From assembly GCA_028286645.1 (NCBI GenBank), contig JAQBRF010000002.1:58518-122517 (forward strand): a stretch of DNA of 64,000 bases, given 5' to 3'. Positions within the stretch are counted from its first letter, which is position 1; each line of letters opens with the position of its first letter. Source of the stretch: Candidatus Nomurabacteria bacterium (GTDB taxonomy: Bacteria > Patescibacteriota > Minisyncoccia > Phycocordibacterales > UBA5272). Positions 1-64,000 of the stretch are shown piece after piece. The position numbers and the translations under genes are program-made. The notes below the pieces were generated by a model. It was given only the letters and a program-made list of their open reading frames with translations. It was not told the DNA's origin and ran no database searches.

Positions 1-790
1 CAGCAAACCACATACCTCTTAAAAGGTTGAACTCAGAAAGATTATCAGAAAGTTTTGGTAAATTGTTCATTTGATAGACCTCATCAATTCTTCCTGTAAG
101 TAAGCTTTTTTGCTCAGGCGTGAAATTGTATAACCGATAAAATTCATATTCAGAAGATTCAGGAAACCAATTTAAATGCTCTATCATTCCGCCAATGTCA
201 TACCCAAGAGGACCTGAAAAAGAGTCTTCAAAATCTATAACCCCATTTGGATATATATTAAATGGTCCAAAATCGCCATGACAAATAACGAAAGGTATGC
301 GTTCTAACTTCCTTTGAACCTGTGTATAGGCTTCTAGTATTTTTTCTTTGTATTCTGGCAGTTCTTCACAGAGAAGATCTAAATGAATTGCTTTTGTAAA
401 AGCATACCATTTCTTATTATTAGTACACGTTTTCAGCTGCGCTTCTGTGAAGCGGACACATACTTTAATGTAGTTATCAAATGTATCATCAGAAATAACC
501 CCATTTAAAGTGACTTCGTCTCTAAATATAAGGCCAAAATGTTTTTCTCCAAGTGATTCTTCTATGTAGAATTCCATTCCATCTATCTTTCCTTCTTCTA
601 TAAGTTTGGGCACTGGGAAACCAAAAGATTCTAACTTTTTATGAATTACTAAATTCTTTTGAACTTTTTCTTGATCCCCTATTCTGAGGTACTTGAGGCC
701 GGAAATGTATATAGCAGAATCACCACCACGCTGAGTATCTACATGCACGTACTTTTCTCCTTTGAGAGACAGTTCTTTTGGGAATTCCAT
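1..790 (-). CDS. Aminoglycoside phosphotransferase/choline kinase-like protein (3' end runs off the window)
   Basis: Manual translation from ATG at 790: MEFPKELSLKGEKY...ICHGDFGPFNIYPNGVIDFED (HGD..N and IDFE motifs). Not in the ORF track because it is truncated. Confidence 0.75.
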   Translation of the reverse strand, partial: MEFPKELSLKGEKYVHVDTQRGGDSAIYISGLKYLRIGDQEKVQKNLVIHKKLESFGFPVPKLIEEGKIDGMEFYIEESLGEKHFGLIFRDEVTLNGVISDDTFDNYIKVCVRFTEAQLKTCTNNKKWYAFTKAIHLDLLCEELPEYKEKILEAYTQVQRKLERIPFVICHGDFGPFNIYPNGVIDFEDSFSGPLGYDIGGMIEHLNWFPESSEYEFYRLYNFTPEQKSLLTGRIDEVYQMNNLPKLSDNLSEFNLLRGMWFA

Positions 791-900
791 TCATAAAGTA
801 TACCCTACCCTGCTCCTCACTATAATATGTGTGCTTTAGTGAATACTGTAGGAACCACTCACTTTAATAATATGGTAAAATTACCCTATCTATAATCACC

Positions 901-1572
901 ATGAAAATAAAGGATCAATACAACGAAATAGGTAAAAATTATTCCCACGATAACCAAACTTTTTTTAAAGAAAAGGGAGAAGTAGATTTCGGGCGACAAT
1001 TCATTTTAGACAATCTTAAAGAAGTCGAGAGTAAAAGCATCCTAGATGTAGGCTGCGGGGCGGGAGATGACATCATGATTTATGAAAAGATGAAGTTTGC
1101 AAAAGTTTTCGGTGTTGACCCTTCTCGACTTATGATTGATCAGGCACTTGGAAAGATCGCGCATAAAGAAAACGTTCAGATCGGTGACTATGAGAACCTT
1201 CCCTTCCCTGATAACAGTTTTGATTATGTCGTGGGGAGATTCTCACTTCATTATGTAGAAAATATAGATAATGCTTATAAAGAAGTTCTCCGTGTACTTA
1301 AACCTGGAGGCCAATTTATAGCTATTGCGGATCACCCGATGGCTGATGCCTTCGAGAAAAAGCGGTATGAAAAAAATGGGAGGACATACATAACCATTAA
1401 ACTATTTGATGGCACAATAGAAGTTACATTCCCTCTACATCTACTGGGTGAATATATATCTGACTACTTTTTAAAATCCTTTAGATTAATTCAATTCAAG
1501 GAGCACGTCGGATCAGAAAGAGAGGTTACTCACGTCCCAAATGCATTTGGCATTACCGCTAAGAAGATTTAA
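901..1572 (+). CDS. Class I SAM-dependent methyltransferase
   Basis: ILDVGCGAG motif I, LPFPDNSFD, RVLKPGG. Confidence 0.9.
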   Translation: MKIKDQYNEIGKNYSHDNQTFFKEKGEVDFGRQFILDNLKEVESKSILDVGCGAGDDIMIYEKMKFAKVFGVDPSRLMIDQALGKIAHKENVQIGDYENLPFPDNSFDYVVGRFSLHYVENIDNAYKEVLRVLKPGGQFIAIADHPMADAFEKKRYEKNGRTYITIKLFDGTIEVTFPLHLLGEYISDYFLKSFRLIQFKEHVGSEREVTHVPNAFGITAKKI

Positions 1573-2269
1573 TCAATTCAAAAGCATAGAATGCTCTCGG
1601 GTCATTTTCTAATTCTCTCTTTCCAATTAACTTATATTTAAATCCTGAACTTGTAGCAAGATTTAGCATATCGTCAATATTCCCAAAGTTAGATTGGGAG
1701 ATATATATCCTTCCAGTAGGTTTAAGATGTTTTTGGAATCCTTCAAAAAGTTTTTTGTGTACTACCAGATTTGTATCTTTTATAGTTTGTTCAATGAATT
1801 TCCTATTTTCATCTTTAACTTTTCTGTCACTAAAAGGAGGATTGCATGTAATAACATCAAATTTCTCGTTCTGTTTTAGCGCAGAGAATACATCAGAGAC
1901 TCGACCTTCTGTCACATTCTCAACATTAAATCTTTTAGCATTAATATTCACCGTTTCAATCGCTTTTGGATTGATATCTAATGCTACTACTTTCCTAGCA
2001 CCCTTTAGAGCAGCAAACACTGCGATTACCCCTGAACCGGTACATACATCCAGCACTTCATCTGTAGGATGTATGACCATATTATTAACTATTTCTTTAC
2101 TATCATCATGCGGCCAAAATACACCTTTCAAAACTCTAAAGGTTTTATCAAGATAGGCCACCTCCACTCCTTCTTCGGGAATATTCTCTAACTTTTTAAA
2201 TATATTTTCTCGCTCTCTTTCTATTCTCTCCTGCTCCTTATCCGTAAGCCTCTTTATTTCTAGTTCCAT
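1559..2269 (-). CDS. HemK/PrmC-like (MTS family) methyltransferase
   Basis: VLDVCTGSG and FDVITCNPPF motifs. Confidence 0.85.
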   Translation of the reverse strand: MELEIKRLTDKEQERIERERENIFKKLENIPEEGVEVAYLDKTFRVLKGVFWPHDDSKEIVNNMVIHPTDEVLDVCTGSGVIAVFAALKGARKVVALDINPKAIETVNINAKRFNVENVTEGRVSDVFSALKQNEKFDVITCNPPFSDRKVKDENRKFIEQTIKDTNLVVHKKLFEGFQKHLKPTGRIYISQSNFGNIDDMLNLATSSGFKYKLIGKRELENDPRAFYAFELIKSS

Positions 2270-2311
2270 TGAAAATGTATCAGCGTCAATTAATGTGAAT
2301 CTAAATTGAAT

Positions 2312-3421
2312 CTATTTTTCTGATTTACTAATTTTCCCATTAATAAACTGCGCTCTTATTGGTAACGGCATAAAATTGTGGGAATCATCTACAGTATACG
2401 CGCTTGTAATCCCTTCAAAAGAATTAAGAGATTTTAAATATTTTGTAACTTCTTCTTTAGTGGTTATGTTATTGTCGGCCAAGTTCTTTAGCATTAGCCC
2501 TATGTCAATGGCAAAAGATTCAAATCCTGCGGGTTCTCTGTTGTTTCTTTTGATATAATCATTTTTAAACTCTGTAGCATATTCTCCTGTATTAAATGGA
2601 GTGGTCATGGTATAAACTTTTTCGGCAAGACCTGCAAGTGCTTCCGGAGTCCCTGGATTAAGAAGTACTCCCAAGACATCATAAATTGGAAGATTTATCC
2701 CTGCTTCTTTAGCTTGGACCATTATGCCTTTCCACTGGCTGGTCGGTATAGCTATAATCCCGATCACCTGTGGATTTGCTTGTTTAACTTTTGCTAGTTG
2801 GGTCCGGAAATCTGTATCTGTATCTTGAAATGTCTCAATAGTAACTTTTATTCCGGCAGAATTCAGCTTGGGAACAATCAAATCCGCAGTTGATTGGGCT
2901 CCTTCGTTTTTGGCCTGGAGTAAAGCAACGTGAGTTATTTTTTGATCAACTATTCTCTCTACAAAGAAATCAGCGAACTGTTCAGCTGTCCAGAATATTC
3001 TATATGCATAGTCGTTGTTTTTACTTGTTGCATTCATTGCAGCAACAAATGAAATAATAATTGGGGTTTTACTTTGCTGCGCCAAAGGGATTATGGGTAC
3101 GGTTGCTTTTGATATTGCTGAAACAAGAATATCGACACCATCTACTGTTGTAAGCTTTTGAAACGCAGCCACTCCACCTGCAGCATCTCCTTTACTGTCT
3201 TCATAAATAATTTTAATTTTCTTGTTTCCTCCCACAACAGAATCCATCCCCTTTTTAAAATACTCTCCGTATTGTGCGGTGGGTCCTGTAAAAGGAAGAG
3301 ATGCTCCGACCACAAGAATATCGTTACCTTTGCTTTCTCTAAAACCCAATAATTTATAAATACTAAATATTATAACTACCAACAAAACTAACATTAGAAT
3401 GTATTTGGTTGTTTTATTCAT
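2312..3421 (-). CDS. ABC transporter substrate-binding protein, branched-chain amino acid (LivJ-like) family
   Basis: N-terminal anchor; VGASLPFTGPTAQYG, YEDSKGD, TDFRTQLAKVK, FEGIT motifs. Confidence 0.85.
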   Translation of the reverse strand: MNKTTKYILMLVLLVVIIFSIYKLLGFRESKGNDILVVGASLPFTGPTAQYGEYFKKGMDSVVGGNKKIKIIYEDSKGDAAGGVAAFQKLTTVDGVDILVSAISKATVPIIPLAQQSKTPIIISFVAAMNATSKNNDYAYRIFWTAEQFADFFVERIVDQKITHVALLQAKNEGAQSTADLIVPKLNSAGIKVTIETFQDTDTDFRTQLAKVKQANPQVIGIIAIPTSQWKGIMVQAKEAGINLPIYDVLGVLLNPGTPEALAGLAEKVYTMTTPFNTGEYATEFKNDYIKRNNREPAGFESFAIDIGLMLKNLADNNITTKEEVTKYLKSLNSFEGITSAYTVDDSHNFMPLPIRAQFINGKISKSEK

Positions 3422-3569
3422 AAACCAAAGTATATCACTTCTGCGGTACGGATTATTCTGTCTAAAAGCTATTGATTTATATGCCTAAATAATCTGTATA
3501 CTACAGCGGACGACTTATTTTCTTAGCTTATTTTCAATCTGTAGGAAATAGAAGGACTCTTGTGGGAGG

Positions 3570-3788
3570 TTATAGGAACTTTTGTATTAACCAACTAATT
3601 AAAAATGTAACTACAAATATCCCCACAGCCCACGGTAACGCAATTATCCAAGCAAAAGAAGGAGGGTTGCTAGTTATAGGATCATTTCCTGAGGCTATGT
3701 GGTCGGCAATTCTTTTATATTCAATAAAATAGATGCTAACAAATGTCAGCAATGCTATGACCAGAGAAATAATAAATGATATTTTCAT
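3570..3788 (-). CDS. Small two-TM membrane protein
   Basis: Start reassigned to MKISFII (TATACT 7 nt upstream); two hydrophobic segments. Confidence 0.65.
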   Translation of the reverse strand: MKISFIISLVIALLTFVSIYFIEYKRIADHIASGNDPITSNPPSFAWIIALPWAVGIFVVTFLISWLIQKFL

Positions 3789-3937
3789 AATTAAAAGTAT
3801 ATCAGGCCTTACCTCTCTCCTCCACACTATATTTGGCCCATTCGCGACTACACTCAGGACACTAAAATTTAAACTTCTGTGGTGGACTCCATTATTACTT
3901 AGGAGCGAGTTAGAAAATAAGTTACTCCTCCTCCTGT

Positions 3938-4498
3938 TTACACTGTATCTTTAATAAATACTTTCATCACGATTATAAACAATGTGTGAAGTACCACTGG
4001 TACAACCAAACTACCAGTAACGTAAAAACTGAATCCCAAAAACATTCCTGCCATAAAAGTCATAGTAACGAGTTTCCAGTTCCATTCAGTAAGTCGAAAG
4101 CCTTTTGCTCCGTTTAAAACATGGGCAAGTCCAAAAAATAATGAGGACAAAATTATCGAATTAGGGGCGTCAAGGATTGAATAAAAATATGTCTGTACAA
4201 ATCCTCTGAAAATAATTTCTTCTGGCACTGCAATTAATAGACCTGCGTACAAAATAATTATATGTAATTTAGATAAATTTTTTCTATTTAAACCAATAAC
4301 CCCGAATTTCAAAAAGTAATTTATAGCAAAAAAGATAATGAAAGCACAGATTGTTATTGGAAGTAAAAACACTAAATCTTTCGTACTAAACATAAAGAAA
4401 ACTTGTGGTGATTTCATAAAAATGAAAAAATACACGCAAAAAAGAACATATATAGAAACTATAAAATTATGATACCTAGATTTAAATAGAGCTTTCAC
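3938..4498 (-). CDS. CPBP/Abi (CAAX protease-like) intramembrane metalloprotease
   Basis: PEEIIFRG, SSLFFGLAH and VLH motifs. Confidence 0.9.
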   Translation of the reverse strand: MKALFKSRYHNFIVSIYVLFCVYFFIFMKSPQVFFMFSTKDLVFLLPITICAFIIFFAINYFLKFGVIGLNRKNLSKLHIIILYAGLLIAVPEEIIFRGFVQTYFYSILDAPNSIILSSLFFGLAHVLNGAKGFRLTEWNWKLVTMTFMAGMFLGFSFYVTGSLVVPVVLHTLFIIVMKVFIKDTV

Positions 4499-4707
4499 TT
4501 TAGTGAATAAAGTATACCAGTTCCACTCTATCTACAATTCGCTAAGGATATGCAAATGTTGTAACTAAAAATTCCCTGTTGATTCAGGAGATTTTTAGTA
4601 ATTATTCATTGCTGTGGTGTAGTGGACTCCATTATTTACTTAGGAGAAAGATGGGTTAGAAAATAAGCAGTACCCTTGTAGTAGGTTATAGGAACTGAGA
4701 TGGGGGT

Positions 4708-5316
4708 TTACCAAGGTCTCGGGCGTTCCCTTTTAGCCCGCGCTTCAATTTGTGGAGCCTCTTTGATTAAATCTTCTTCGGATTTACCGGACACTTCTAG
4801 ATACCGCTGCTTTCTCCAGTATGTTGCCCATTCCATCAACCAGTCGACCTCCTTAACAAACCGATCTTCAGAAAGCGTTGCGTCCTTGAAATCTTTCCTA
4901 AGAACTAGTTGAGGCATACCCGAGTTTAAAGGTTGTTCATTTATATAGAAATAACCCTCGCCAAGCGTAGAAGGCTCACGATCTCCCGCCCTTTTAACTT
5001 CATCAAAAAATTCTTTTCTTTTAATCATGAGGTGGGCATCATTTACTACAAGACCAAACACTGAAAACTGTCCATCGTTTGCGGAGTAACTGAACTCGGC
5101 AGCTCCGAGTATCACTTTGAAATCCTGTTGGTCTTCTTTAAGAGAGACGTTATCTCCTATTTTCTTCCCATAGGCGGTTACATATTTTTTGGCTTCTTCG
5201 TTTGTCATGTGTTTTGGTACATTATTAGATGTTTGTATATTAAATCCTTTTTTATAATACATAAAGCCTGCACCTATAAGGAGCAATATGGCCACAATTA
5301 TTAAAGACTTTTTCAT
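4708..5316 (-). CDS. Hypothetical secreted/anchored protein, paralog of 6467-7123
   Basis: Signal/anchor MKKSLIIVAILLLIG; shares C-terminal EE.LIKEAP.I...RP..W with 6467-7123. Confidence 0.7.
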   Translation of the reverse strand: MKKSLIIVAILLLIGAGFMYYKKGFNIQTSNNVPKHMTNEEAKKYVTAYGKKIGDNVSLKEDQQDFKVILGAAEFSYSANDGQFSVFGLVVNDAHLMIKRKEFFDEVKRAGDREPSTLGEGYFYINEQPLNSGMPQLVLRKDFKDATLSEDRFVKEVDWLMEWATYWRKQRYLEVSGKSEEDLIKEAPQIEARAKRERPRPW

Positions 5317-5441
5317 ATTCAATCAAAGTATATCAGTAATTAACCGCATTCTTCACTGTGGTTAGTGGGCTATAAAGAACTTCTTTATTGCTTAGGAACA
5401 TCCTCTCATCACCCTATATTTTATGTAGGACATAAACAGGA

Positions 5442-5672
5442 TTAGAACTCATGAAAAAGAGAATAGAGTAAATACCCTGCTGAAACAATTCCTACAATTA
5501 CCGCAATTATCATCAAACTTATATCCCAAATTCCATTACAAGGAAATGAATTTAAAGAGTTTTGGGTGCAGGGTACTACCTTATCGATTATATGTCTTGA
5601 GAAGAGCGCCCTATTACCGATGATAAATAAAATAGCTGAAACTACAAGACTAATAATTGATATTTTTATCAT
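5442..5672 (-). CDS. Small membrane protein
   Basis: Two hydrophobic segments with a Cys pair; TATACT 6 nt upstream of ATG. Confidence 0.65.
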   Translation of the reverse strand: MIKISIISLVVSAILFIIGNRALFSRHIIDKVVPCTQNSLNSFPCNGIWDISLMIIAVIVGIVSAGYLLYSLFHEF

Positions 5673-5776
5673 ATTTGAAGTATATCAGTTCGCTAACGTT
5701 GATTGCTAAGTATCGAACACAATCTTTAACCCTTTGGCTACACAGTAAAAATTAGAGCAGTCCCACTATGGCAGTA

Positions 5777-6022
5777 TTAATTATCAAGTACTTGAGAAAT
5801 TAGCTCGATGAAGTCCTTAGCCCTCTTTTTTTGCTCAACCGATAAACTTTCTTCTTTTATTAATTCTTGCAAATAAAAACGGACGCCCATTAAAGCTTCA
5901 GATCCTAATGAAGCACCTTCAACAACTGTGTTAATTTTATTTTGCCAAGCGTTTAAACCTTTTTCTCCCAATTCTGCGGTAAAGTTTCTAACGTCATCAT
6001 AAAAGTTACTTGGAAGAGTCAT
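5777..6022 (-). CDS. Small hypothetical protein
   Basis: 81 aa ORF; TATACT 6 nt upstream of ATG. Confidence 0.65.
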   Translation of the reverse strand: MTLPSNFYDDVRNFTAELGEKGLNAWQNKINTVVEGASLGSEALMGVRFYLQELIKEESLSVEQKKRAKDFIELISQVLDN

Positions 6023-6125
6023 CCAAGAAGTATATCAGTTCCCAAGGAACTATTACCATATAGAAAACCAAGATTTTTAATAATCCTTGGATGTCATTAT
6101 GACTTAGACAGAAGTTTCGTGAATT

Positions 6126-6359
6126 TTAATGGTAAACACCGTTTTTGATAAACCACAGGAACCACACTAAAAAAATAAGTACGATCACGATAAGCGCTCG
6201 TCCCAACCACACAAGCCATATAGGGTGATAAAAGATTAGCAATATTGCTAACCCTGCCAAGACAAATGCAATGGGAACAAATGGAAAGGTATTCCACCAG
6301 AACGACCATGCCGCAACTGCAAATAGAATAATTATAGTAATTAGCACAGATTTTGACAT
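6126..6359 (-). CDS. Small three-TM membrane protein
   Basis: Highly hydrophobic 77 aa ORF with the shared upstream module. Confidence 0.6.
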   Translation of the reverse strand: MSKSVLITIIILFAVAAWSFWWNTFPFVPIAFVLAGLAILLIFYHPIWLVWLGRALIVIVLIFLVWFLWFIKNGVYH

Positions 6360-6466
6360 AGCGTTAATTTTGTATGCTATAAGTATACCAGCTCCTACCT
6401 CTCCTCCATATTATATTTAATGTAGTTATACCTGTCCCTCTCTCTAGTTAGCAGCTGGAAGGAAAA

Positions 6467-7123
6467 TTACCATGATTTTGGTCTATTCTTTAGCATGAAT
6501 TCATTTATTCCAGGAGCTTCTTTAATAAGTTCTTCTTCTGTTTTTGCATTTATTTCATTAAATCTGTTTACAAACCAATAATCTGCATCTGAGAGGAGCC
6601 ACCCTATTTGAATTTGTAGGTTTTTCCCATTAGTAATAGGCGCTGTGTACGTTTTTGTTAGAAGGAGCACATCCGGATTCAAATCAAAAAGTGGCTCGCG
6701 CAAAAGTTCAAATTGAGCCTCGCCATACATCATGGTGGTATATTCACGCTGTCCAATACGCACTAATCGGTCCCATAGCACGGGATATTTACTTAGTGTT
6801 TTGATGTCATATCTTACTAATCCTGAGACCAATAATTGCTTTTTTTCTGCATCATACCGAAAGATAGCTCCTTTTACGCGTACTGGCAGACCCTTTGGAA
6901 GGTCACTTTCCAGAGAACCGGTAATGTTCAAGGGAGCAGCATTAGATTCTTTAATCCATAGTTTTACTATAGCTTGAGCATCTTCAATTGTTAGTGTCTC
7001 AGCTTGAGATTGTTGAGTTATATGCTGTAATTCGAGTTTTGGAATAGGTGTGCTAGATCTTTTATAAAAATAAAAGGCGCCTAACATTAATATAATTATT
7101 ACAATTATTCCTACTTTATTCAT
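6467..7123 (-). CDS. Hypothetical secreted/anchored protein, paralog of 4708-5316
   Basis: N-terminal anchor; shared motifs GA.F.Y, GLV..D, WL...A.YW, EELIKEAP. Confidence 0.7.
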   Translation of the reverse strand: MNKVGIIVIIILMLGAFYFYKRSSTPIPKLELQHITQQSQAETLTIEDAQAIVKLWIKESNAAPLNITGSLESDLPKGLPVRVKGAIFRYDAEKKQLLVSGLVRYDIKTLSKYPVLWDRLVRIGQREYTTMMYGEAQFELLREPLFDLNPDVLLLTKTYTAPITNGKNLQIQIGWLLSDADYWFVNRFNEINAKTEEELIKEAPGINEFMLKNRPKSW

Positions 7124-7325
7124 TTCATAAGTATACCAGCACTTACCCTATGCTGCTTCACGCTATATTTAGTCCATTTGCGACTACGCTCAGGACACTA
7201 AAATTTAAACTTCACTTCGTTCAAATAAATTAAAGTGTGTGCTGTGGTGGACTCCATTATTTACTTAGGAAGGAAGTGAGCTAGAAAATAAGCAGTATCC
7301 TTGTGGTAAGGTATAGGAACCGAGA

Positions 7326-7769
7326 TTAATCAGAAAAAGTAGAAAAGAAAGAAATCTCTCCTGTTTTCTTATTTAGCGTTAACCCCTGATACTCAGCTGG
7401 AATTCCTTCAGATTTTGGAGATCGTTCCCCCAGCTGTTTCTCAAGTTGACCAAGCAATATGTCGCCGCCTCTAAATAATCTAAATTGACTATTAGAGATA
7501 CTCGCACCTAATGGGTTCAATTTTGTACTTAGTTCATGGATAAACCCTTCCACATCTTCTGTTTCTAAACCAAAAGATAGATGGGCCGCTCCTGCAACTT
7601 GAACTCCAGGATCATAAGCGGTCAATACGGCACAAGACCCTCCCGGTAAAACCTCTAATGTTTCTACTTTGCTATTTGGACCTATGACTTCAATAGAGTT
7701 AGTTAGTACTTCTATTGATCGTCCCTGTTCACTTTGATTTTCAAAAAATTGTTTCGGCTCTTGTTCCAT
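7326..7769 (-). CDS. CheD-like (deamidase fold) protein
   Basis: GGSCAVLTAYDPGVQVAGAAH resembles the CheD LGSCV...YDP....GG.AH motif; start reassigned to MEQEPK. Confidence 0.5.
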   Translation of the reverse strand: MEQEPKQFFENQSEQGRSIEVLTNSIEVIGPNSKVETLEVLPGGSCAVLTAYDPGVQVAGAAHLSFGLETEDVEGFIHELSTKLNPLGASISNSQFRLFRGGDILLGQLEKQLGERSPKSEGIPAEYQGLTLNKKTGEISFFSTFSD

Positions 7770-7836
7770 CCCTAAAGTATACCCTACTCCTCTCCACACT
7801 ATATTAGTGTGCTATGTAGAGATTACACGAATTGCA

Positions 7837-8367
7837 TTAACTAAAAAGGGAATTGTAAGCTGATTCTAAAGAAGCATTTCTATCTGGATAAATATCAAAA
7901 TAAGGAAAATTGTTTTTAGATGCCTCTTGTTCTATCTTTTTACTTTTTTTAATAAAGTATTCTGGAAGAGTGTTTTGCTTTTCTTGTGATAAGTTACTTA
8001 CCCAGTCTGACTTAGGGTCACTCTTTTTTATATCTTCCAAAGTTATGTTGCTTGTACCCAAGAAACAACACCTCAATTCTATCTTCTCTTTAAGAGATGT
8101 GACTTGCTCGGGGGTAAACAGGTCTCCTTCTATAACATAATCCTCATATTTGTTTTGAAGAATTTTCAAAAATTGCAGTAAATAAGGAAAAAACACTTCT
8201 GCCTTTTTATCTTCTTCCAAAGCTTTAAGCCCTAGTTGGGTGGGTGAAGAATCTAAAAGATTCCTTATTACATCAGTTGAAATATTAGAAATATGCTTGC
8301 GTTCAAGCATGAGAGCCGCCAACGTACTCTTTCCGACTCTTGCTGTTCCTCCAATAAGATAAATCAT
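7837..8367 (-). CDS. P-loop kinase (2-phosphoglycerate kinase/AAA_33-like)
   Basis: MIYLIGGTARVGKSTLA Walker A, STDVIR, YVIEG; start reassigned. Confidence 0.75.
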   Translation of the reverse strand: MIYLIGGTARVGKSTLAALMLERKHISNISTDVIRNLLDSSPTQLGLKALEEDKKAEVFFPYLLQFLKILQNKYEDYVIEGDLFTPEQVTSLKEKIELRCCFLGTSNITLEDIKKSDPKSDWVSNLSQEKQNTLPEYFIKKSKKIEQEASKNNFPYFDIYPDRNASLESAYNSLFS

Positions 8368-8474
8368 TGCATAAGTATACCCTACTCCCCACCACCCTAT
8401 TGAAATACATATAAGGATGTGTGCCCTTCGGACTACCTTAGGACAATCAATTTTCAACTCAGACGATATTAGGA

Positions 8475-9407
8475 CTATTTTATTTTCTTTTTGAGAAATT
8501 TCAGAACATGAGTATCTGTATATGTAGCTATATCCAGTTCTTTCGAAAAGATATTGATTAGATTTTTCTTTTCTGCTAGTGAGATTTCATTACTGCCAGG
8601 AACATGTACAGAGGCAAGGGCGATATTTTGGTGTTCTTCAATAAAAGAACGTATTTCCTCTCCTCCATCTTTAAAAAGTCCATCGTCAAGAATGTCCTGT
8701 CCATCGTACGAAGCTCGGACAAGCGCATTAAATACTTGATCTTCGGGAACGCCGGAATAGACATGTATCTTGTGTATCAAAATATCTATAAGCATTCTTC
8801 CAATATCATACGTTCTATAATATCCTTCTTCTATCATAGAGCTATTTCCTGATCGTCTAAGATATTCTTCCAGCACTTTATCAGCAATCTTTTCTACCAG
8901 CCCTTCGTTAAAAGCAACACGTGTCCTATTAAAATTTTCATCATTACTAGTCAAACCAGAGACCTCAGCTGAGATTGATGTACCGTCCTTTTCCTCAAAA
9001 TCCTCATACCCGGAAAATTGAGTAGTATGTACCTGTTCGTGAATGAGCAGTTTGAGGGTTATTAATCTCTTTCTCAACTTCTCATTCAAGATAGGTGTGA
9101 TGAATTTGAAATTTGCAGGATTGAAATGCAATGCCGATCGTTCCCCCATTTTTTCCCCAGTTGATTTGTCTACAATAGGCTCTATACCCGCTGTTGCCGC
9201 AAAATAAAATGCGTCATAGAAATATTTTATGTCTTCCTTTTTCACAAATTCCATATCCTTCTCATCTAGTCCCGCTTTCTTATATATTTCTTCGAATATG
9301 GTGCGCAGTAGATCAAAATCCACCCTCTCCAAGTCCTCTTGAATCTTTTCCTTGGATCCTTTAAAAACTTCCTCTTTTGTTTTTTCCCAAAGACTTTTAC
9401 TTTCCAT
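8475..9407 (-). CDS. Putative zincin metallopeptidase
   Basis: LIHEQVH followed by FNEGLVE (gluzincin pattern). Confidence 0.65.
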   Translation of the reverse strand: MESKSLWEKTKEEVFKGSKEKIQEDLERVDFDLLRTIFEEIYKKAGLDEKDMEFVKKEDIKYFYDAFYFAATAGIEPIVDKSTGEKMGERSALHFNPANFKFITPILNEKLRKRLITLKLLIHEQVHTTQFSGYEDFEEKDGTSISAEVSGLTSNDENFNRTRVAFNEGLVEKIADKVLEEYLRRSGNSSMIEEGYYRTYDIGRMLIDILIHKIHVYSGVPEDQVFNALVRASYDGQDILDDGLFKDGGEEIRSFIEEHQNIALASVHVPGSNEISLAEKKNLINIFSKELDIATYTDTHVLKFLKKKIK

Positions 9408-9611
9408 CACCAAAGTATACCTTACTCTCCTCTATACTATTTGGTACCGTAGCGGACTCCATCAGTTAGGAGCAGAGCGACTTAGAAAATAAGCACCACC
9501 CTGGTGGTAGGTTATAAGAACTGGGATTAAAAAATAGAAACTATTTAATACTAAACTTTAGTCTCTCAGATTTTTCATTCATATAAATATCTATTTTAAA
9601 CAGTTGCAAAC

Positions 9612-10145
9612 TTAAATAAACACATTTAAATATTTAGTAACCGCAAGAAATTCATCATAAAGATTATGCTCTTTTAAAACAGAAATAAATAAAGGATGTG
9701 TGTACCCATCAGCAATAAATTCATGAATATCTTTCCTGTAATTAAAGAATGTTAACCCATCCTTCTCTATCCCGTCAGGAAAGATATCTTTTATCTTTTC
9801 AAAAAAAGTTTTTAGTTCTTGTGTAACTTCTTGTCGAAATTCAATTGCATGAATAATTTCATGCCTCTTTGTTATTTCAGATGTACCAGAGTAAAATAAT
9901 AATGCGTCAAGTCTATCTACATAAGCTCCATTAGCTGTTTTACTAGGAGCTGTATTAAGGTAATAGGCTGGAATGTCGCGCTGTAAATTAAAACCAAATT
10001 CCTTGGCTAAAGTTACAGCATTTTCTACTTTCATTATCTGCATCTTAGTTTGAGTTCCGTCTTTCTCAGTCAAAGAGAAAGTATCTCCTTCTTTTTTCCA
10101 AGGGACTAACGGGTCTCTCACTAATAATGTGGGTTGTTCTTCCAT
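9612..10145 (-). CDS. Putative zincin-like protein
   Basis: RHEIIH and downstream HEFIAD; start reassigned to MEEQPT. Confidence 0.55.
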   Translation of the reverse strand: MEEQPTLLVRDPLVPWKKEGDTFSLTEKDGTQTKMQIMKVENAVTLAKEFGFNLQRDIPAYYLNTAPSKTANGAYVDRLDALLFYSGTSEITKRHEIIHAIEFRQEVTQELKTFFEKIKDIFPDGIEKDGLTFFNYRKDIHEFIADGYTHPLFISVLKEHNLYDEFLAVTKYLNVFI

Positions 10146-10327
10146 CTCCAAAGTATACCCTACCCTGCTCCACACTATGTTAAAAGACTCAGGTGCGCCT
10201 TACCGAACCTTCATTCGTTTCACTCCTTTTGGTTTTAAGAACCCACGGTTCTCAACGCTCGTAAACTCGCTGCTCTCCTCCACATGAAAACTCCCGTTTT
10301 CTTGACACCTTTCCCACCAGTAGACAC

Positions 10328-10369
10328 AAGTTCAAATCCCGATAGGTATACCTATCGGGATTTGAACTT
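10328..10369. repeat. Perfect 42-bp palindrome made of two head-to-head tRNA-His T-arm-like sequences
   Basis: aagttcaaatcccgataggta|tacctatcgggatttgaactt. Confidence 0.9.
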
Positions 10370-10578
10370 TCTGTGTGCCTACCGGGACTTACTTGGAACA
10401 CCATAGAAAAACAAATAACTTCGTAGAAAAACATCTTTGTTTCTGACATATATAAAGATTACATTTCTAATAAGCCCCAATTTATATGAGTCCTCGCCCA
10501 TTTGTCGTAAAAAGGTATTACCGTATCTGATATTAAACACCATTCGTATCTAAATCTACTTACTGCTATTATTTGCTT

Positions 10579-11514
10579 ATGCAGAAACGACATCATTTTA
10601 TACCCGATTCCTATCAGAGAAATTTTATTAACAATGAGGGAAAAGTATGGGTATTAGATAAAGAAAAAAAACTTTTTCAGACTAATCCTACAAACATCTT
10701 TGCGGAGGCGTACTTCTATTTACTTCCTGGCACTACCGAGGAAGAACAGTTGCGAGTAGAAAATCTGTTAGGTCTTATCGAAACCGACTTCGGGGCAATC
10801 TATAAGGAGAAAATTAATATAGGGCTTCAGATGACGCAAATGGAAAAAGGCAAACTTTCATACTTTGTTGCATGTATGTACCTGCGGACTAAATTTATGC
10901 GTAATCAGAATCTTGATATGTATAAAAAAATGAGGTCTGCAATGCAGGAGTGGGGAGAACATTATAAAAACATGTCTGATGAGCAGAAAGAAACATTTGC
11001 TTCTCTTCACCATTCAAGTGATAGTGCGACTATTACGATAGATGACATGGACTATGCTATCGAAAATAATAATGAAATTCATACTGAACAACTTATATCC
11101 CTTCTTCCAGAGATTGCTGATATTTTATTTAATATGGAGTAGTTTTTTTTGAGCCCTCAGAATACCAACAAAACTTTTATAAGTTCTGATAATCCTTTTT
11201 GTATGATAAGACCAGAAGCTATTGCAAAATTTGGTCTCAATAAATTTGGAAGTCTACCTGGTCTAAAGGCTAAAGACGTAGAAGTTTCACTTCCTCTTTC
11301 ATCTACTAAAATGCTATTTATGAGTTGGAACTTAAAATCAGAGGTGTTCATGAAAATACCAGATGATAATGTCGATGTATTTAATGCTCGAAGTAGATTA
11401 CATGCTCATGATAAATTAATAGCCTCGAATAAAGAGGTCCTTCAGGAGATTGTTGATAAATCAGACGGAAAAGATAAGAACGATTTTAATATGTTTGATT
11501 TCGAAACTAAGTAG
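10579..11514 (+). pseudogene. DUF4238-like protein interrupted by one in-frame TAG
   Basis: KRHHFIP..Y N-terminus; FISSDNP and LPLSS in the second ORF; both ORFs in the same frame, TAG at 11140-11142. Confidence 0.7.
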
Positions 11515-11541
11515 AGGATTAGACTTTATATACTCTGTAAG

Positions 11542-11733
11542 TTACTTAAACTTACAGTCAGTTAAGTACCCTCTTTCGTCGATAACTGCCATGCCCACTT
11601 GCTTACGGCACCTTATAACATCTTGATTTGAATCTCCTATGTGTACACCTGGGTAATGCGCCTCTTTAGGTTCATTTGCTTTTATAGAAAAAACCCCAGC
11701 AATTAATACAATAATTATTAAAAAATACTTCAT
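11542..11733 (-). CDS. Small secreted protein
   Basis: Signal peptide MKYFLIIIVLIAGVFSIKA; two Cys. Confidence 0.55.
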   Translation of the reverse strand: MKYFLIIIVLIAGVFSIKANEPKEAHYPGVHIGDSNQDVIRCRKQVGMAVIDERGYLTDCKFK

Positions 11734-11755
11734 ATTTGCATTTTGGAAGCAAAAA

Positions 11756-11832
11756 GCCCCCAAGGTTGACGACCTTTCGGCCGCCCATATCCGTTTCCAG
11801 ATACGTCTCACTACAAACAAACTCTTGGAACC
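11756..11832 (-). ncRNA. Candidate structured RNA leader (multi-way junction with two GAAA tetraloops)
   Basis: Minus strand: ccaagagtt..gtatctg-GAAA-cggatat..ggcggcc-GAAA-ggtcgtc..aaccttgg. Confidence 0.4.
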
Positions 11833-12026
11833 GTAATTACTCAATGTGATAATAGTTTTGCAACTACTTGTTATGGAAACCATGGGGGCCTACCGGGAAT
11901 TTCTTCGACAAGTATTTGTTCGCCGCCGCTCACAAATCTCGCCTCCCGCCCCTCGCCCATTTTCCTTGCTAGAAAAATATGGCTGTGGTCTTCGAATCCG
12001 GACGTAAACAAAGCAGTTTGTTTACT

Positions 12027-12083
12027 TAGGCACACCAAATACAAAAACGGCCATAAAGACCGTTTTTGTATTTGGTGTGCCTA
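12027..12083. repeat. 24-bp perfect inverted repeat including the tRNA-His 3' end
   Basis: taggcacaccaaatacaaaaacgg / ccgtttttgtatttggtgtgccta. Confidence 0.9.
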
Positions 12084-12173
12084 GTCGAGACACCGGTCGA
12101 ACTTCTCGCGAAATTGCAGAGATGTTTTTAAGCACTATCCCGCAGGCAACGTCTCGACGTCCTGATGTCCCTA

Positions 12174-12365
12174 CTACACAGCAGAATCTTCGTCTGCAGT
12201 AGTTCGCTTCTGTCTTTTTTCTTCTTGATAGTCATTCCAGAGAAGCAGCAGAAAGTCACTCATAGCTGCGTCAGCTTGACGAAGTTCTTCTTCGGTGAAG
12301 TCCGGGAAGATCTCGCGAATCACTGGTGCGACTTCCATATCTTCGGGTAGGCGTTTGGGGTGCAT
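12174..12365 (-). CDS. Small hypothetical protein
   Basis: C-terminal part of ORF 12174-12560 (IREIFPDFTEEELRQAD...); start uncertain. Confidence 0.4.
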   Translation of the reverse strand: MHPKRLPEDMEVAPVIREIFPDFTEEELRQADAAMSDFLLLLWNDYQEEKRQKRTTADEDSAV

Positions 12366-12548
12366 GGGGCGATGGGAGGCTCTGAGGTTATTAGGCAGAG
12401 CTAACGCTATCCATAGCACGATATTGACAAATGTCCAAAATATGATTGGATATAAGTAAGTAGTTCTTGTCCTCAGTATTTGGTTGCGGAATGAAGTTCG
12501 AGACTTAAGCAGTTCGCGAATTTCTCCCCTAACCAAGACGAGGTCAGC

Positions 12549-13013
12549 ATGCAGATCCACGAGAAGATTGGAAAGTTGGGTGCATCGGTATTCCTGATGT
12601 CAATGATCCCGAACACTCCCGAAGGGAACGAAGCGATCGACACTATGCTTGCGAAAGCGGGCGCGCAGATGCTGCTGTGGTGCAACGCGCTTTACTATCC
12701 GACGATGGAGTTCGCCGAGTGGGTGCATCAACAAGAAACTCGCATTGAGGAGCGTTTCAAGGCAAACCCTGCTTTGGATCGCATGAAAAAAGAGGCGGAT
12801 TTCCTTCTCGAAGCCCACTGGGATCAGGAGTTAGAAGAAGCTCGCGAGGAATACGCAAACGATCCCGAGCATCGAGCTATGGTGGCCCGAATCAACGAGA
12901 AGATCGAGGAGCGGCTCGCCGCGGATCCGGAACTACGTCGGGAGTTTGAGGAAGGACTGGCAGCACATATCGCTCTTGTCTGCGAACAAAGCGCCCGCAA
13001 ACGGATTCACTAA
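12549..13013 (+). CDS. Hypothetical acidic helical protein (GC-rich, foreign)
   Basis: 154 aa ORF followed by the hairpin aggcggccc..gggctgcct and a T-run. Confidence 0.6.
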   Translation: MQIHEKIGKLGASVFLMSMIPNTPEGNEAIDTMLAKAGAQMLLWCNALYYPTMEFAEWVHQQETRIEERFKANPALDRMKKEADFLLEAHWDQELEEAREEYANDPEHRAMVARINEKIEERLAADPELRREFEEGLAAHIALVCEQSARKRIH

Positions 13014-13071
13014 CATTCTCCTTCTGGGAAAACACTTCAGGCGGCCCTCCCGGGCTGCCTTTTTACTTTTG

Positions 13072-13329
13072 ATGCCAAATAGAGAAAGTATCCGTCAAGA
13101 ACACACTTTGCAAAAGTGTACAAGGCTGGTCGAGGAGAAAACGCTTACTCTGTAAGTCTCATTTGCAATGCAACAAATTACTTTCTCCGCAAGACTACAA
13201 AAATTGCCAAATTTTCCTATTAGTGTGCCTACTCGGGACACCGGTCGAACTTTGAGTGAAATTGCCGAGTTGTTTTTAAGCGTCATTCCGCAGCCAACAT
13301 CTCCACGTCCTAACATCTCTACTCACTAA
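13072..13329 (+). pseudogene. Possible degenerate C-terminal fragment of a site-specific (serine-type) recombinase spanning an att-like site
   Basis: RLVEEKTLTL*VSFAMQQITFSARLQKLPNFPISVPTRDTGRTLSEIAELFL; the tail is repeated in-frame at 12074-12202; family assignment from recall, not searched. Confidence 0.35.
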
Positions 13330-13602
13330 CAGCGGCCCTTCAAAATTGACAGCTTGAGTATGCGTGTTAGGCTGAAATTGGATATCGCTTTACATATCCT
13401 CATAGTCGAGCCCCATGAACTCCGCAGCCCGGAGTGCCAACGACCTCCTATGACCGCCATTGCGGCTTAGCCCCTTCCGAATCGGAGGGGCATTTTTGTT
13501 TCTCAGAGTTGCCTCTCGGTCCCAATATGTAACCGTTACGCGCTTTGAGGTTTTGTCTATGCTAAATGTGGTCGATATTATTAGCCAAGACCAAGAACAC
13601 AT

Positions 13603-13788
13603 ATGGAAACACTAGGAGACCGCTTCCTTGCGCCAACCGCTCGGGAGAACCTCTTTGAGTCAATAGACTATCTTCACGAATCGATTCGTAATGCACGCGA
13701 ATGCGTGTACGACATCGAGCGAAGCATAGACGCTTCGCTTGATGAGATTCGAGGAAAGAAGCCTGAGGCAGCTCAAGAGAAGAAGTAG
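13603..13788 (+). CDS. Small hypothetical protein
   Basis: 61 aa ATG ORF, helical and charged. Confidence 0.4.
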   Translation: METLGDRFLAPTARENLFESIDYLHESIRNARECVYDIERSIDASLDEIRGKKPEAAQEKK

Positions 13789-13875
13789 GGTGTAGCTAAT
13801 ACACCCCTCTCACGAAGACGAATATCGTGGGGGACATGGATTTAAGTTGCAGAAACGCAATGCGATTTGAATCTG

Positions 13876-13948
13876 TGTGCCTACCGGGATTCGAACCCGG
13901 ACTGAGGGCTCCACAAGCCCGCGTGCTAACCATTACACTATAGGCACC
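13876..13948 (-). tRNA. tRNA-His(GTG)
   Basis: GGTGCCTATAGTGTAATGG...GGGC-TTGTGGA-GCCC...GGTTCGAATCCCGGTAGGCACA; CCA not encoded. Confidence 0.95.
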
Positions 13949-14035
13949 ATCTGCTACATTCATTTCTGAATTAGGCCTTTACTCTAACATGATTTCAAGA
14001 TTTTTCGAAGAAATTATGATAGTATTTCCTTACTT

Positions 14036-14119
14036 GCCCAGGTGGCGAAACTGGTAGACGCACTACCTTGAGGTGGTAGCGCTGGCAACGGCATGGAGGT
14101 TCAAGTCCTCTCCTGGGCA
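14036..14119 (+). tRNA. tRNA-Leu(GAG)
   Basis: GCCCAGG..ctacc-TTGAGGT-ggtag, long variable arm, GGTTCAAGTCC. Confidence 0.95.
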
Positions 14120-14385
14120 CAATTTTTTAAACGGCTTCGGCCGTTTTAAATTTGGGCGACACCTGCGTGTCGTACGTAAGGACTTCCGGAGTATGATCCC
14201 GTTTTCTTAGATTATAATCAATCTCTTGAAATCGCAGTCCTTTAGGATTTTGCGAGCACGCAAAACGACGAGGAGTGGCCGGCGAACTTTTCTGCTCGGC
14301 GGAGAGAAAAGATTTGTCGAAAAGGCCCTCCTCTACACAAGTCAACTTTTAAATTAAAATCTCGATCTTTCGATCGAGATTTTAA

Positions 14386-14814
14386 TTATGCTGCGACTTC
14401 TTCTGGAGCCTCTTCTTTCGCTACTTCCATTGTAGTAGTTGACCCTTTCTTTACCACGCGAGTGTCTTCCTTCAACTTTCGGCGTACATCTCTAAGAGCC
14501 TTATCACGAACATAGTAAAGCTTACTTCGTCTTGTTCTTGAGCGTCGAACAATTTCAATCTTATCAATCATCACTGAATAAAGAGGGAAAATTCTCTCTA
14601 CTCCTACGCCTGAAGTAACCTTTCGTATTGTAAATGTAGCCCCCATTTCAGCTCCGTGCTTACGAGCAAGAACCATTCCTTCAAAGGCTTGAAGACGGGT
14701 CTTTCCGTCAGACTCTTTAATTTTATTCCAGACACGAACAACGTCTCCGGATGAAAAATCCAAAGCTTTTCGCTCATCCATGTTGACGGGTGTGAATTTA
14801 ATAGTAGTTTTCAT
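14386..14814 (-). CDS. rplS: 50S ribosomal protein L19
   Basis: GDVVRV..RLQAFEG, TFTIRKV..GVGVERIFP, RRSKLYYVR. Confidence 0.97.
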   Translation of the reverse strand: MKTTIKFTPVNMDERKALDFSSGDVVRVWNKIKESDGKTRLQAFEGMVLARKHGAEMGATFTIRKVTSGVGVERIFPLYSVMIDKIEIVRRSRTRRSKLYYVRDKALRDVRRKLKEDTRVVKKGSTTTMEVAKEEAPEEVAA

Positions 14815-14873
14815 AAGATGCTCTTAGTAGGAAAATACTATCACGAATTATGGCCTTTTGCAAGCGGGAATCT

Positions 14874-15605
14874 TCAGTCTACCCCCTTAAAATTAAGTGC
14901 TTTTAAGGAAGCTTTCATGTCCTTAGGAATTGGAGAAATGATCGTCATTTTTTCTTTGCCGGCATTCTCTAATGGAACTTCAAGAGTAATGGAGTATGCA
15001 TGAAGCATAGACCTTGGCGCTTCATTTTTGCCTTTAAAAGAACCATACAGATCGTCACCTAAAATGGAATGCCTTATGCCTCGGAAATGCGCTCGGATCT
15101 GATGAGTGCGCCCTGTCACTGGATACACTTCTACATATGAATAATGTTTCCCATCAGGAGATAATGACCTTTCTAAAACCTTATATCTAGTTATTGCATC
15201 CCGCTCCTCCCCTCTTTGATCTTTCGCAAACATATCTACTACTGTTCGCTTGCGGAAATCGCTTCGTGCGCGTGCTATTGGAAGAGAAATCATGCCTGTA
15301 TCGTTTCTTATATGCCCTTCTACTATTGCCCGATATACCTTACGCACCGTGTGATCTTTGAATTGTTTTTTAAAACTTGTATATGCCACATTATCTTTAG
15401 CAAGCACAAGCACTCCAGTAGTATTTCTGTCGAGGCGATGTACTATTCCTTCTCTTCCTTCATCTCCAATTAAAACTTTGTAGGTATCTTTTACCCAGTC
15501 TGCGATAGTATATTCGGACTGTCTGCCATCCGGATGCACCATAATACCCGCCGGCTTATCAATTATGACGGCGTGAAAGTTTTCAAAAAGAATAGGGATT
15601 TTCAT
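14874..15605 (-). CDS. RluA-family pseudouridine synthase
   Basis: DKPAG, GIVHRLDRNTTG, TGRTHQIRAH. Confidence 0.95.
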   Translation of the reverse strand: MKIPILFENFHAVIIDKPAGIMVHPDGRQSEYTIADWVKDTYKVLIGDEGREGIVHRLDRNTTGVLVLAKDNVAYTSFKKQFKDHTVRKVYRAIVEGHIRNDTGMISLPIARARSDFRKRTVVDMFAKDQRGEERDAITRYKVLERSLSPDGKHYSYVEVYPVTGRTHQIRAHFRGIRHSILGDDLYGSFKGKNEAPRSMLHAYSITLEVPLENAGKEKMTIISPIPKDMKASLKALNFKGVD

Positions 15606-15656
15606 ACTGCCTACTCTACCATATTTTATATGTGAACTACGAGCCTTTAATCCGTG

Positions 15657-16364
15657 CTAATTTAGCATAAACGGATTAAAGTTCGTACCTCTGTCGTAAG
15701 TATCTAAGCCTTCCTTGTGTTTAATAAATTTTATTACTCTGTGTGTAACAGGTAATGCGATTATTTCCCAAGCCGTACAGAAAACAACGGTAGATATTGT
15801 TAGCGGAATAACTTCATGTAATGGAAACCATCCGGCAAAGTAAAACGCTGAGAAAAAAGCTATGGAATTATCGACTGTTTGCCCGAAAAATGTAGACACG
15901 ATAAGGCGCGCGTGCATAAACTTTCCATTCGTCAACAGCTTCATTTTTGCAACAACAAAAGAATTCGTTAACTCTCCCAGAAAGTTCGCGACGAGGAATC
16001 CGAGTGCAACTATTGGTGAGGCCCTAAAAATCACGTCAAAGGCTTCGTTGTATGGAAAGGCAGGGTTGGGCACGAAACTGTATAAAGATGTAAGAGTTGT
16101 GGAAAGAATCATACAAGTAAATCCTGTCCAGATAATTTTCCTGGTCACCCTATAACCATAAACTTCAGTAAATATGTCTGCGAATATATAAACGAATGGA
16201 TAAGCAATGGCACCAACAGAAAAAACAAAGTCGCCAATATAAAAAGTTTTTAAGGCGGTAAAAGTAGAAACAAGATAAAAAGTAAGCCAAAGCATGCCAA
16301 AAACACCTAGGTACTTATGCACCGAGCTTGCTGAAGTCGTTGGATCAGTTATAAGATGTTGCAT
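15657..16364 (-). CDS. Queuosine precursor transporter (YhhQ/Vut_1)
   Basis: YPFVYIFADIFTEVYG, R...ST..GQTVD, C-terminal EGLDTYDRGTNFNPF. Confidence 0.9.
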   Translation of the reverse strand: MQHLITDPTTSASSVHKYLGVFGMLWLTFYLVSTFTALKTFYIGDFVFSVGAIAYPFVYIFADIFTEVYGYRVTRKIIWTGFTCMILSTTLTSLYSFVPNPAFPYNEAFDVIFRASPIVALGFLVANFLGELTNSFVVAKMKLLTNGKFMHARLIVSTFFGQTVDNSIAFFSAFYFAGWFPLHEVIPLTISTVVFCTAWEIIALPVTHRVIKFIKHKEGLDTYDRGTNFNPFMLN

Positions 16365-16572
16365 CGCGAGAAAATTAATTAAAGATTGACTTCAGTGGCT
16401 TCGTTTGGACTTGATAATCTTTTATCTCCACCAGTTATTTCTAATTGTCTAATGAGCATTTGTCAAAATAAAAGTGCCTAAAATTACTTATATTTCATGT
16501 AAATAAACCGTTTCTATATGTTTTTTGTCAAAATAGTCGACAAAAAGCAGATAGAAATGTTAGGCTATTTCT

Positions 16573-17319
16573 ATGGATAAAGCACTCGTGACATCGTTGG
16601 AAGAAATAGGATTTAAGCACAAAGAGGCTTTGGTTTATGTAGCTTTAACATCTGTTGGAGAAAGCCAGGTGAGCGAGCTTGCGATATTAACAAAACTAAA
16701 GAGGCCGATAATCTACGTAATCTTGGAAGATCTAATTAAAAGAGGCTTCGTCTCTAAGTTGCCCGGGAAGAAAGTAAATACATACCATGCATTTGATGCG
16801 GACATTATTCTGAAAAAGTTAAAGTCGAGCATCACCCACTTTGACGAACTTATTCCCGTCTTTAAAACATTAAGAAATCGAGGCGGCGTTCGACCGAAGA
16901 TTTCATACATAGAAACAAAAGAAGGTATAGAAAATTTGCTAGAAGAAATAAACTATACGGTCTCCCCTCTTTTTATATCTTCCTATGCAAGATTTGAGCA
17001 TCATTTCCCCGGAGTGCTAATGCGCTGGATAAAAAATTATAAAAAAGGCCTCTATAAAAAACTGGTAGGTCGTCATATAGTTCCAGACGATAAAAAAGAA
17101 TTCTTTTATGCGAAAGCCTTCCTTGGCATTAAACAGAATGTACGAACGCTTTCAATATTGAAAGAAAATAAAATGGATATTTCTATTTATGCAGATAAAA
17201 TTTCAATAACAAACCTCGGGGACGCTCTTTTTGCTGTTGTTATCGAATCAAAAGATTTGGTCGGCTCTATACGTCCTATTTTTGAATTAGCTTGGCAAAA
17301 CGCAAAAGAGATAAAGTAA
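16573..17319 (+). CDS. TrmB-family transcriptional regulator
   Basis: LEEIGF..KEALVYVAL, RPIIY.ILEDL..RG winged HTH; PLD-like C-terminal domain. Confidence 0.85.
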   Translation: MDKALVTSLEEIGFKHKEALVYVALTSVGESQVSELAILTKLKRPIIYVILEDLIKRGFVSKLPGKKVNTYHAFDADIILKKLKSSITHFDELIPVFKTLRNRGGVRPKISYIETKEGIENLLEEINYTVSPLFISSYARFEHHFPGVLMRWIKNYKKGLYKKLVGRHIVPDDKKEFFYAKAFLGIKQNVRTLSILKENKMDISIYADKISITNLGDALFAVVIESKDLVGSIRPIFELAWQNAKEIK

Positions 17320-17329
17320 AAACATTTCT

Positions 17330-17349
17330 GTGGGAGATACAGGACTCGA
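17330..17349. repeat. 20-bp direct repeat of the tRNA-Val 3' end
   Basis: gtgggagatacaggactcga identical to 17467-17486. Confidence 0.9.
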
Positions 17350-17464
17350 CTACAAGTTTTCTTTCGCCGTCGCTCAAGAAACTCGCAGCCCGCGGCTCGT
17401 GGTTTTTCTTGTTAGAAAAACATCACTGCGCCCTTCTCGTCCTGCAAAACAAAACCATTTGTTT

Positions 17465-17540
17465 TGGTGGGAGATACAGGACTCGAACCTGTGACCTTCT
17501 CGGTGTAAACGAGTTGCTCTACCAACTGAGCTAATCTCCC
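17465..17540 (-). tRNA. tRNA-Val(TAC)
   Basis: GGGAGATTAGCTCAG...TTTACAC...GGTTCGAGTCCTGTATCTCCCACCA. Confidence 0.96.
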
Positions 17541-17645
17541 AATGTGTTAAAATATACTACCTTATTTTTAGGCTTTTAACAAGAACCAACATATACAAAA
17601 AGCTTCCGATATGTAAGTTTTTTTGCTAGTATTGTCGTATTCATT

Positions 17646-17717
17646 GCCCCTGTAGTTAAATGGATATAACTGCGGACTTCTAAGCCGTTATTGCAGGTTC
17701 GATTCCTGCCGGGGGCA
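17646..17717 (+). tRNA. tRNA-Arg(TCT)
   Basis: GCCCCTG..CTTCTAA loop..GGTTCGATTCC..GGGGGCA. Confidence 0.93.
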
Positions 17718-17984
17718 CAAAACGTAAAGAAAATCATATCTCTAAAAGATTTTAGTTTTGGTGTGCGTAAGTGTGCTTTTAAAAAGTTTTATTCCTGACT
17801 TTTTAAAACCACGAGGCGGGGTCGAGAGTACTTATGAGCAACTCACACTTTAGGGTGATTAGCGCAATTAGTAACTCGTGACCAAGGGGTAAACAGTCTG
17901 ATAAGATATTCTGTCGAAACTCCAAATATGGTAAAATATTCAAGTACCTGCAAATGAAATAAAAATTTAATTAAATCATAAATT

Positions 17985-18503
17985 ATGAATAACAAAACAC
18001 TTGTTACAATTATTATTATCTTAGTAATACTTATTGGGGGGTATTATCTTCTCAGAGGAAACAACTCCATGAGCAATATGGGCGTAACTCCGTCAGGACA
18101 AACACAGACGACTAATAATGCTAATGGGGCAGATTATCAGCCGAATCAAACAGGAACTACGGCAACCACTTCCACAACAGGAACGGTCTCTGGCTCAGCT
18201 GGCGCCGATATAACAACAGGCGGACAGACAGTTAAGAGCTTTACTGTGACAGGCCAAAACTTTTCTTTCTCTCCTGCTGCTATGACAGTGAATAAAGGAG
18301 ACAAGGTTAGAATCACATTTAAGAATGGACAAGGAACTCATAATCTAGTTATTGATGAATATAACGTTAATACTGGAGTAATAGGAAGTGGTGCTGAAAA
18401 GACTGTTGAATTCACCGCGGATAAAACAGGAAGCTTCGAATACTATTGTTCAGTAGGAAATCACCGAGCAATGGGAATGCACGGAACTCTTACAGTTAAA
18501 TAA
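17985..18503 (+). CDS. Cupredoxin-domain (plastocyanin-like) exported protein
   Basis: HNLVI, YYCSVGNHRAMGMHGTLTV copper-binding motif. Confidence 0.9.
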   Translation: MNNKTLVTIIIILVILIGGYYLLRGNNSMSNMGVTPSGQTQTTNNANGADYQPNQTGTTATTSTTGTVSGSAGADITTGGQTVKSFTVTGQNFSFSPAAMTVNKGDKVRITFKNGQGTHNLVIDEYNVNTGVIGSGAEKTVEFTADKTGSFEYYCSVGNHRAMGMHGTLTVK

Positions 18504-18575
18504 GACAGCGAGAAATTAAAACCTCCGCCAAACTACCTGGAGGAGGTTTTAATTTTGTTTGTTATACTAATCTTT

Positions 18576-18698
18576 ATGAAATCCAAAAATATTATTTTAC
18601 TGGTAGTTATTGTTGCAGTTATTTGTGCCGCTGTTGGATATTATTACGGATATAACTCTGGCCTTGATAGAGCTGTAAACATTTTAGGAAAACAATAA
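18576..18698 (+). CDS. Small membrane protein (40 aa)
   Basis: MKSKNIILLVVIVAVICAAVGYYYGY..; TATACT 7 nt upstream; stop abuts the murI start. Confidence 0.55.
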   Translation: MKSKNIILLVVIVAVICAAVGYYYGYNSGLDRAVNILGKQ

Positions 18699-19529
18699 AT
18701 GGCAGGCAAAAGTGGAAATAAGAAGATTGGTGTTTTTGATTCAGGATTTGGCGGTTTAGATATTCTAAAAGGAATCACCAAAGAAAACCCTTACTATGAA
18801 TACATATATCTGGGAGATACAGCTCGAAGTCCGTATGGTACTAGAACTCAGGAAACAATTTATACATTTACAACCCAAGCAATAGACTTTTTCTTTGAAA
18901 ATGATTGTGCACTAGTAATACTTGCCTGCAACACCGCTTCAGCAGAAGCTCTCAAAAAGATTCAGGAAGAGTATTTACCACAAAAATATCCTGGGAAGAA
19001 AGTCTTAGGAGTTCTCATTCCTGCCATTGAAGAAGCAATTGAGAAATCCAAAAATAAAAGAATCGGCATCGTTGCTACTAAATCAACCGTAGAATCAGGT
19101 GCATTTACTAGAGAAATAAATAAGAGAGACAAAAGTATTAAAGTATTTGAACAGGCCTGCCCGCTTCTTGTGCCAATAGTAGAAGCTGGGGAACAAAACC
19201 ATCCTGCGACAAAATTAATAATAGAAGGATATTTAAAAAATCTTAAGAAGAAAGAAATAGATACATTGATTCTAGGCTGCACTCATTATGGACTGCTGGA
19301 AAATAAAATAAAAAAAGAATTAGGCAAAGGGATACGCATCATTTCTGAAGCGCGGATTGTGCCTAAGAAGCTAAAAGAGTATCTACAAAACCATCCTGAA
19401 ATTGAAAAGACTCTTTCGAAGAAAAAGAAAGCTGAATTCTATTCAACTGATCTTTCAGAATCCTTTTGCCGTTTAGGAAGCATCTTCTTTGGTGAAAAAA
19501 TAAAAGCAAAAAAAATTACTTTAGAATAG
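18699..19529 (+). CDS. murI: Glutamate racemase
   Basis: IGVFDSGFGG, ILACNTAS, LILGCTHY. Confidence 0.97.
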   Translation: MAGKSGNKKIGVFDSGFGGLDILKGITKENPYYEYIYLGDTARSPYGTRTQETIYTFTTQAIDFFFENDCALVILACNTASAEALKKIQEEYLPQKYPGKKVLGVLIPAIEEAIEKSKNKRIGIVATKSTVESGAFTREINKRDKSIKVFEQACPLLVPIVEAGEQNHPATKLIIEGYLKNLKKKEIDTLILGCTHYGLLENKIKKELGKGIRIISEARIVPKKLKEYLQNHPEIEKTLSKKKKAEFYSTDLSESFCRLGSIFFGEKIKAKKITLE

Positions 19530-19536
19530 ACCTATT

Positions 19537-19800
19537 TTAATGGTAAAGAGCTTGCTCAGCTTCTTGCAGAGCTTCTTCTCTATTTTTATCAAACTTATCT
19601 AGTATTTCGGGGTGAGAATTCACATATTCTCCAAAGATCTTAGCCTGTTCACTCATTGCAAAATCATTAAGACTTTTGTTGTGAGACTTTGCGAGAGCCA
19701 TCTGCATATATAGCTTATTTTGCAATCTTTTCTCAGGTGCGGTAAGAAAACTATCGAACTGAACATTCTCATCATTGCTAAAATGTTCCATGTTATTCAT
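19537..19800 (-). CDS. Hypothetical protein
   Basis: 87 aa ORF overlapping the stop of the upstream ORF. Confidence 0.55.
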   Translation of the reverse strand: MNNMEHFSNDENVQFDSFLTAPEKRLQNKLYMQMALAKSHNKSLNDFAMSEQAKIFGEYVNSHPEILDKFDKNREEALQEAEQALYH

Positions 19801-20026
19801 ATTTTACTTCTCTTTTTAATCTGTCTTCTAACTTCCTTCCCAGCATTCTTCTGGCATCCCCTCTTCCACACACCCAAACTTCGTCTTTCCCGATCTTTGG
19901 CACCACCATATCAAGCGCTTCATTAATTGCTTTCGTAATTTCTTTTTCCATCAATCTCTTTCCAATAGGAATCAACTCGCCGTCAAAAGTTAAATAATCA
20001 TCTTCTATGCAAATGTGATGAATCAT
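19793..20026 (-). CDS. Hypothetical protein
   Basis: 77 aa ORF; TAAACT about 6 nt upstream of ATG. Confidence 0.5.
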   Translation of the reverse strand: MIHHICIEDDYLTFDGELIPIGKRLMEKEITKAINEALDMVVPKIGKDEVWVCGRGDARRMLGRKLEDRLKREVKYE

Positions 20027-20073
20027 AAGAGTAGTTTACAGTTATACGCTGCCCGTTGCCAGTGAACAATTTC

Positions 20074-20676
20074 TTAAAGAAAATACTTATATGCTATATA
20101 AAGTAAAATCAAACCGCCCAGGATAAGGATAGCGCGCTTGGTATGCTTTAAAATATACACACGTGCCTCATCGCCAAATTTATACGAAAAGTACGCCACT
20201 ATTCCGACTCTTATCAATCTCCCTAAGAAAAAAGCAATAATCACAACAATAAAATTTAACGAAAGCAGTCCCGACAGAAATGCAAATATCCTGTCAGGCA
20301 GCGGAGTAAAAGCCGCTAGAAACATTGATATGAATGTATTCTGATGAAGGATGATATCTGTGTAATGAGATATTGTTGCGCCTCCTAGCCATGAGTCAAA
20401 AAAACTTTTATATAAGTTATATAAAAACTTTCCTACTAAATATAAAATAGCCACTCCTGTTGCCGACCCTAGAGCAGAAATTAAACTTAAAACTTTCCAT
20501 GATACATCTTTCCTATAAGTTAATACCGCCGCTACGATTATCTCTGGAAGCAATGGAGAAATAGTTGCTTCAAGCAAAGCTACTATAAACACCGCCGTTT
20601 TAATCCAGGCATGGTGAACTATATACTTAATCCATCTATCAATTCTTCCGAGGGGCTTAGCGTAGTTTTGTTCCAT
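20074..20676 (-). CDS. YqaA/DedA (VTT domain) membrane protein
   Basis: EATISPLLPE, AFTPLP, GRLIR. Confidence 0.85.
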   Translation of the reverse strand: MEQNYAKPLGRIDRWIKYIVHHAWIKTAVFIVALLEATISPLLPEIIVAAVLTYRKDVSWKVLSLISALGSATGVAILYLVGKFLYNLYKSFFDSWLGGATISHYTDIILHQNTFISMFLAAFTPLPDRIFAFLSGLLSLNFIVVIIAFFLGRLIRVGIVAYFSYKFGDEARVYILKHTKRAILILGGLILLYIAYKYFL

Positions 20677-20992
20677 TTTTTAAATTATTACTTGGATTAA
20701 AAAGCGTAAAGTTCGCATCATCATTTGCCGCAAGGATCATTCCATTAGATTCGAGGCCTCTAATGATTCTCGGCTCTAAGTTTGTAACAAAGGGAAATTG
20801 TTTGCCTATTAATTCTTCAATGCTTATAAATTCTCGTATTCCTGAAAGAATCTGCCGGGGTGATTCTTCTCCCAGATCAACTGAGAGCTTATAAAGCTTG
20901 TCCGCTCCTTCCACAATTTCCACAGAAAGAACTGTTCCTACTTTTATTTCTACTTTTGCAAAGTCTGCAATTGTTATTCTTTGTGCTTCCAT
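20657..20992 (-). CDS. tRNA-binding domain protein (MetRS C-terminal/Trbp111-like)
   Basis: ITIADFAKVEIKVG, ADKLY, RQILSGI, NLEPR..RGLESNGMILAA. Confidence 0.9.
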   Translation of the reverse strand: MEAQRITIADFAKVEIKVGTVLSVEIVEGADKLYKLSVDLGEESPRQILSGIREFISIEELIGKQFPFVTNLEPRIIRGLESNGMILAANDDANFTLFNPSNNLKNGTKLR

Positions 20993-20993
20993 A

Positions 20994-21452
20994 TTACCCA
21001 TTTTCTCCATTACCCTCTTCTTCGACTTCTTCGTCTCCCTCACCCTCCTCTTCCGCTATTCCAGGACCATTAGTTTTATCTAAATATCTTTGCAAAATAA
21101 TAGCAGCAGCCTGATCGTCTACTTCGTGTGACCCTTCCTTTCCTGGCTGCTTGCGAGCTTCCATACTTGAATACCACTCCTTTTCAAAGGCGACCCTGAC
21201 ATCTATCGCTTTCTCTATGTCGACACCAAACTTTCTGGCCTGCTTCGCAATTTCATTGGGCTTTCCTTTTTGGTCTACGCTTTCCCCGATAACGACAGTA
21301 GTAAATTTCATGGCCCGTATCAATTCCAAAGTATCTTTCAGAAGATTTTTATCATTAGGAGAAATCATCAGAGGAAATGCGAGCATTCCCTCGTCGTCTG
21401 ACTGCGCAAATCCTACCTTCTTCGATCCGTAATCGATTCCTAAATATTTCAT
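20994..21452 (-). CDS. ruvX: YqgF/RuvX pre-16S rRNA nuclease
   Basis: LGIDYGSKKVGFA.SD, VDDQAAAIILQRYLD. Confidence 0.9.
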   Translation of the reverse strand: MKYLGIDYGSKKVGFAQSDDEGMLAFPLMISPNDKNLLKDTLELIRAMKFTTVVIGESVDQKGKPNEIAKQARKFGVDIEKAIDVRVAFEKEWYSSMEARKQPGKEGSHEVDDQAAAIILQRYLDKTNGPGIAEEEGEGDEEVEEEGNGENG

Positions 21453-21493
21453 TTAGTTAGTATACAAAAAAATTATTATATACCCAACAATTG

Positions 21494-22276
21494 CTAGTTA
21501 GCCGAAGGATCTTGGCCTGTAACTTCTTTATATGTAAGATGCTTTATTGTAGTAGTTGCCATTTTTCCACGTATTCTTTCTTTTTCTGTATAAAGATACC
21601 CCGGCTGTTCATTATTTCTGTCAGACGGATCAAAGTCTTGGGTTATTTCTTTGGCTAATACATATTCTCCGTTTTCATAATGATAGACCTCGCTTGAATA
21701 AAGATCTCCTAATCCTCTCCATTTATCAAAGCTGGTGATTGTCCTTGCGTCTTTATCAAAAGAAGGATTTATTATGCCCGGAAGGGCAAGAACGAAGGCT
21801 TTAGTCTTAGGGTTATATACGTAATAATCCATTCGCATATTATATGCCCCTGAAGATGACAGTACTTCTAAATCTAATATTCCGTCGAAATTTATATCGT
21901 TAAATGAAAAAGGTGAAAATCCTGATACGCCGAATAATTCGGAATAAATAGTATTCTTAGCATTATCTGGCGCAGTAGTAAAATTCAATAAATGTATGAC
22001 GCTACTGGTTCCGCTCATTATATCGGCGTCCCCTTTTTCATCAATGAATATTTCTATGCGGTCTCCATTTTGCGAAAGAGGCTGTGTGCATAAAAATGGG
22101 AAATCATATTTTTCTTCACTGTTTACCATATCTTCACATACAAGCAAAGGCGTAGATGTTGCAGTATTTACTGCGGCAACATCAGACACTTTAGGCCTAA
22201 GGAAGAAACTGTATGCAATACCCCCTATTATTAATAGAGCGATAACCCCACCAGCTATTTTACCTATTTTATTCAT
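21494..22276 (-). CDS. Hypothetical anchored protein (DxNxDG motif)
   Basis: Start reassigned to MNKIGK; N-terminal TM; DINFDGILD. Confidence 0.65.
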   Translation of the reverse strand: MNKIGKIAGGVIALLIIGGIAYSFFLRPKVSDVAAVNTATSTPLLVCEDMVNSEEKYDFPFLCTQPLSQNGDRIEIFIDEKGDADIMSGTSSVIHLLNFTTAPDNAKNTIYSELFGVSGFSPFSFNDINFDGILDLEVLSSSGAYNMRMDYYVYNPKTKAFVLALPGIINPSFDKDARTITSFDKWRGLGDLYSSEVYHYENGEYVLAKEITQDFDPSDRNNEQPGYLYTEKERIRGKMATTTIKHLTYKEVTGQDPSAN

Positions 22277-22350
22277 GCCGTCAGTATATGATAAGTAAGG
22301 TTTAAAAGCGCGTGAAAATGTGATAGAGTATCGTAACAATCGAAAAATAC

Positions 22351-22437
22351 GGAGGAGTGGCAGAGTGGTCGATTGCACCTGTCTTGAAAACAGGAGTCTG
22401 AGTAATCGGACCGTGAGTTCGAATCTCACCTCCTCCG
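22351..22437 (+). tRNA. tRNA-Ser(TGA)
   Basis: GGAGGAG..cctgt-CTTGAAA-acagg, long variable arm, GTTCGAATC. Confidence 0.95.
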
Positions 22438-22552
22438 CAAAATAGGAAGTTCGTAAGAACGACCATATTTTGCGCAGTGCATTTCAAGGAGCGTAATCGC
22501 GACTATGAATATGCCTCCGCAAGATTAGGTGTGGTATTATTTAAAGACCAAT

Positions 22553-23077
22553 ATGTCATTTTTAGTTTTGGCTTATCCAAAGATATCAAAAGAAGATTTT
22601 GATTTTATACAAGCATACCGAAGGGAAAACGATCTTAAATTCTTTAATATTGTAAGCCCACATTTTACAATAGTCTTTTCGACAGATGGTCTTACAAAAG
22701 AAGAATTTGTAAATGAGATAAAAAATAAAGCTAAAGGGTTACAGAAGTTTAATTTTCATCTTAAGGTTGCAACAATAAATAAAGATAGCTTTGATTCTTA
22801 TTATCACGAATTTTTAGTTGCTGATACTGGTAATTCTGAAATAATAAAAATACATGACAAATTATACTCAGGCATACTTTTTAAAAATTTAAGGTTTGAC
22901 ATTGATTTCATACCGCATATCGGGATTGGAAATTCAGAAAATATTTTAGAATCAAAAAAGAGAGTCGACGAGTTAAATAAAAAAGATATATCCATTTTAG
23001 GCACGATAGATAAATTAGACATAGTCGAGTACACCGATAATAAAATAGAGACCCTCGAAGAAGTTTTACTGGATTAA
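22553..23077 (+). CDS. 2H phosphoesterase (2'-5' RNA ligase family)
   Basis: PHFT and PHIG HxT/G motifs. Confidence 0.75.
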   Translation: MSFLVLAYPKISKEDFDFIQAYRRENDLKFFNIVSPHFTIVFSTDGLTKEEFVNEIKNKAKGLQKFNFHLKVATINKDSFDSYYHEFLVADTGNSEIIKIHDKLYSGILFKNLRFDIDFIPHIGIGNSENILESKKRVDELNKKDISILGTIDKLDIVEYTDNKIETLEEVLLD

Positions 23078-23298
23078 TCTTTTTCATAAGCGTTACCGAA
23101 TCTCACCTCCACAAAATCGCGAGCGTATTCGCGACTAGGTTTTGTGGAGTATATTCAAGGAGCGTACCCGCGACTATGAATATGCCTCAACTGGCAGTTT
23201 TGAAAGACGGGTATTAAAATATCTTGTTTTAAGCTACATTTCAAAACGGAAAAGTGATAAAATGCAAGAACCCTGAAGAGATTCGGATTTCAACTGCA

Positions 23299-24195
23299 AT
23301 GAATTATGTACTCGGTTTTTTATTGGTTTTTCTAGAAAAGATAATCATTAGCATCTCTAATGTTTTTGATGGTGAATTATCTAGGACTACCTTTAAATCA
23401 GTTTGGACGATAGTCATCTTAAACGGTCTTCTGATACTTCCTGCTCTTCCAATAATCTTCCTTGTTTTAGAACCAAAAACGATAAGCGCTGGGCAAGTCT
23501 TCCTTATTCTACTAATTGCAGCAATCGAAGTTTTTTATCAAATTCCATATTATAAAGCCCTGCAAAGCACTGACACATCAGTTGTCGCTTCATTATTCGG
23601 ATTCGGCAGCATCTTTACTCCTGTATTCGCATACCTTATTATTCATGAAGTTCTTACTCCGGTACAATACATTGGTTTTACAATCATCGTGATTGCATCG
23701 ATTCTTGCTAGTTTTGATAGAAAAACTTTCAAAATCAATAAAGCTTTCTACTATATGGTTCCTGTTGCAATTCTTCTATCCTTTCAAGATGTAATCCAAA
23801 AAGCTGGACTTGAGCAAATAGATTGGAAGACATTTTATTTTTGGACTTTCGTTCTTTCTCTGCCATTTTATTTGCTCCTCTTATTAGTTATTCGCAGTGC
23901 TCGTACTGAAGTTTCTGATTTTCTTAAAAATCCTTTTAAGAAGAAATTTATTCCTCTCTACGGACAAAATTTAGCCTTATGGATAAGCGGAGGGCTTAGT
24001 ACTCTTGCGCTTTCTTTATTGCCAGTAACAATTCTAAAAGCTTTTGGGTCGTTTCATTCTCTGTTTGTTCATATGGTGGCTGTAATCGCTCCCAAGACAC
24101 TTAAAGTAAAGGGAGAGTCTTTTTCGTGGAAGAAGATTTACCTTTTCATTTTCATGGGCATCGGTATTGCACTTACCTTAGGCATTGGATTTTAG
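23299..24195 (+). CDS. DMT/EamA family transporter
   Basis: About 10 TM; YYKALQ..D.SVVASL..., HEVLT..Q.IG. Confidence 0.75.
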   Translation: MNYVLGFLLVFLEKIIISISNVFDGELSRTTFKSVWTIVILNGLLILPALPIIFLVLEPKTISAGQVFLILLIAAIEVFYQIPYYKALQSTDTSVVASLFGFGSIFTPVFAYLIIHEVLTPVQYIGFTIIVIASILASFDRKTFKINKAFYYMVPVAILLSFQDVIQKAGLEQIDWKTFYFWTFVLSLPFYLLLLLVIRSARTEVSDFLKNPFKKKFIPLYGQNLALWISGGLSTLALSLLPVTILKAFGSFHSLFVHMVAVIAPKTLKVKGESFSWKKIYLFIFMGIGIALTLGIGF

Positions 24196-24229
24196 TAGAT
24201 ATGAACACAACAAATGCTAAAATACACCC

Positions 24230-24991
24230 ATGAAGAAGGGTCCGCAAATCCTTATAGGGACTTCCGGCTGGCATTACAACCATTGGTTGGGCCTCTTTTA
24301 TCCTGAAAGCATTACCGGTTATAACGAGCTAACTCATTTCGCTAAGCATTTCAATACAGTAGAAAACAACTCTTCCTTTTATAGAATTTCAAAAGAATCC
24401 ACTTATAAAACCTGGAAGTCGAAAACTCCAGAAGGGTTTATCTTTTCACTTAAGTTAAATAAAATAATTACTCATATAAATCGCCTTAAGTTAACTGACG
24501 AAGTAAAGGAGAGGACGATTTACATTTTAAATTCCACCCAAGTTTTAGAAAGTAAACTAGGCTGTATTGTTATACAGCTTCCAGCGAGCTTTAAGCTAGA
24601 TGTTAAATTGCTTGAAAGTTATTTAAAATTTTTAGAGAAAGAAATAAAGAAATTAAAATATCCGCCGGATATCGCCATAGAATTCAGGAGGAAAGACTGG
24701 TTTATAGAGAAAGTTTTTACATTATTAAGAAAATATAACGCTGCTATCGTTGCCGCTCAATCCTCCCGATATCCCGACACAAGAGAGGTCACGGCAGACT
24801 TTATGTACATTCGTATGCATGGACCGGAAAAGTTATTTTCCTCATCGTATACAGATGAACAATTAAAAGAATGGGCTAAATACATTAAGAAATCTTCTAA
24901 GCGATTAAAGCGGGCATATGTTTACTTTAACAACGACTTTCATGGGTACGCGATTTCTAATGCTAAAAGATTGCAAGAATTACTATTATAG
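24230..24991 (+). CDS. DUF72 family protein
   Basis: IGTSGWHY..W...FYP, VENNSSFY, YIRMHG, YVYFNND. Confidence 0.92.
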   Translation: MKKGPQILIGTSGWHYNHWLGLFYPESITGYNELTHFAKHFNTVENNSSFYRISKESTYKTWKSKTPEGFIFSLKLNKIITHINRLKLTDEVKERTIYILNSTQVLESKLGCIVIQLPASFKLDVKLLESYLKFLEKEIKKLKYPPDIAIEFRRKDWFIEKVFTLLRKYNAAIVAAQSSRYPDTREVTADFMYIRMHGPEKLFSSSYTDEQLKEWAKYIKKSSKRLKRAYVYFNNDFHGYAISNAKRLQELLL

Positions 24992-25047
24992 TTTTGTTCA
25001 TTCGGGAAATGCCTAAGTACCTAGATTCTTCTTGCTATAATTAAACC

Positions 25048-26286
25048 ATGAAAAAGACCTTATTTGTTTTCTTGGGCATCCTTATTATTATTGCTTTATT
25101 TTACTTTCTCAAAACTCCTACAAAAGAAATCTTGATCGGTAATAATTCAACAATTAAATTAAATATTGTACCGCCCTTAGAACTTGCACCCTACCCTGTT
25201 ACGCTTGCAAATGGGATTGCTTTTAATCTTAATATTCCTAAAGGGTATAAGCTTTTCCCTGCTGCAGAAGGATTTAAGAAAATTAGATTTATGAGCCTTA
25301 GCCCAGACGGGAGACTTTTTCTCACTGATACTTATGACCCAAATGATAACACAAAAGGTAAAGTTTATATTCTTAGTGATTTTGATACTACAACTCATAA
25401 GTACAAAACTATTTCAACTTATCTATCTGATTTGCGCAATCCAAACAGTGCAGCTTTTTATAAAGATAAAAATGGCGACACGTGGTTTTATCTTGCTCTA
25501 ACTGACAAGTTAATAAGATACAAATACACAGAAGGAGAAATGGCTCCGACCGCGGAACCGGAAACCCTTGCAACTTTTCCAGACTACGGCCTTGATTATA
25601 AAAGCGGGGGATGGCATTTAACTCGAACTATTGCGATACATAACGATAAAATATATGTATCAGTTGGCAGCAGCTGTAACGCTTGTGAAGAAAAAGAAAA
25701 TGAAATACGAGCAAGCATAGTTGAGATGAACCCAGACGGAACAAATCAAATCCTGTATGCCGCCGGATTAAGAAATGCTGTTGGAATCAAATGGGTAGGA
25801 GATGCGCTTTTCGCTACAGAAATGGGGCCAGACCATTTAGGAGATACTATTCCGGCAGATAAAATGTATAAGATAGAAGAAAGTAAAAATTATGGATGGC
25901 CATATTGCTACGAAGATAATAGCGGGGTGCGGCCCGATACTACGCAAAAATGGAAGAAGTCTTTTGACTGCAGCACTGTCCCCCTCTCCTTTGCGAAGTT
26001 TCTAGCCCATAGCGCCCCTCTTGGCTTTGAATACTTTGATTCAGATAGCCCGAGCGAGCTTCAAAATAGTTTTTTAGTGGCACTTCATGGTTCAGGAGAA
26101 ACACGAATTGATCATGGATATAGCATTGTGCAAGTAGGGCAAAATGGTGTAGCTCAAAACTTCATTAACGGGTTTTTACAAAATGGCAAGAGAGTGGCTA
26201 GGCCTGTTGATATATTCCAAAAAGATAAAAACTCTTTTCTCTTTAGCGATGATTTCGGCGGCGTCTTATATTACATAGAAAAGTAA
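25048..26286 (+). CDS. PQQ-dependent sugar/sorbosone dehydrogenase-like beta-propeller
   Basis: YVSVGSSCNAC, GLRNAVG, NYGWPYC, AHSAPLG, ALHGS, RPVD. Confidence 0.88.
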   Translation: MKKTLFVFLGILIIIALFYFLKTPTKEILIGNNSTIKLNIVPPLELAPYPVTLANGIAFNLNIPKGYKLFPAAEGFKKIRFMSLSPDGRLFLTDTYDPNDNTKGKVYILSDFDTTTHKYKTISTYLSDLRNPNSAAFYKDKNGDTWFYLALTDKLIRYKYTEGEMAPTAEPETLATFPDYGLDYKSGGWHLTRTIAIHNDKIYVSVGSSCNACEEKENEIRASIVEMNPDGTNQILYAAGLRNAVGIKWVGDALFATEMGPDHLGDTIPADKMYKIEESKNYGWPYCYEDNSGVRPDTTQKWKKSFDCSTVPLSFAKFLAHSAPLGFEYFDSDSPSELQNSFLVALHGSGETRIDHGYSIVQVGQNGVAQNFINGFLQNGKRVARPVDIFQKDKNSFLFSDDFGGVLYYIEK

Positions 26287-26401
26287 AGTTATCTATATTT
26301 TATTTGTCACAAATTCTTCATCTTATACGTTATATACTATATAAAGGCGATAAGGCCTTAAGTAGTTCAAAAAGTAATTATAAGCATTAATTTAAAGAAA
26401 T

Positions 26402-27244
26402 ATGTTAAAAAATAAGATAATAATAGGAATAGGAGCTCTTATAGCTGGTACAACTCTTGCCTTCGCATTAACAGGAGACACAAGCAGCAATGTATCAACA
26501 AATGGAACCGCGGGAAGCGGATCCGTATCCACTCAAGTTTCTGCAAGCTCTACAAGCGGAAATTCTAGTTCCACTACGACAAAGATGACTTCTTTAGTTA
26601 ATAAAGCGAATAAGGAAATCGACGGCCGTGTAGCCGCGCTTAACAAACTAAGAGCAAGAATAGATGGGCTAAAAAATCTTTCTGCAGATAATAAAGCCAG
26701 CCTTTCGGCCAATATTCAAAGCCAGGCAACTGCACTTACTAATTTAAAGTCAAAGATTTCTGGAGATACTGACATTATTACCGCTAAAGCAGACTTTTCT
26801 TCAATTGCGGGGTCATATAGAACATTTCTAGTGTCCCTCCCTACAGATGAAATAACCACAACAATCGATATGCGCTTGGGGCAGATAAATACCCTGGCGT
26901 CATCAACCGCTAACCTCTCGGCCCAGATTCAGACCGCACAGTCCGCAGGAAAAGACGTTACAGCTGCGCAAGCCAAACTCAATGATATGAATGCACGAAT
27001 CTCCGACGCCCAAGCACAGTACAAAGCAGCCATTAACTTGATCGCACCACTAACTCCAGATAATGGTGACAAGACAATAATGGCATCTAATAAGGCCGCG
27101 ATTAAACAAGCGCGTGCCAGCCTAAAAATCGCACTTAAGGATATACAGACCGCACAATCAGACTCCAAGAGTATTACAAGGGCTTTAAAAAAGCTTAATG
27201 TGACAGTAAACGCAACTTCTACGACAAACGTATCAACTCACTAG
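26402..27244 (+). CDS. Secreted coiled-coil protein
   Basis: Signal peptide, Ser/Thr linker, helical AGKDV-type repeats; terminator hairpin at ~27265-27298. Confidence 0.7.
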   Translation: MLKNKIIIGIGALIAGTTLAFALTGDTSSNVSTNGTAGSGSVSTQVSASSTSGNSSSTTTKMTSLVNKANKEIDGRVAALNKLRARIDGLKNLSADNKASLSANIQSQATALTNLKSKISGDTDIITAKADFSSIAGSYRTFLVSLPTDEITTTIDMRLGQINTLASSTANLSAQIQTAQSAGKDVTAAQAKLNDMNARISDAQAQYKAAINLIAPLTPDNGDKTIMASNKAAIKQARASLKIALKDIQTAQSDSKSITRALKKLNVTVNATSTTNVSTH

Positions 27245-27377
27245 AAAATAGAACAAACTTAGAATTTTAAAGCGCCGAATCAGTTCGGCGCTTTAAAATA
27301 CCACGAATAGCTATATTGCCAAGGCGAAGTCATTAAAGTACACTTACCTGCAGAATTAAAAATAATTTATATAAAAA

Positions 27378-27893
27378 ATGGATCCCCTAAATAATACCCA
27401 AGCTCCCGTGCAAGTGCCAAAGCCTCCCGTTAAAGCTGATAGCGGTTTCGAAACTATTCAGAAGTTATTAATGGTATTTATATTCATTCTGACTGTAAGC
27501 ATGTTTTCATACTGGGGATACCAGGCGGTAATGTACATATTAAGCGCAAGCTTCGGAGTAGCAACAGGCTTTACTCCATACGATATGTTTATAGGAATAA
27601 TTGCCATGATCGCAAGTGCTTCGCTTTTCATCGGAAGCATAATGTGGTGGAATAAGCATCTTGGAGCATCAGGATTTCTAAAGTTCGGAGCTTCTGCTTT
27701 TATTATCAAGGACTTGCTTGAAATACCTAAAGCTATAGATCCTCTTACTAAACTAGAAATAGTTAACCGTTACGATCTTACATCTGCCGCAAGCGCTATA
27801 GGATACGACCTATTTAAAATAGGATTCTGGATTCTGACTCTATACATTTTCTCTTACGGCATAAAAAAGTATAAACAGTCGATGAGCGTATAA
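27378..27893 (+). CDS. Membrane protein
   Basis: Four hydrophobic segments. Confidence 0.65.
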   Translation: MDPLNNTQAPVQVPKPPVKADSGFETIQKLLMVFIFILTVSMFSYWGYQAVMYILSASFGVATGFTPYDMFIGIIAMIASASLFIGSIMWWNKHLGASGFLKFGASAFIIKDLLEIPKAIDPLTKLEIVNRYDLTSAASAIGYDLFKIGFWILTLYIFSYGIKKYKQSMSV

Positions 27894-27905
27894 TTTATTA
27901 TTCTT

Positions 27906-28268
27906 ATGGCAAATCAAGATGCCGTTGCTTATATAAGTCAACTATTAAGCCAGAAAGTCTCAAAAGAAGAAATAACACATAATTTGCTTGCAGAAGGTTG
28001 GAATGAGGGAGATATAAATAATGCATTTGCAGAAATAGAAAAGATAGCCATACCTGTACCTCCTCAGCCTCCAGTCACTTCAGAAAAACCACCAGTGGTG
28101 ATTATGATGCTCCCCGCGTCTTCCAATCATGTGTTTTGGAAAGTTACTGCAGCGGTTTTGGGGGCCGTATTAGTGCTGCTAATATTATTTATTGCTTGGG
28201 GATTTTATCTGAATGCCACCGACCCGCAAACATATGGAGTGAAGAAGTCGAATTTGGTCGTTGGTTAA
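27906..28268 (+). CDS. Hypothetical membrane-anchored protein
   Basis: YI...L...EEI...L..GW...DI..AF helical domain plus TM. Confidence 0.65.
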   Translation: MANQDAVAYISQLLSQKVSKEEITHNLLAEGWNEGDINNAFAEIEKIAIPVPPQPPVTSEKPPVVIMMLPASSNHVFWKVTAAVLGAVLVLLILFIAWGFYLNATDPQTYGVKKSNLVVG

Positions 28269-28410
28269 TTAAATAAAACAGAAGGCTCGGTAAACCCACC
28301 GCTCTTTAACTTATCCTCCTAAGTCTTTTCTTTTGAGCGCTGCATATCATATAACGAAAGTTTTTAAAAGTTCTACAACAAATCAGATTGTGATAGAATT
28401 TTGTCTACGT

Positions 28411-28890
28411 ATGCCAATCAAGGTTCCCTACTACAAACAATCCACAGACTATACATGCGGGCCAGCGAGCCTTCGCATGGTATTTGAGTACTTTGGAAAA
28501 AAACACACGGAGAAGGAGCTCGCGAAACTATTAAAAACTAATCCTAGAATCGGGACTCATACTGATAGCTTGGAACCATTTGTAAAAAGCCATGGATTTT
28601 ATACACACACGAAGAAAGGGTCAGCTTTGGAAGATTTGAAGCAATCTATATCAAAAGGGCACCCTGTAATAGTGGATTACTACATTCCAGAAACCAACGA
28701 AAGGCATTTATCTGTTGTAATTCATTATGATGATACTCATATAATAATGAACGATCCATGGAATGGTGAAGGATATAAAATCCTTACGGAAGAATTTAAG
28801 AAACAATGGGTATCAGAAAATAACCGCTATTCTTCCTGGATGATGAGTGTATCGGATAAACCAATTGTGTTAAACAAAGAAATTTTATAG
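28411..28890 (+). CDS. C39-like cysteine peptidase
   Basis: VPYYKQ...TCGPASL.MV..Y, H.SVV, NDPW. Confidence 0.85.
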   Translation: MPIKVPYYKQSTDYTCGPASLRMVFEYFGKKHTEKELAKLLKTNPRIGTHTDSLEPFVKSHGFYTHTKKGSALEDLKQSISKGHPVIVDYYIPETNERHLSVVIHYDDTHIIMNDPWNGEGYKILTEEFKKQWVSENNRYSSWMMSVSDKPIVLNKEIL

Positions 28891-29123
28891 ATGACCTCGT
28901 TTCTTATGCCATTAGCAGGGTATCTTTCTGCGTAATCAATTTATCTCCACAAGTTGATTCTGGGGCAGGGCAGGAATCGCTTCTCCTTTCACTCGAAACT
29001 GCGGATTTTAACAGATTGATTACGGTCTAAAAAATCCGTAGCCTTCGGTTCGATTCCTGCCGAGGGCTGCATATGTGAAAAGAAAAAACCACTTAATAAA
29101 ATAAATGGTTTTTTCTTTTCATG

Positions 29124-29195
29124 TGCCCTCGGCAGGAATCGAACCTGCATCGCAAGTACCGCAAACTTGAATTCTATCCATTGAACTACGAGAGC
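29124..29195 (-). tRNA. tRNA-Arg(GCG)
   Basis: GCTCTCGTAGTTCAATGGATAGAAT-CAAGT-TTGCGGT-ACTTG..GGTTCGATTCCTGCCGAGGGCA. Confidence 0.92.
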
Positions 29196-29323
29196 GTTAC
29201 TCGATACTACTATATTTTCTATATTTTATCTACAATAATAAAATGCGTCGCGATAGATGTCGCGACGCATTTATGCGCCTTTGATCAGGAATGCCTCTGA
29301 AGATCGTCCGCCTGATCTTTGCG

Positions 29324-29524
29324 CTAATCCCATTCACCGCTCCGGCGGCCCACGATACCAGAAAGATCTCCAGAGTCTTCGTCTCCGCCGAATTCCATGA
29401 AGTCGTCCGGGCGAAGTCTCCGGCCTGACGCGCGGGGTTCAACTACTTCCGGTGGATCTTCCGACCAGTCCCTTCCTCCCGTCCTGACGCGAGCGCTTCT
29501 TTTAGCTGTTTTTACCTTAGCCAT
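29324..29524 (-). CDS. Small GC-rich hypothetical protein
   Basis: SD GAGGGG, upstream TATAAT, downstream 13-bp hairpin at ~29241-29272. Confidence 0.5.
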   Translation of the reverse strand: MAKVKTAKRSARVRTGGRDWSEDPPEVVEPRASGRRLRPDDFMEFGGDEDSGDLSGIVGRRSGEWD

Positions 29525-29652
29525 ACTGTTCCCCTCTCATGTGTGTTGTGGGAATTTCCCATTAATTATACATAAAAAATAAAATAGTGCTAAGAGGTTG
29601 TGATGTATGGGATTAAGTTGAATATTTTTACTTATATTGACATAATTCTAAA

Positions 29653-30570
29653 ATGGAACTTCCCTATGAATTAAAAGATCTATATAGACATTGGCCACAA
29701 CATATAAAAAAAGCCCCTCTTACGCAAAATGTTAAAAACAAAAAACTCTTGAATGATATTAAGTGGTTTATTAAAGAGAGGATAAATATCTGGGAAAAGA
29801 AAACTTCTGGCGCATCTCCGCCATTTACAAAAGATCCTATTTTATCTACCTATCGATTTTGTAATATATTCAGAGAGTTTGATAAGCAGACCATAGCCTT
29901 TCACACAAGATTAAATCCACTAAGAAATGACTTCCCTTTATGGCTTTTAAATATGTTTTATTTCCGAATGGTGGCAAATATAGAAACAATAAATACGCTT
30001 GGACTTCTTTCTTATAATAAAAAGGACGGTGAAGAGTTTTATAAAAGAATCATGGTTTCACCAAGACCCCGCTTCGGAACTCCTTATGTATTTCCTATAA
30101 GCACCATAATGCGTAGTGAAACTCCGACCAGAGAGGCTTTTATATCATTTTACCTTCCGAGTGTTATGAAAAAGATTGCAAAAGAAATAAAGACGTGGAG
30201 CAAAGAGTCGGTTTACGATGGGGTAGAAAGGATACTTCCTCTTTTTGGTTACAATCTCCGTTTTCTTTGGACAGAAGTCTTAATCGACGTTGCCTATCAA
30301 TATCCGAAGCGTTTAGATTTATTTAAAAGATTCCCTATAGGTCCGGGATCAGCGCCGACATTTAAAAGAATTGATAATAGCAAGGACCCTTCTATTTTGG
30401 TTACGGAATTATCCTTGACCTCTGTTTCAACCGGGGTTTCCTTTAATGGAAAAGCTCTGCGGCTATCTGCAGAAAACTGGGAAGGAGTTGGATGTGAATT
30501 TAGGAAATATACGAATTTAAAAAACGGGCACGGGAGAAAAAGATTATATAAAAAATCGCCCAGCAAGTGA
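29653..30570 (+). CDS. 5-hmdU DNA kinase helical domain / aGPT-Pplase1-like protein
   Basis: ER..IW.KK..G..PPFTKDPIL..YRFCNIFRE.D, GPGS, E..GCEFRKY. Confidence 0.7.
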   Translation: MELPYELKDLYRHWPQHIKKAPLTQNVKNKKLLNDIKWFIKERINIWEKKTSGASPPFTKDPILSTYRFCNIFREFDKQTIAFHTRLNPLRNDFPLWLLNMFYFRMVANIETINTLGLLSYNKKDGEEFYKRIMVSPRPRFGTPYVFPISTIMRSETPTREAFISFYLPSVMKKIAKEIKTWSKESVYDGVERILPLFGYNLRFLWTEVLIDVAYQYPKRLDLFKRFPIGPGSAPTFKRIDNSKDPSILVTELSLTSVSTGVSFNGKALRLSAENWEGVGCEFRKYTNLKNGHGRKRLYKKSPSK

Positions 30571-30581
30571 GCGACTTTTTA

Positions 30582-30848
30582 TTATTTCCCCATTTTTGCA
30601 ACGGCCTTTGCCAATCTGCCTTTCTTTCTATCTGCTGTTCCTTTTTTAATTACTCCCCTCTTTGCGGCCTTATCAAGGGCTTTAAAAGCAAGAGAAAGGG
30701 TTTCTTTCGTTACGTTAGGATCTTTGGCTAAAACGCCGCTTCTAACCTCTTTTACCGACTCTCGCATAGTGCGGCGTCTGCGGTCATTAACTACTCGCTT
30801 TCGCTCGCTCACTCTTATTGCCTTCTTTGCGTTTTTTGTAATTGCCAT
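30582..30848 (-). CDS. rpsT: 30S ribosomal protein S20
   Basis: AKKAIRVS, LDKAAKRGVIKK..A.RKK.RL. Confidence 0.96.
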   Translation of the reverse strand: MAITKNAKKAIRVSERKRVVNDRRRRTMRESVKEVRSGVLAKDPNVTKETLSLAFKALDKAAKRGVIKKGTADRKKGRLAKAVAKMGK

Positions 30849-30932
30849 AGTTTTATGTAAGTAGAACTACTCTAACATATTTCATCAGATTGATCAAGAA
30901 ATCCGCACCTTCTATCATGTTATACTTTTCCT

Positions 30933-31493
30933 ATGATTGGACATCTCCGAGGTAAGGCTATAAGCGTAAATAATCAATCACTGATACTGGATGTTGGAGG
31001 AGTCGGGTACAGTGTATACTTGCCTCTACCGCTGCTTCTTTCTGTTAAGGAAAATGATGAGGCATCTTTCTGCATACATACTCATGTACGAGAAGATTCT
31101 ATTGTGCTTTATGGATTTAAGGACACTTTAGACCTGGCACTTTTTGAAAATTTAATAAACATTTCTGGGATTGGCCCAAAGAGCGCTCTTGCCATGCTTT
31201 CGGTTCATTCCCCTGCGTCCATTGCGGACGCTATAGAGCGAGAAGACATAGAAGCACTGTCACATACTCCAGGAGTGGGTAAAAAAACTGCAGCAAAGAT
31301 TATTTTAGAATTAAAAGGCAAGCTGGCACATTTAGTGCAAACTAAAGAAACAGATATTACGTTTGAAGTTCGTATGGCCCTTGAAACTCTTGGATACTCT
31401 CCAAAGGAAATTCACGATACGCTTAGTAAATTGAAAACTGAAAATAAAACGACGGGTGTATTAATAAAAGAAGCTCTACAGCAATTACAATAA
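30933..31493 (+). CDS. ruvA: Holliday junction branch migration protein RuvA
   Basis: DVGGVGY, HVRED, ISGIGPKSAL, PGVGKKTA. Confidence 0.96.
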   Translation: MIGHLRGKAISVNNQSLILDVGGVGYSVYLPLPLLLSVKENDEASFCIHTHVREDSIVLYGFKDTLDLALFENLINISGIGPKSALAMLSVHSPASIADAIEREDIEALSHTPGVGKKTAAKIILELKGKLAHLVQTKETDITFEVRMALETLGYSPKEIHDTLSKLKTENKTTGVLIKEALQQLQ

Positions 31494-31572
31494 GGCCGTG
31501 GTGCAGTAAAGTAGCGCATAGGGGGTAGAAAATTAAAATCGCCGAGCTGCTTCGCAGCTCGGCGATCGTTTT

Positions 31573-31869
31573 CTACTTCACTTCCGGTATACACGGAATG
31601 GGCTTCCCATCTTTGTCCGGAACCCACCCACCCCATGAATAGTCCGCCCTGCTTCCGAACCGTCGCCACATAATATCGCCGGAACAGAAGTTCTCTCCTT
31701 GCAGGAGGGGAAGCCTTCTTCGCAAATCTTTCCCCGGGACACTGGAATCGGTATTCTCCGGGTTGGCCGCCGCATACATGTCGGCGAAGTATCCGGCATT
31801 TAGTCCGGGCGGCTCTGCCGCGGCTGGAAGTGAGTAAAAGAAGAGAAGCGCTATAAGAAGTGATTTCAT
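31573..31869 (-). CDS. Small secreted protein (GC-rich islet)
   Basis: Signal peptide MKSLLIALLFFYSLPAAA; TTGACA-17-TAGTGT promoter; terminator hairpin at ~31535-31572. Confidence 0.6.
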   Translation of the reverse strand: MKSLLIALLFFYSLPAAAEPPGLNAGYFADMYAAANPENTDSSVPGKDLRRRLPLLQGENFCSGDIMWRRFGSRADYSWGGWVPDKDGKPIPCIPEVK

Positions 31870-32191
31870 AAGAACCCCCAATGTTGAACTTACTACACAA
31901 CACTACAATTTAGTGCAAACTATGTCAAGTCGGACTTTATTATTTATTTTCCTGGAAAGTGAAGTAAGTCCACGAGCATGCTTATAAAGAAGGATCGGAC
32001 TCAATTACAATAAAAACACCGGGCGCTTTCGCGACCCGGTTTTGCTGCGTGTTTAAGGCTACTGCATATTGCACGGCATCGCCCGATTAGTAATCGGGTC
32101 GATTAGGATGAATGTATTAATCCGCCGGCAGTAGTTTTCCTCACCTAGCATCTAAACCTATTCCCCAAATGAAACTTAGGAGTCGATTTTC

Positions 32192-32470
32192 TTATTTCTC
32201 GGCGTCGCACGACCCCGGCAGAAGAATGACATGATCGATCCTGGCGGTCTTGTCCCGGAACATTCCAATTTCCAGGATGATGATGCCTTCTTTCATGCCT
32301 ACATCAATCACACATCTTTTCCGAAATGTTCCAGGAGAAAGAGCGGGCAGCCGCTGACTCTGTGCGTAGCTGGCCACCGCCTGTGCAGCGGCTGCATGCC
32401 GTGGCTGGACGAGGACCTGCGGAACTGCCAGGGCCGAAAATGCTGCTATCGCAAACAAAAATCTTCTCAT
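32192..32470 (-). CDS. Small secreted protein (GC-rich islet)
   Basis: Signal peptide MRRFLFAIAAFSALA; upstream region duplicated with that of 31869. Confidence 0.6.
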   Translation of the reverse strand: MRRFLFAIAAFSALAVPQVLVQPRHAAAAQAVASYAQSQRLPALSPGTFRKRCVIDVGMKEGIIILEIGMFRDKTARIDHVILLPGSCDAEK

Positions 32471-32591
32471 ACTAGCCTCACGGTTGGTTGAACTTACTTA
32501 ATAACACTATAATTTAGTGCAGATTATGTCAATATAACTTTATCTAAGTATTTTCCTGGAAACTGACAGCTGAAAACTGTAGACTACCTAT

Positions 32592-33878
32592 ATGGAAAAA
32601 CTTCTCCGTACAGTCGAAAAGCTCATCCCGAGAAAAGTTTATAACTTCTTTCAGCCTGCATATCACTTCCTCCTAGCTATTACCGGCGCCTTAATTTATC
32701 GAGGCCCATCTAAATATATTTATGTTATAGGAGTAACTGGAACTAAAGGCAAATCCTCAACCGCGGAATTTATAAATGCTGTTCTAGAAGCCGCAGGTAA
32801 GAAAACCGCCATCTTATCTACCATAAGATTTAAAGTGGGAGACAAGACTCGTCCAAACAAATTTAAAATGACTATGCCGGGAAGATTCTTTACTCAAAAA
32901 TTCTTACGTGAAGCGGTGGACGCTAAATGCCAATATGCAATTATAGAAATGACGTCAGAAGGCGCGAGATTTTTCCGTCATGTAGGCGTTGAGCTCGACG
33001 CTCTTATTTTTACCAATCTCTCCCCTGAGCACATAGAAAGCCATGGCTCATTTGAAAAATATAAAAAAGCAAAGCTCCGTTTGGCTAAAAGACTTTCTAA
33101 TAGCAATAAATTAGTCCGCATTGCTATTGCCAATACCGACAATGAACATGCATACTCCTTTCTTGTGTATCCAGTTGAAAAAAATATCGGATACTCATTG
33201 AAGCAAGTGCATATAATTTCAGAAGATCAAAACGGAAGTGACATTGAATATAACGGAGTAAAAATCCATATTCCTATCCCCGGTAAATTTAATATTTCAA
33301 ATGCGCTTGCGGCTCTTAAGCTTGCAGAAGAAAATAATATTTCTATTGAAGCAGCGAAGAAAGGAATTGAGTCTCTATCGCTTATCCGCGGCCGCGTAGA
33401 GAAAATTGATTTAGGACAGGATTTTACAGTGGTAGTAGATTACGCGCACACAGATGATAGCTTAAGAAAGTTATACGAAGCATTTCCTGTTTCAAGAAAG
33501 ATCGGAGTACTAGGTTCTACTGGTGGAGGAAGAGACTCATGGAAGCGTCCAGTCTTAGGAAAAATAGCTGATGAATATTGTGATGAAATAATTCTTACAA
33601 ATGAAGATCCGTATGACGAAGATCCGATAAAGATTATAAATGAGGTCGCAAGCAGCATCACCAAACATTCTCCTCATATAATAATGGATCGTCGCGAGGC
33701 AATCGCTCAAGCATTTTCTTTGGCAAAGACTGGGGATGCCGTTTTGATCACAGGAAAAGGAACTGACCCATACATCATGGGACCAAATGGATCTAAAATT
33801 TTGTGGGATGACGCGCAAGTCGCAAGAGAAGAATTAGAAAAGATCATTAAAACAGAGACTGCCCCCAGCCGGGTATAA
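32592..33878 (+). CDS. murE: UDP-N-acetylmuramoyl-tripeptide synthetase (MurE family)
   Basis: GVTGTKGKS, FTNLSPEH, VVVDYAHT, TNEDPYDED, LITGKG. Confidence 0.9.
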   Translation: MEKLLRTVEKLIPRKVYNFFQPAYHFLLAITGALIYRGPSKYIYVIGVTGTKGKSSTAEFINAVLEAAGKKTAILSTIRFKVGDKTRPNKFKMTMPGRFFTQKFLREAVDAKCQYAIIEMTSEGARFFRHVGVELDALIFTNLSPEHIESHGSFEKYKKAKLRLAKRLSNSNKLVRIAIANTDNEHAYSFLVYPVEKNIGYSLKQVHIISEDQNGSDIEYNGVKIHIPIPGKFNISNALAALKLAEENNISIEAAKKGIESLSLIRGRVEKIDLGQDFTVVVDYAHTDDSLRKLYEAFPVSRKIGVLGSTGGGRDSWKRPVLGKIADEYCDEIILTNEDPYDEDPIKIINEVASSITKHSPHIIMDRREAIAQAFSLAKTGDAVLITGKGTDPYIMGPNGSKILWDDAQVAREELEKIIKTETAPSRV

Positions 33879-33913
33879 TAATCTTTTTATTATTAATTCT
33901 TAACAAACAAACA

Positions 33914-34249
33914 ATGGCAACAATAGAAGACTTTTTAAAGTTAGATATCAGAATAGGAAAAATTATTGAAGTAAGCGATTTTCCAGAAGCGAAAAAACCA
34001 GCATATAAATTAAAAATTGATTTCGGAGAGGAAATCGGGATAAAGAATCCTTCAGTTCAAATAGTGGCACTGTACAAAAAAGAAGACTTGGTTAATAAGC
34101 TTGTGCTTGGCGTAGTTAACTTCCCTCCAAGAAAAATTGGGCCTTTTGAATCAGAAGTATTAACTTTGGGCGTGCCTGATAGCGAGGGAAGAGTTACTCT
34201 GATGCGACCAGATAGTGACAACGCAGTAATAGGAGGAAAGTTATTTTAA
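33914..34249 (+). CDS. csaA: CsaA tRNA-binding/export chaperone
   Basis: FPEAKKPAYKL.IDFG, VVNFPPRKIG.F.SEVLTLG. Confidence 0.88.
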   Translation: MATIEDFLKLDIRIGKIIEVSDFPEAKKPAYKLKIDFGEEIGIKNPSVQIVALYKKEDLVNKLVLGVVNFPPRKIGPFESEVLTLGVPDSEGRVTLMRPDSDNAVIGGKLF

Positions 34250-34302
34250 AAAGAAAATCGCGCAAACTTCGCGCGATTTGTGGCAACACTTTTCATTTCA
34301 CT

Positions 34303-34716
34303 TCAGCTTGAGGCGCCGGCCGCTCTCAGGGCGTCATAGATCTGAGATTTCTTCTTCTCCCCGATTCCCGAGACTCCGGAAACTCCGTTTCGAACAACGT
34401 CGCCTATGCTACTACGCCCTGAGTAGAAGAGAAGCTGGACAGTGGCATGGCTGAGCCCGTAGTCTTCCAGCTTCAAGACGCTTTCCTTCAGGATGGCGGG
34501 CTCACTGACGCCTCTGCTGCCAGCCGGAGCGTCAGCAGGGATAGCGGAGGGTTTCTTTCTTTTCGAGTACCCAGGGCTTCGCCCCAATCCGGCCTGCGCC
34601 ATGAGTTTTCTCGCCCGGCGGCGTTGTCCTCGTCCTTGCCCCCTTTGCTTTGTAGGGGGAATCTGTGGTGGCGCCCCCCAGACATTGTCTCGGTCGTCCA
34701 CGGTTAGAAGATGCAT
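34303..34716 (-). CDS. GC-rich protein with a basic N-terminus and an RNA polymerase alpha-CTD-like HhH domain
   Basis: LEDYGLS...VQLL..SG..SIGDVV...VSGIGEKK..QI.DAL; SD AAGGAG. Confidence 0.55.
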   Translation of the reverse strand: MHLLTVDDRDNVWGAPPQIPPTKQRGQGRGQRRRARKLMAQAGLGRSPGYSKRKKPSAIPADAPAGSRGVSEPAILKESVLKLEDYGLSHATVQLLFYSGRSSIGDVVRNGVSGVSGIGEKKKSQIYDALRAAGASS

Positions 34717-34844
34717 GTCGTGCTCCTTGTTTATTTCCCCTTTCAGGGCTTGTGGAGAAGCCTATCATAAATATATTCCAGTGTCATGTTGTGCATTTAT
34801 TAAATTTCGTATACCCTAATCGCTATACTCTAACACCTACACTT

Positions 34845-35765
34845 ATGCCTGAACTTCCCGAAGTACATACGACAGTTACCGGACTGAGAAAAGTTTTAGT
34901 AGGCTTATCAATGAAAAGTGTTTGGTCTGATATGTGGAGCACAGCCACATTAGGGAAAAACACGATTAAAGACAAGACTTACTTTCCCTACTTTAAAAAA
35001 TACGCGCTCAATCAAAAAGTAAAAGATGTAAGACGCCGCGCAAAATATATTTTGATTGATCTAGAGAATAGTTTCACTATAATCATTCACATGAAAATGA
35101 CGGGACACTTAATGTATGGAGTATACAAACAAAATAAAAAGGCTAATGGAAAAGAATGGGCGTGGGTTCCAATTGACGATAACGAGGCGTTGCTTGATCC
35201 ATACAATCGCCATATTCATGTTGTATTTACTTTATCAAATGATAGACATCTCGCCTTTTGTGATTCACGAAAATTCGGCTCCATCACCATACTTAAAACC
35301 TCAACGATTGATTCAGATAGGTTGGCGCACTTAGGTCCTGAGCCACTGGAGGAAACATTTAAAGAAATTAATTTTATCGAACGGCTCCAGCGCTTCCCTA
35401 ATCGTCCGATTAAACAAACGCTTATGGATCAAACAGTGATTGCTGGGATCGGCAATATCTACTCTGATGAAATGCTTCACCTCTCCCACATTCAACCGAC
35501 TCGTGTCACTAAGAGTTTGAAAACAGTAGAGAAGAAATTATTATTCAAAGCCATGAAGAAAGTTTTAGGGCGCGGAATTGATTTTGGAGGAGACTCGATG
35601 AGCGATTATAGAAATATAGAAGGCAAGCGCGGGAAATTCCAAGAAAAGCATTTAGTATATTTACGGACAAACCAGAAATGTAAAACGAAAAATTGCCGCG
35701 GAATTATAAAGAAAGAGAAAGTTGGCGGACGAAGCGCACATTACTGTCCCATCTGCCAAAAGTAA
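34845..35765 (+). CDS. mutM: Formamidopyrimidine-DNA glycosylase
   Basis: MPELPEV start, HMKMTG, GIGNIYSDE, C-terminal zinc finger. Confidence 0.96.
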   Translation: MPELPEVHTTVTGLRKVLVGLSMKSVWSDMWSTATLGKNTIKDKTYFPYFKKYALNQKVKDVRRRAKYILIDLENSFTIIIHMKMTGHLMYGVYKQNKKANGKEWAWVPIDDNEALLDPYNRHIHVVFTLSNDRHLAFCDSRKFGSITILKTSTIDSDRLAHLGPEPLEETFKEINFIERLQRFPNRPIKQTLMDQTVIAGIGNIYSDEMLHLSHIQPTRVTKSLKTVEKKLLFKAMKKVLGRGIDFGGDSMSDYRNIEGKRGKFQEKHLVYLRTNQKCKTKNCRGIIKKEKVGGRSAHYCPICQK

Positions 35766-35808
35766 TATTGAGCTAAATATTTTCTATCCTGTCTTGTATA
35801 CTATAAAC

Positions 35809-35952
35809 ATGAAATTTTTCATTTACTTCTTCTTAGGATTCTGGGTCATTTGGATTCTGTGGTATATAACCGGAGGACCACTCCGCGATGAAACTTCTAA
35901 ACCTTTTGTATCTCCAAGCGACTTTCAACAAATTGCTCCAACAGCACAATAA
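35809..35952 (+). CDS. Small membrane protein
   Basis: MKFFIYFFLGFWVIWILWYITGGP; -10 box immediately upstream. Confidence 0.55.
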   Translation: MKFFIYFFLGFWVIWILWYITGGPLRDETSKPFVSPSDFQQIAPTAQ

Positions 35953-35960
35953 TAACTTTG

Positions 35961-36033
35961 TGCCCCCACCTGGGATCGAACCAGGGACCTTCTCCTTAAA
36001 AGGGAGCTGCTCTACCAGCTGAGCTATAGGGGC
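35961..36033 (-). tRNA. tRNA-Lys(TTT)
   Basis: GCCCCTATAGCTCAG..CTTTTAA loop..GGTTCGATCC. Confidence 0.95.
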
Positions 36034-36074
36034 AAGTGTTTAAAATACTAGCAGAAAATTAAGCTTTTTTCCAG

Positions 36075-36704
36075 TTATATACTCAACACCACTTTCTCTA
36101 ATTCAATTTTAAGATCCCTTTCCCCCCTATGCGCCAAGATACTTGCTCGCAAAAGTTTCCCTCCGATCTCTTCACATTCCTTTAAAGTAAAACGGCTGGG
36201 CTTGCCACTTTTTACATCACTCCAAAGAGTCGTCCATTTCCACCAAAGCGCTCCGTGAATCGCCTCCGGCGTCTCACGATCGCGAATGTATATCCACTTA
36301 ATCCACGCTTGTTTTTTATCGCGCTTCGCTACAAGATTACATAATTGAAACACATCATTTCCTTTCACTTTTTCTTCCATTGCATCAAATAGCTTTTCAG
36401 ACACTTTCGCCAATCTTTTAATTCTGTTTGCATCTGCAAACGGCTCATCGATTATAAATATATTTTGAGAGCTCTTCATCTCCGGAAGGAGCGCGATTAC
36501 AACATCACGAGCTGACGCCAAATCCATAACCTGGATTAGGTTGGCAATTATCTTATCTCCAAATAAGCTAGCACTCTCAATTAATGGCTCTAACGTCGCG
36601 ATATTTTCGCTGTAGATATGAGAAGATACGCTTCCTAACTTTGCTAGTGACTCATAAGCTTTTTCTCTAACTTCTTTATTTGTTCCGGCAATTGAATAAA
36701 TCAT
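36075..36704 (-). CDS. Putative DNA polymerase III delta (HolA-like) subunit, short form
   Basis: SLFGDK, F.L...V..RDKK, E.IHG.LWW, LEK..L; coupled to polA. Confidence 0.55.
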   Translation of the reverse strand: MIYSIAGTNKEVREKAYESLAKLGSVSSHIYSENIATLEPLIESASLFGDKIIANLIQVMDLASARDVVIALLPEMKSSQNIFIIDEPFADANRIKRLAKVSEKLFDAMEEKVKGNDVFQLCNLVAKRDKKQAWIKWIYIRDRETPEAIHGALWWKWTTLWSDVKSGKPSRFTLKECEEIGGKLLRASILAHRGERDLKIELEKVVLSI

Positions 36705-36706
36705 AT

Positions 36707-39052
36707 TTATAACGCTTGTAGATTCGCCCCAATAGTCCTAGACACCTTTAATGGTAAATCTGAGAGCTTTCTTTTTGATAAAACCTTTTCTAAAACTTTT
36801 ACCAATTCATCCGCTACATCTTCACAAATATGCTTATCAATTTCAAAAACTAGTTCATCATGAATCTGCATGACGAGCTTTACCTTATCCCCTAATTTCT
36901 TTTCCTCCACATATTCATTTGCATCAATCATGGCGAGCTTAAGAATGTCCGCCGCCGTCCCCTGCATCGGAGCATTAATGGCGATCCTTTCTCCTTGCGC
37001 ACGAAGAAAGGGAAGAGGGCTTTTAAGCAGCGGAACTTCTCGTCTTCTGCCAAGCAAAGTTTCTGTGTAGCCCAACTTAAAAGTAGATGCTTTTACTTCT
37101 TCTAGATAATCCATAAGGCGTGAGAAAGTTTTCTTATATTGATCATAAAACTCCTGGGCTTCTTTTCTTTCCACTTTCATATTTTCTTTTAAAGCCGTAA
37201 CTCCCATGCCATAAAGTATCCCGAAGTTAATCGCCTTTGCCTTTCTTCTCATATCATCCGTTACTTCGCTTTCTTTTACACCAAAGACTCTAGCCGCAGT
37301 TCCAGCATGTACATCAGTTTTACTCTTAAATATTTCTACGAGATTTTTGTCTCCCGAAAGGATAGCGGCGGCACGCAAATCTATTTGTGAGTAATCACAT
37401 GAAAGCAAAACATTCCCCTTGCTCGCCACGAAAGACTCTCGCACCTTTTGGCCTAGTTCGCTTTTAATGGGAAGATTCTGCAGATTCGGATCTTCACAGG
37501 CAAAGCGCCCGGTGCTTGCTCCTGTTTGAATAAAATGCGCATGAATCTTTCCGTCTGCCTTAACATATTGAGGAAGCGTATCAATATAGGTAGAAAGAAG
37601 TTTAGTCATTTCTCTATATTCAAATATCATAGGCACGACAATGTGCTCATCTTTTATCTTCTCAAGCTCTTTAGCATTAGTACTTGCAGCCCCTGACTTA
37701 GTCTTCTTGATCTTTGTTCCTAAATTTAATTTCTCAAATAAAATCACGCCAAGCTGCTTCGGAGAAGAAATATTAAACTCTTCTCCCACACACTTGAATA
37801 TCTTTTTTTCTAATTCCTTTACTCGTATGTGGAGCTCTATACTTAATTTATTTAACTTTACTACGTCAAGGGCAATGCCATTTTTTTCCATTTCGCGAAG
37901 CCTGTACATAATAGGCTTTTCTACTCCGACAAAAAGATCCCACAACTTTTCTTTCTGGAGTTCAGCTTCCAAAAAGCTTTTCATTTCTTCCGCTGTTTTC
38001 TTTCCGGTAATAATCTGCATATCTTCCATGGTTGGATTCGTAGATTCACTATGAAGAAGATTCGTCATGATTTTTAATTCTTCAAGCATTTCCCCTTCTA
38101 TTTCTTCTATTGGCTCTGTTACTTCTGCAAGCGCATCCTTTACTCCTATCTTCTGCAGTCTTCCTCGGAGCGATCTAAATTCATATAAGTCGCACATCTT
38201 TTGATAATTTTCAATGCTTAGACTTTCAAGCCAAGAGTTTTCCGGTTCTTGGTATTTAATCGGCACATCTCTTATTATCGTTGCGAGGGTCTTAGAGAAT
38301 AGCGCCTCTTCTTCCCCTTCTTCAAGAAGCTTCACCACACGTTCTTTAAATCCATCATCAAGGAGCCTTTGCCGATTCTTTTTTAAAACTTTATAAATAT
38401 CTTCTATCTTCCCGTATTTCTTTATTAATTCCGTTGCGGTTTTATCCCCGATTCCAGAAATACCGATGATATTATCAGACGGATCACCAGCAAGCCCTTT
38501 ATAGTCAGGAATCATCGCAGGACCAAATCCATATCTTTCTTTTACCCCTTCTTCATTAAAGAGAGCCGTTTCGTTTCCTTTTCTTAATGTATAAACCGTC
38601 ACGCATTCTCTGTCGATTAACTGAAATGTATCCATGTCGCCAGACGCGATAATAATTCTTGTATTCTTCTGCGTCTTTAATTGCTCTGCGATTGTCCCAA
38701 GCAAATCATCAGCCTCGAATCCTTCACAAATATAAACTGGAATAGAAAGCGCTTCGCAAAGTTTATATGCTTCTTGAATCTGACTAATTAGCGCGTCATC
38801 TGTTTTTGCCCTGCCTTGCTTGTATCCCTCGTAGCTTGTATGGCGAAATGTCGGTTTAGGCAAGTCAAAACAAGCCGCGATGTAATCAGGTTTAATATCT
38901 TCATAGATTTTCAAAACCATGGTGATGAATCCATAAAGAGCACCAGTCGGCCTTCCATCTCGGGTGCTAAATCCTGCCATTGCATGAAATCCGCGATGAA
39001 GTATCGCATGGGCATCAAGTAAAACTATTGTTTTTTTAGTGCTTTTCTTCAT
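36707..39052 (-). CDS. polA: DNA polymerase I (5'-3' exonuclease plus polymerase; proofreading domain largely absent)
   Basis: EADD, GDPSDNI.G, PNLQN, DYSQI, AKAINFG..YG, QIHDEL. Confidence 0.96.
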   Translation of the reverse strand: MKKSTKKTIVLLDAHAILHRGFHAMAGFSTRDGRPTGALYGFITMVLKIYEDIKPDYIAACFDLPKPTFRHTSYEGYKQGRAKTDDALISQIQEAYKLCEALSIPVYICEGFEADDLLGTIAEQLKTQKNTRIIIASGDMDTFQLIDRECVTVYTLRKGNETALFNEEGVKERYGFGPAMIPDYKGLAGDPSDNIIGISGIGDKTATELIKKYGKIEDIYKVLKKNRQRLLDDGFKERVVKLLEEGEEEALFSKTLATIIRDVPIKYQEPENSWLESLSIENYQKMCDLYEFRSLRGRLQKIGVKDALAEVTEPIEEIEGEMLEELKIMTNLLHSESTNPTMEDMQIITGKKTAEEMKSFLEAELQKEKLWDLFVGVEKPIMYRLREMEKNGIALDVVKLNKLSIELHIRVKELEKKIFKCVGEEFNISSPKQLGVILFEKLNLGTKIKKTKSGAASTNAKELEKIKDEHIVVPMIFEYREMTKLLSTYIDTLPQYVKADGKIHAHFIQTGASTGRFACEDPNLQNLPIKSELGQKVRESFVASKGNVLLSCDYSQIDLRAAAILSGDKNLVEIFKSKTDVHAGTAARVFGVKESEVTDDMRRKAKAINFGILYGMGVTALKENMKVERKEAQEFYDQYKKTFSRLMDYLEEVKASTFKLGYTETLLGRRREVPLLKSPLPFLRAQGERIAINAPMQGTAADILKLAMIDANEYVEEKKLGDKVKLVMQIHDELVFEIDKHICEDVADELVKVLEKVLSKRKLSDLPLKVSRTIGANLQAL

Positions 39053-39501
39053 ATATCTTTTTCAAATGTTAAAACTACTTCACGAGTATCATCATCAATT
39101 AAATTAAAAACAAGCTCAATATCTCCTTTTACATACTGCATTTTATCCGGCCACTCAATGCTAAGAAGATTCCCATCAGTTTCCAAATCTTCTGACAGTC
39201 TCAATACTTTCGCTTCACTTGGATGATTAAATCTATATGCATCGACATGGATTAATTTTTTATGAATTGGATTTTGAGTAAGATATTCTTTCTTTAAAAT
39301 AAAAGTAGGACTATGGATATCGTCTTTTTCCACTCCTAATATTTCTCCCAACTCTTTCGTAAAGGTAGTTTTCCCTGCCCCCATCTCCCCTTGTAAAAGG
39401 ATCACCTTCGCTCCTTTTTTATCTACATGAGATAAGAGGGTTACGACTCTTTCTGCAAGAGCCGGCATATCTTCCACCCGCACAACGTGAGTCTCTGTCA
39501 T
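39049..39501 (-). CDS. tsaE: tRNA t6A biosynthesis ATPase TsaE
   Basis: GEMGAGKTTF, SPTF, HVDAYR, IEWP. Confidence 0.93.
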   Translation of the reverse strand: MTETHVVRVEDMPALAERVVTLLSHVDKKGAKVILLQGEMGAGKTTFTKELGEILGVEKDDIHSPTFILKKEYLTQNPIHKKLIHVDAYRFNHPSEAKVLRLSEDLETDGNLLSIEWPDKMQYVKGDIELVFNLIDDDTREVVLTFEKDI

Positions 39502-39637
39502 AAAGAACAGTCTACAGTTTTCAGTCGGCAGTTTCCAGTAGCAAAACAGCCCCATCGGGGCTGTTTTGCTTTTGCTAATGACTATTGACCATTAACTATT
39601 TGACTATATTCTGGCTCACATAAGGCGCTAAGCTTTT

Positions 39638-41755
39638 TTACACGAGTGACTTTTTGTCATCTTTGTAAGAAGCATATACGCTCTTAGCAAGAATGAAGAT
39701 AATGAATACTATCGCTATTAAAGCTAACCATTCAATGAGAGTGTCTGGAAGGAAACTTAATCCGCTTCCTCCTCCGATAACTTTCTTCGCTCCTGTATCT
39801 GTCGTAGCTGAAGTTGCTGGAGTCGCAATTGATCCTACGACATATGCTGTTACTTCGTCTTGAGTGTTTGACCCAGGGACTGTGTAGTTAACATATGATG
39901 TTGTAACAATTGATTTTCCTATCGGAGCATTTTTTGTAACCTTTCCTGTCCAAGTAAGTGTTCCTGTACTTCCGGCTTCTATTGAATCTAGATTAAGCGT
40001 TAATGTATGTGTCGCTATATCGTATGATCCGGCTGAAGTTGAAGTGAATTCAATTTCTTGCGGAATTGTTACTTTAATGATAACTCCGTTTACTTTTACG
40101 TCTGAAAGATTCTTATAAGTTAGTTTATATGTAACCGTTGATTCAGAACTTAGATTTCCAGATACTTTTTCTAATTGTAGAGAAACAAGTTTCTCTCCAT
40201 TTTGAAGCATTGTTGCAGAACTTTGGCTTGTTGTAGTTACGATTGAACCATCCACACAAACCACTTCGTTCTTTTTCACAACTGGCTTTTTCGCGATAGT
40301 CTTTGTTACTGTTACTGGTTTTACATATGTTACGGCCTTGCTCTTAGTTACGAAGCTTACGATTTCACCCTTAACTAGTCCATACTGATTTTGCATAACT
40401 GCTCTACAGTAGTATTTAGTTGCTGGCTTAAGGTTTGCTAGAACGTTTGAGAAGTTTACAGTTGAAGCTGATCCGATCTGAGCTGACGCTGTTGTGCGTC
40501 CTAGATTGGCAGTTTCACCGTATTCAAACCATCCAGTTGACTGTGCGCCATTAGCGATTAATCCTATTCCATTACATCTTGCTGAGTTGATAGTAACTTC
40601 TGTTACAACGCTTGTTACGACGTTATTGAACTTAACTACTGGAGGAGGAATTACTACTGGAGCTTGTGGACACTGTTGGTATACAGGAATACTTGTTCCG
40701 TTTGGACAGAACTTGAACTGTTGAGCACAAGTCTGTGTTGCAGGAATCCGCGATCCATCCCAACATGTCTGGTAAGTAATAACTGGAGGGTTAATGATTT
40801 GCTGACAAACTCCATTTACAAAGTTTGTATTTGAGGGACACTGAGTAACTGTAGTTACTGGAAGTGTGGTTGTACGTACACAAGATCCATTTATAGGAGC
40901 CTGTCCATCAGCACAAATTGTATTTGTAACTACTGGAATTGTATTTGTACGAGTACATGATCCATTGACTGGAAAACTTCCATCTGAACAACGAGTAGTC
41001 GTTACAGTGGGAATAGTAGTAATGATCGGAGTAGTTGGAGTAGTAATTACAGTAGGAGTGGTTATAATAGACGGAGTTGTATAACCTGTCCATGAAGTTG
41101 TCGGATAAACAACTGATGGAGTTGAAGTATAAACTGATCCATATGAAGTTCCGTATCCTGTAGAACCGTATGCTGTGGTTCCATATCCTATAGCTCCGTA
41201 AGTTGTGGGGTATGAAGAATAACTAGGAGTATAAACACCGCTCGGCATATAAACCCCGTTAGGATAACTAGTTGTTGTATTCCATGTTCCTATATCATAG
41301 GATCCAGTAGGAGATACAGTAGTGGAATTCCATGTTCCAGAGTCATACGAAGGCACGTTGGTATTCCAACTTCCAGTGTCATACGAAGGCACGTTAGTGT
41401 TCCAAGAACCTGTATCATAACTAGGCACGTTGGTATTCCAACTTCCTGTATCGTATGATGGTACGTTGGTATTCCAACTTCCAGTGTCATACGAAGGCAC
41501 GTTGGTATTCCAACTTCCTGTATCGTATGATGGTACGTTGGTATTCCAACTTCCTGTATCGTATGATGGTACGTTGGTATTCCAACTTCCTGTATCGTAT
41601 GATGGTACGTTGGTATTCCAACTTCCAGTGTCATACGAAGGCACGTTAGTGTTCCAAGAACCTGTATCATCCATACCGTCCGCAAATGCGAAAAGTGTAG
41701 ATTGCTGAATAGCGATAACTAGAAACAGTGTGATAATTTTTTTTGTTGTTTTCAT
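39638..41755 (-). CDS. Large surface protein: signal peptide, 12-aa tandem repeats, Cys-rich CxDG repeats, Fn3-like and DUF11-like domains, C-terminal TM
   Basis: Start at MKTTKK; (Y)DTGSWNTNVPS x9; WFEYG..LKPATKYY; YKLTYKN..VTIP. Confidence 0.8.
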   Translation of the reverse strand: MKTTKKIITLFLVIAIQQSTLFAFADGMDDTGSWNTNVPSYDTGSWNTNVPSYDTGSWNTNVPSYDTGSWNTNVPSYDTGSWNTNVPSYDTGSWNTNVPSYDTGSWNTNVPSYDTGSWNTNVPSYDTGSWNTNVPSYDSGTWNSTTVSPTGSYDIGTWNTTTSYPNGVYMPSGVYTPSYSSYPTTYGAIGYGTTAYGSTGYGTSYGSVYTSTPSVVYPTTSWTGYTTPSIITTPTVITTPTTPIITTIPTVTTTRCSDGSFPVNGSCTRTNTIPVVTNTICADGQAPINGSCVRTTTLPVTTVTQCPSNTNFVNGVCQQIINPPVITYQTCWDGSRIPATQTCAQQFKFCPNGTSIPVYQQCPQAPVVIPPPVVKFNNVVTSVVTEVTINSARCNGIGLIANGAQSTGWFEYGETANLGRTTASAQIGSASTVNFSNVLANLKPATKYYCRAVMQNQYGLVKGEIVSFVTKSKAVTYVKPVTVTKTIAKKPVVKKNEVVCVDGSIVTTTSQSSATMLQNGEKLVSLQLEKVSGNLSSESTVTYKLTYKNLSDVKVNGVIIKVTIPQEIEFTSTSAGSYDIATHTLTLNLDSIEAGSTGTLTWTGKVTKNAPIGKSIVTTSYVNYTVPGSNTQDEVTAYVVGSIATPATSATTDTGAKKVIGGGSGLSFLPDTLIEWLALIAIVFIIFILAKSVYASYKDDKKSLV
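41345..41670. repeat. Coding tandem repeat, 9 x 36 bp
   Basis: ttccaa recurs every 36 nt from 41364 to 41652; only synonymous variation. Confidence 0.95.
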
Positions 41756-41891
41756 ACCTTTATATAATTTATTAGGTGTAAGTATTATATCACGAAAGAA
41801 ATAAAAAGTCAAGGGGCAAAAGAAAACCGCCCTGGGGGGCGGTCTGGGGGTCGAACCTCGGGAGAGGCTCAGAGGGGTGTGGGCGCTTCGG

Positions 41892-42692
41892 TTACTTTAC
41901 CGCGCCGATGTGCTTGTAGGTGCTCTTGTCGTCGATGCCTTGCTTGGCGGCGACGCGGAACGACCACTGTTGCTCCGTCTCACCGTTGTTCGGCGCGACG
42001 ATCTCCACATCCGAGCAGTTCGCGGGTTTGCCGCTGATCTGCTTGGTTGCGTAGCAGTGCATCGGGCTTTGCGCCGACGAGTTCGGGTGGTACCAGCCCC
42101 AGAAGGTGCTGGCGTTCGCCGGAAACGACGGAAGCGGAGCCGAGCTCGAAGCAGTCCTTGCGGGCTGCACTGCCGGCGGAGATGCCGGACGATTACCGTG
42201 GGTCACGGTGGGGCGTTTGCACCCGAGAACCGCGGCACAGATGGCGTCAGACGTCATCTGTTGCTGCGGAGTGGAAGCCTTGAGCGCGAGCGCGTTCACG
42301 CTTCCTTGAAGGCCTTCAAGTGAGGCCTTGGTCGCGTCGGCGGTTTTCACCGCGGCTTCCGCTTGTTTTTTCGCGGTCGTCGCGTTGCTGTCCACGGCCT
42401 TGAACTCGTCGCTCGCGAGGGCCAGTGTTTTGGCTTTCTCGGTGACGCCTGCGACGGCGTTGTCGAAATTGCTATTGCTGGGCGTCGTGAACGCCAGGAG
42501 GATCGCGAGGATCATTGCGCCTACGCCGGCCGCGATCGCCAGATTCGCGCGAGTGTGGTCCGGGGAGGGAGCCAGATCTGAGGCGGCGTAGATCTTGCCG
42601 TCGTGGCCTTGAACGAAGACGCGCGTGTCTCCGGCCGCAACCATCTTAGTCACTTCTGCGTCGGTAAAGCCTTTCGGTTGGCGATTAGCCAT
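41892..42692 (-). CDS. GC-rich membrane-anchored protein with a shared C-terminal Cys/Trp domain
   Basis: SD GAGGTG, TTGACA-16-TATACT promoter, TM, coiled coil. Confidence 0.7.
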   Translation of the reverse strand: MANRQPKGFTDAEVTKMVAAGDTRVFVQGHDGKIYAASDLAPSPDHTRANLAIAAGVGAMILAILLAFTTPSNSNFDNAVAGVTEKAKTLALASDEFKAVDSNATTAKKQAEAAVKTADATKASLEGLQGSVNALALKASTPQQQMTSDAICAAVLGCKRPTVTHGNRPASPPAVQPARTASSSAPLPSFPANASTFWGWYHPNSSAQSPMHCYATKQISGKPANCSDVEIVAPNNGETEQQWSFRVAAKQGIDDKSTYKHIGAVK

Positions 42693-42880
42693 GGTTCACC
42701 TCTTAGGTTATGTGGTGGAACTCTGATAAGCGTTTGGAAATCCATTCGCTCGTTAATATGTAGTATACACTATTAAAAAGAATTGTCAAGTGATATATGA
42801 AATAAAAATAGTATAAAAAAGCCCTCCACTGTGGAGGGCTTCGACCAGGATTGGTCTGATGTGCGGAGGATCCGCTGGCG

Positions 42881-43909
42881 TTAGAGCTTTTCGGCTCTGA
42901 GCGCCCACTGATCACGCGTTTCGCCGGCGACCGGCGCGAGAACTTTCATCTCCGAGCAGAACGGCGGGTTGGGCGCATTGATCAGCTTTTCGACGACACA
43001 TGCCATCGGGTTCTGGGAGGTTGCCTTTCCCGGCTTCCATTTCCAGAGATCGACACCGTTTTCCGCCGGACGCGCCGCCGGAACGACAGTTCGCGTTACG
43101 CTCGCCGAGGAGGTTTGCGTTGCGGTCGATCCGCTTTGTGTCGTGACCACAGATGACGAGGTGGCAACTGCGCCTTCGACGAGCTCGGGTTTTACCGTAA
43201 GCCTGTCGCAGGTCGGCTTGTCTTTCACATATGCGACGACCCCTTGGGTGGGGAAGCTGCACGGGCTGAGACTTGCCGGCACGGTTTGGCGTTGCACCGT
43301 CGTGCGTTGCTGCGAAAACTCGCTGCCACCCAGCTGAACGGGCATATTGCCACCGTTTTCGCTGATGTTCGCGGGAAACGTCGCTGCGGGACGCATCGGG
43401 ATCGAGGTCTGAATGATCCGACCTTCGTCGCCATCGTTGACGATATACGGATCGCACCCGTAGGTGAGACCGTATGCAACTCCTACAGCGCCGCCGATTT
43501 TCGCACCGTCGACGAACTTGTGACGGGTGAATTTGGCGACCACTCCTCCGAAGAGGGCGGCTGCGGCACCGTCGACGAGCCCCGTCATTCCGCGATCCGA
43601 AAGCGAGCAGCGAACGCGTCGTCCGCCCATGTTCGCGGTAAACGGCTGACCGTACTGCACACCTTGCGGCATGAAGTAAGTCTGATTGCCGTACGCGAAC
43701 ACCGGCTGGTTCCCGATCATCGGAACAGCGTAGGATTGACCTGCGGAGCACGCGAGGTGTCCTTGCGGGCAATTCCACTGGCCGTTGACGAGAATGTTGG
43801 GTGCCGAACCTTGCTGTTGTCCCGTCATGGTCGGAACGACCATTTGGGCTTGCGTCCCGAAGGACGCGGCGGCGAGGGCAACTGCGAAAAGCGTGTTGAG
43901 CTTGTTCAT
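42881..43909 (-). CDS. GC-rich secreted protein with a glycine-zipper-like segment and the shared C-terminal domain
   Basis: Signal peptide MNKLNTLFAVALAAASFGTQA; SD AGGAG; TTGACA-16-TATACT promoter. Confidence 0.7.
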   Translation of the reverse strand: MNKLNTLFAVALAAASFGTQAQMVVPTMTGQQQGSAPNILVNGQWNCPQGHLACSAGQSYAVPMIGNQPVFAYGNQTYFMPQGVQYGQPFTANMGGRRVRCSLSDRGMTGLVDGAAAALFGGVVAKFTRHKFVDGAKIGGAVGVAYGLTYGCDPYIVNDGDEGRIIQTSIPMRPAATFPANISENGGNMPVQLGGSEFSQQRTTVQRQTVPASLSPCSFPTQGVVAYVKDKPTCDRLTVKPELVEGAVATSSSVVTTQSGSTATQTSSASVTRTVVPAARPAENGVDLWKWKPGKATSQNPMACVVEKLINAPNPPFCSEMKVLAPVAGETRDQWALRAEKL

Positions 43910-44319
43910 GCGGTTCTCCTGAATTGACTTGGTACGGGGTCTTGTAGACGGACCAAAGGTCAATCTATCAAGGTATGAGTACAGTATACACTATTCACAG
44001 GATTTGTCAAGGGCACTTGATTAAAAGTATTCAGATAGGATGGCCTACCAGAAAGGGCCAGAATAGGTTGATAAATAAGGATTATTTGTGTCCTTTATGT
44101 GTAAACCAGTCCCCTAAAAGCTAATTTCTCGAGTCTAAACAATAATAAGGAGGATTGGGAGTATTTCTTTACTTTCGTTCTGCCTTCTTTCTTTAAATTA
44201 TTTAAATTCTGTTTAGTTTTTAATATTTCGGGTTTAGTTTTGATCTATTTATAAATTTAACTTAAAAACAAATCCTTCTCCCCTACACGCTATACGCTAC
44301 ACGCTATATACTGTTTTTT

Positions 44320-46020
44320 ATGGCTATTACATTTGATGACGCGGTACAAAATCATGAGTTGGAAGACTTACGCAAAAACGAAGAGGAGGAATTAGTAAAA
44401 ATTCTTTCAGATAAATACGGACTTCCGTATATTGACCTGCGCGGGCTGGCTCCGGAACCAGACGCTATGCAAGTAATAAAAGAAGAAGACGCCAGAGAAG
44501 TGGGGCTCGCGCCTTTTAAAATAGTTGGCAGGAAACTTTATATAGCCACAATCTCCCCGGGAAATCCAAGAATGGAGGAGCTTCTTCGTCCACTAGAAAC
44601 CAGAGGAACTGAATTAATTTTATTTCTTTGTTCTCACGCATCACTTAACCATGTGCTTTCTAGATATGTGGATTTAAATAAAGGATCAAAAGTAGAAAGC
44701 GGAATGCTTGAGCTTACGAAAGAAAAAATCCACGGGCTCATGGAAAAGTTTAATGACGTTGATGAATTAAAAAAAACCTTTGACGAAATATCACATTCCC
44801 AGGTTCTATATAAAACCACAAGAATTATAGAAGTCATAATCGCCGGAGCGCTTAAATTCGACGCGAGCGATATACATATAGAACCAGAAGAAGACAAGGT
44901 AAGATTGAGATATAGATTAAATGGAAATTTGATCGACATAACTTTCTTTGATTACGAGCTGTTAAAAAACATCACGAGCAGATTAAAGCTTTTGTCCGGT
45001 CTTAAGCTCTCAACATCTGCTAACGCACAAGATGGAAGATTTAGCATCGACTTAGATGAGGTAGAGGTGGAAGTGCGCGTGTCTGTAATACCTTCAAACT
45101 ATGGAGAAGGATTTGTGATGAGATTGCTTGACCCAAGGCACTCTGTGACAGATTTAAACAACATCGCATTTTCTCCAAAACTCCGCGCTCTTGTAGAATA
45201 TTCGCTTAGCAAGCCAAACGGAGTTATTCTTACAACCGGCCCGACAGGGTCCGGTAAGACTACCACTTTATATGCGTTTTTACACAAGATGTATAACCCT
45301 GAATTAAAAGTAATTACAATTGAGGACCCGGTAGAATACCATCTGGAAGGAATTACTCAAACTCAAGTAGAGGAAGAAAAAGGATATACATTCGTTGCTG
45401 GATTACGAGCCGCACTTCGTCAAGATCCTGACATAATAATGGTGGGAGAAATCCGAGACACAGACACAGCAAAAGTCGCGATCAATGCTGCGCTCACGGG
45501 GCATTTAGTTTTCTCAACACTTCACACCAATACCGCCGCTGGAACTATACCGCGATTAATCGACTTAGGAGTAAACCCAAAAGTTATCGCTTCTGCCCTA
45601 TCGCTCGCCCTTGCTCAAAGACTCGTAAGAAGCCTTTGCAATGAATGCAAGCAAGAATATGAAAGCAGTGAAAAAGAGTCCCGTGTAATTACGAATGTTT
45701 TAGGAGAAATGAAAATAGCAGGAAAAGAGGAGTCCATGATGGGACACACCCCTCTTGTTACTTATAAATTATTTAAACCTGTGGGCTGCAGCAAATGTGG
45801 AGGAACTGGATATTCTACTCGAATAGGAATATTTGAAGCGATTAGCATGAATGCGGATATTGAAAAGATTTTAATCACGAATCCTAGTGAAAGAGAAATA
45901 CGGGAAGTTTCTAAAAACCAAGGAATCCCAACGCTTAAGGAGGATGGTATAATTAAGATGCTCGAGGGACTTACTTCGTTTGAGGAATTGGGCAAGACAA
46001 TTGATCTTTTCGGAGAATAA
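44320..46020 (+). CDS. PilB/GspE-type pilus assembly ATPase
   Basis: ASDIHIEP, QDGRF, TGPTGSGKTTT, LRQDPD, GHLVFSTLHTN. Confidence 0.93.
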   Translation: MAITFDDAVQNHELEDLRKNEEEELVKILSDKYGLPYIDLRGLAPEPDAMQVIKEEDAREVGLAPFKIVGRKLYIATISPGNPRMEELLRPLETRGTELILFLCSHASLNHVLSRYVDLNKGSKVESGMLELTKEKIHGLMEKFNDVDELKKTFDEISHSQVLYKTTRIIEVIIAGALKFDASDIHIEPEEDKVRLRYRLNGNLIDITFFDYELLKNITSRLKLLSGLKLSTSANAQDGRFSIDLDEVEVEVRVSVIPSNYGEGFVMRLLDPRHSVTDLNNIAFSPKLRALVEYSLSKPNGVILTTGPTGSGKTTTLYAFLHKMYNPELKVITIEDPVEYHLEGITQTQVEEEKGYTFVAGLRAALRQDPDIIMVGEIRDTDTAKVAINAALTGHLVFSTLHTNTAAGTIPRLIDLGVNPKVIASALSLALAQRLVRSLCNECKQEYESSEKESRVITNVLGEMKIAGKEESMMGHTPLVTYKLFKPVGCSKCGGTGYSTRIGIFEAISMNADIEKILITNPSEREIREVSKNQGIPTLKEDGIIKMLEGLTSFEELGKTIDLFGE

Positions 46021-46061
46021 TCAGAACTAGATAATAGATGTTAGACATTAGATTTTAGACA

Positions 46062-46354
46062 AAACAAAAACCCTTTCGGGTTTTGGTTTAAAATCTACCG
46101 TATATATAAATCTAGCAGATAATTGAAAGCCCATAGACCTCTAAGCAACCCCTTGGTGAAGAACGATCCTTCATGAGGATAGGCACAGTACGTGACAAGC
46201 ACGACCAGACCGTCCTTAGAAATAGAAAGTGGGAAGAAACTTCCCGATTGTCTTAGAGATATATAGGTTTTCAATGAAGTGAAAAATAAAACACTAACTT
46301 ATTAGTGTCACCTTTCACCTCACACAATTATATCACATAAAATACTTTTGTCAA
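46062..46354 (-). ncRNA. Candidate rod-like ncRNA (6S-like) with its own sigma70 promoter and terminator
   Basis: TTGACA(46354-46349)-16-TATAAT(46332-46327); about 27-bp closing stem 46122-46148/46248-46275; inner stem; hairpin at ~46063-46089; no credible ORF. Confidence 0.5.
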
Positions 46355-46375
46355 ATCCCAAATCTCTATCAATTT

Positions 46376-47359
46376 ATGACCCCCATTATTCCAACAATAG
46401 ACAATGAGGAAACCAGGCACTTGGACAGCGCTCTTCGCCCTTCTAAATTTTCAGATTATATAGGTCAGGACACCATAAAAAATAATCTACACATACTTTT
46501 AACTGCCGCCCGCGAAAGAAATACTCCGCCGGAACACATACTTTTATACGGACCTCCCGGACTAGGGAAAACCACTCTTGCTCATTTAATAGCTAAAGAA
46601 TTAAATGCAAATTTGAAACTTTCAAGCGGCCCAGCTATTATGAAAGTCGGAGACTTGGCCGCGATTCTCACAAACCTTTCTCCTGGAGATATTTTATTTA
46701 TAGATGAAATACACCGCTTAAATAAAATGATAGAAGAAGTGCTTTACCCCGCGATGGAGTCTGGGAAACTCGATATCGTTATAGGCAAAGGTCCGGCGGC
46801 GCGCACTATTCAGCTTGATCTTCCGCCTTTTACATTAATAGGCGCCACAACTCGCATGTCTTTACTTTCCTCCCCTCTTCGCTCGCGCTTTTCGGGCGGA
46901 GTATATAGATTGCAATATTATACAGAAGATGAGATCGCGCAAATAGTAAAAAATAGCGCGAAGGTTTTAGGGGCAGAGCTACCACAGGACGCTGCACATG
47001 AAATTGCTAAGAGATCTAGGTTTACTCCGAGAATCGCTAACTATTATTTAAAAAGAGCAAGAGATTACGCCCAAGTGCATAAAGCAAATATTGACAAAGA
47101 AGTTGTAGACACGGCGCTGTCAATGCTTGAAATCGATGAGTTCGGCATAGGGGTGTCTGAAAGAATGGTGCTTGATGCTTTGGTAAACACTTTTAGCGGG
47201 GGGCCTGTTGGATTAAACACTTTATCGGCCGCAACCGGAGAAGAAGAAGATACGATAGAAGATGTAACTGAGCCGTATTTGATTCAAATAGGAATGCTGG
47301 AGAGAACCCCGCGAGGAAGAAAGGCGACAGATAAAGCAATTAAATATTTTAAAAAATGA
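46376..47359 (+). CDS. ruvB: Holliday junction helicase RuvB
   Basis: LRP, GPPGLGKTTLA, FIDEIHRL, EPYL, RTPRGR. Confidence 0.97.
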   Translation: MTPIIPTIDNEETRHLDSALRPSKFSDYIGQDTIKNNLHILLTAARERNTPPEHILLYGPPGLGKTTLAHLIAKELNANLKLSSGPAIMKVGDLAAILTNLSPGDILFIDEIHRLNKMIEEVLYPAMESGKLDIVIGKGPAARTIQLDLPPFTLIGATTRMSLLSSPLRSRFSGGVYRLQYYTEDEIAQIVKNSAKVLGAELPQDAAHEIAKRSRFTPRIANYYLKRARDYAQVHKANIDKEVVDTALSMLEIDEFGIGVSERMVLDALVNTFSGGPVGLNTLSAATGEEEDTIEDVTEPYLIQIGMLERTPRGRKATDKAIKYFKK

Positions 47360-47856
47360 GTTCTGTAAGAATTTTAGGTATTGATCCTGGATATGATCGA
47401 TTGGGTGTGTGTGTTTTAGATACTGAGCAAGGAAAAGAAACTTTGGTTTTTTCTACTTGCATTACCACTAGCAAGAAAGAATCCTTTGAGGAAAGGCTTT
47501 TAAAGGCAGGCGATGAGCTAGAAAACATAATAAAAGAATATTCTCCGAACGAAGTTTCAATTGAAAAGATTTTTTTCACCAGAAGCAAAACAACCGCGAT
47601 GCATGTGGCGCAAATCCGCGGAGTATGTATTTACTTAACTCAAAAACATAAACTACTTATGGCTGAGTACTCGCCTCCTGAAATAAAATTATCTGTTGCA
47701 GGGCATGGCGGCGCCTCTAAAGACGATGTCTCCTTTATGGTTTCGAGGATTTTAAAATTAGACCAGACAAAAAACAAAACCCTTGATGATGAAATGGATG
47801 CTATCGCTATCGCTCTTACCCATAGTTCTCACAGAAAAATGAAAGGCTGGAAATAG
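47356..47856 (+). CDS. ruvC: Crossover junction endodeoxyribonuclease RuvC
   Basis: ILGIDPG, IEKIFF, DDEMDAIAIA. Confidence 0.95.
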   Translation: MSSVRILGIDPGYDRLGVCVLDTEQGKETLVFSTCITTSKKESFEERLLKAGDELENIIKEYSPNEVSIEKIFFTRSKTTAMHVAQIRGVCIYLTQKHKLLMAEYSPPEIKLSVAGHGGASKDDVSFMVSRILKLDQTKNKTLDDEMDAIAIALTHSSHRKMKGWK

Positions 47857-47929
47857 TTTCATAAGGATTTTGGCTCTAGGGCTTGCACATATCTAAATAA
47901 GGTGATATCTTTTCATACATCACATTTGT

Positions 47930-48106
47930 ATGCTTATTGAAGACGATTCAAAAATACCTGCAGAAATAAACCCTGACGCTCTAGAAGAAGCCATGCTTGA
48001 TGACTTTTTAGTGGCAGAGGAGTCCGCCGTCATAGTTGTAGAGGAAGAAGACGAGCGAGAGGACGAACTTGATATTGCTTTTAAGGACGACGACGAGAGC
48101 TGGTAG
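47930..48106 (+). CDS. Small highly acidic protein (58 aa)
   Basis: Manual translation MLIEDDSKIPAEINPDALEE...FKDDDESW; below the ORF-track cutoff. Confidence 0.55.
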   Translation: MLIEDDSKIPAEINPDALEEAMLDDFLVAEESAVIVVEEEDEREDELDIAFKDDDESW

Positions 48107-48211
48107 GTCGACGAGTGAAGGCGAGGAAGATACTGAGGCCAGCAGGCCGAATGTAAAAAAATAAAACAAGAGCGGTGCCACAGGCGCCGCTCTTTTGTCT
48201 TTATTCTGTAA

Positions 48212-49405
48212 TTAATCCACGATCACTCGGACAAATCTCTTCTTTCCGATTTTTAAAGTTATATTCGTTGCTTTTTCTTTTGGGTCTGTAATTTCACCGC
48301 CAGCAATATTTGTGACAGCTTTTGCTTCTACGAGCCTTCTCCATTCTGACTTAGAAGGCACTACCGCGTTTTCAACCAAGATATCAACAAGCTCTTTATC
48401 TTTCGTGGTATGAATCTCTAAAATTTCATCAGGCACCCCGCCTTTTTGAAAAGCTTCTACCCATGAATTTTTTGCAAGCCCTGCTTCTTTTTCTCCGTGA
48501 TAAATAGTGACTACTTCTGTTCCTAATCTCATTTTTACATCTCTTGGGTTTGCCCCATCTTTTAATTCTTTTTCAATCTTTCTAATTTCTTCCAAGTCCA
48601 GATCTGTGCAAAGTGTGAAATATTTTATAATTAGATCATCCCTGATAGACATAATCTTTCCGAACATATCAAAAGGCTGATCCACTATTGTTATTACATT
48701 TCCCCACGAAGTAGACATTTTTCTGCCGTCCGTTCCTTCTAGCATAGAAAGGGTTATTATATTTTGCTTAGGCATTCCATAAACCTCTTGAATAACCCTG
48801 CCCGCCTTTAAGTTAAACAGCTGGTCAAAACCGCCGATTTCTACATCGGCCTTAACCGCCACTGAATCATATCCTTGCATGATTGGATATAAAAACTCCC
48901 GAAGAGAGATTTCTTTCCCTTGATCATATCTATCTTTGAAATTTCGTCGTGCGAGCATCTGCTGAACAGTGAATGATTCAGCGAGACTAGCAACATCAGA
49001 AAAAGTAAGCTTTGAAAGCCAGTCGTTATTATATAAGAATTCTATTTTAGATATATCTAAAATCTTTGAGATTTGATTTTTATAATCTTTTAGATTTTCG
49101 TCTATTTCAGACCGGGCAAGCATGGGGCGTTTATCGGACTTGTCCGATGCGTCTCCGACCTGCGCTGTGAAATCTCCCACGATAAACACTACTTGGTGCC
49201 CCAACTTTTGAAATTCACGGAGTTTTCTTATTGGGATAGCTCGCCCTAAGTGAATTTTCGGGCCAGTTGGATCTACTCCCAGCTTAATACGCAAAACTTT
49301 TCCAGACAAAAGCTCTTTTTTTAGTTCTTCTTTAACTATTACATCTTCTACTCCTCGAGAAAGAAGTTCGTCGATCCGCGCTTCATCCACAATGATTTTA
49401 TCCAT
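48212..49405 (-). CDS. tyrS: Tyrosine--tRNA ligase
   Basis: KLGVDPT..IHLG, GDFTA, YPIMQGYD, KMSTS, S4 domain. Confidence 0.97.
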   Translation of the reverse strand: MDKIIVDEARIDELLSRGVEDVIVKEELKKELLSGKVLRIKLGVDPTGPKIHLGRAIPIRKLREFQKLGHQVVFIVGDFTAQVGDASDKSDKRPMLARSEIDENLKDYKNQISKILDISKIEFLYNNDWLSKLTFSDVASLAESFTVQQMLARRNFKDRYDQGKEISLREFLYPIMQGYDSVAVKADVEIGGFDQLFNLKAGRVIQEVYGMPKQNIITLSMLEGTDGRKMSTSWGNVITIVDQPFDMFGKIMSIRDDLIIKYFTLCTDLDLEEIRKIEKELKDGANPRDVKMRLGTEVVTIYHGEKEAGLAKNSWVEAFQKGGVPDEILEIHTTKDKELVDILVENAVVPSKSEWRRLVEAKAVTNIAGGEITDPKEKATNITLKIGKKRFVRVIVD

Positions 49406-49459
49406 CTAAATATACTAACACGGGCGCCTTTTTTTTGAAATTATGGTACTATTTTGTTT

Positions 49460-51628
49460 ATGTCTGTAAACCCCTCATTACGAAAGAAAACTCTTCGAAA
49501 AAAACTTTTTCGAGAGTTTCTTTTGAGTTTTATTGCTTTAATGATAATCGTGCTTGCTCTGGGAATTTCATGGGTGGCGAATCTAGAGCTTCCTGATTTT
49601 AACAATTTCGAAAATAGGGCAGTTGCAAATTCAACGAAAATTTATGACAGAACCGGAAAAATAGTTCTTTATAGCATATATGACAATATAAAACGCACCC
49701 AAGTTCCAATTACCGAAGTCAGCCCTTATATAAAACAAGCCACTGTTTCTATTGAAGATTCAAGTTTTTATGAGCATCATGGCTTTAAAATCACCTCTTT
49801 TATAAGAGCAATGCTTGCAAATTTGCAAAGTGGGGGCTTTTCCCAGGGAGGGTCTACAATTACTCAGCAGGTGGTTAAAAATGCACTTCTTACTCGAGAT
49901 AAGACAATCAGCCGAAAGCTAAAAGAAATCGTTCTTTCTCTTAAACTTGATCGTCAGGTTCCTAAGGATATGATTTTACAGATATACTTAAATGAAAGCC
50001 CCTACGGAGGAACTATTTATGGCGTGGAAGAGGCCTCTATGACGTACTTCGGAAAACCTTCTAAGGATGTAACTTTAACGGAGGCAGCCTATCTTGCGGC
50101 CCTTCCCCAGTCTCCAACATACTATTCTCCTTTTGGTAAACACCAAGATGCTTTGGAAAAAAGAAAGAACTTAGTTTTAGAGAGAATGTATGAACTTGGA
50201 TACATAACAGAGGCTGAGAAAAACACTTCTCAAGCCGAAACAATTAAATTTGAAAAATCTGGAGAAAACACTGGCAAGGCACTTCACTTTGATATGTACA
50301 TAAGAGAATATCTGGAACAAAAGTATGGAACTGATATGGTGCAAAATGGTGGATTAAAAGTTATTTCAACCATTGATTACGAACTACAAAAGAAAATGGA
50401 AGCTGTTGTAAAGGAGGGGGCGCTCTTAAATGCAAAAACAGTTAATGCGTCAAACGCTGCACTTGTCGCAATTGATCCTAAAACAGGTGAAATCCTATCA
50501 ATGGTGGGGTCTCGCGATTTCTTTGATACAGAAATACAAGGACAGTACAATATAGCAACCGCGCTCCGCCAGCCGGGGTCTTCATTTAAGCCTTTTGTGT
50601 ATGCTGCGGCTTTAAATCTTGGCTACACCCCTGAAACCATACTGTTTGATGTGCCAACACAATTCAGCACTGCGTGTGATGCATATGGAAATCCGCTTGC
50701 TGGATCAAAAGCCTCTTCTTGTTATATGCCAAATAACTTTGACGACGCTTTTCGAGGACCGGTCTCCTTAAGAAGCGCGCTCGCTCAATCTCTAAACATT
50801 CCTTCCGTTAAACTTCTTTACTTGGTGGGACTAAATAAAGCAATATCACTTGCTCAAGACATGGGACTTTCAACAATTACAGACCCTTCTCGATACGGAC
50901 TTTCGTTAGTCCTTGGAGGCGGGGAAGTTACTTTGCTTGAATTAACAAATGCATATGGAGTATTTGCTAATAATGGAGTTTATTCAAAACCACAAGGAAT
51001 ACTAGAAATACGAGACAGAGACAATAACCTTTTAGAAAAATTTACACCTGAGCAAAAACAAGTTCTCCCCGAACCAGTCACTTCCGATATTTCAAGCATG
51101 TTGTCAGACTTCGAAGCACGACACACAACAAACCAGGCGTTTAAGTTCGGAGATAGGCCTGTGGCGCTCAAAACAGGTACTACAAACGACTATCGCGATG
51201 TTTGGGTAGTTGGATATACCCCCTCACTTGTAATTGGCATGTGGGCGGGAAATAACGACAACACTCCAATCGCTAAAAAAGTTTCCGGACTTGTCCTGGT
51301 TCCGATTTGGCATAAAGCTCTTGTCGAAGCTATGGGAACTTCTTCCATAGAATATTTCCCTGAGCCGTTACCAAATACTTCTACAAAACCAATACTTAGA
51401 GGAGACTACTGCGCCCCTGACGGAATTCATACCATCCTTCAGTATGTAAAGAAAAGTGATCCAGAGGGACCCGCTCCGGAGAATCCAGCCTCAGACCCTC
51501 AATATTCTCTTTGGGAAACAGGGTTGCAGAATTGGTTAGCAGCCAATCCTCTTTCTTGTGGAATGTCAAATACTCAAGAAAACACCACCCAGACAAATGT
51601 CGTTATCGCAACTACCACGGTGCAATAA
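49460..51628 (+). CDS. Bifunctional penicillin-binding protein (PBP1A family)
   Basis: EDSSFYEH.G, QGGSTITQQ, RQPGSSFKP, SLN, KTGTT. Confidence 0.95.
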   Translation: MSVNPSLRKKTLRKKLFREFLLSFIALMIIVLALGISWVANLELPDFNNFENRAVANSTKIYDRTGKIVLYSIYDNIKRTQVPITEVSPYIKQATVSIEDSSFYEHHGFKITSFIRAMLANLQSGGFSQGGSTITQQVVKNALLTRDKTISRKLKEIVLSLKLDRQVPKDMILQIYLNESPYGGTIYGVEEASMTYFGKPSKDVTLTEAAYLAALPQSPTYYSPFGKHQDALEKRKNLVLERMYELGYITEAEKNTSQAETIKFEKSGENTGKALHFDMYIREYLEQKYGTDMVQNGGLKVISTIDYELQKKMEAVVKEGALLNAKTVNASNAALVAIDPKTGEILSMVGSRDFFDTEIQGQYNIATALRQPGSSFKPFVYAAALNLGYTPETILFDVPTQFSTACDAYGNPLAGSKASSCYMPNNFDDAFRGPVSLRSALAQSLNIPSVKLLYLVGLNKAISLAQDMGLSTITDPSRYGLSLVLGGGEVTLLELTNAYGVFANNGVYSKPQGILEIRDRDNNLLEKFTPEQKQVLPEPVTSDISSMLSDFEARHTTNQAFKFGDRPVALKTGTTNDYRDVWVVGYTPSLVIGMWAGNNDNTPIAKKVSGLVLVPIWHKALVEAMGTSSIEYFPEPLPNTSTKPILRGDYCAPDGIHTILQYVKKSDPEGPAPENPASDPQYSLWETGLQNWLAANPLSCGMSNTQENTTQTNVVIATTTVQ

Positions 51629-51629
51629 A

Positions 51630-51860
51630 CTATTTAAGCGTAAACTTATTTTCTTCTAAGATTTTTTTTATACCCTTTTGGAAAAGCAGGCTTTTTTTAA
51701 CTGATGTCGTATTTAAACTTACCTCCTTTTTCGTTACTTGTATTTCCTCTTCTTTTAAAGATACGCCCGTCTTTTCTTTTATTTCATTAATTATTTGCTC
51801 CTTGGTCTTCTTTTGATTAATAAGAGCTTTTATATGCTTTTCAAATAGACCTAAATCCAT
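51630..51860 (-). CDS. Small hypothetical protein
   Basis: 76 aa ORF directly after dnaN. Confidence 0.55.
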   Translation of the reverse strand: MDLGLFEKHIKALINQKKTKEQIINEIKEKTGVSLKEEEIQVTKKEVSLNTTSVKKSLLFQKGIKKILEENKFTLK

Positions 51861-51861
51861 A

Positions 51862-52953
51862 CTATCTATTTAGTGGCATTAGAAGATAGGTTAAAGTTAC
51901 GTCTTCTTTCCCTTTTATAAACATGGGTCTGTTAGATGTGGTGAACAAGCAGTTTATATTGTCTCCTTTTATATGAGGAAAAATTTCCAAGAAGTATCGG
52001 TTGTTATATTTTACTTCAATATCTTCACCTTCTTTCTCTACATGGATGGTGTGGGTTATTTGACCAACGGATTCGTTTTTACTGTGCAAAGTAAGTTTAT
52101 CTCCTGTAAAAATACATTCTACTTGAGAATATTGTTCGTTAAAAAAGGTAGTAAGGGTTAGAGCTTTTTGTAATTCTTCTTTAGATAAAGACACCGTCGT
52201 TAGAAACTCTTTAGGAAAGAGTTGTTGATAGTCCGGAAACTGTCCTGTGGTCGTATGAATAGAAAGAGTAAGATTTGAAGATGAAACAGAAAGAATGCTT
52301 TCGTAAACAGAAAAACTTAAATCCCCTTCTTCCTCATTTAGGATTTGCAGTATATCCCCTATATGTTTTTGAGGAATCAAGAGAGAGCAGTCAAAAGATG
52401 TTTCGTTTGGGATAGTCTTTTCAACCAATCTATATGAATCTGTGGCAACAGAAAAAATAAGGTTATTTTTCGTATAAACATAAACAGAAGCAATTTCCGG
52501 TTTTATTTCGGTAGTTGCCGCAGCAAAAGAAACTTCTTTTAAGAGGGTGTTAATACTTTCTTTGGTCAGAGTCCCAATAGATTCTCCTTGATTAGGAAGT
52601 TTAGGGAAATCTTCATATGGGGTGGTTTTTATTTCAATAACCCCTTCTTCTGTGGTGATAGAAAAGACTCCTTCAATTAATTCACACATTAAAACAATGT
52701 CAGATGATTGAAAAGTTGATAAAATCCTTAAAAAGGTTTCCCCTAAAATAACACATGTTCCGTTTGTCATTCCTTTTACTGGAATACTTTTCTCACAAAA
52801 TATTTCAAGGTTTGTCGCTCTTAAACTTAACATGTGTCCGTCTAATTCAAGGTGTATATTTTGAAGATAATTTTGAGATTGTTTTTTACTTCTGGCGCGT
52901 GACACTTGTTGAACGGCTTTTATAAAGACATCTCCTTTGCATTCGAATTTCAT
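51862..52953 (-). CDS. dnaN: DNA polymerase III beta clamp
   Basis: ATNLE, DFPKLP, VATDSYRL, G.FPDY, YLLMPL. Confidence 0.95.
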   Translation of the reverse strand: MKFECKGDVFIKAVQQVSRARSKKQSQNYLQNIHLELDGHMLSLRATNLEIFCEKSIPVKGMTNGTCVILGETFLRILSTFQSSDIVLMCELIEGVFSITTEEGVIEIKTTPYEDFPKLPNQGESIGTLTKESINTLLKEVSFAAATTEIKPEIASVYVYTKNNLIFSVATDSYRLVEKTIPNETSFDCSLLIPQKHIGDILQILNEEEGDLSFSVYESILSVSSSNLTLSIHTTTGQFPDYQQLFPKEFLTTVSLSKEELQKALTLTTFFNEQYSQVECIFTGDKLTLHSKNESVGQITHTIHVEKEGEDIEVKYNNRYFLEIFPHIKGDNINCLFTTSNRPMFIKGKEDVTLTYLLMPLNR

Positions 52954-53271
52954 AAGGAAAGTATACCTTGTAGGTAAAAAACTGGATAGCTAAAAATTAA
53001 GTAAGCATCTGCCTCAGCTCCTAACTAAGGATATCTTCTGTAAGGTATATATAATATATGATATTAAGTATAGGTCTGTGGAGTGTGGGGATAAGGCACA
53101 AAATCCTTAATTTACAGTCTATTTTAGAAAATCTAGAATACATGAAATGAAAGGAATCGATGTATATTTTGTTTATAAAAACACAAAATCACTTAGATTT
53201 TCTTAATAAGAAACGCTTTATTCATGAGTTATTCTTTTGTTATCCACAAAGATTTCCACAACAAAAATAAA
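52954..53271. other. Probable replication origin (oriC)
   Basis: AT-rich dnaA-dnaN intergenic region; perfect DnaA box TTATCCACA at 53240-53248; near-boxes at ~53252 and ~53086. Confidence 0.7.
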
Positions 53272-54609
53272 TTAAGCAATCATTTGGCGGATATCTTCAA
53301 TTTCCCTGCTTAGCTGAGGATTATCTTTTAAAAGACCTTTTATTTTTTCATAAGAATGTATCACTGTCGTGTGGTCTCTCCCCCCTAGGCGGTCTCCTAT
53401 CATGGGGTATGAAATATCAAAATCTTCCCTAAGGAGATACATAACTATTTGTCGAGGCTTAACAACATCCTTCCTTCTGGTTTTGTTGTAAATGTATACG
53501 TCTGGAATATGGTAATAATCAGCGATAAGTTTAACAATTTCAGGAATTGAAATGCTTTTCTTTGCTCTTGCGCTATTTTTTAAGAGATTTTTTACATCAA
53601 GCAGGGTTATGGCTTGGTTTTTCATTTGAATGTGTCCGAAAATGGAGGTCATAACCCCCTCCAACTCTCTAATGTTTCCTTGAATTGATTCAGCAACGTA
53701 TTCAAGAACTTCCTGAGGGATTTTATCTCTATATTCTTTAGTCTTGGACTGTAAAATCGCAAGACGAGATTCAAAAGGCGGAACATTTATATCTACGATC
53801 ATCCCTTGGTTGAACCGAGAGCGCAGCCGGTCTTCTAGTCCTATGATTAAATTCGGATGAACATCTGAAGAAAATATAATCTGCTTATTCATCTCATAAA
53901 GAGAATTAAATAAATGGAACAACTCATCCTGAGTTCTCTCTTTTCCATTAATAAATTGGATATCGTCCATTATAAAAACATCATATTTGCGATATTTTTC
54001 CTTAAAGACATTTATCTTGTTTAAATTCGTGGCATTAACCATGTCCATATAAAATTTTTCAAGGGAAGTGTAAAAGATTTTTCGTTCAGGGTATTTCTTT
54101 TTAACTGTGTTTCCTATAGCCTGCATCATGTGGGTCTTTCCTAGTCCTGTAGGCCCATATACAAAAAGCGGATTATAAACGATCCCAAGGCCATTTATGA
54201 CTGCCTGAGATGATGCGTACGCAACTTCGTTAAAAGACCCGACTATAAAATTATCAAAAGTATATCGAGGGTTTAATCCGTCGTCTTTATTTACATATAA
54301 ATCCTGCAGTGGAAGAGTTTGTCCGGTAATGGCTATGTGCTGAGCCTTTTTTTGAAGTGTTTCTGGTTTTACAACTGTAAAAACAACCGACCTAACTCCT
54401 TCGTGTATCATCCGGAGTATACGGAGAATAAATTTATGATATTTTTGATTGAGCCAGTCCTTAACAAACTCATTAGGCACTCCTATCGTCACCTCCCCCT
54501 CTTTGTAATCTATAATTCTTGTGTTTTTAAACCAAGTATTGAAGTTAACTCTAGAAAGCTCAATCTCAATTTGAGACAAGGCACTATTCCAAAGCTGTTG
54601 GTAATCCAT
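53272..54609 (-). CDS. dnaA: Chromosomal replication initiator DnaA
   Basis: NPRYTFDNF, YNPLF.YG.TGLGKTH, DDIQF, GGRDHTTVIH; start reassigned to ATG at 54609. Confidence 0.98.
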   Translation of the reverse strand: MDYQQLWNSALSQIEIELSRVNFNTWFKNTRIIDYKEGEVTIGVPNEFVKDWLNQKYHKFILRILRMIHEGVRSVVFTVVKPETLQKKAQHIAITGQTLPLQDLYVNKDDGLNPRYTFDNFIVGSFNEVAYASSQAVINGLGIVYNPLFVYGPTGLGKTHMMQAIGNTVKKKYPERKIFYTSLEKFYMDMVNATNLNKINVFKEKYRKYDVFIMDDIQFINGKERTQDELFHLFNSLYEMNKQIIFSSDVHPNLIIGLEDRLRSRFNQGMIVDINVPPFESRLAILQSKTKEYRDKIPQEVLEYVAESIQGNIRELEGVMTSIFGHIQMKNQAITLLDVKNLLKNSARAKKSISIPEIVKLIADYYHIPDVYIYNKTRRKDVVKPRQIVMYLLREDFDISYPMIGDRLGGRDHTTVIHSYEKIKGLLKDNPQLSREIEDIRQMIA

Positions 54610-54819
54610 AATTCTCAAGTATACACATCAAAAACTTTGCCACAACTTGACGCGGCTCCAGATTGCAGACATAAGATATTAGATTCTAAACTTCTCTTAA
54701 AATCCGACAATTCAAACATTAAATTTCTTTCTTTTTTGTATTATCCGCCGTTTAAAATCTAAAGTCTGGACGCTGTCTAAGCGGTTGATTAATCTGTGTT
54801 TTCAGTGTAGAATGCTCCC

Positions 54820-54954
54820 ATGTCTGTAACATACCAACCAAAAAGAAAGAAGAGAGGAACCACTCACGGCTTCCTAGTCAGGATGCGTACAAAAGGAGGG
54901 AAAGCCATTATTTCTCGCCGCCGAAAAGATGGAAGGAAGAAGCTTTCTGTTTAA
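54820..54954 (+). CDS. rpmH: 50S ribosomal protein L34
   Basis: [44 protein letters not shown]. Confidence 0.95.
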
Positions 54955-54959
54955 TTTAC

Positions 54960-55274
54960 ATGATTCCGAAATCGGAACGTCTAACAAAGCAGGATTTTAA
55001 CGGGTTACGCCCAAAGATTATTTTTCGGGGCACATATGTTGATGTGGCTGTTTCAAAGAGCGAAGTAACTAAATTTGCATGCATTGTTTCAAAAAAAAGG
55101 ATAAAAAAAGCAACCGACAGAAATACAGCAAAGAGAAGAGTTTACTCAATCTTAAGAGATGTGAGGCCAAAGAATAATTTTTTCGTTCTTCTTTACCCCA
55201 AGCAAAATGCTATTTCGGGAGAATTTTTAAAGATAAAGGAAGAAATATCTCAAGCGTTTGATACAATAGATTAA
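54960..55274 (+). CDS. rnpA: Ribonuclease P protein component
   Basis: VSKK..KKATDRN..KRR; between rpmH and yidC. Confidence 0.88.
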   Translation: MIPKSERLTKQDFNGLRPKIIFRGTYVDVAVSKSEVTKFACIVSKKRIKKATDRNTAKRRVYSILRDVRPKNNFFVLLYPKQNAISGEFLKIKEEISQAFDTID

Positions 55275-55276
55275 CT

Positions 55277-55999
55277 ATGTTCCATACAATATTTTACGAA
55301 CCCATATATAACCTCCTTGCCACTATTTTAAACATAGTGCCTTTGCATGATGTCGGGCTAGGAATCGTGCTTATTACAATTGTAGTAAAAGTCATACTTT
55401 TGCCGCTGAATCTTTCTGCATTGCGGACTCAATATGTAATGAAAAGAATTGAGCCTGAAATGAATAAAATAAAAGAGCTTCAAAAGACCAGCCCTCAAGA
55501 AGCTTCAAAAAAGATGATGGAGCTTTACAAGAAAGAAAATGTAAACCCTTTTGCAAGCCTTCTTGTTTTTATTATTCAAATGCCAGTGCTTATAGCCCTC
55601 TACTTCGTTTGTAGGAACGGACTACATGCAGACCCGAACTCCTTGTATTCTTTTGTTACATTTCCGGAATCCCTACATACCGTCGCCTTCGGACTATTTG
55701 ATGTAACAAAGAAGAACATATACATAGCCGTTATTGCAGGGATTTCTTCATATATTTTAGCTCGCAGACAAACACAAAGCATGATTTCTAAGAAGGTGGG
55801 TAGCGGAGAATCCTTCCAAGATCAGCTTATGAAGTCAATGAGAGTGCAACTCTTATATGTTCTTCCTATAATTATTACATTTTCTGCGGCGGTACTGCCA
55901 GCAGCCCTAGGCCTTTATTGGGTGGTGAGCAATGTAATTAATTATTTACAAGATGTGTATACAAAAAGAAGACTGGCACATTTAAAACCGCTTGATTAA
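55277..55999 (+). CDS. yidC: YidC/Oxa1 membrane insertase
   Basis: TIVVKVILLPL, MELYK...NP, IQMPV, LGLYW. Confidence 0.92.
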   Translation: MFHTIFYEPIYNLLATILNIVPLHDVGLGIVLITIVVKVILLPLNLSALRTQYVMKRIEPEMNKIKELQKTSPQEASKKMMELYKKENVNPFASLLVFIIQMPVLIALYFVCRNGLHADPNSLYSFVTFPESLHTVAFGLFDVTKKNIYIAVIAGISSYILARRQTQSMISKKVGSGESFQDQLMKSMRVQLLYVLPIIITFSAAVLPAALGLYWVVSNVINYLQDVYTKRRLAHLKPLD

Positions 56000-56994
56000 G
56001 TGCCTCCTTTTAATTGTGTAAAGCAGGCATTTAAATCGCAAGCGTAATTCTTTACCGCACACATACTATACGACCCAGTGCCCGGATTTATGGGGCATGC
56101 CCACTTTGGGATGCTAGAGGAAAACCCAGAAGACTCATTACAGTCTCGACTTGCCGCATTTGGGTTATCTCCATTTCCACAACAGTTGTAAGCGGCAAAC
56201 ACTCCAGCAAGTGGAGGTACTCCGGGGTACACTTGTTTTGCCGTGGTTAATTTTTCTTTAATTTTAGAAACACCAAGAGATATGTTTGTGCGAGGGTCTA
56301 ATATATTAGGAGTGCATGCTCCGCTTTGGTTTACCTGCATTAGTCCGCAGTTTGTCGTGCCGTTGTCATTTATCGCGCTTGGAGGAGGGTTCACAACTCC
56401 ATGGGACTCTCTGCACATAATTACAATGGTAAGGGCTGGATCTACTCCTACACGGTTGGATTCTTGATTAATAATATCTAAATACTGCTGGTAGTTGCAT
56501 CCAGCAAGCGCTGAGCACTGCGCTCCCCTGCAAACATTTCCACTTGATAAAGATGAGATTGCAGATTGAGTGTCGGTGCAAGATTTAGAGTTTGTGATTG
56601 AAGACACTTGAGTCGGAACAACATTCGTCAAACTCCCCCCCGCTGCCACCCCTGCCCTTGCTGCACGCAGCCCAGTTAATCCAATATCCCCCAGTAATAA
56701 ATCTTTGTTAAATGAGTAAAGAAGAGGAAATAGTAAAAATACCCCCAGAAGTCCGAGGATCACCCTTTTAAACTCAGCATTAGACTTGCTAATAGCCTGT
56801 TCAGATGCTGCCAGTCTAATTACTCCAGCGTGTCCAAACATAACAAATCCTGCCGTAGCTAAGATTACAAATGAAAGCATTAATAAGAAGCTGGTAGAAG
56901 CATAGAAAGATGGAGCTGAAGCATTAAAATTAGGATTTTGTATTCCTAGGGCTTTAGAGGCGGTGGACTCGAGAAGGGTATAAGATGTCGCCAT
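55996..56994 (-). CDS. Pilin-like TM hairpin fused to a lytic transglycosylase (SLT, VirB1-like) domain
   Basis: GVDPAL...IMCRES, GLMQV, DPRTNI..G, AAYN; N-terminal pilin-like hydrophobic pair. Confidence 0.7.
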   Translation of the reverse strand: MATSYTLLESTASKALGIQNPNFNASAPSFYASTSFLLMLSFVILATAGFVMFGHAGVIRLAASEQAISKSNAEFKRVILGLLGVFLLFPLLYSFNKDLLLGDIGLTGLRAARAGVAAGGSLTNVVPTQVSSITNSKSCTDTQSAISSLSSGNVCRGAQCSALAGCNYQQYLDIINQESNRVGVDPALTIVIMCRESHGVVNPPPSAINDNGTTNCGLMQVNQSGACTPNILDPRTNISLGVSKIKEKLTTAKQVYPGVPPLAGVFAAYNCCGNGDNPNAASRDCNESSGFSSSIPKWACPINPGTGSYSMCAVKNYACDLNACFTQLKGGT

Positions 56995-56995
56995 G

Positions 56996-57964
56996 CTATT
57001 TACGGGTATCAAATATTAAGTCAATGCTAGTTTCTGCCTTCTGCAGGTTCCTTTTTATATTTGAAATAGAAATTGCTAGATTTTTTGCTCCGTAACTATT
57101 TTCGGCCGGGCTAAGTGAAAGCAGTCTGCCACCTATCGGAGTTATAGGAAGCCCGTCTAGCAACCAATCGTCAACCTCTCCACCAGAAGCTACTCCTTTG
57201 GTAGATAAATAGTATGGCTCTAAGGCTAATGTGAAATCTTTCGTCGTTTCAAAACGCCTTTCGATCATTCTAGAGTAATCAACTCCTAAAATATCGTCAT
57301 ATGTATAAAGAGCGGGGATTATATCGTGCGGGTAAACGGTAATACTTTTCTGAGAGGATAATCCTCCAGGTGAAGACACTGCCACCTTTATTATATTTGC
57401 ATCATTTAAATAGTCTAATTTAAGCGATACAGATTGCTTCCCTAAGCCTGAAGCACTGCTAAGGAGCTCATCATTTAGATACCACGAGTATGAGAGGCGG
57501 TTTCTTGAAACAAGGGCGCCACCTTCGCTAATGTTGGGGATGGCCACCACCCGAATCCCTGCCCCTTCTCCTGGTAAAGACCTGCCGTCGTAAAAAAGTG
57601 GAACCTCGCTCTCGGGAGATTCAAAAAGCAAGTCAATAGAAGAGGGAACAATTGTAACTGATGTACTAAGGGTCGATCCGTCAGGGGCGACAACAGAAGC
57701 AGTTACTGTGGTTTGAGTGCCGAGTCCTCCAGTTTTAATAGTAAGATTTTTTGCTCCTAATCCGGAAAGAGTGGTTTTCCCCGAAACAATCCAAGTAATA
57801 TTAGAAGTATTTACATCAAAAGAATAACTGCTTAAAGTTAAATTAACTGATGAGTTAGGAGTAGGGTTAGACGGGCTTATGTTAATTGTCGCTTCAATTT
57901 CTCCAAAAGAAACAGACAATGTGCTTACAAAAATGGAAAGGATTAATAATATTTTTAATTTCAT
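56996..57964 (-). CDS. Secreted Ig-like protein
   Basis: Signal peptide; beta-rich repeats (ITW, YSWYLN). Confidence 0.6.
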   Translation of the reverse strand: MKLKILLILSIFVSTLSVSFGEIEATINISPSNPTPNSSVNLTLSSYSFDVNTSNITWIVSGKTTLSGLGAKNLTIKTGGLGTQTTVTASVVAPDGSTLSTSVTIVPSSIDLLFESPESEVPLFYDGRSLPGEGAGIRVVAIPNISEGGALVSRNRLSYSWYLNDELLSSASGLGKQSVSLKLDYLNDANIIKVAVSSPGGLSSQKSITVYPHDIIPALYTYDDILGVDYSRMIERRFETTKDFTLALEPYYLSTKGVASGGEVDDWLLDGLPITPIGGRLLSLSPAENSYGAKNLAISISNIKRNLQKAETSIDLIFDTRK

Positions 57965-59778
57965 ACACCTTTTGCTTTTTCTGCCTCTTCCTTCATTGCT
58001 TTTATTTGTAATAATTGAGAAGGGTCGCTTGTGATTATTTGATCTTCAGTATAAGACGCTACGACTTTTATGGCTACATGTTTAAGTCCGGCGAAAAAGA
58101 TTCCCTCCCCCACTCCAGACTCTAAGAGTAAAAACTTTTCTTCATCAGTTAAGTTAAATGTTTTCTGAACCATATCAATTGACGACGGGGATTGCTTTAA
58201 TAGAAGCTGGATAGACGAGTTTGTGATAATTGGCAATCCATATGGAGACTTAAGGAAGTCCCCTACGTCTTGCGTAATGGTGGCAAGTCCTAAATAATAC
58301 TTTCTACCACGCTTTGCAAGCCCGAATAAAAATGATGCTGTGTCATCGTTTTTCATCATGATCCACGCTTCGTCCACCACAAGCAATCTCTTCTTTATAT
58401 CTTTTCTTACCGCATTCCATATGTAGTGAGTAATTATATACATGGCAACCGGCTTTAATTCCTCTTCCATGTCTCGAATGGAGAAACAGACAAGCTTTTT
58501 ATTTATATCCACATTCGATGGCTGGTTAATAAATCCAGCCCATGTTCCCTTGGTGTACTTGGAAAGCCTTGCCTGAAGATCTTCTGATCCGGTGATTCCT
58601 CCAAGCACTGTTTCAAAGTCGGATAGTAATGGCGGTTCAAGCTGGGTAAAATCATTGTCCCCTGAAATATCTTTTAAAGCATATGTCTCTGTAATTGCTT
58701 GGTCTACAATTGCGTCTTCTTCTGGCGTAAGCCCTCCTAACATGACCCGGAAAAGCCCAACAAGGTTTACGATGTTTGAGCGAAGCACCTCAGAGGGAGA
58801 TTCATCCTCTCCTGGGTGTGGCAAATCGAATGGATTAATATGGTGTTCCGAAGTTAGAGAGATATCGAAATATCTTCCTCCGACAGATTCTGCTAGATAT
58901 TCATACTCTCTTTCCGGGTCGATAATGATCACCTCGGTATCGAACATAAGAGTTCTAAGAATCTCAAGTTTGGCCATATAGCTTTTTCCTGATCCTGACT
59001 TGGCAAATATAATGGAGTTGTAGTTTTCCAGCGAGAAACGGTCAAAAAGAATCAAGCTTCCGTTGTGCCTGTTTAATCCGTACAAAATTCCCTTGTCTGA
59101 TGAAAGATCAAATGAAACGAAAGGAAAGAACGAGGAAAGTGGCGAGGTATTTAGTTTATTTTTTATTCCCAGAAGGTCCTCTCCCACGGGAAGAGTAGAA
59201 ATAAAACCAGTATCTTGCTGGAAAAGGGCTGGTTTAACATATACAAGCTTGCTTTCAAGAATGTTTTTTATTTCATTTTCCACTTTGTTTAGCTCCTCCT
59301 CGGATCCTCCATAAAGAGTTATATAAAGAGAAACTTCAAACATCTTTTCTTGAGCTTGGGTCAGTCCATCCCGTAGATCTTCTAAATCCTTGTACGCTAC
59401 ATCTAGTGTGGGATCTCGCACTAGCCCCTTTTCCTCTCTTGTCATTATTTGGCTCTCGACCTCTGCTACTTTTCTCTGGAATTTTTTCATTACGTCTCCT
59501 GTGTCCAGCGGATTTACATGTATTGCCACATCAAAAACTTTGTCTAGGTTTATTATCGGGCTTAACCAATTATCAGTTAAGTATCTGGGATAAGAAATTA
59601 CAAAGTATGAGCGCACGACGTTTGTCCCTAAGTTTAAAGACTTAGGCTGAACTCCAAGAGCGCTCGGAGCTAAGATGTCTTTTAGCTGCATTTCCGCAAC
59701 CTTATATACCTGGTCTGGCAAAATCGGAGCGACAGCGGATGTTATTTTCTTAGCGTGTAAAAAATCAAATAATCCCAT
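57961..59778 (-). CDS. VirB4-like ATPase
   Basis: FAKSGSGKSY, IIDPEREY, INPFD, LVVDEAW, RGRKY, ITQ. Confidence 0.9.
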   Translation of the reverse strand: MGLFDFLHAKKITSAVAPILPDQVYKVAEMQLKDILAPSALGVQPKSLNLGTNVVRSYFVISYPRYLTDNWLSPIINLDKVFDVAIHVNPLDTGDVMKKFQRKVAEVESQIMTREEKGLVRDPTLDVAYKDLEDLRDGLTQAQEKMFEVSLYITLYGGSEEELNKVENEIKNILESKLVYVKPALFQQDTGFISTLPVGEDLLGIKNKLNTSPLSSFFPFVSFDLSSDKGILYGLNRHNGSLILFDRFSLENYNSIIFAKSGSGKSYMAKLEILRTLMFDTEVIIIDPEREYEYLAESVGGRYFDISLTSEHHINPFDLPHPGEDESPSEVLRSNIVNLVGLFRVMLGGLTPEEDAIVDQAITETYALKDISGDNDFTQLEPPLLSDFETVLGGITGSEDLQARLSKYTKGTWAGFINQPSNVDINKKLVCFSIRDMEEELKPVAMYIITHYIWNAVRKDIKKRLLVVDEAWIMMKNDDTASFLFGLAKRGRKYYLGLATITQDVGDFLKSPYGLPIITNSSIQLLLKQSPSSIDMVQKTFNLTDEEKFLLLESGVGEGIFFAGLKHVAIKVVASYTEDQIITSDPSQLLQIKAMKEEAEKAKGV

Positions 59779-59780
59779 GG

Positions 59781-60413
59781 TTATAATGTTTGTATCTTAG
59801 GTGCGGCTCTGTCCTGCTCTCCTGGATTAAAAAGTTTATAAAACAACTCAACCACCTCTTCAGTTCCTAGCTTTTGAGATCGAAGCCCGAATCGTGAAAG
59901 GCCTTGCATAACCGTTGAAACTCTTTGTTCTAGCTGAATTCTGGAGGTCTCAAATTGAGATGCATCACTTTTTGGAGCCCCGCTAATATTAAATGAAAAA
60001 GATGAGCCTTTAGAACCCCCCCCGCTGCTTTGAGAATAAGGAATAACAATAAAAAAGTGCTTAGTCATTATATTCGTCTCCTCGGTAAACTTATTAATGA
60101 ATCCCATGTATTCGTTAATTTGGATTTTTAAGAGATCTTCTTTTATTTCTTTGCTTCGTTCTTCCAACAAATCAATGTATGGCTTAATGTTGAGTCGTCT
60201 TGATTGTATAAAGAATTGTATTGGAAAATCCAGAGTATTTAAAAGATTTTGGAATTGAAGGAGTGTGGCCCGCTGCTCGTCTTCGCTTTTCAAAGCCAGA
60301 TTCAAAGAGCTAGTTATAAGAATGGATCTGAGCTCCCCTCCTTTTAGTTCGATAATTCCGTCTCGGACTCGTTCAATGGGAACAAAGTCCTGCGTTGCTA
60401 CACCTTTTGCCAT
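59781..60413 (-). CDS. VirB4-associated (TraC/TrsD-like) protein
   Basis: TQDFVPI..VRDG, NLALKSEDEQ, LFYKLFNP; sits between the PrgI-like and VirB4 genes. Confidence 0.65.
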   Translation of the reverse strand: MAKGVATQDFVPIERVRDGIIELKGGELRSILITSSLNLALKSEDEQRATLLQFQNLLNTLDFPIQFFIQSRRLNIKPYIDLLEERSKEIKEDLLKIQINEYMGFINKFTEETNIMTKHFFIVIPYSQSSGGGSKGSSFSFNISGAPKSDASQFETSRIQLEQRVSTVMQGLSRFGLRSQKLGTEEVVELFYKLFNPGEQDRAAPKIQTL

Positions 60414-60436
60414 ATAACTTCTAGTATACAGTAGAA

Positions 60437-60877
60437 TTATTTGATCCCTCCTTCATCCTGTGGGTTGCGATCAAGAACATCAAGTCCTAGCGATATATCA
60501 TGAAGCTTGTCCCTCTTCGCTTTTGAGAGAAGTATCTCTTTTGTGGTGTCTGTTACAACTTTATCAATATGCTCTTCTATTTTTTGGTTTTTCCCATCGG
60601 GCTGCTTCCAGGTATAAATTTTTACCCCCGTGTAGTAAGAAAAGGCACTTTCTAGTATTTCTCCAAAAGTTCTATTGTTTACTTTTACAAAAGCCAGGGC
60701 AAGAAAAAGTCCCGCAACGGGAATTATTACAATAACAGCAATTGTTTTTATGGGGATGAAGGTCCAAATAAGGAAGGAAAACCCGCCAGCACCAAGCAAA
60801 TATCCAAATTGCTTTAAAGTAAAAGGCCCGATAACCTTATCTTCCACGTCAATGAATTGTGGTACGCGAAATTGCAT
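60437..60877 (-). CDS. PrgI family protein (VirB3-like)
   Basis: MQFRVPQFIDVEDKVIGPFTLKQF plus two TM. Confidence 0.85.
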   Translation of the reverse strand: MQFRVPQFIDVEDKVIGPFTLKQFGYLLGAGGFSFLIWTFIPIKTIAVIVIIPVAGLFLALAFVKVNNRTFGEILESAFSYYTGVKIYTWKQPDGKNQKIEEHIDKVVTDTTKEILLSKAKRDKLHDISLGLDVLDRNPQDEGGIK

Positions 60878-60895
60878 ATTAAGTAAAGTATATCA

Positions 60896-61651
60896 CTAGA
60901 CCTCTTCCGCAACCTCCCGGTAAGGGTCTACGTTGTATTTGGTAGGGGCTTTGCTATATGACGCAGACTTTAATTTAGCGTCTACCACTTTATTGCCATC
61001 ATCTCCAAACATATAATTTTCTAGGGTTACGTTGTTGTCTAAGGTATTCTCCCCTTCTTTTTTCTCCGCATCTATTTTATTTATCTGCTCTTTTATATGA
61101 TTTAGCCGCGCATCGACTTCTTCGTCTTTTGGAATAGAGCCAATTAGCTGGAGCTGTTCTAAAAGCTGAGATCTGGATCCTGGCGTTAAAACTGTTGTTT
61201 TCTTTGCCTGAGGATTGGGATTAGGATTATTTGGTTTAACAGCCTCGCGATTCGTGTTATCTAAAATTTCTTTTCTTAACTCATCAGGGGATCTCACGCC
61301 CTCAAATACTAATGTTTTAATCTCAGGATTGGTTCCTTTCCCGAGAATGGATATGCGGGCTTTTTCTAAAATGCTTTTATCCAAGTCCCCAGCGAGGTTC
61401 CGGGCATCATCCGGCGACATTTTTAAAATTTCTTCAAGAGCCCTCATCACATCCGACGGCTGCAGGGCCCCAATTAAGATAAACGAAATTATGTTTGATA
61501 AAGGCACATAAGACGTCATCGGAAGTTTATAAATCTTTCCTAGAGTCGCCGTTACCGAATTTATTTCACCGCTAGAAAGCATCCCCTGTATTTCAGGGCT
61601 TGCTTGATTTATCAGCTCATCAATGTTTGTCGCTATATAGGAGAGGTTCAT
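60896..61651 (-). CDS. Hypothetical protein
   Basis: 251 aa ORF ending Y.VDPYRE. Confidence 0.65.
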   Translation of the reverse strand: MNLSYIATNIDELINQASPEIQGMLSSGEINSVTATLGKIYKLPMTSYVPLSNIISFILIGALQPSDVMRALEEILKMSPDDARNLAGDLDKSILEKARISILGKGTNPEIKTLVFEGVRSPDELRKEILDNTNREAVKPNNPNPNPQAKKTTVLTPGSRSQLLEQLQLIGSIPKDEEVDARLNHIKEQINKIDAEKKEGENTLDNNVTLENYMFGDDGNKVVDAKLKSASYSKAPTKYNVDPYREVAEEV

Positions 61652-61652
61652 G

Positions 61653-64000
61653 TTATGCGGCTTTCTTTAAATCATCTTCATCCGGATGAGAGGCTGCCGC
61701 TCCTGTGGTAGGAGGTTCATCTGCCGGGTGTACGGCTACTGGAGGAGGTGGTGGTGGAGGTGGAGGCGGGGTATCGCGACGCGGCGCGTCAACATTCTTT
61801 ATAGGAACTCCTTGTCTCATAAATGCCGGAGTATCGAGATTCGCCCCCGCTGATCTCTCGGCATGAGTTTGAATTGCAGGGTCCTTTTTGTTTTCAGCGC
61901 GTCTTGCAGCGGCCTCAGCGGCAAGAGTCTGAAGATCTTTATTCATGTCGGTGGGAGTAAGGGTTTCTGAATGAGTTGGAGTGGATGTGACTTGTGGTTC
62001 TGGGGGTTCAACATTTAGCGGATTAGTCAGCGGGGTAACGGGCTCAGTCGCTTTACCTGTCAGAGCGTCAGCGAGATTTTGCTGGGATTCCGCCATTTTT
62101 CTATTTGTTTCCCTATCTTGTTGCCTCTCACTTTCTTTTATTTTTTCTTTCTGTTCTGAATAAGCAAGTTTGGCATCCTGTTTTAATAGTTTATCTCGCG
62201 TCTCCTGATCTTGAGAATCGAAAAACTTTTGACGCTCTTGCTCTTCTAGTGACTGATATTCTGACGTGGCTTTGCCCCGGCCTGATTTTATGGAATCTTT
62301 AAGTTTTTGTCTTAGGTCTGGTCTTCCCAATAGAACTCCACCCGCTCTGTTTACGTATCTGGTTATCTGGGGGTCCATGGATTCATCCACATCCCCTTTT
62401 CGATGGAGCAGATCTCCGTTCTGATCATAAACATTTCTTTGGAACTTCCTTTTGAAATCTAACTCTTCTACTTTCTCTGTATCCCGCGCTTCTCTTGCTT
62501 TTTCAAACCCTAATTTTCTACCTTCTCCCATTCCCATTCCGACATTTTTTAAATTTCCCCCAATAAGTTGAGTATTTCTTGCATCAAAAGAGCTGTTGGC
62601 AAGGGAATTGCTCATAGAGTACAAATTTTTTCCTATAAATGAGTCGCGGTTATTTCTCATCCATGTACTATCTCTTAGTGCCATTGCACGATTTCCTATA
62701 GTTCCACGTGCTAGTAGACCCGCCCCACCGGTTGCCACCCCTAGTCCGAACCCACCCACTTTGCCCATAAAGTTTGTCGCCATATTTCCCGCCTCCCCTC
62801 CTATCTTTTTCGTGACTTTATACATTATATGTAGCATGACCAACATCATAAGGGTATTAAAGAACACTTGGGCGTTCCCACCGATCCCATTTTTAAATGC
62901 TCCGCCAGGAGACTGGAAAACTTCTAAGAACTTTAGAGTGAGTGCAAACATAATCATAAATACAGGTGCGACGGCGAGTTGTTCGAAATAAAGCTTTCTC
63001 ATCTTTACGGCAGCATCTCCAAGCCAAGGGACTACAGCGTCTACAAATAAGAGGGGCGATGCAATAGTAAGGAATACCAGTATCGCCGTTCTCACCACCA
63101 ACATAAGAGAAATCATAAATAAAATGAAAGCCGCGTATAATACATAAGCAGTTACCATAAGTGCGCCAGGAGTGCTATTTGTATCTGTTATGTCTTTTGC
63201 GTTACCGGGTTTATTTGTAACTCCGGAAATCATATTACTTAAGCCAAGCCTGTTTACGATAAGAGTTCCAGGGGTGCTTTGCCCAGAACCATTAACTAAA
63301 TTCCCCATACTTCCTCCTAGTGCGTCTGACCCCACCGCTCCAGCATAAACATTTAAAGCTATGACATTAGAAACATCGATGGGTATCCGAGAAATCGGAT
63401 ATGATAAGTTAACGAAAAGAGCGTATATCACCACCCATGGAATATATTTCGCGAACTTATCATCTTTTCCGATAATATAAAGAAACCCTAAGTAAAGACC
63501 GGCAAATAAAATTACTACATTTAAAGCTTGTCTAACTACTAACCAGGCAGTATATAATGAGTCTGGTGCCCAGGAAGAAAAATTTAATATTCCTAACTGC
63601 ACTCCTAAATTAAATATGTTGGCTGATAACCATAAAAGAAACGTAGCAATAGGTAAAAGAGTGTGTTTTATTACCCAGGAAATCAACGAATCCATACAAC
63701 CCGCTAAATTTCCATCAAAAAGATTACATAGTGATACATCTTTACTCTGGTTGTCAGCGGTTTGAGCAAGGGTTGTAGCAGTTTTATTGGCAGAATTATT
63801 CAAATTCTGATTATATTGGTCCCTACTTATTTCGCCTCTTTCCAATTTAACTCGATTATCGGCGGCATTTAACTGGTCTGTTGCTAGTATTTTTGCTTGT
63901 ATTGCAGAGTTTTTTATTCCCGGGTCTACTTCTCCCGTGGACCCTTCGCCAACAGGCGTGGGGGTACTGCTAGTATTAATAATATCGTCTAAGTAAGCTA
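61653..64000 (-). CDS. VirB6/TrbL-like multi-TM protein with a Pro-rich tail (5' end beyond the window)
   Basis: AW.VVR..LN, VN.S..I.R..ID.SN, R..IL..L.I.SPL; the frame stays open to the window edge. Confidence 0.7.
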   Translation of the reverse strand, partial: AYLDDIINTSSTPTPVGEGSTGEVDPGIKNSAIQAKILATDQLNAADNRVKLERGEISRDQYNQNLNNSANKTATTLAQTADNQSKDVSLCNLFDGNLAGCMDSLISWVIKHTLLPIATFLLWLSANIFNLGVQLGILNFSSWAPDSLYTAWLVVRQALNVVILFAGLYLGFLYIIGKDDKFAKYIPWVVIYALFVNLSYPISRIPIDVSNVIALNVYAGAVGSDALGGSMGNLVNGSGQSTPGTLIVNRLGLSNMISGVTNKPGNAKDITDTNSTPGALMVTAYVLYAAFILFMISLMLVVRTAILVFLTIASPLLFVDAVVPWLGDAAVKMRKLYFEQLAVAPVFMIMFALTLKFLEVFQSPGGAFKNGIGGNAQVFFNTLMMLVMLHIMYKVTKKIGGEAGNMATNFMGKVGGFGLGVATGGAGLLARGTIGNRAMALRDSTWMRNNRDSFIGKNLYSMSNSLANSSFDARNTQLIGGNLKNVGMGMGEGRKLGFEKAREARDTEKVEELDFKRKFQRNVYDQNGDLLHRKGDVDESMDPQITRYVNRAGGVLLGRPDLRQKLKDSIKSGRGKATSEYQSLEEQERQKFFDSQDQETRDKLLKQDAKLAYSEQKEKIKESERQQDRETNRKMAESQQNLADALTGKATEPVTPLTNPLNVEPPEPQVTSTPTHSETLTPTDMNKDLQTLAAEAAARRAENKKDPAIQTHAERSAGANLDTPAFMRQGVPIKNVDAPRRDTPPPPPPPPPPVAVHPADEPPTTGAAASHPDEDDLKKAA

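Follow-up and report, generated by a model that had tools for sequence, protein, structure and literature searches.

The window analysed here is a stretch of 64,000 nucleotides from Candidatus Nomurabacteria bacterium (GCA_028286645.1 JAQBRF010000002.1:58518-122517), and array coordinates given without the prefix C3 lie within its positions 1–13948. G000 denotes the genome that carries the array, and other G-numbers denote genomes of relatives. A tRNA-His gene (GTG) is located on the minus strand at 13875–13947, as an earlier note on this DNA had placed it; the 3′ end of this gene serves as the target site (attB-side arm). That note took 1–13948 for the whole array, which in fact begins about 2 kb beyond the window's left edge. 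The GC content is 49% in 12075–13875 vs 36% in 1–10150. The spacers between the genes contain copies of J, a 33-bp arm that resembles the tRNA-His end.

Genes of the array

The leftmost gene of the window (2–790, minus strand) is a cassette encoding an APH-family phosphotransferase; the J to its left lies outside the window, at C3:58378. Two methyltransferases, one of them on the plus strand, and a periplasmic binding protein follow at 901–3421, with no J between the genes. The stop codon of a gene for a 72-aa membrane protein (3570–3788, minus) falls within the right half of J, in what the earlier note called module D, as it had observed. The next gene encodes a CPBP (Rce1-like) protease (3938–4498, minus), and its unit also follows J in G015 (71% DNA identity) and G361 (70%), beside different neighbours. 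A 202-aa exported protein (4708–5316, minus) has a 218-aa exported paralogue (6467–7123, minus); three small genes (76, 81 and 77 aa; 5442–6410, minus) stand between them, with −10 boxes and a copy of module A at 6381 and no recognisable J. Further minus-strand genes encode proteins of 147 aa (7326–7769), a P-loop kinase-like protein (7837–8367), a 310-aa protein with an HEQVH motif (8475–9407) and a 177-aa protein with an HEIIH motif and no family match above the cut-off (9612–10145). A DUF4238 gene on the plus strand (10573–11514) has an in-frame stop near 11140. Homologues of the kinase-like gene in G010 and of the 310-aa gene in G007, G297 and G024 are not flanked by J. Among the family labels given earlier, APH, the two methyltransferases and the CPBP protease have Pfam matches and the P-loop kinase has sub-cutoff matches only, while ‘CheD-like’ (the 147-aa protein) and ‘zincin’ were read from motifs by eye and have no supporting Pfam or NCBIfam match.

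Elements of other kinds, all on the plus strand, lie closer to tRNA-His. A decayed tRNA-end element at 10193–10328 is common to G022 and G023. It is followed by a hairpin with an 18-bp copy of the tRNA-His end (10327–10390), and this hairpin also adjoins the intact tRNA-His in G015 and G002. A structured tRNA-end element (11888–12083) ends in a 24-bp perfect inverted repeat, and its homologues stand directly behind tRNA-His in G005, G007, G010 and G002. Two tRNA-His-end arms of a second type, at 12075–12175 and 13223–13323, are 81% identical to each other, and this type was not found in 400 other genomes of the order. The same region includes a 154-aa open reading frame (12549–13013) in a GC-rich 1.15-kb unit and a 61-aa open reading frame (13603–13788) in the tRNA-proximal 650-bp unit. 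In run X1, a variant about 86% identical to the latter unit runs into a 12075-type arm instead of the tRNA. The contigs of this one run include a single low-depth joint, which could reflect either a circle or a reordered relative, and they contain no circle or skipped unit for the A/J part.

Repeats at the gene junctions

The spacers had been described as reusing four modules, A to D. The identity between the A copies at 795 and 10150 is exactly 22 bp as claimed, the degenerate copies of A, B and C/D lie where they were reported, and GTGTGC or GTGCGC is present at 829, 7807, 8419, 10193 and 7237. Several spacers have no recognisable J (1572/2269/2312, 5672–5777, 6022–6126 and 6359–6467), and the J candidates at 5352–5354, 7804 and 8416 score at background level.

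The extended repeats are real and restricted to the locus behind tRNA-His. In an nhmmer search of the genome all ten module A matches with E ≤ 0.0015 fell within C3:56,835-68,699 (eight training copies and two new copies left of the window), and the next match had E = 4.6; the best match to C/D outside the array had E = 0.67, and module B had none outside it. The 5′ half of A, a TATACT −10 box, is not specific to the array. Outside it, G[GA]TATACTT precedes an ATG-led open reading frame in 24/50 cases, against 17/988 for the reversed hexamer. Genome-wide occurrence of the modules, which the earlier note had named as evidence against its reading, was thus found for the −10 part of A, while extended A, B and C/D proved local. 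Within the array, the −10 box lies 6–7 nt upstream of the start in 10 of 14 genes.

A J model trained on relatives only was run over the whole G000 genome, and its top two intact and top three split matches all lie inside the array. The three split matches are the C/D copies, i.e. J interrupted by an inserted hairpin, and all are on the plus strand: the top one at 7234–7326 (57-nt insert, 7252–7308), the second at 4609–4701 (57-nt insert, 4627–4683) and the third at 9439–9527 (J at 9439–9456 and 9510–9527, 53-nt insert). A long left arm of promoter plus hairpins (4510–4608), a form common in the genus, precedes the second of these. A decayed J with a hairpin insert also occurs at 3500–3580 (plus), in the insert form closest to the order-wide family. 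At 796–861, module A (796–822) is joined to a decayed full-length J from the core at 829, which ranks 42 of 1.7 million positions and is weak alone.

Module A consists of the genome-wide, leaderless-type −10 box fused to a J-linked motif, X, and may have arisen by that fusion. An X model, likewise trained on relatives, placed six of its eight best genome-wide matches in the array. The top one is the minus-strand module A at 7775–7811, which carries a single perfect palindrome and then a decayed core at 7807. Other minus-strand copies of A are found at 8373–8400, at 9413–9440 ahead of the 310-aa gene, and at 10150–10178, where the −10 box lies 6 nt before the ATG of 9612–10145 and is fused to X. 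Module B is another tRNA-end element: at 8419–8462 (plus) it is tRNA-end-like and begins at the GTGT core, at 7129–7213 it follows A (A 7129–7167, B 7171–7213), and in G023 it lies between a cassette and tRNA-His. The junction at 3795–3950 is a composite of A (3795), B (3836–3877), a truncated C (3878–3920) and X (3925–3950), the last in its usual place ahead of a stop codon. Instead of four free modules, A to D represent pieces of a single junction, in the form of fragments, insertions and fusions.

The J copies of the array score 15–25 bits vs 24–56 in relatives, the latter inflated because the model was trained on them. The array's copies are decayed or drifted, and three carry the C/D insert. 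Among 36 tRNAs, J plus X aligns best to tRNA-His (34.5 vs 23.1 ± 3.1 for the others; 0/500 shuffles), and X alone ranks tRNA-His only fourth. No covariation support for a J–X structure was found on either strand.

A serine recombinase at the same tRNA in relatives

A 17-mer of J was found in 20/52 genomes of the same genus and 0/43 other family members, with one match in the reversed control. In five genomes of the genus (G017, G024, G358, G352 and G367) the gene for a large serine recombinase (LSR), an enzyme that combines Resolvase, Recombinase and Zn-ribbon domains, reads into tRNA-His, and in G034, outside the family, an LSR likewise ends in tRNA-His. In its complete form, represented in this genus by G024 and G017, the element has an LSR gene that reads into tRNA-His and carries J at the far end. 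The same LSR gene ends occur joined either to tRNA-His or to J, and the switch lies inside a shared TTGGTGT core, a few bases right of the ‘cactat’ at which the junction had previously been placed. Three left-arm types are each found joined to both partners. One unit in G375 is an LSR 3′ fragment between two J sites, and in G358 an intact LSR island is followed by a broken LSR ending in J. G000 has no His-type LSR match at E ≤ 1e-30; none of the three LSRs that it does encode exceeds 27% identity to the enzymes of G024 and G017, and they end at other sites. The link between array and LSR hence rests on the homology of decayed sites.

Among 17 offsets tested over nine joins, the best 2-bp centre of symmetry is the second GT (mean 5.7 of 11; the other 16 offsets average 4.1 or less), and symmetry at GT is weaker in the J joins (3–5 of 11). 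The palindrome noted earlier is present at 7795–7811, but its perfect form occurs only once and is off-centre from the predicted crossover. A T-arm 14-mer is best placed at +5 in 10/10 J copies of relatives, on the right arm only, and GAAC is retained at that position in the J copies of the window. In the Listeria A118/LI model, as given in PMC3783163, the ZD motif is shifted 5 bp between attP and attB. The 5-bp shift of the T-arm motif in J is this LSR attP/attB signature, and J is likely the element-side arm of an LSR attachment site. Some observations count against this reading. Both second-type arms near the tRNA, including that at 13223–13323, have the T-arm motif offset by 6 bp, not 5, and have no known partner enzyme. 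The left arms of the nine joins vary, with no matching shifted distal motif when read by eye, and, according to PMC3783163, neither recombination between two attP-type sites nor the reuse of attL is carried out by standard serine integrases.

Gene content and recurrence of the units

In relatives, a co-oriented gene stops within 120 nt after J at 51/56 J sites (control, 311/719 intergenic positions), and 30/49 J-bounded units, of median length 970 bp, hold one open reading frame. The earlier proposal of a unit made of a gene, its own promoter and a recombination site at tRNA-His is upheld there by these two counts, though it had missed the enzyme class and the anatomy (an LSR attachment arm as the site, and one junction behind A to D). 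Rows of co-oriented single-gene cassettes that each end at a recombination site are seen in relatives; in the window this pattern can be made out only in part. Integrase-less units with retained att sites do stand in tandem behind the target gene. Seven gene families follow J in at least two genomes with different left neighbours. A cassette 93.6% identical between G023 and G366 begins at the J core, and the G364 array has two copies of a two-gene unit that is also found once in G003. Of 32 cross-locus alignments, only two start no more than 4 nt from the core in each partner; the match of the best pair ends 80–127 nt before the next core, so the arms are mosaic.

Origin of the array

The array probably represents a stack of small gene units behind tRNA-His, put together by repeated insertion at the tRNA 3′ end and, since the assembly has no His-targeting enzyme, now decaying. 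We judge it to be a decayed, recombinase-less LSR cassette stack, integron-like in its working and not an integron. The spacers and cargo homologues without J, the mosaic arms and the lack of a His-type LSR in G000 weigh against this reading. Since the spacer repeats match the docking-site arm of an LSR at the same tRNA in relatives, the locus is likely to have gathered genes in an integron-like manner, through an unrelated enzyme that the assembly does not encode. A circle carrying J would recombine with the tRNA end at the GT dinucleotide, restoring the tRNA and pushing older units outward, so that each internal junction would combine the left arm of an older unit with the J of a newer one. 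Each gene would be expressed as a leaderless mRNA from its own −10 box 6–7 nt before the ATG, and gene-only units may be non-autonomous passengers that depend for movement on an LSR supplied in trans or on a neighbouring LSR element that takes them along. A broader proposal, which we put forward tentatively and at slightly less than even chances, is that Patescibacteria run a serine-recombinase counterpart of the integron. In it an LSR would excise and insert self-promoted one-gene circles in trans, members of a genus would share and reshuffle a cassette pool, and the array described here would be a platform that fell idle when its recombinase was lost; the His-targeting LSR would check mainly the tRNA/J arm and tolerate varied left arms.

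The units could instead be eroded remnants of larger autonomous LSR islands, left by accretion and then deletion to a cis-mobilizable element, with one-gene units never moving alone and no gene-exchange device. LSR fragments and LSR-end remnants do persist as left arms in some units, the G358 arrangement fits, the window's own sites are decayed, and this three-step route is described for IME/CIME tandems (PMC5704250) and for integrase-less ssrA islands (PMC3146451). We regard it as unlikely, as the same one-gene units recur across genomes and positions, the two-gene unit of G364 and G003 does so too, J is near-identical in units without an LSR remnant, and random erosion would not set stops directly against J in 51/56 cases. 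A further, rather less likely scenario is that an LSR seeded the junctions, whereas the main route of cassette exchange is now homologous recombination between the conserved arms, which involves no site-specific step and resembles that of minimal mobile elements. The mosaic left arms, the ending of shared-cassette matches at the promoter and not at the next core, arrays in genomes with no close His-type LSR match, and cargo homologues elsewhere without J would all agree with it. Against it, the two closest pairs have their left boundaries at the core, 10/10 copies tested retain the 5-bp geometry of the LSR type, and arms of 30–100 bp are short for RecA-driven exchange.

That the repeats are locally duplicated expression modules, each a terminator with a promoter and in part a decayed copy of the tRNA, and resemble att sites only incidentally seems very improbable. 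The genome-wide −10 part of A and the best alignment of J plus X to tRNA-His speak for it, but LSR ends join J at the same core as the tRNA, J marks the far end of two LSR islands, X alone favours three other tRNAs, and the J–X structure has no covariation on either strand. Finally, a true integron or an Xer-driven array, served in trans by the genome's tyrosine recombinase, is largely refuted. An XerC/D-like gene does exist at C3:138 kb; its protein scores higher as XerC/D than against the IntI model TIGR02249, whose best score is 75 bits vs a cut-off of 265. As the earlier note had said, there is no IntI, and 1–13948 contains no attC box pair (simple RYYYAAC…GTTRRRY pattern; on average 1.0 per 14 kb across the genome). 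The site is symmetric about a 2-bp centre, and it occurs joined to LSR genes.

Relation to known systems

Integrons and integrase-less attC clusters (CALIN) hold co-oriented single-gene cassettes whose stops abut the recombination site, with the newest beside a fixed platform. The row described here shares these features, but it has no IntI or attC, its chemistry is that of a serine and not a tyrosine recombinase, its platform is a tRNA gene, and each gene has its own promoter where integrons have Pc. The closest known case is the ssrA-specific islands of Dehalococcoides, which, according to PMC3146451, are built by DsiB, a CcrB-like serine recombinase (LSR of ~540 aa), and of which 15 have no integration module. 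Both systems have LSR-built tandem islands behind a single stable-RNA gene, with copies of the 3′ end of that gene as boundaries. The Dehalococcoides islands, by that account, are multi-gene, spread over up to 100 kb, and have a 20-bp direct repeat and a six-gene module, whereas the median unit of the present arrays measures ~1 kb and holds a single self-promoted gene; a diverged attP-type arm forms its boundary, and the predicted crossover adjoins the CCA end of the tRNA. Serine integrases of the A118/LI kind (PMC3783163) show a similar 2-bp central dinucleotide, inner inverted symmetry, three-domain LSR and distal motif shifted 5 bp between partner arms; unlike strict attP × attB, the tRNA-side junction would be reused repeatedly here, many P-type arms stand in tandem and left arms vary; no directionality factor was identified. 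Tandem accretion of IME/CIME at tRNA 3′ ends (PMC5704250) likewise proceeds by serial, site-specific insertion at the target-side att, and older elements there lose the integrase and keep the sites, but the gene-only units here are similar in size to integron cassettes and recur from one genome to another. We found no description of such arrays in the literature.

If an LSR does reuse its own product junction, this would bend the directionality rule of attP × attB, and such an enzyme could be of use for inserting DNA serially. Should the units never move alone, the array would be a compact example of the island accretion already known. The genomes of ultra-small bacteria are streamlined and yet very variable in gene content, and to our knowledge few routes of gene gain have been described for them. 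A tRNA-docked, LSR-built cassette stack would be a concrete route of this kind, and the genomes analysed here supply its enzyme, its two arms and a predicted crossover.

A repeat-joined gene array beside tRNA-His

The 863-kb assembly, which is 98% complete and, judging by its size, probably belongs to the Parcubacteria, contains the window at C3:58,518-122,517. From tRNA-His (13875-13947, minus strand) a series of short genes, mostly on the minus strand, extends leftward to the window start and about 2 kb past it. The positions of the spacer repeats A to D in an earlier note were confirmed, and a genome-wide profile scan with extended A, B and C/D, a check proposed there, gave matches confined to C3:56.8-68.7 kb, with two untrained copies found left of the window by the A profile. 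The best matches outside the array had E-values of 4.6 (A) and 0.67 (C/D). The restriction of A to this locus holds for the extended module but not for its first half, a -10 box in genome-wide use: outside the array, an ATG-led ORF follows 24 of 50 such sites, compared to 17 of 988 controls. Within the array, the box lies 6-7 nt ahead of the start of 10 of the 14 genes, which suggests leaderless transcription of array genes, each from its own -10 box.

The hallmarks of integrons are missing, as originally noted, with neither IntI nor attC boxes present. An Rfam search returned nothing above threshold except two tRNAs. Scanning the GTDB collection for A revealed no relatives, only five single matches in unrelated taxa that were judged to be chance, and one metagenome scan each for A and for C gave no matches. 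Two of the separate units (4708-5316 and 6467-7123) encode exported proteins that are paralogues of each other and belong to no known family. Outside the array, the window also includes a 36-bp tandem repeat (41287-41742) and an AT-rich 46-bp segment in duplicate (31883-31928 and 32487-32532).

The repeats are pieces of one junction

We compared the tRNA-His flanks of 19 relatives (20 regions were fetched; L029, 193 bp with a tRNA-Arg, was left out). Between tRNA-His and a conserved gene at the far side, which we take to be oxidase-like, gene content was different in every genome spanning the region. In several relatives there is a conserved arm of 33 bp, J, which starts with the tRNA-end core. 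Of 52 genomes from the same genus, 20 contain a 17-mer of J, often in clusters on a single strand; of 43 other members of the family, none does. The reversed control had one match. An iterated weight matrix from 34 loci identified 57 J copies on one strand and one on the other, a count that is circular because the matrix was trained on those loci.

The genome studied was held out from this training. Across its 1.7 million positions, the two best intact matches were C3:58006 and C3:58378, both a short way left of the window. The three best split matches were at window positions 7234, 4609 and 9439, and an insert of 53-57 nt, placed where relatives also have one, interrupts each of them. C/D is therefore J plus a hairpin. 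The window copies escaped a profile HMM built from the relatives' J, but were detected by ungapped and split position-weight scans. In about a fifth of the relatives' copies (13 of 60 matched, one of them spurious) a second motif, X, ends about 74 nt past the J start. Six of the top eight matches to the X model in the genome studied are array sites and five of these are A copies; A is thus a fusion between a -10 box and X. B starts at the J/tRNA-end core, and in G023 it lies between a cassette and tRNA-His. The repeats described earlier as modules A-D are thus real, but they are pieces of one junction rather than four modules.

The insert is a hairpin element of about 55 nt with one fixed insertion point inside J (window 4627-4683, 7252-7308, 9457-9509 and 3508-3566; loci L031-L047), and relatives have a related 52-57-nt insert at the same point. 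In 10 of 300 further genomes from the order, hairpins of this family, which is presumably REP-like, are present without any J, and they often lie no more than about 200 bp from a tRNA. The element may be a small mobile one, with tRNA-end-like sequences as its targets. J and X together (L013:1746-1824, L014:109-188 and eight more) are colinear with nearly the whole tRNA-His gene, which scored best of 36 tRNAs, and the cassette arm may have descended from a tRNA copy. Derivation of X from the tRNA 5' half was not significant alone (rank 4 of 36; 21 of 500 shuffles), and a J-X hairpin found no covariation support on either strand.

Large serine recombinase genes adjoin tRNA-His and J

In 3 of the 19 loci (G017, G024 and G034) a large serine recombinase (LSR) gene reads into tRNA-His. 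Eight further regions, picked for top LSR matches, added three more such genes (G358, G352 and G367); four LSRs there end at tRNA-Tyr, tRNA-Asp (two) or tRNA-Ser, and a broken LSR of G358 ends in J. The G024 enzyme (L014:11144-12769) has resolvase, recombinase and Zn-ribbon domains, and the distal end of both its island and that of G017 is J. Each of three different LSR 3' ends was seen in two contexts, joined to tRNA-His in one genome but to J in a second; the switch falls inside TTGGTGT, and the join symmetry is highest around the second GT. One unit in G375 is nothing but the 3' fragment of an LSR, with a J site on either side.

For 10 of 10 copies of J, the tRNA T-arm 14-mer has its best fit at +5. 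According to PMC3783163, the ZD motif is shifted by 5 bp between attP (16-24) and attB (11-19); positions in J agree with these provided that numbering begins in the central dinucleotide, while the 5-bp shift is independent of numbering.

The search for a trans-acting recombinase, also proposed in the earlier note, found no close His-type LSR in the genome studied. Of the three LSRs it encodes, one ends at tRNA-Ala, one at tRNA-Leu and one at a protein gene; none exceeds 27% identity to the G024 and G017 enzymes. An island at C5:121,000-124,140 contains a tyrosine recombinase-like gene and an LSR that runs at its end into the start of a GTPase gene (ychF-like by eye), which makes its target a protein gene. 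In G352 an LSR of a different clade (L055:17707-19209), 33% identical to the tRNA-Ala LSR of the genome studied, also leads into an arm of type J; the stacks are thus fed by more than one LSR clade. An LSR reading of a 540-aa ORF in the G366 array was ruled out, and a dif/Xer likeness of the 10170-10200 spacer, seen by eye, was abandoned once the LSR joins emerged.

The His-targeting elements of G017 (L011:16407-19611) and G024 (L014:9561-12769) share 66% DNA identity over 3.3 kb. Upstream of the LSR both have a 57-59-aa ORF and an ORF of about 430 aa, candidates for directionality or replication factors. By eye, the G024 cargo is type I restriction-like.

Units between J sites behave partly as cassettes

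In relatives, a minus-strand stop lies within 120 nt after J at 51 of 56 sites (control, 311 of 719), and 30 of 49 J-bounded units, with a median of 970 bp, hold one ORF. Seven protein families follow J in at least two genomes with different left neighbours, and the CPBP protease unit of the window (3938-4498) likewise lies behind J, with other neighbouring genes, in G015 and G361. G023 and G366 share a 1.37-kb unit at 93.6% identity, and the match begins at the core. Three observations speak against strict movement of whole units: of 32 alignments, just 2 begin at the core on both sides; the best-matching pair diverges 80-127 nt ahead of the following core; and J is absent from homologues of two other window genes.

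The tRNA-proximal 3.7 kb

This stretch holds tRNA-end elements of different kinds, including structured elements common to the tRNA-His flanks of relatives. Two arms of a second type (12075-12175 and 13223-13323) are 81% identical with a 6-bp offset and had no match in 400 other genomes of the order. Perfect hairpins of inverted tRNA-His T-arm or 3'-end sequence lie at 10327-10371 and 12027-12083, and in several relatives the same hairpins adjoin an intact tRNA-His. A search for sequencing runs holding this sequence listed one of DNA, X1, possibly from the source sample, and none of RNA. The DUF4238 gene (10573-11514) is interrupted by an in-frame stop near 11140, and the X1 contig across it has no alternative letters.

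In a 137-nt X1 contig (depth 4.5), 13884 is joined to a 12085-type arm. Since 5 of 85 bases differ from the window and the contig adjoins a variant about 86% identical, it belongs to a related population. In this low-depth relative (about 86-94% identical) the 13519-13884 unit runs into the 12085-type arm, not the tRNA. The join could reflect either a circle or another unit order, and it hints weakly at exchange at the core. Two other X1 joints, 3831-to-10311 and 10378-to-1, are artefacts because the contig runs left of the window into more repeat copies.

Relation to known systems and proposed mechanism

Tandem LSR islands with integrase-less members were already described at Dehalococcoides ssrA (PMC3146451), and island accretion with decay is reviewed in PMC5704250. 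A literature search, mostly of openly available papers, did not find an LSR stack that is single-gene, self-promoted and genus-shared.

The anatomy of the array and the LSR joins are direct observations; from them we infer LSR catalysis, circles and mobilisation in trans. Serine integrases normally recombine attP only with attB (PMC3783163). Reuse of the tRNA junction would thus require a looser recognition of the left arm, which the varied left arms suggest. We consider it most likely that an LSR inserted J-carrying circles one by one at the tRNA-His end, where each new insertion would have shifted older units outward. The gene-only units would be passengers, and the stack of the genome studied would now be idle and decaying.

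Follow-up and report, generated by a model that had tools for sequence, protein, structure and literature searches.

A probable stack of serine recombinase insertions at the 3' end of tRNA-His in a Candidatus Nomurabacteria genome

In this study, we analysed a 64,000-nucleotide stretch of contig JAQBRF010000002.1 from Candidatus Nomurabacteria (the window), in which the region behind tRNA-His is, with good confidence, a stack of large serine recombinase (LSR) insertions at the last tRNA bases, each with its attP inside the 3' end of the LSR gene. Comparison of the sequences supports the reading that most repeats found here would be cut-off LSR gene ends, one per insertion. The stack is about 14.4 kb long and reaches beyond the window start, with its outer end about 507 bp upstream of it. 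Many genes of its older part are preceded by the promoter-like motif AAGTATAC, and further junction-like sites between these genes, judged by eye, lie at 3836, 7170, 7808 and 8420. An Rfam scan of 1-14300 gave two tRNAs as the sole matches above threshold. No contig of run X1 bridges 10340-10357 or 13800-13809 with 31 letters, and the order of the assembly at these two places is therefore not independently confirmed. The features are:

13875-13947, minus: tRNA-His(GTG), the presumed integration target (ARAGORN; Rfam)
13224..13875, plus: Module B, 652 bp, 49% GC, with VP tail, ORF, hairpin and left arm
13225..13329, plus: putative LSR tail / attP' arm, VP frame, VPTRDTGRT..., GAAC at +22
13603-13788: Module B ORF, 61 aa
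near 13805-13835: Module B hairpin (by eye)
12076..13223, plus: Module A, 1148 bp, 49% GC, with VP tail, orphan ORF, hairpin and probable LSR remnant
12077..12202, plus: putative LSR tail / attP' arm, VP frame, VPSRDTGRT..., GAAC at +22
12549-13013: Module A orphan ORF, 154 aa
near 13039-13065: Module A terminator-like hairpin (by eye)
13123..13223, plus: probable LSR 3'-end remnant (P arm), in-frame TAA (HMM, BLASTP)
11885..12075, no strand: tRNA-end-copying hairpin element, His-specific copy, non-coding (nhmmer)
10573..11514, plus: DUF4238 cargo gene (Pfam profile 1-184 and 192-280)
10374..10406, plus: putative LSR tail / attP' arm, C-A frame, CAYRDLLGTP and stop, GAAC at +21
10190..10373, no strand: second non-coding hairpin block, with a perfect 42-bp palindrome at its end (10328-10369)
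7238..7326, plus: CAVVDSI-family junction, with like copies at 3878, 4613 and 9440
830..859, plus: putative LSR tail / attP' arm, C-A frame, CALVNTVGT, GAAC at +21
1..10190, minus: older stack part, mostly single genes in the sense of the tRNA

The exact 18-bp repeat 10370-10387 = 13872-13889, on which an earlier note on this DNA had based its reading, was recovered by sequence comparison; of 2000 mononucleotide shuffles of the region, one produced an 18-mer repeat. For the repeat pair which the same note gave as about 90 bp, the quoted peptides are present, while the length is 104 nt (12072-12175 versus 13220-13323, 81% identical). Such repeats might also be target duplications left at the tRNA 3' end by islands of the tyrosine-integrase type and decayed with age, the peptides being accidental, and the exact match at 10370 does resemble a classic direct repeat, in a genome with two tyrosine recombinase matches (PF00589). 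However, both of these lie outside the stack and away from it, and the conserved 104 bp extend far past the 8-9 bp common to the tRNA. The identity to the tRNA is also not ordered by distance, against the decay that the note had expected: exact runs from the core are 9 bp long in the copy 652 bp from the tRNA, 8 bp at 1800 and 14 bp at 3502, where another 4 match on the left, and 4-6 bp at greater distances, with 11 exact bp in the 11888 copy at about 1990 bp. The core spans 4-14 bp across junctions (4-9 bp at most of them), and the far junction of an intact relative element has only 7 bp in common with its tRNA. Taken together with the fixed motif shift, the tail homology and the intact LSR controls described below, which contradict it for 10374, 12076, 13224 and 830, we regard an origin by tyrosine-type islands as highly improbable.

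The LSR reading draws on the peptides themselves, which match the C-termini of two LSR families, as the earlier note had proposed to check. The pattern VPxRDxxRT fits the tails at 12076 and 13224, and CAxxxxx[RG]T fits those at 10374 and 830 and the upstream junctions. The 13225 tail has 9 bp identical to the tRNA end, and the 12077 tail is 81% identical to it; in the 10374 tail 14 bp equal the tRNA end, followed by a 5-bp insertion and TTGGAAC. The frame proposed earlier from 10373 (VCLPGLTWNT...) is a possible translation, but the frame that matches LSR tails is CAYRDLLGTP and stop from 10374. The readings CALVNTVGT (830) and CAVVDSII (7238) hold. At 7238, the first seven residues equal the tail of a relative (L069) with differing codons, and this site is a degraded or composite tail, since the GAAC motif is missing. 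The claim that each scar is an orphaned recombinase tail thus holds for 10374, 12076, 13224 and 830, is weak for 7238 and fails for 11888. A C-A tail matrix, built from 38 of 150 LSR homologues with a training pattern composed after the window was already known, placed 830 at rank 3, -507 at 6, -135 at 9 and 10374 at 57 among 1.73 million scanned positions; the VP tails are not scored by it (2.5 and 3.4), and 7238 stays under the cut-off at 5.7. With a DNA matrix from relatives 830 took rank 4. In the C-A frame, the left arm next to the tRNA translates as VAETQCDLNL, which is suggestive of an LSR end.

The stop-broken segment 13123-13223 is indeed in frame with the 13225 tail and is probably an LSR 3'-end remnant, a signal that is weak taken alone (HMM 7.5 bits, genome-wide iE 1.8, second best among 8634 pieces). 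It follows the VP-family C-terminal profile collinearly apart from 6 additional residues, and the peptide of 13123-13326 scores 27.3 bits against a VP-family C-terminus, where the maximum among 200 shuffles was 25.0. The dN/dS check suggested for the VP tail pair came out in the expected direction (0.35-0.51, lowest among six frames) and fell short of significance (p about 0.055; Fisher p 0.16); for 11 distinct relative tails the synonymous bias gave p 0.14-0.18.

A second line of evidence comes from att spacing. The antisense 3' end of tRNA-His, whose discriminator base in the window reads A, would form the attB' arm and has the GAAC motif of the T loop at +16, counted from the TGTG core, as do 30 of 30 tRNA-His genes scored. 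In the tails GAAC lies 5-6 bp farther from the core (+5 in the C-A family, +6 in the VP family); 12 of 15 relative pattern hits have it at +21, and 6 of the 8 window junctions tested have it at +21 or +22. Judged from sequence, this displacement is the attP/attB shift of serine integrases. For the LI/A118 integrase, the distance between crossover and zinc-ribbon-domain motif is 5 bp longer in attP than in attB (PMC3783163), which the +5 or +6 of the tails resembles, and GAAC may accordingly be the zinc-ribbon-domain site; here the shift is clear on the right arm only, a mirrored left-arm motif not being established. Left flanks differ among genomes at the relative tRNA-His loci.

The same genome provides intact controls. 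It has three LSRs, all outside the stack, and the intact ones at tRNA-Leu and tRNA-Ala read into their tRNAs. At the far junctions of both elements the core recurs, open in the LSR frame for 46 and 38 codons, and an AAC-ending motif is shifted by 5 bp (offsets counted by eye). Intact elements thus carry such tails at their far junctions, which supports reading most of the repeats behind tRNA-His as recombinase tails. Among relatives, 38 stretches were fetched and 6 without tRNA-His dropped, leaving 32 loci, in three of which an LSR gene ends at tRNA-His (C-A frame in two of them, VP frame in the third), a point that the earlier note had suggested checking. One relative's tRNA-His element has the same layout as the tRNA-Leu and tRNA-Ala elements, and the far junction of L042 reads CAVVEMIRT. 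The LSR of L061 ends in RVPTGI and a stop, while protein P0002, 100% identical to it over the searched part, continues VPQRDAVRT; in the L061 genome a 79%-identical tail is located separately from the LSR. Of the 29 other top LSR loci in the order, 14 lie antisense across a tRNA 3' end. In the tRNA-His stack itself, neither a resolvase-domain search nor tblastn of LSR bodies on the window found an LSR gene, and no gene with resolvase and Recombinase domains lies at an att junction; the stack consists of remnants or derivatives, not of complete elements.

We propose a model in which crossover takes place within a 4-9-bp core, TGTG[C/G], at the tRNA 3' end, and the tRNA would therefore be kept intact, with its acceptor and T arm acting as attB' arm. 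Integration would leave the LSR body reading into the tRNA on the opposite strand and would place the attP' arm, the last ~10-45 codons of the gene, at the far end of the element. A later insertion would go between the previous one and the tRNA, and the stack would therefore grow at the tRNA end. One site would be used by two LSR families crossing the core in different reading frames; LSR bodies may subsequently have been lost, or modules may have moved as derivatives devoid of a recombinase. The 11888 copy would be explained by a further, non-coding hairpin element that copies the tRNA end.

The two modules next to the tRNA have ~49% GC inside, with 35-38% in their surroundings. Module A may be an internally deleted element retaining both arms, and Pfam and homologue searches found no relative of its 154-aa cargo. 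The left arm of Module B adjoins tRNA-His, a recombinase gene is absent from it, and related molecules connect 13800-13884 to a VP tail. With their adjacent, similar tails and common GC content, the modules might be tandem duplicates of one insert which then diverged, so that there would be fewer events than scars; yet the likeness ends after ~104 bp, cargo and right ends differ, and other molecules of the same runs hold more tail variants, rendering a duplication unlikely. In a contig of run X2 (record 11), the hairpin element adjoins tRNA-His and 12076-13875 is missing, an empty site; runs X2 and X3 contain next to none of the stretch's words. No parent element of the VP tails was recovered, since neither these tails nor the cargo of modules A and B have a close relative: DNA search in 53 genus genomes and pattern search in metagenome and viral contigs gave none close for the tails, protein search among longer proteins gave 0 of 50 candidates, and arm 13790-13880 occurs in 0 of 400 other phylum genomes. 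Two VP-tail loci from a genome-contig search were chance matches, and class-wide protein hits in 13 of 400 other genomes (E between 1e-4 and 7e-3) were rejected, none having an LSR match; they consist of noise and of ~606-aa ORFs, which we take to be TypA/BipA.

The copy at 11888, considered as a recombinase tail, was rejected and is instead the left end of the non-coding element 11885..12075, composed of a direct 11-bp tRNA-end copy (11888-11898), a structured core and an interrupted inverted copy, with a 24-bp hairpin (12027-12083) at its right. An nhmmer model trained on 13 other tRNA/tmRNA flanks matches 11864-12073 with E 6e-30, and direct copies of at least 10 bp within 330 bp accompany 11 of 37 tRNA/tmRNA genes here versus 4 of 2000 controls, an excess that a tyrosine-type origin would also fit at this one copy. 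The element adjoins tRNA-His in 5 of the 32 relative loci, which, like record 11 of run X2, represent empty target sites, and a hairpin element stands directly outside the far junctions of the tRNA-Leu and tRNA-Ala elements; in the window the His-specific copy marks an earlier position of the tRNA end. In the second block, the palindrome 10328-10369 is made from tRNA-His T-arm sequence; a like palindrome adjoins tRNA-His in relatives L053 and L058 and occurs again ~570 bp before the window. The hairpin elements have no Rfam match.

Integrons are arrays of small, mostly co-oriented single-gene units growing at one fixed site, and the stack resembles them in unit size, shared orientation and growth at a fixed site. 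It differs in its boundaries, which are putative LSR att arms, in the promoter-like motif that many units carry for themselves and in having a tRNA end as the fixed site; no IntI candidate (PF00589 match) lies in the stack or beside it. It is possible, if doubtful, that the units are working cassettes, single-gene modules without recombinase that retain both att arms, excise as small circles and are reinserted at the tRNA end by an LSR in trans, which is compatible with the tail origin and differs in present function. Of the 10 relative loci with clear tails, 8 have no LSR in the DNA examined, and the arrangement of tail, one gene and promoter motif is frequent there, though three of these eight lie on short contigs, and one tail type is near-invariant across genomes and is also found at the far end of the LSR-bearing stretch of L044. 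A cassette behind tRNA-His in L053 shares 64% identity with cargo gene 3938-4498, but just 2 of 25 cargo proteins have any match in the 32 relative loci. The DUF4238 gene, whose C-terminal half matches the PADLOC model DUF4238-Pers, is broken by one in-frame TAG (11140-11142), and several junctions are degraded. Contigs in two runs (likeness threshold 85, one study, one run possibly the source sample) join arm 13800-13884 to a VP tail, from 13884 to 12085 and from 13874 to 13223, where 9 letters fit either side. They come from related molecules, since 5 and 12 letters differ from the window, have lengths of 137 and 151 nt and depths of 4.5 and 2.2, and could stem from a tandem junction just as well as from a circle. 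Joints 3831-10311 and 10378-1 were set aside as arising from like sequence just outside the stretch.

Returning to the stack of LSR insertions, its basic mechanism is already published, with the Dehalococcoides ssrA islands as precedent. There the LSR (DsiB, ~540 aa) is encoded by a gene whose 3' end invariably overlaps the att junction; the gene reads into the complementary strand of the RNA gene and can be completed with a 3' fragment from the circle or from the adjacent island, and 15 of 31 islands are not listed with an integration module (PMC3146451). Like the units here, these islands are tandem and downstream of a structural RNA gene; they differ in a T-loop crossover with a 20-bp direct repeat, against a 4-9-bp core at the last tRNA bases, and in a six-gene module, against units of 0.2-1.5 kb that are mostly single-gene, and one site common to two LSR families with different frames is found only here (PMC3146451). 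The stack, in which a resolvase-domain gene is absent, contains no six-gene DsiB/DsiA module. In archaeal SSV-type suicidal integrases att likewise lies within the integrase ORF and integration splits the gene, hybrids being possible, but these tyrosine recombinases come apart into two inactive pieces (PMC7253208), whereas here only the last ~10-45 serine-recombinase codons would be cut off, and both Pfam domains searched stay in the LSR body. No publication describing such arrays in Patescibacteria was found in the mainly openly accessible literature, and in the part of PMC12884075 consulted nothing bears on recombinase-tail arrays. To the precedent the present case adds a compact, layered form in which one site has served two recombinase families, together with intact elements of the same genome as controls and a relative whose site is empty.

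Since the common core is only a few bases, simple direct-repeat searches would miss these sites. Tails and displaced hairpin elements make it possible to mark out insertions, put them in order and match LSRs with their att sites, and LSRs which, from their sequences, would recognise a tRNA 3' end while sparing the gene are candidate integration tools. One may speculate, tentatively, that Patescibacteria practise integron-like gene capture on serine recombinases, with recombinase-less one-gene cassettes, their attP arm mimicking the tRNA, excised and moved in trans to a reusable tRNA-end landing site by LSRs of at least two families that read the tRNA T-loop as distal motif and tolerate a variable left arm. 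A reusable landing site at a tRNA end would explain how a streamlined genome of 863 kb gains accessory genes.

The window (G000:C3:58518-122517) belongs to the genome under study (863 kb, 98% complete) and has its tRNA-His gene on the minus strand, so that sequence downstream of the gene extends to the left and appears as antisense on the plus strand.

13875-13947, minus strand: tRNA-His(GTG)

An 18-mer is identical at 10370-10387 and 13872-13889, as the earlier note had claimed, and any 18-mer repeat was obtained in only 1 of 2000 shuffles. The regions 12072-12175 and 13220-13323 are 81% identical across 104 bp, with just 8-9 bp of each copy in common with tRNA-His; the peptides quoted by that note and the stop-broken segment at the 13223 copy could both be found in the sequence. 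Similar junctions extend leftward beyond the window start by ~507 bp, which places the farthest of them 14.4 kb from tRNA-His. The reading of these repeats as serial integration scars at the tRNA is real and mostly right, but needs three corrections. The discriminator of tRNA-His is C in most bacteria; it is A here and in most of the genus relatives listed (L040-L072), which may indicate an unusual histidyl-tRNA identity.

Large serine recombinases (LSRs, PF07508) are present in 132 of 201 genomes of the order. Three are encoded in the genome under study, two of them running antisense into tRNA-Leu and tRNA-Ala; the third group (G000:C5:122506-124140 and loci L104, L107 and L118) ends away from any tRNA, with a 3' terminus that overlaps the start of another gene, which we take from its sequence to be ychF-like. 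Among the matches listed, 14 of 29 other LSR loci overlap a tRNA 3' end in antisense, with 2 cut by contig ends. Relative loci are counted here as the 32 of 38 fetched stretches that contain tRNA-His, and related LSR genes do end in this tRNA, at three of them (L042, L044, L061). The core at the tRNA 3' end, TGTG followed by C or G, is crossed by the L042 and L044 LSRs in the frame of the C-A tails (CAxxxxx(R/G)T) and by the L061 LSR in that of the VP tails (VPxRDxxRT). In the intact tRNA-Leu element, the far junction has GTGCCC in common with the tRNA, 46 codons open in the LSR frame and ACTTGAAC repeated 5 bp farther out (counted by eye); in the tRNA-Ala element, 9 bp are common with the tRNA, 38 codons are open and a similar motif lies 5 bp farther out (by eye). 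A non-coding hairpin element stands directly outside the far junction of both. The far junction of L042 reads CAVVEMIRT, with 7 bp in common with its tRNA. The tRNA-Ala element (G000:C5:249005-255741) also carries DNA methyltransferase-, endonuclease- and Vsr-like genes (by eye).

Similarity of the window's tails to LSR C-termini, as the scar reading predicted, was found in the ranks of a C-A matrix, in a VP profile, though weakly, and by BLASTP. The C-termini of 150 homologues of the L042 LSR are tRNA-antisense peptides or tails like CGLVNEVRT. With a matrix from 38 pattern-picked tails, not fully blind since the picking pattern was written with the window already seen, junctions 830, -507 and -135 (negative positions lie before the window start) rank 3, 6 and 9 of 1.73 million six-frame positions, and 10374, in frame CAYRDLLGT rather than the frame quoted by the earlier note, ranks 57. 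With a DNA matrix built on 17 tails from relatives, -507, -135 and 830 take ranks 1, 2 and 4, but 10374 comes only at 40 of 47 listed. The 7238 junction and the L069 tail have CAVVDSI in common in differing codons. For the VP family, the L061 LSR terminates at the tRNA with RVPTGI and a stop, the database LSR P0002, identical over the searched part, goes on with VPQRDAVRT, and a separate contig of the L061 genome carries a tail of 79% identity together with ~15 left-arm codons. Most of the 60 VP homologues listed (of 120) have P-x-R-D-x-x-R-T-like ends. The VP profile is collinear with 13123-13287 but weak (7.5 bits and iE 1.8, ranking second among 8634 pieces), and in a BLASTP search of 307 C-termini the match fell at the expected position with 27.3 bits, the best of 200 shuffles reaching 25.0. 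The cluster of P0002 includes a 2.3-Mb contig and its named homologues are from non-CPR phyla; its identity to the L061 LSR may reflect cross-lineage transfer or misbinning. Between the two VP tails, dN/dS was 0.35 (26 codons) and 0.51 (33 codons), the lowest of six frames and in the direction the earlier note expected, but significance was not reached (permutation p 0.055, Fisher p 0.16; p 0.14-0.18 for 11 distinct relative tails). The selection data lean towards a coding ancestry of the tails, short of proof, and the att arm is constrained as DNA too.

The offset of GAAC from the core is +16 in every one of the 30 scored tRNA-His genes. Among 15 pattern matches in relatives it is +21 in 12 (the rest being one false match, one interrupted and one with GAAT), and 6 of 8 window junctions tested have the motif at +21 or +22, with 7238 and 11887 lacking it. 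PMC3783163 places the zinc-ribbon-domain motif of attB 5 bp nearer to the crossover than that of attP; combined with the GAAC shift, this suggests the T-loop of the tRNA as the attB motif and the tails as attP' arms. On this view, the exact 18-bp repeat at 10370 is an attP arm closely resembling the tRNA and no recent duplication. Identity to the tRNA does not serve as a clock: the supposed decay of the match with distance does not hold, the identical bp being 9, 8, 14 and then 4-6 as distance rises. At 4510-4612 and in L046, L050 and L053, AGTTCC and G(T/G/A)AACT stand inverted at a distance of 36-38 bp, with a hairpin behind them (by eye), and their spacing is like that of a complete attP-type site.

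Clear tails occur at 10 of the 32 relative loci, 8 of them without an LSR in the sequence available (3 of those 8 on short contigs), and a unit often consists of a tail, one gene and a promoter-like motif. That the units are working cassettes rather than remnants would account for this layout, but we consider it less likely than not. Just 2 of 25 cargo proteins have a match in relative loci (one at 64%), and two short contigs in which a VP tail is joined to the arm nearest the tRNA differ in sequence from the window and fit a tandem as well as a circle. As for recombinase remnants, the inner junction of L055 retains ~15 codons of the LSR end, and module A (12076..13223) appears to retain LSR-end codons likewise. 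The motif AAGTATAC...CACTAT before the cassette genes (window 796-10180) resembles the sequence right after the tail in intact L042, as if the cargo genes sat between att arm and motif. The DUF4238 gene at 10573-11514 contains one nonsense codon, its second half matching a PADLOC defence-candidate model, and two separate cassettes of the stack, at 4708-5322 and 6467-7123, each encode a secreted-looking protein, the pair being paralogues with 30% identity.

The variant at 11888, previously taken for a recombinase tail, belongs instead to a copy of the hairpin element, which is found after many tRNAs of this genome (22 matches) and in which the 3' end of the adjacent tRNA is copied in both direct and inverted orientation. 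Copies in the window include:

11885-12075: hairpin element, His copy
14142-14362: hairpin element
17234-17464: hairpin element

The element opens with the end of its own tRNA repeated in direct orientation; such a repeat, at least 10 bp long and no farther than 330 bp away, accompanies 11 of 37 tRNA/tmRNA genes vs 4 of 2000 controls. An nhmmer model built without the His copy, for which Rfam has no family, matches it at E 6e-30, and the element adjoins tRNA-His in 5 of 32 relative loci as well as in a contig of sequencing run X2, 434 nt long and lacking 12076-13875. Position 12076 was therefore once the tRNA end, and the GC-rich modules A and B (13224..13875; 49% GC vs 35-38% around) arrived later. 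The palindrome that precedes 10374, similar to one adjoining tRNA-His in L053 and L058, would correspondingly mark an earlier tRNA-end position. From old to new, we infer the order upstream cassettes, 10374 unit, hairpin element, module A and module B. Hairpin copies 5-7 kb away from a tRNA likewise mark later insertions. Tail-matrix and hairpin-element matches also cluster at G000:C5:77000-81300, where ARAGORN finds no tRNA.

In the literature, with most subscription journals outside the scope, no account for Patescibacteria was found. The stack is not an integron, nor does it belong to the ssrA-GI family. PMC3146451 describes tandem islands behind ssrA in which the LSR gene extends across the att junction; a 3' fragment carried by the circle or by the neighbouring island may complete this gene. 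An archaeal analogue with a tyrosine recombinase is described in PMC7253208. The tRNA-His stack works like the DsiB-type serine-integrase island stack of Dehalococcoides, and the process behind it is, in principle, already described for the tandem LSR islands behind ssrA.
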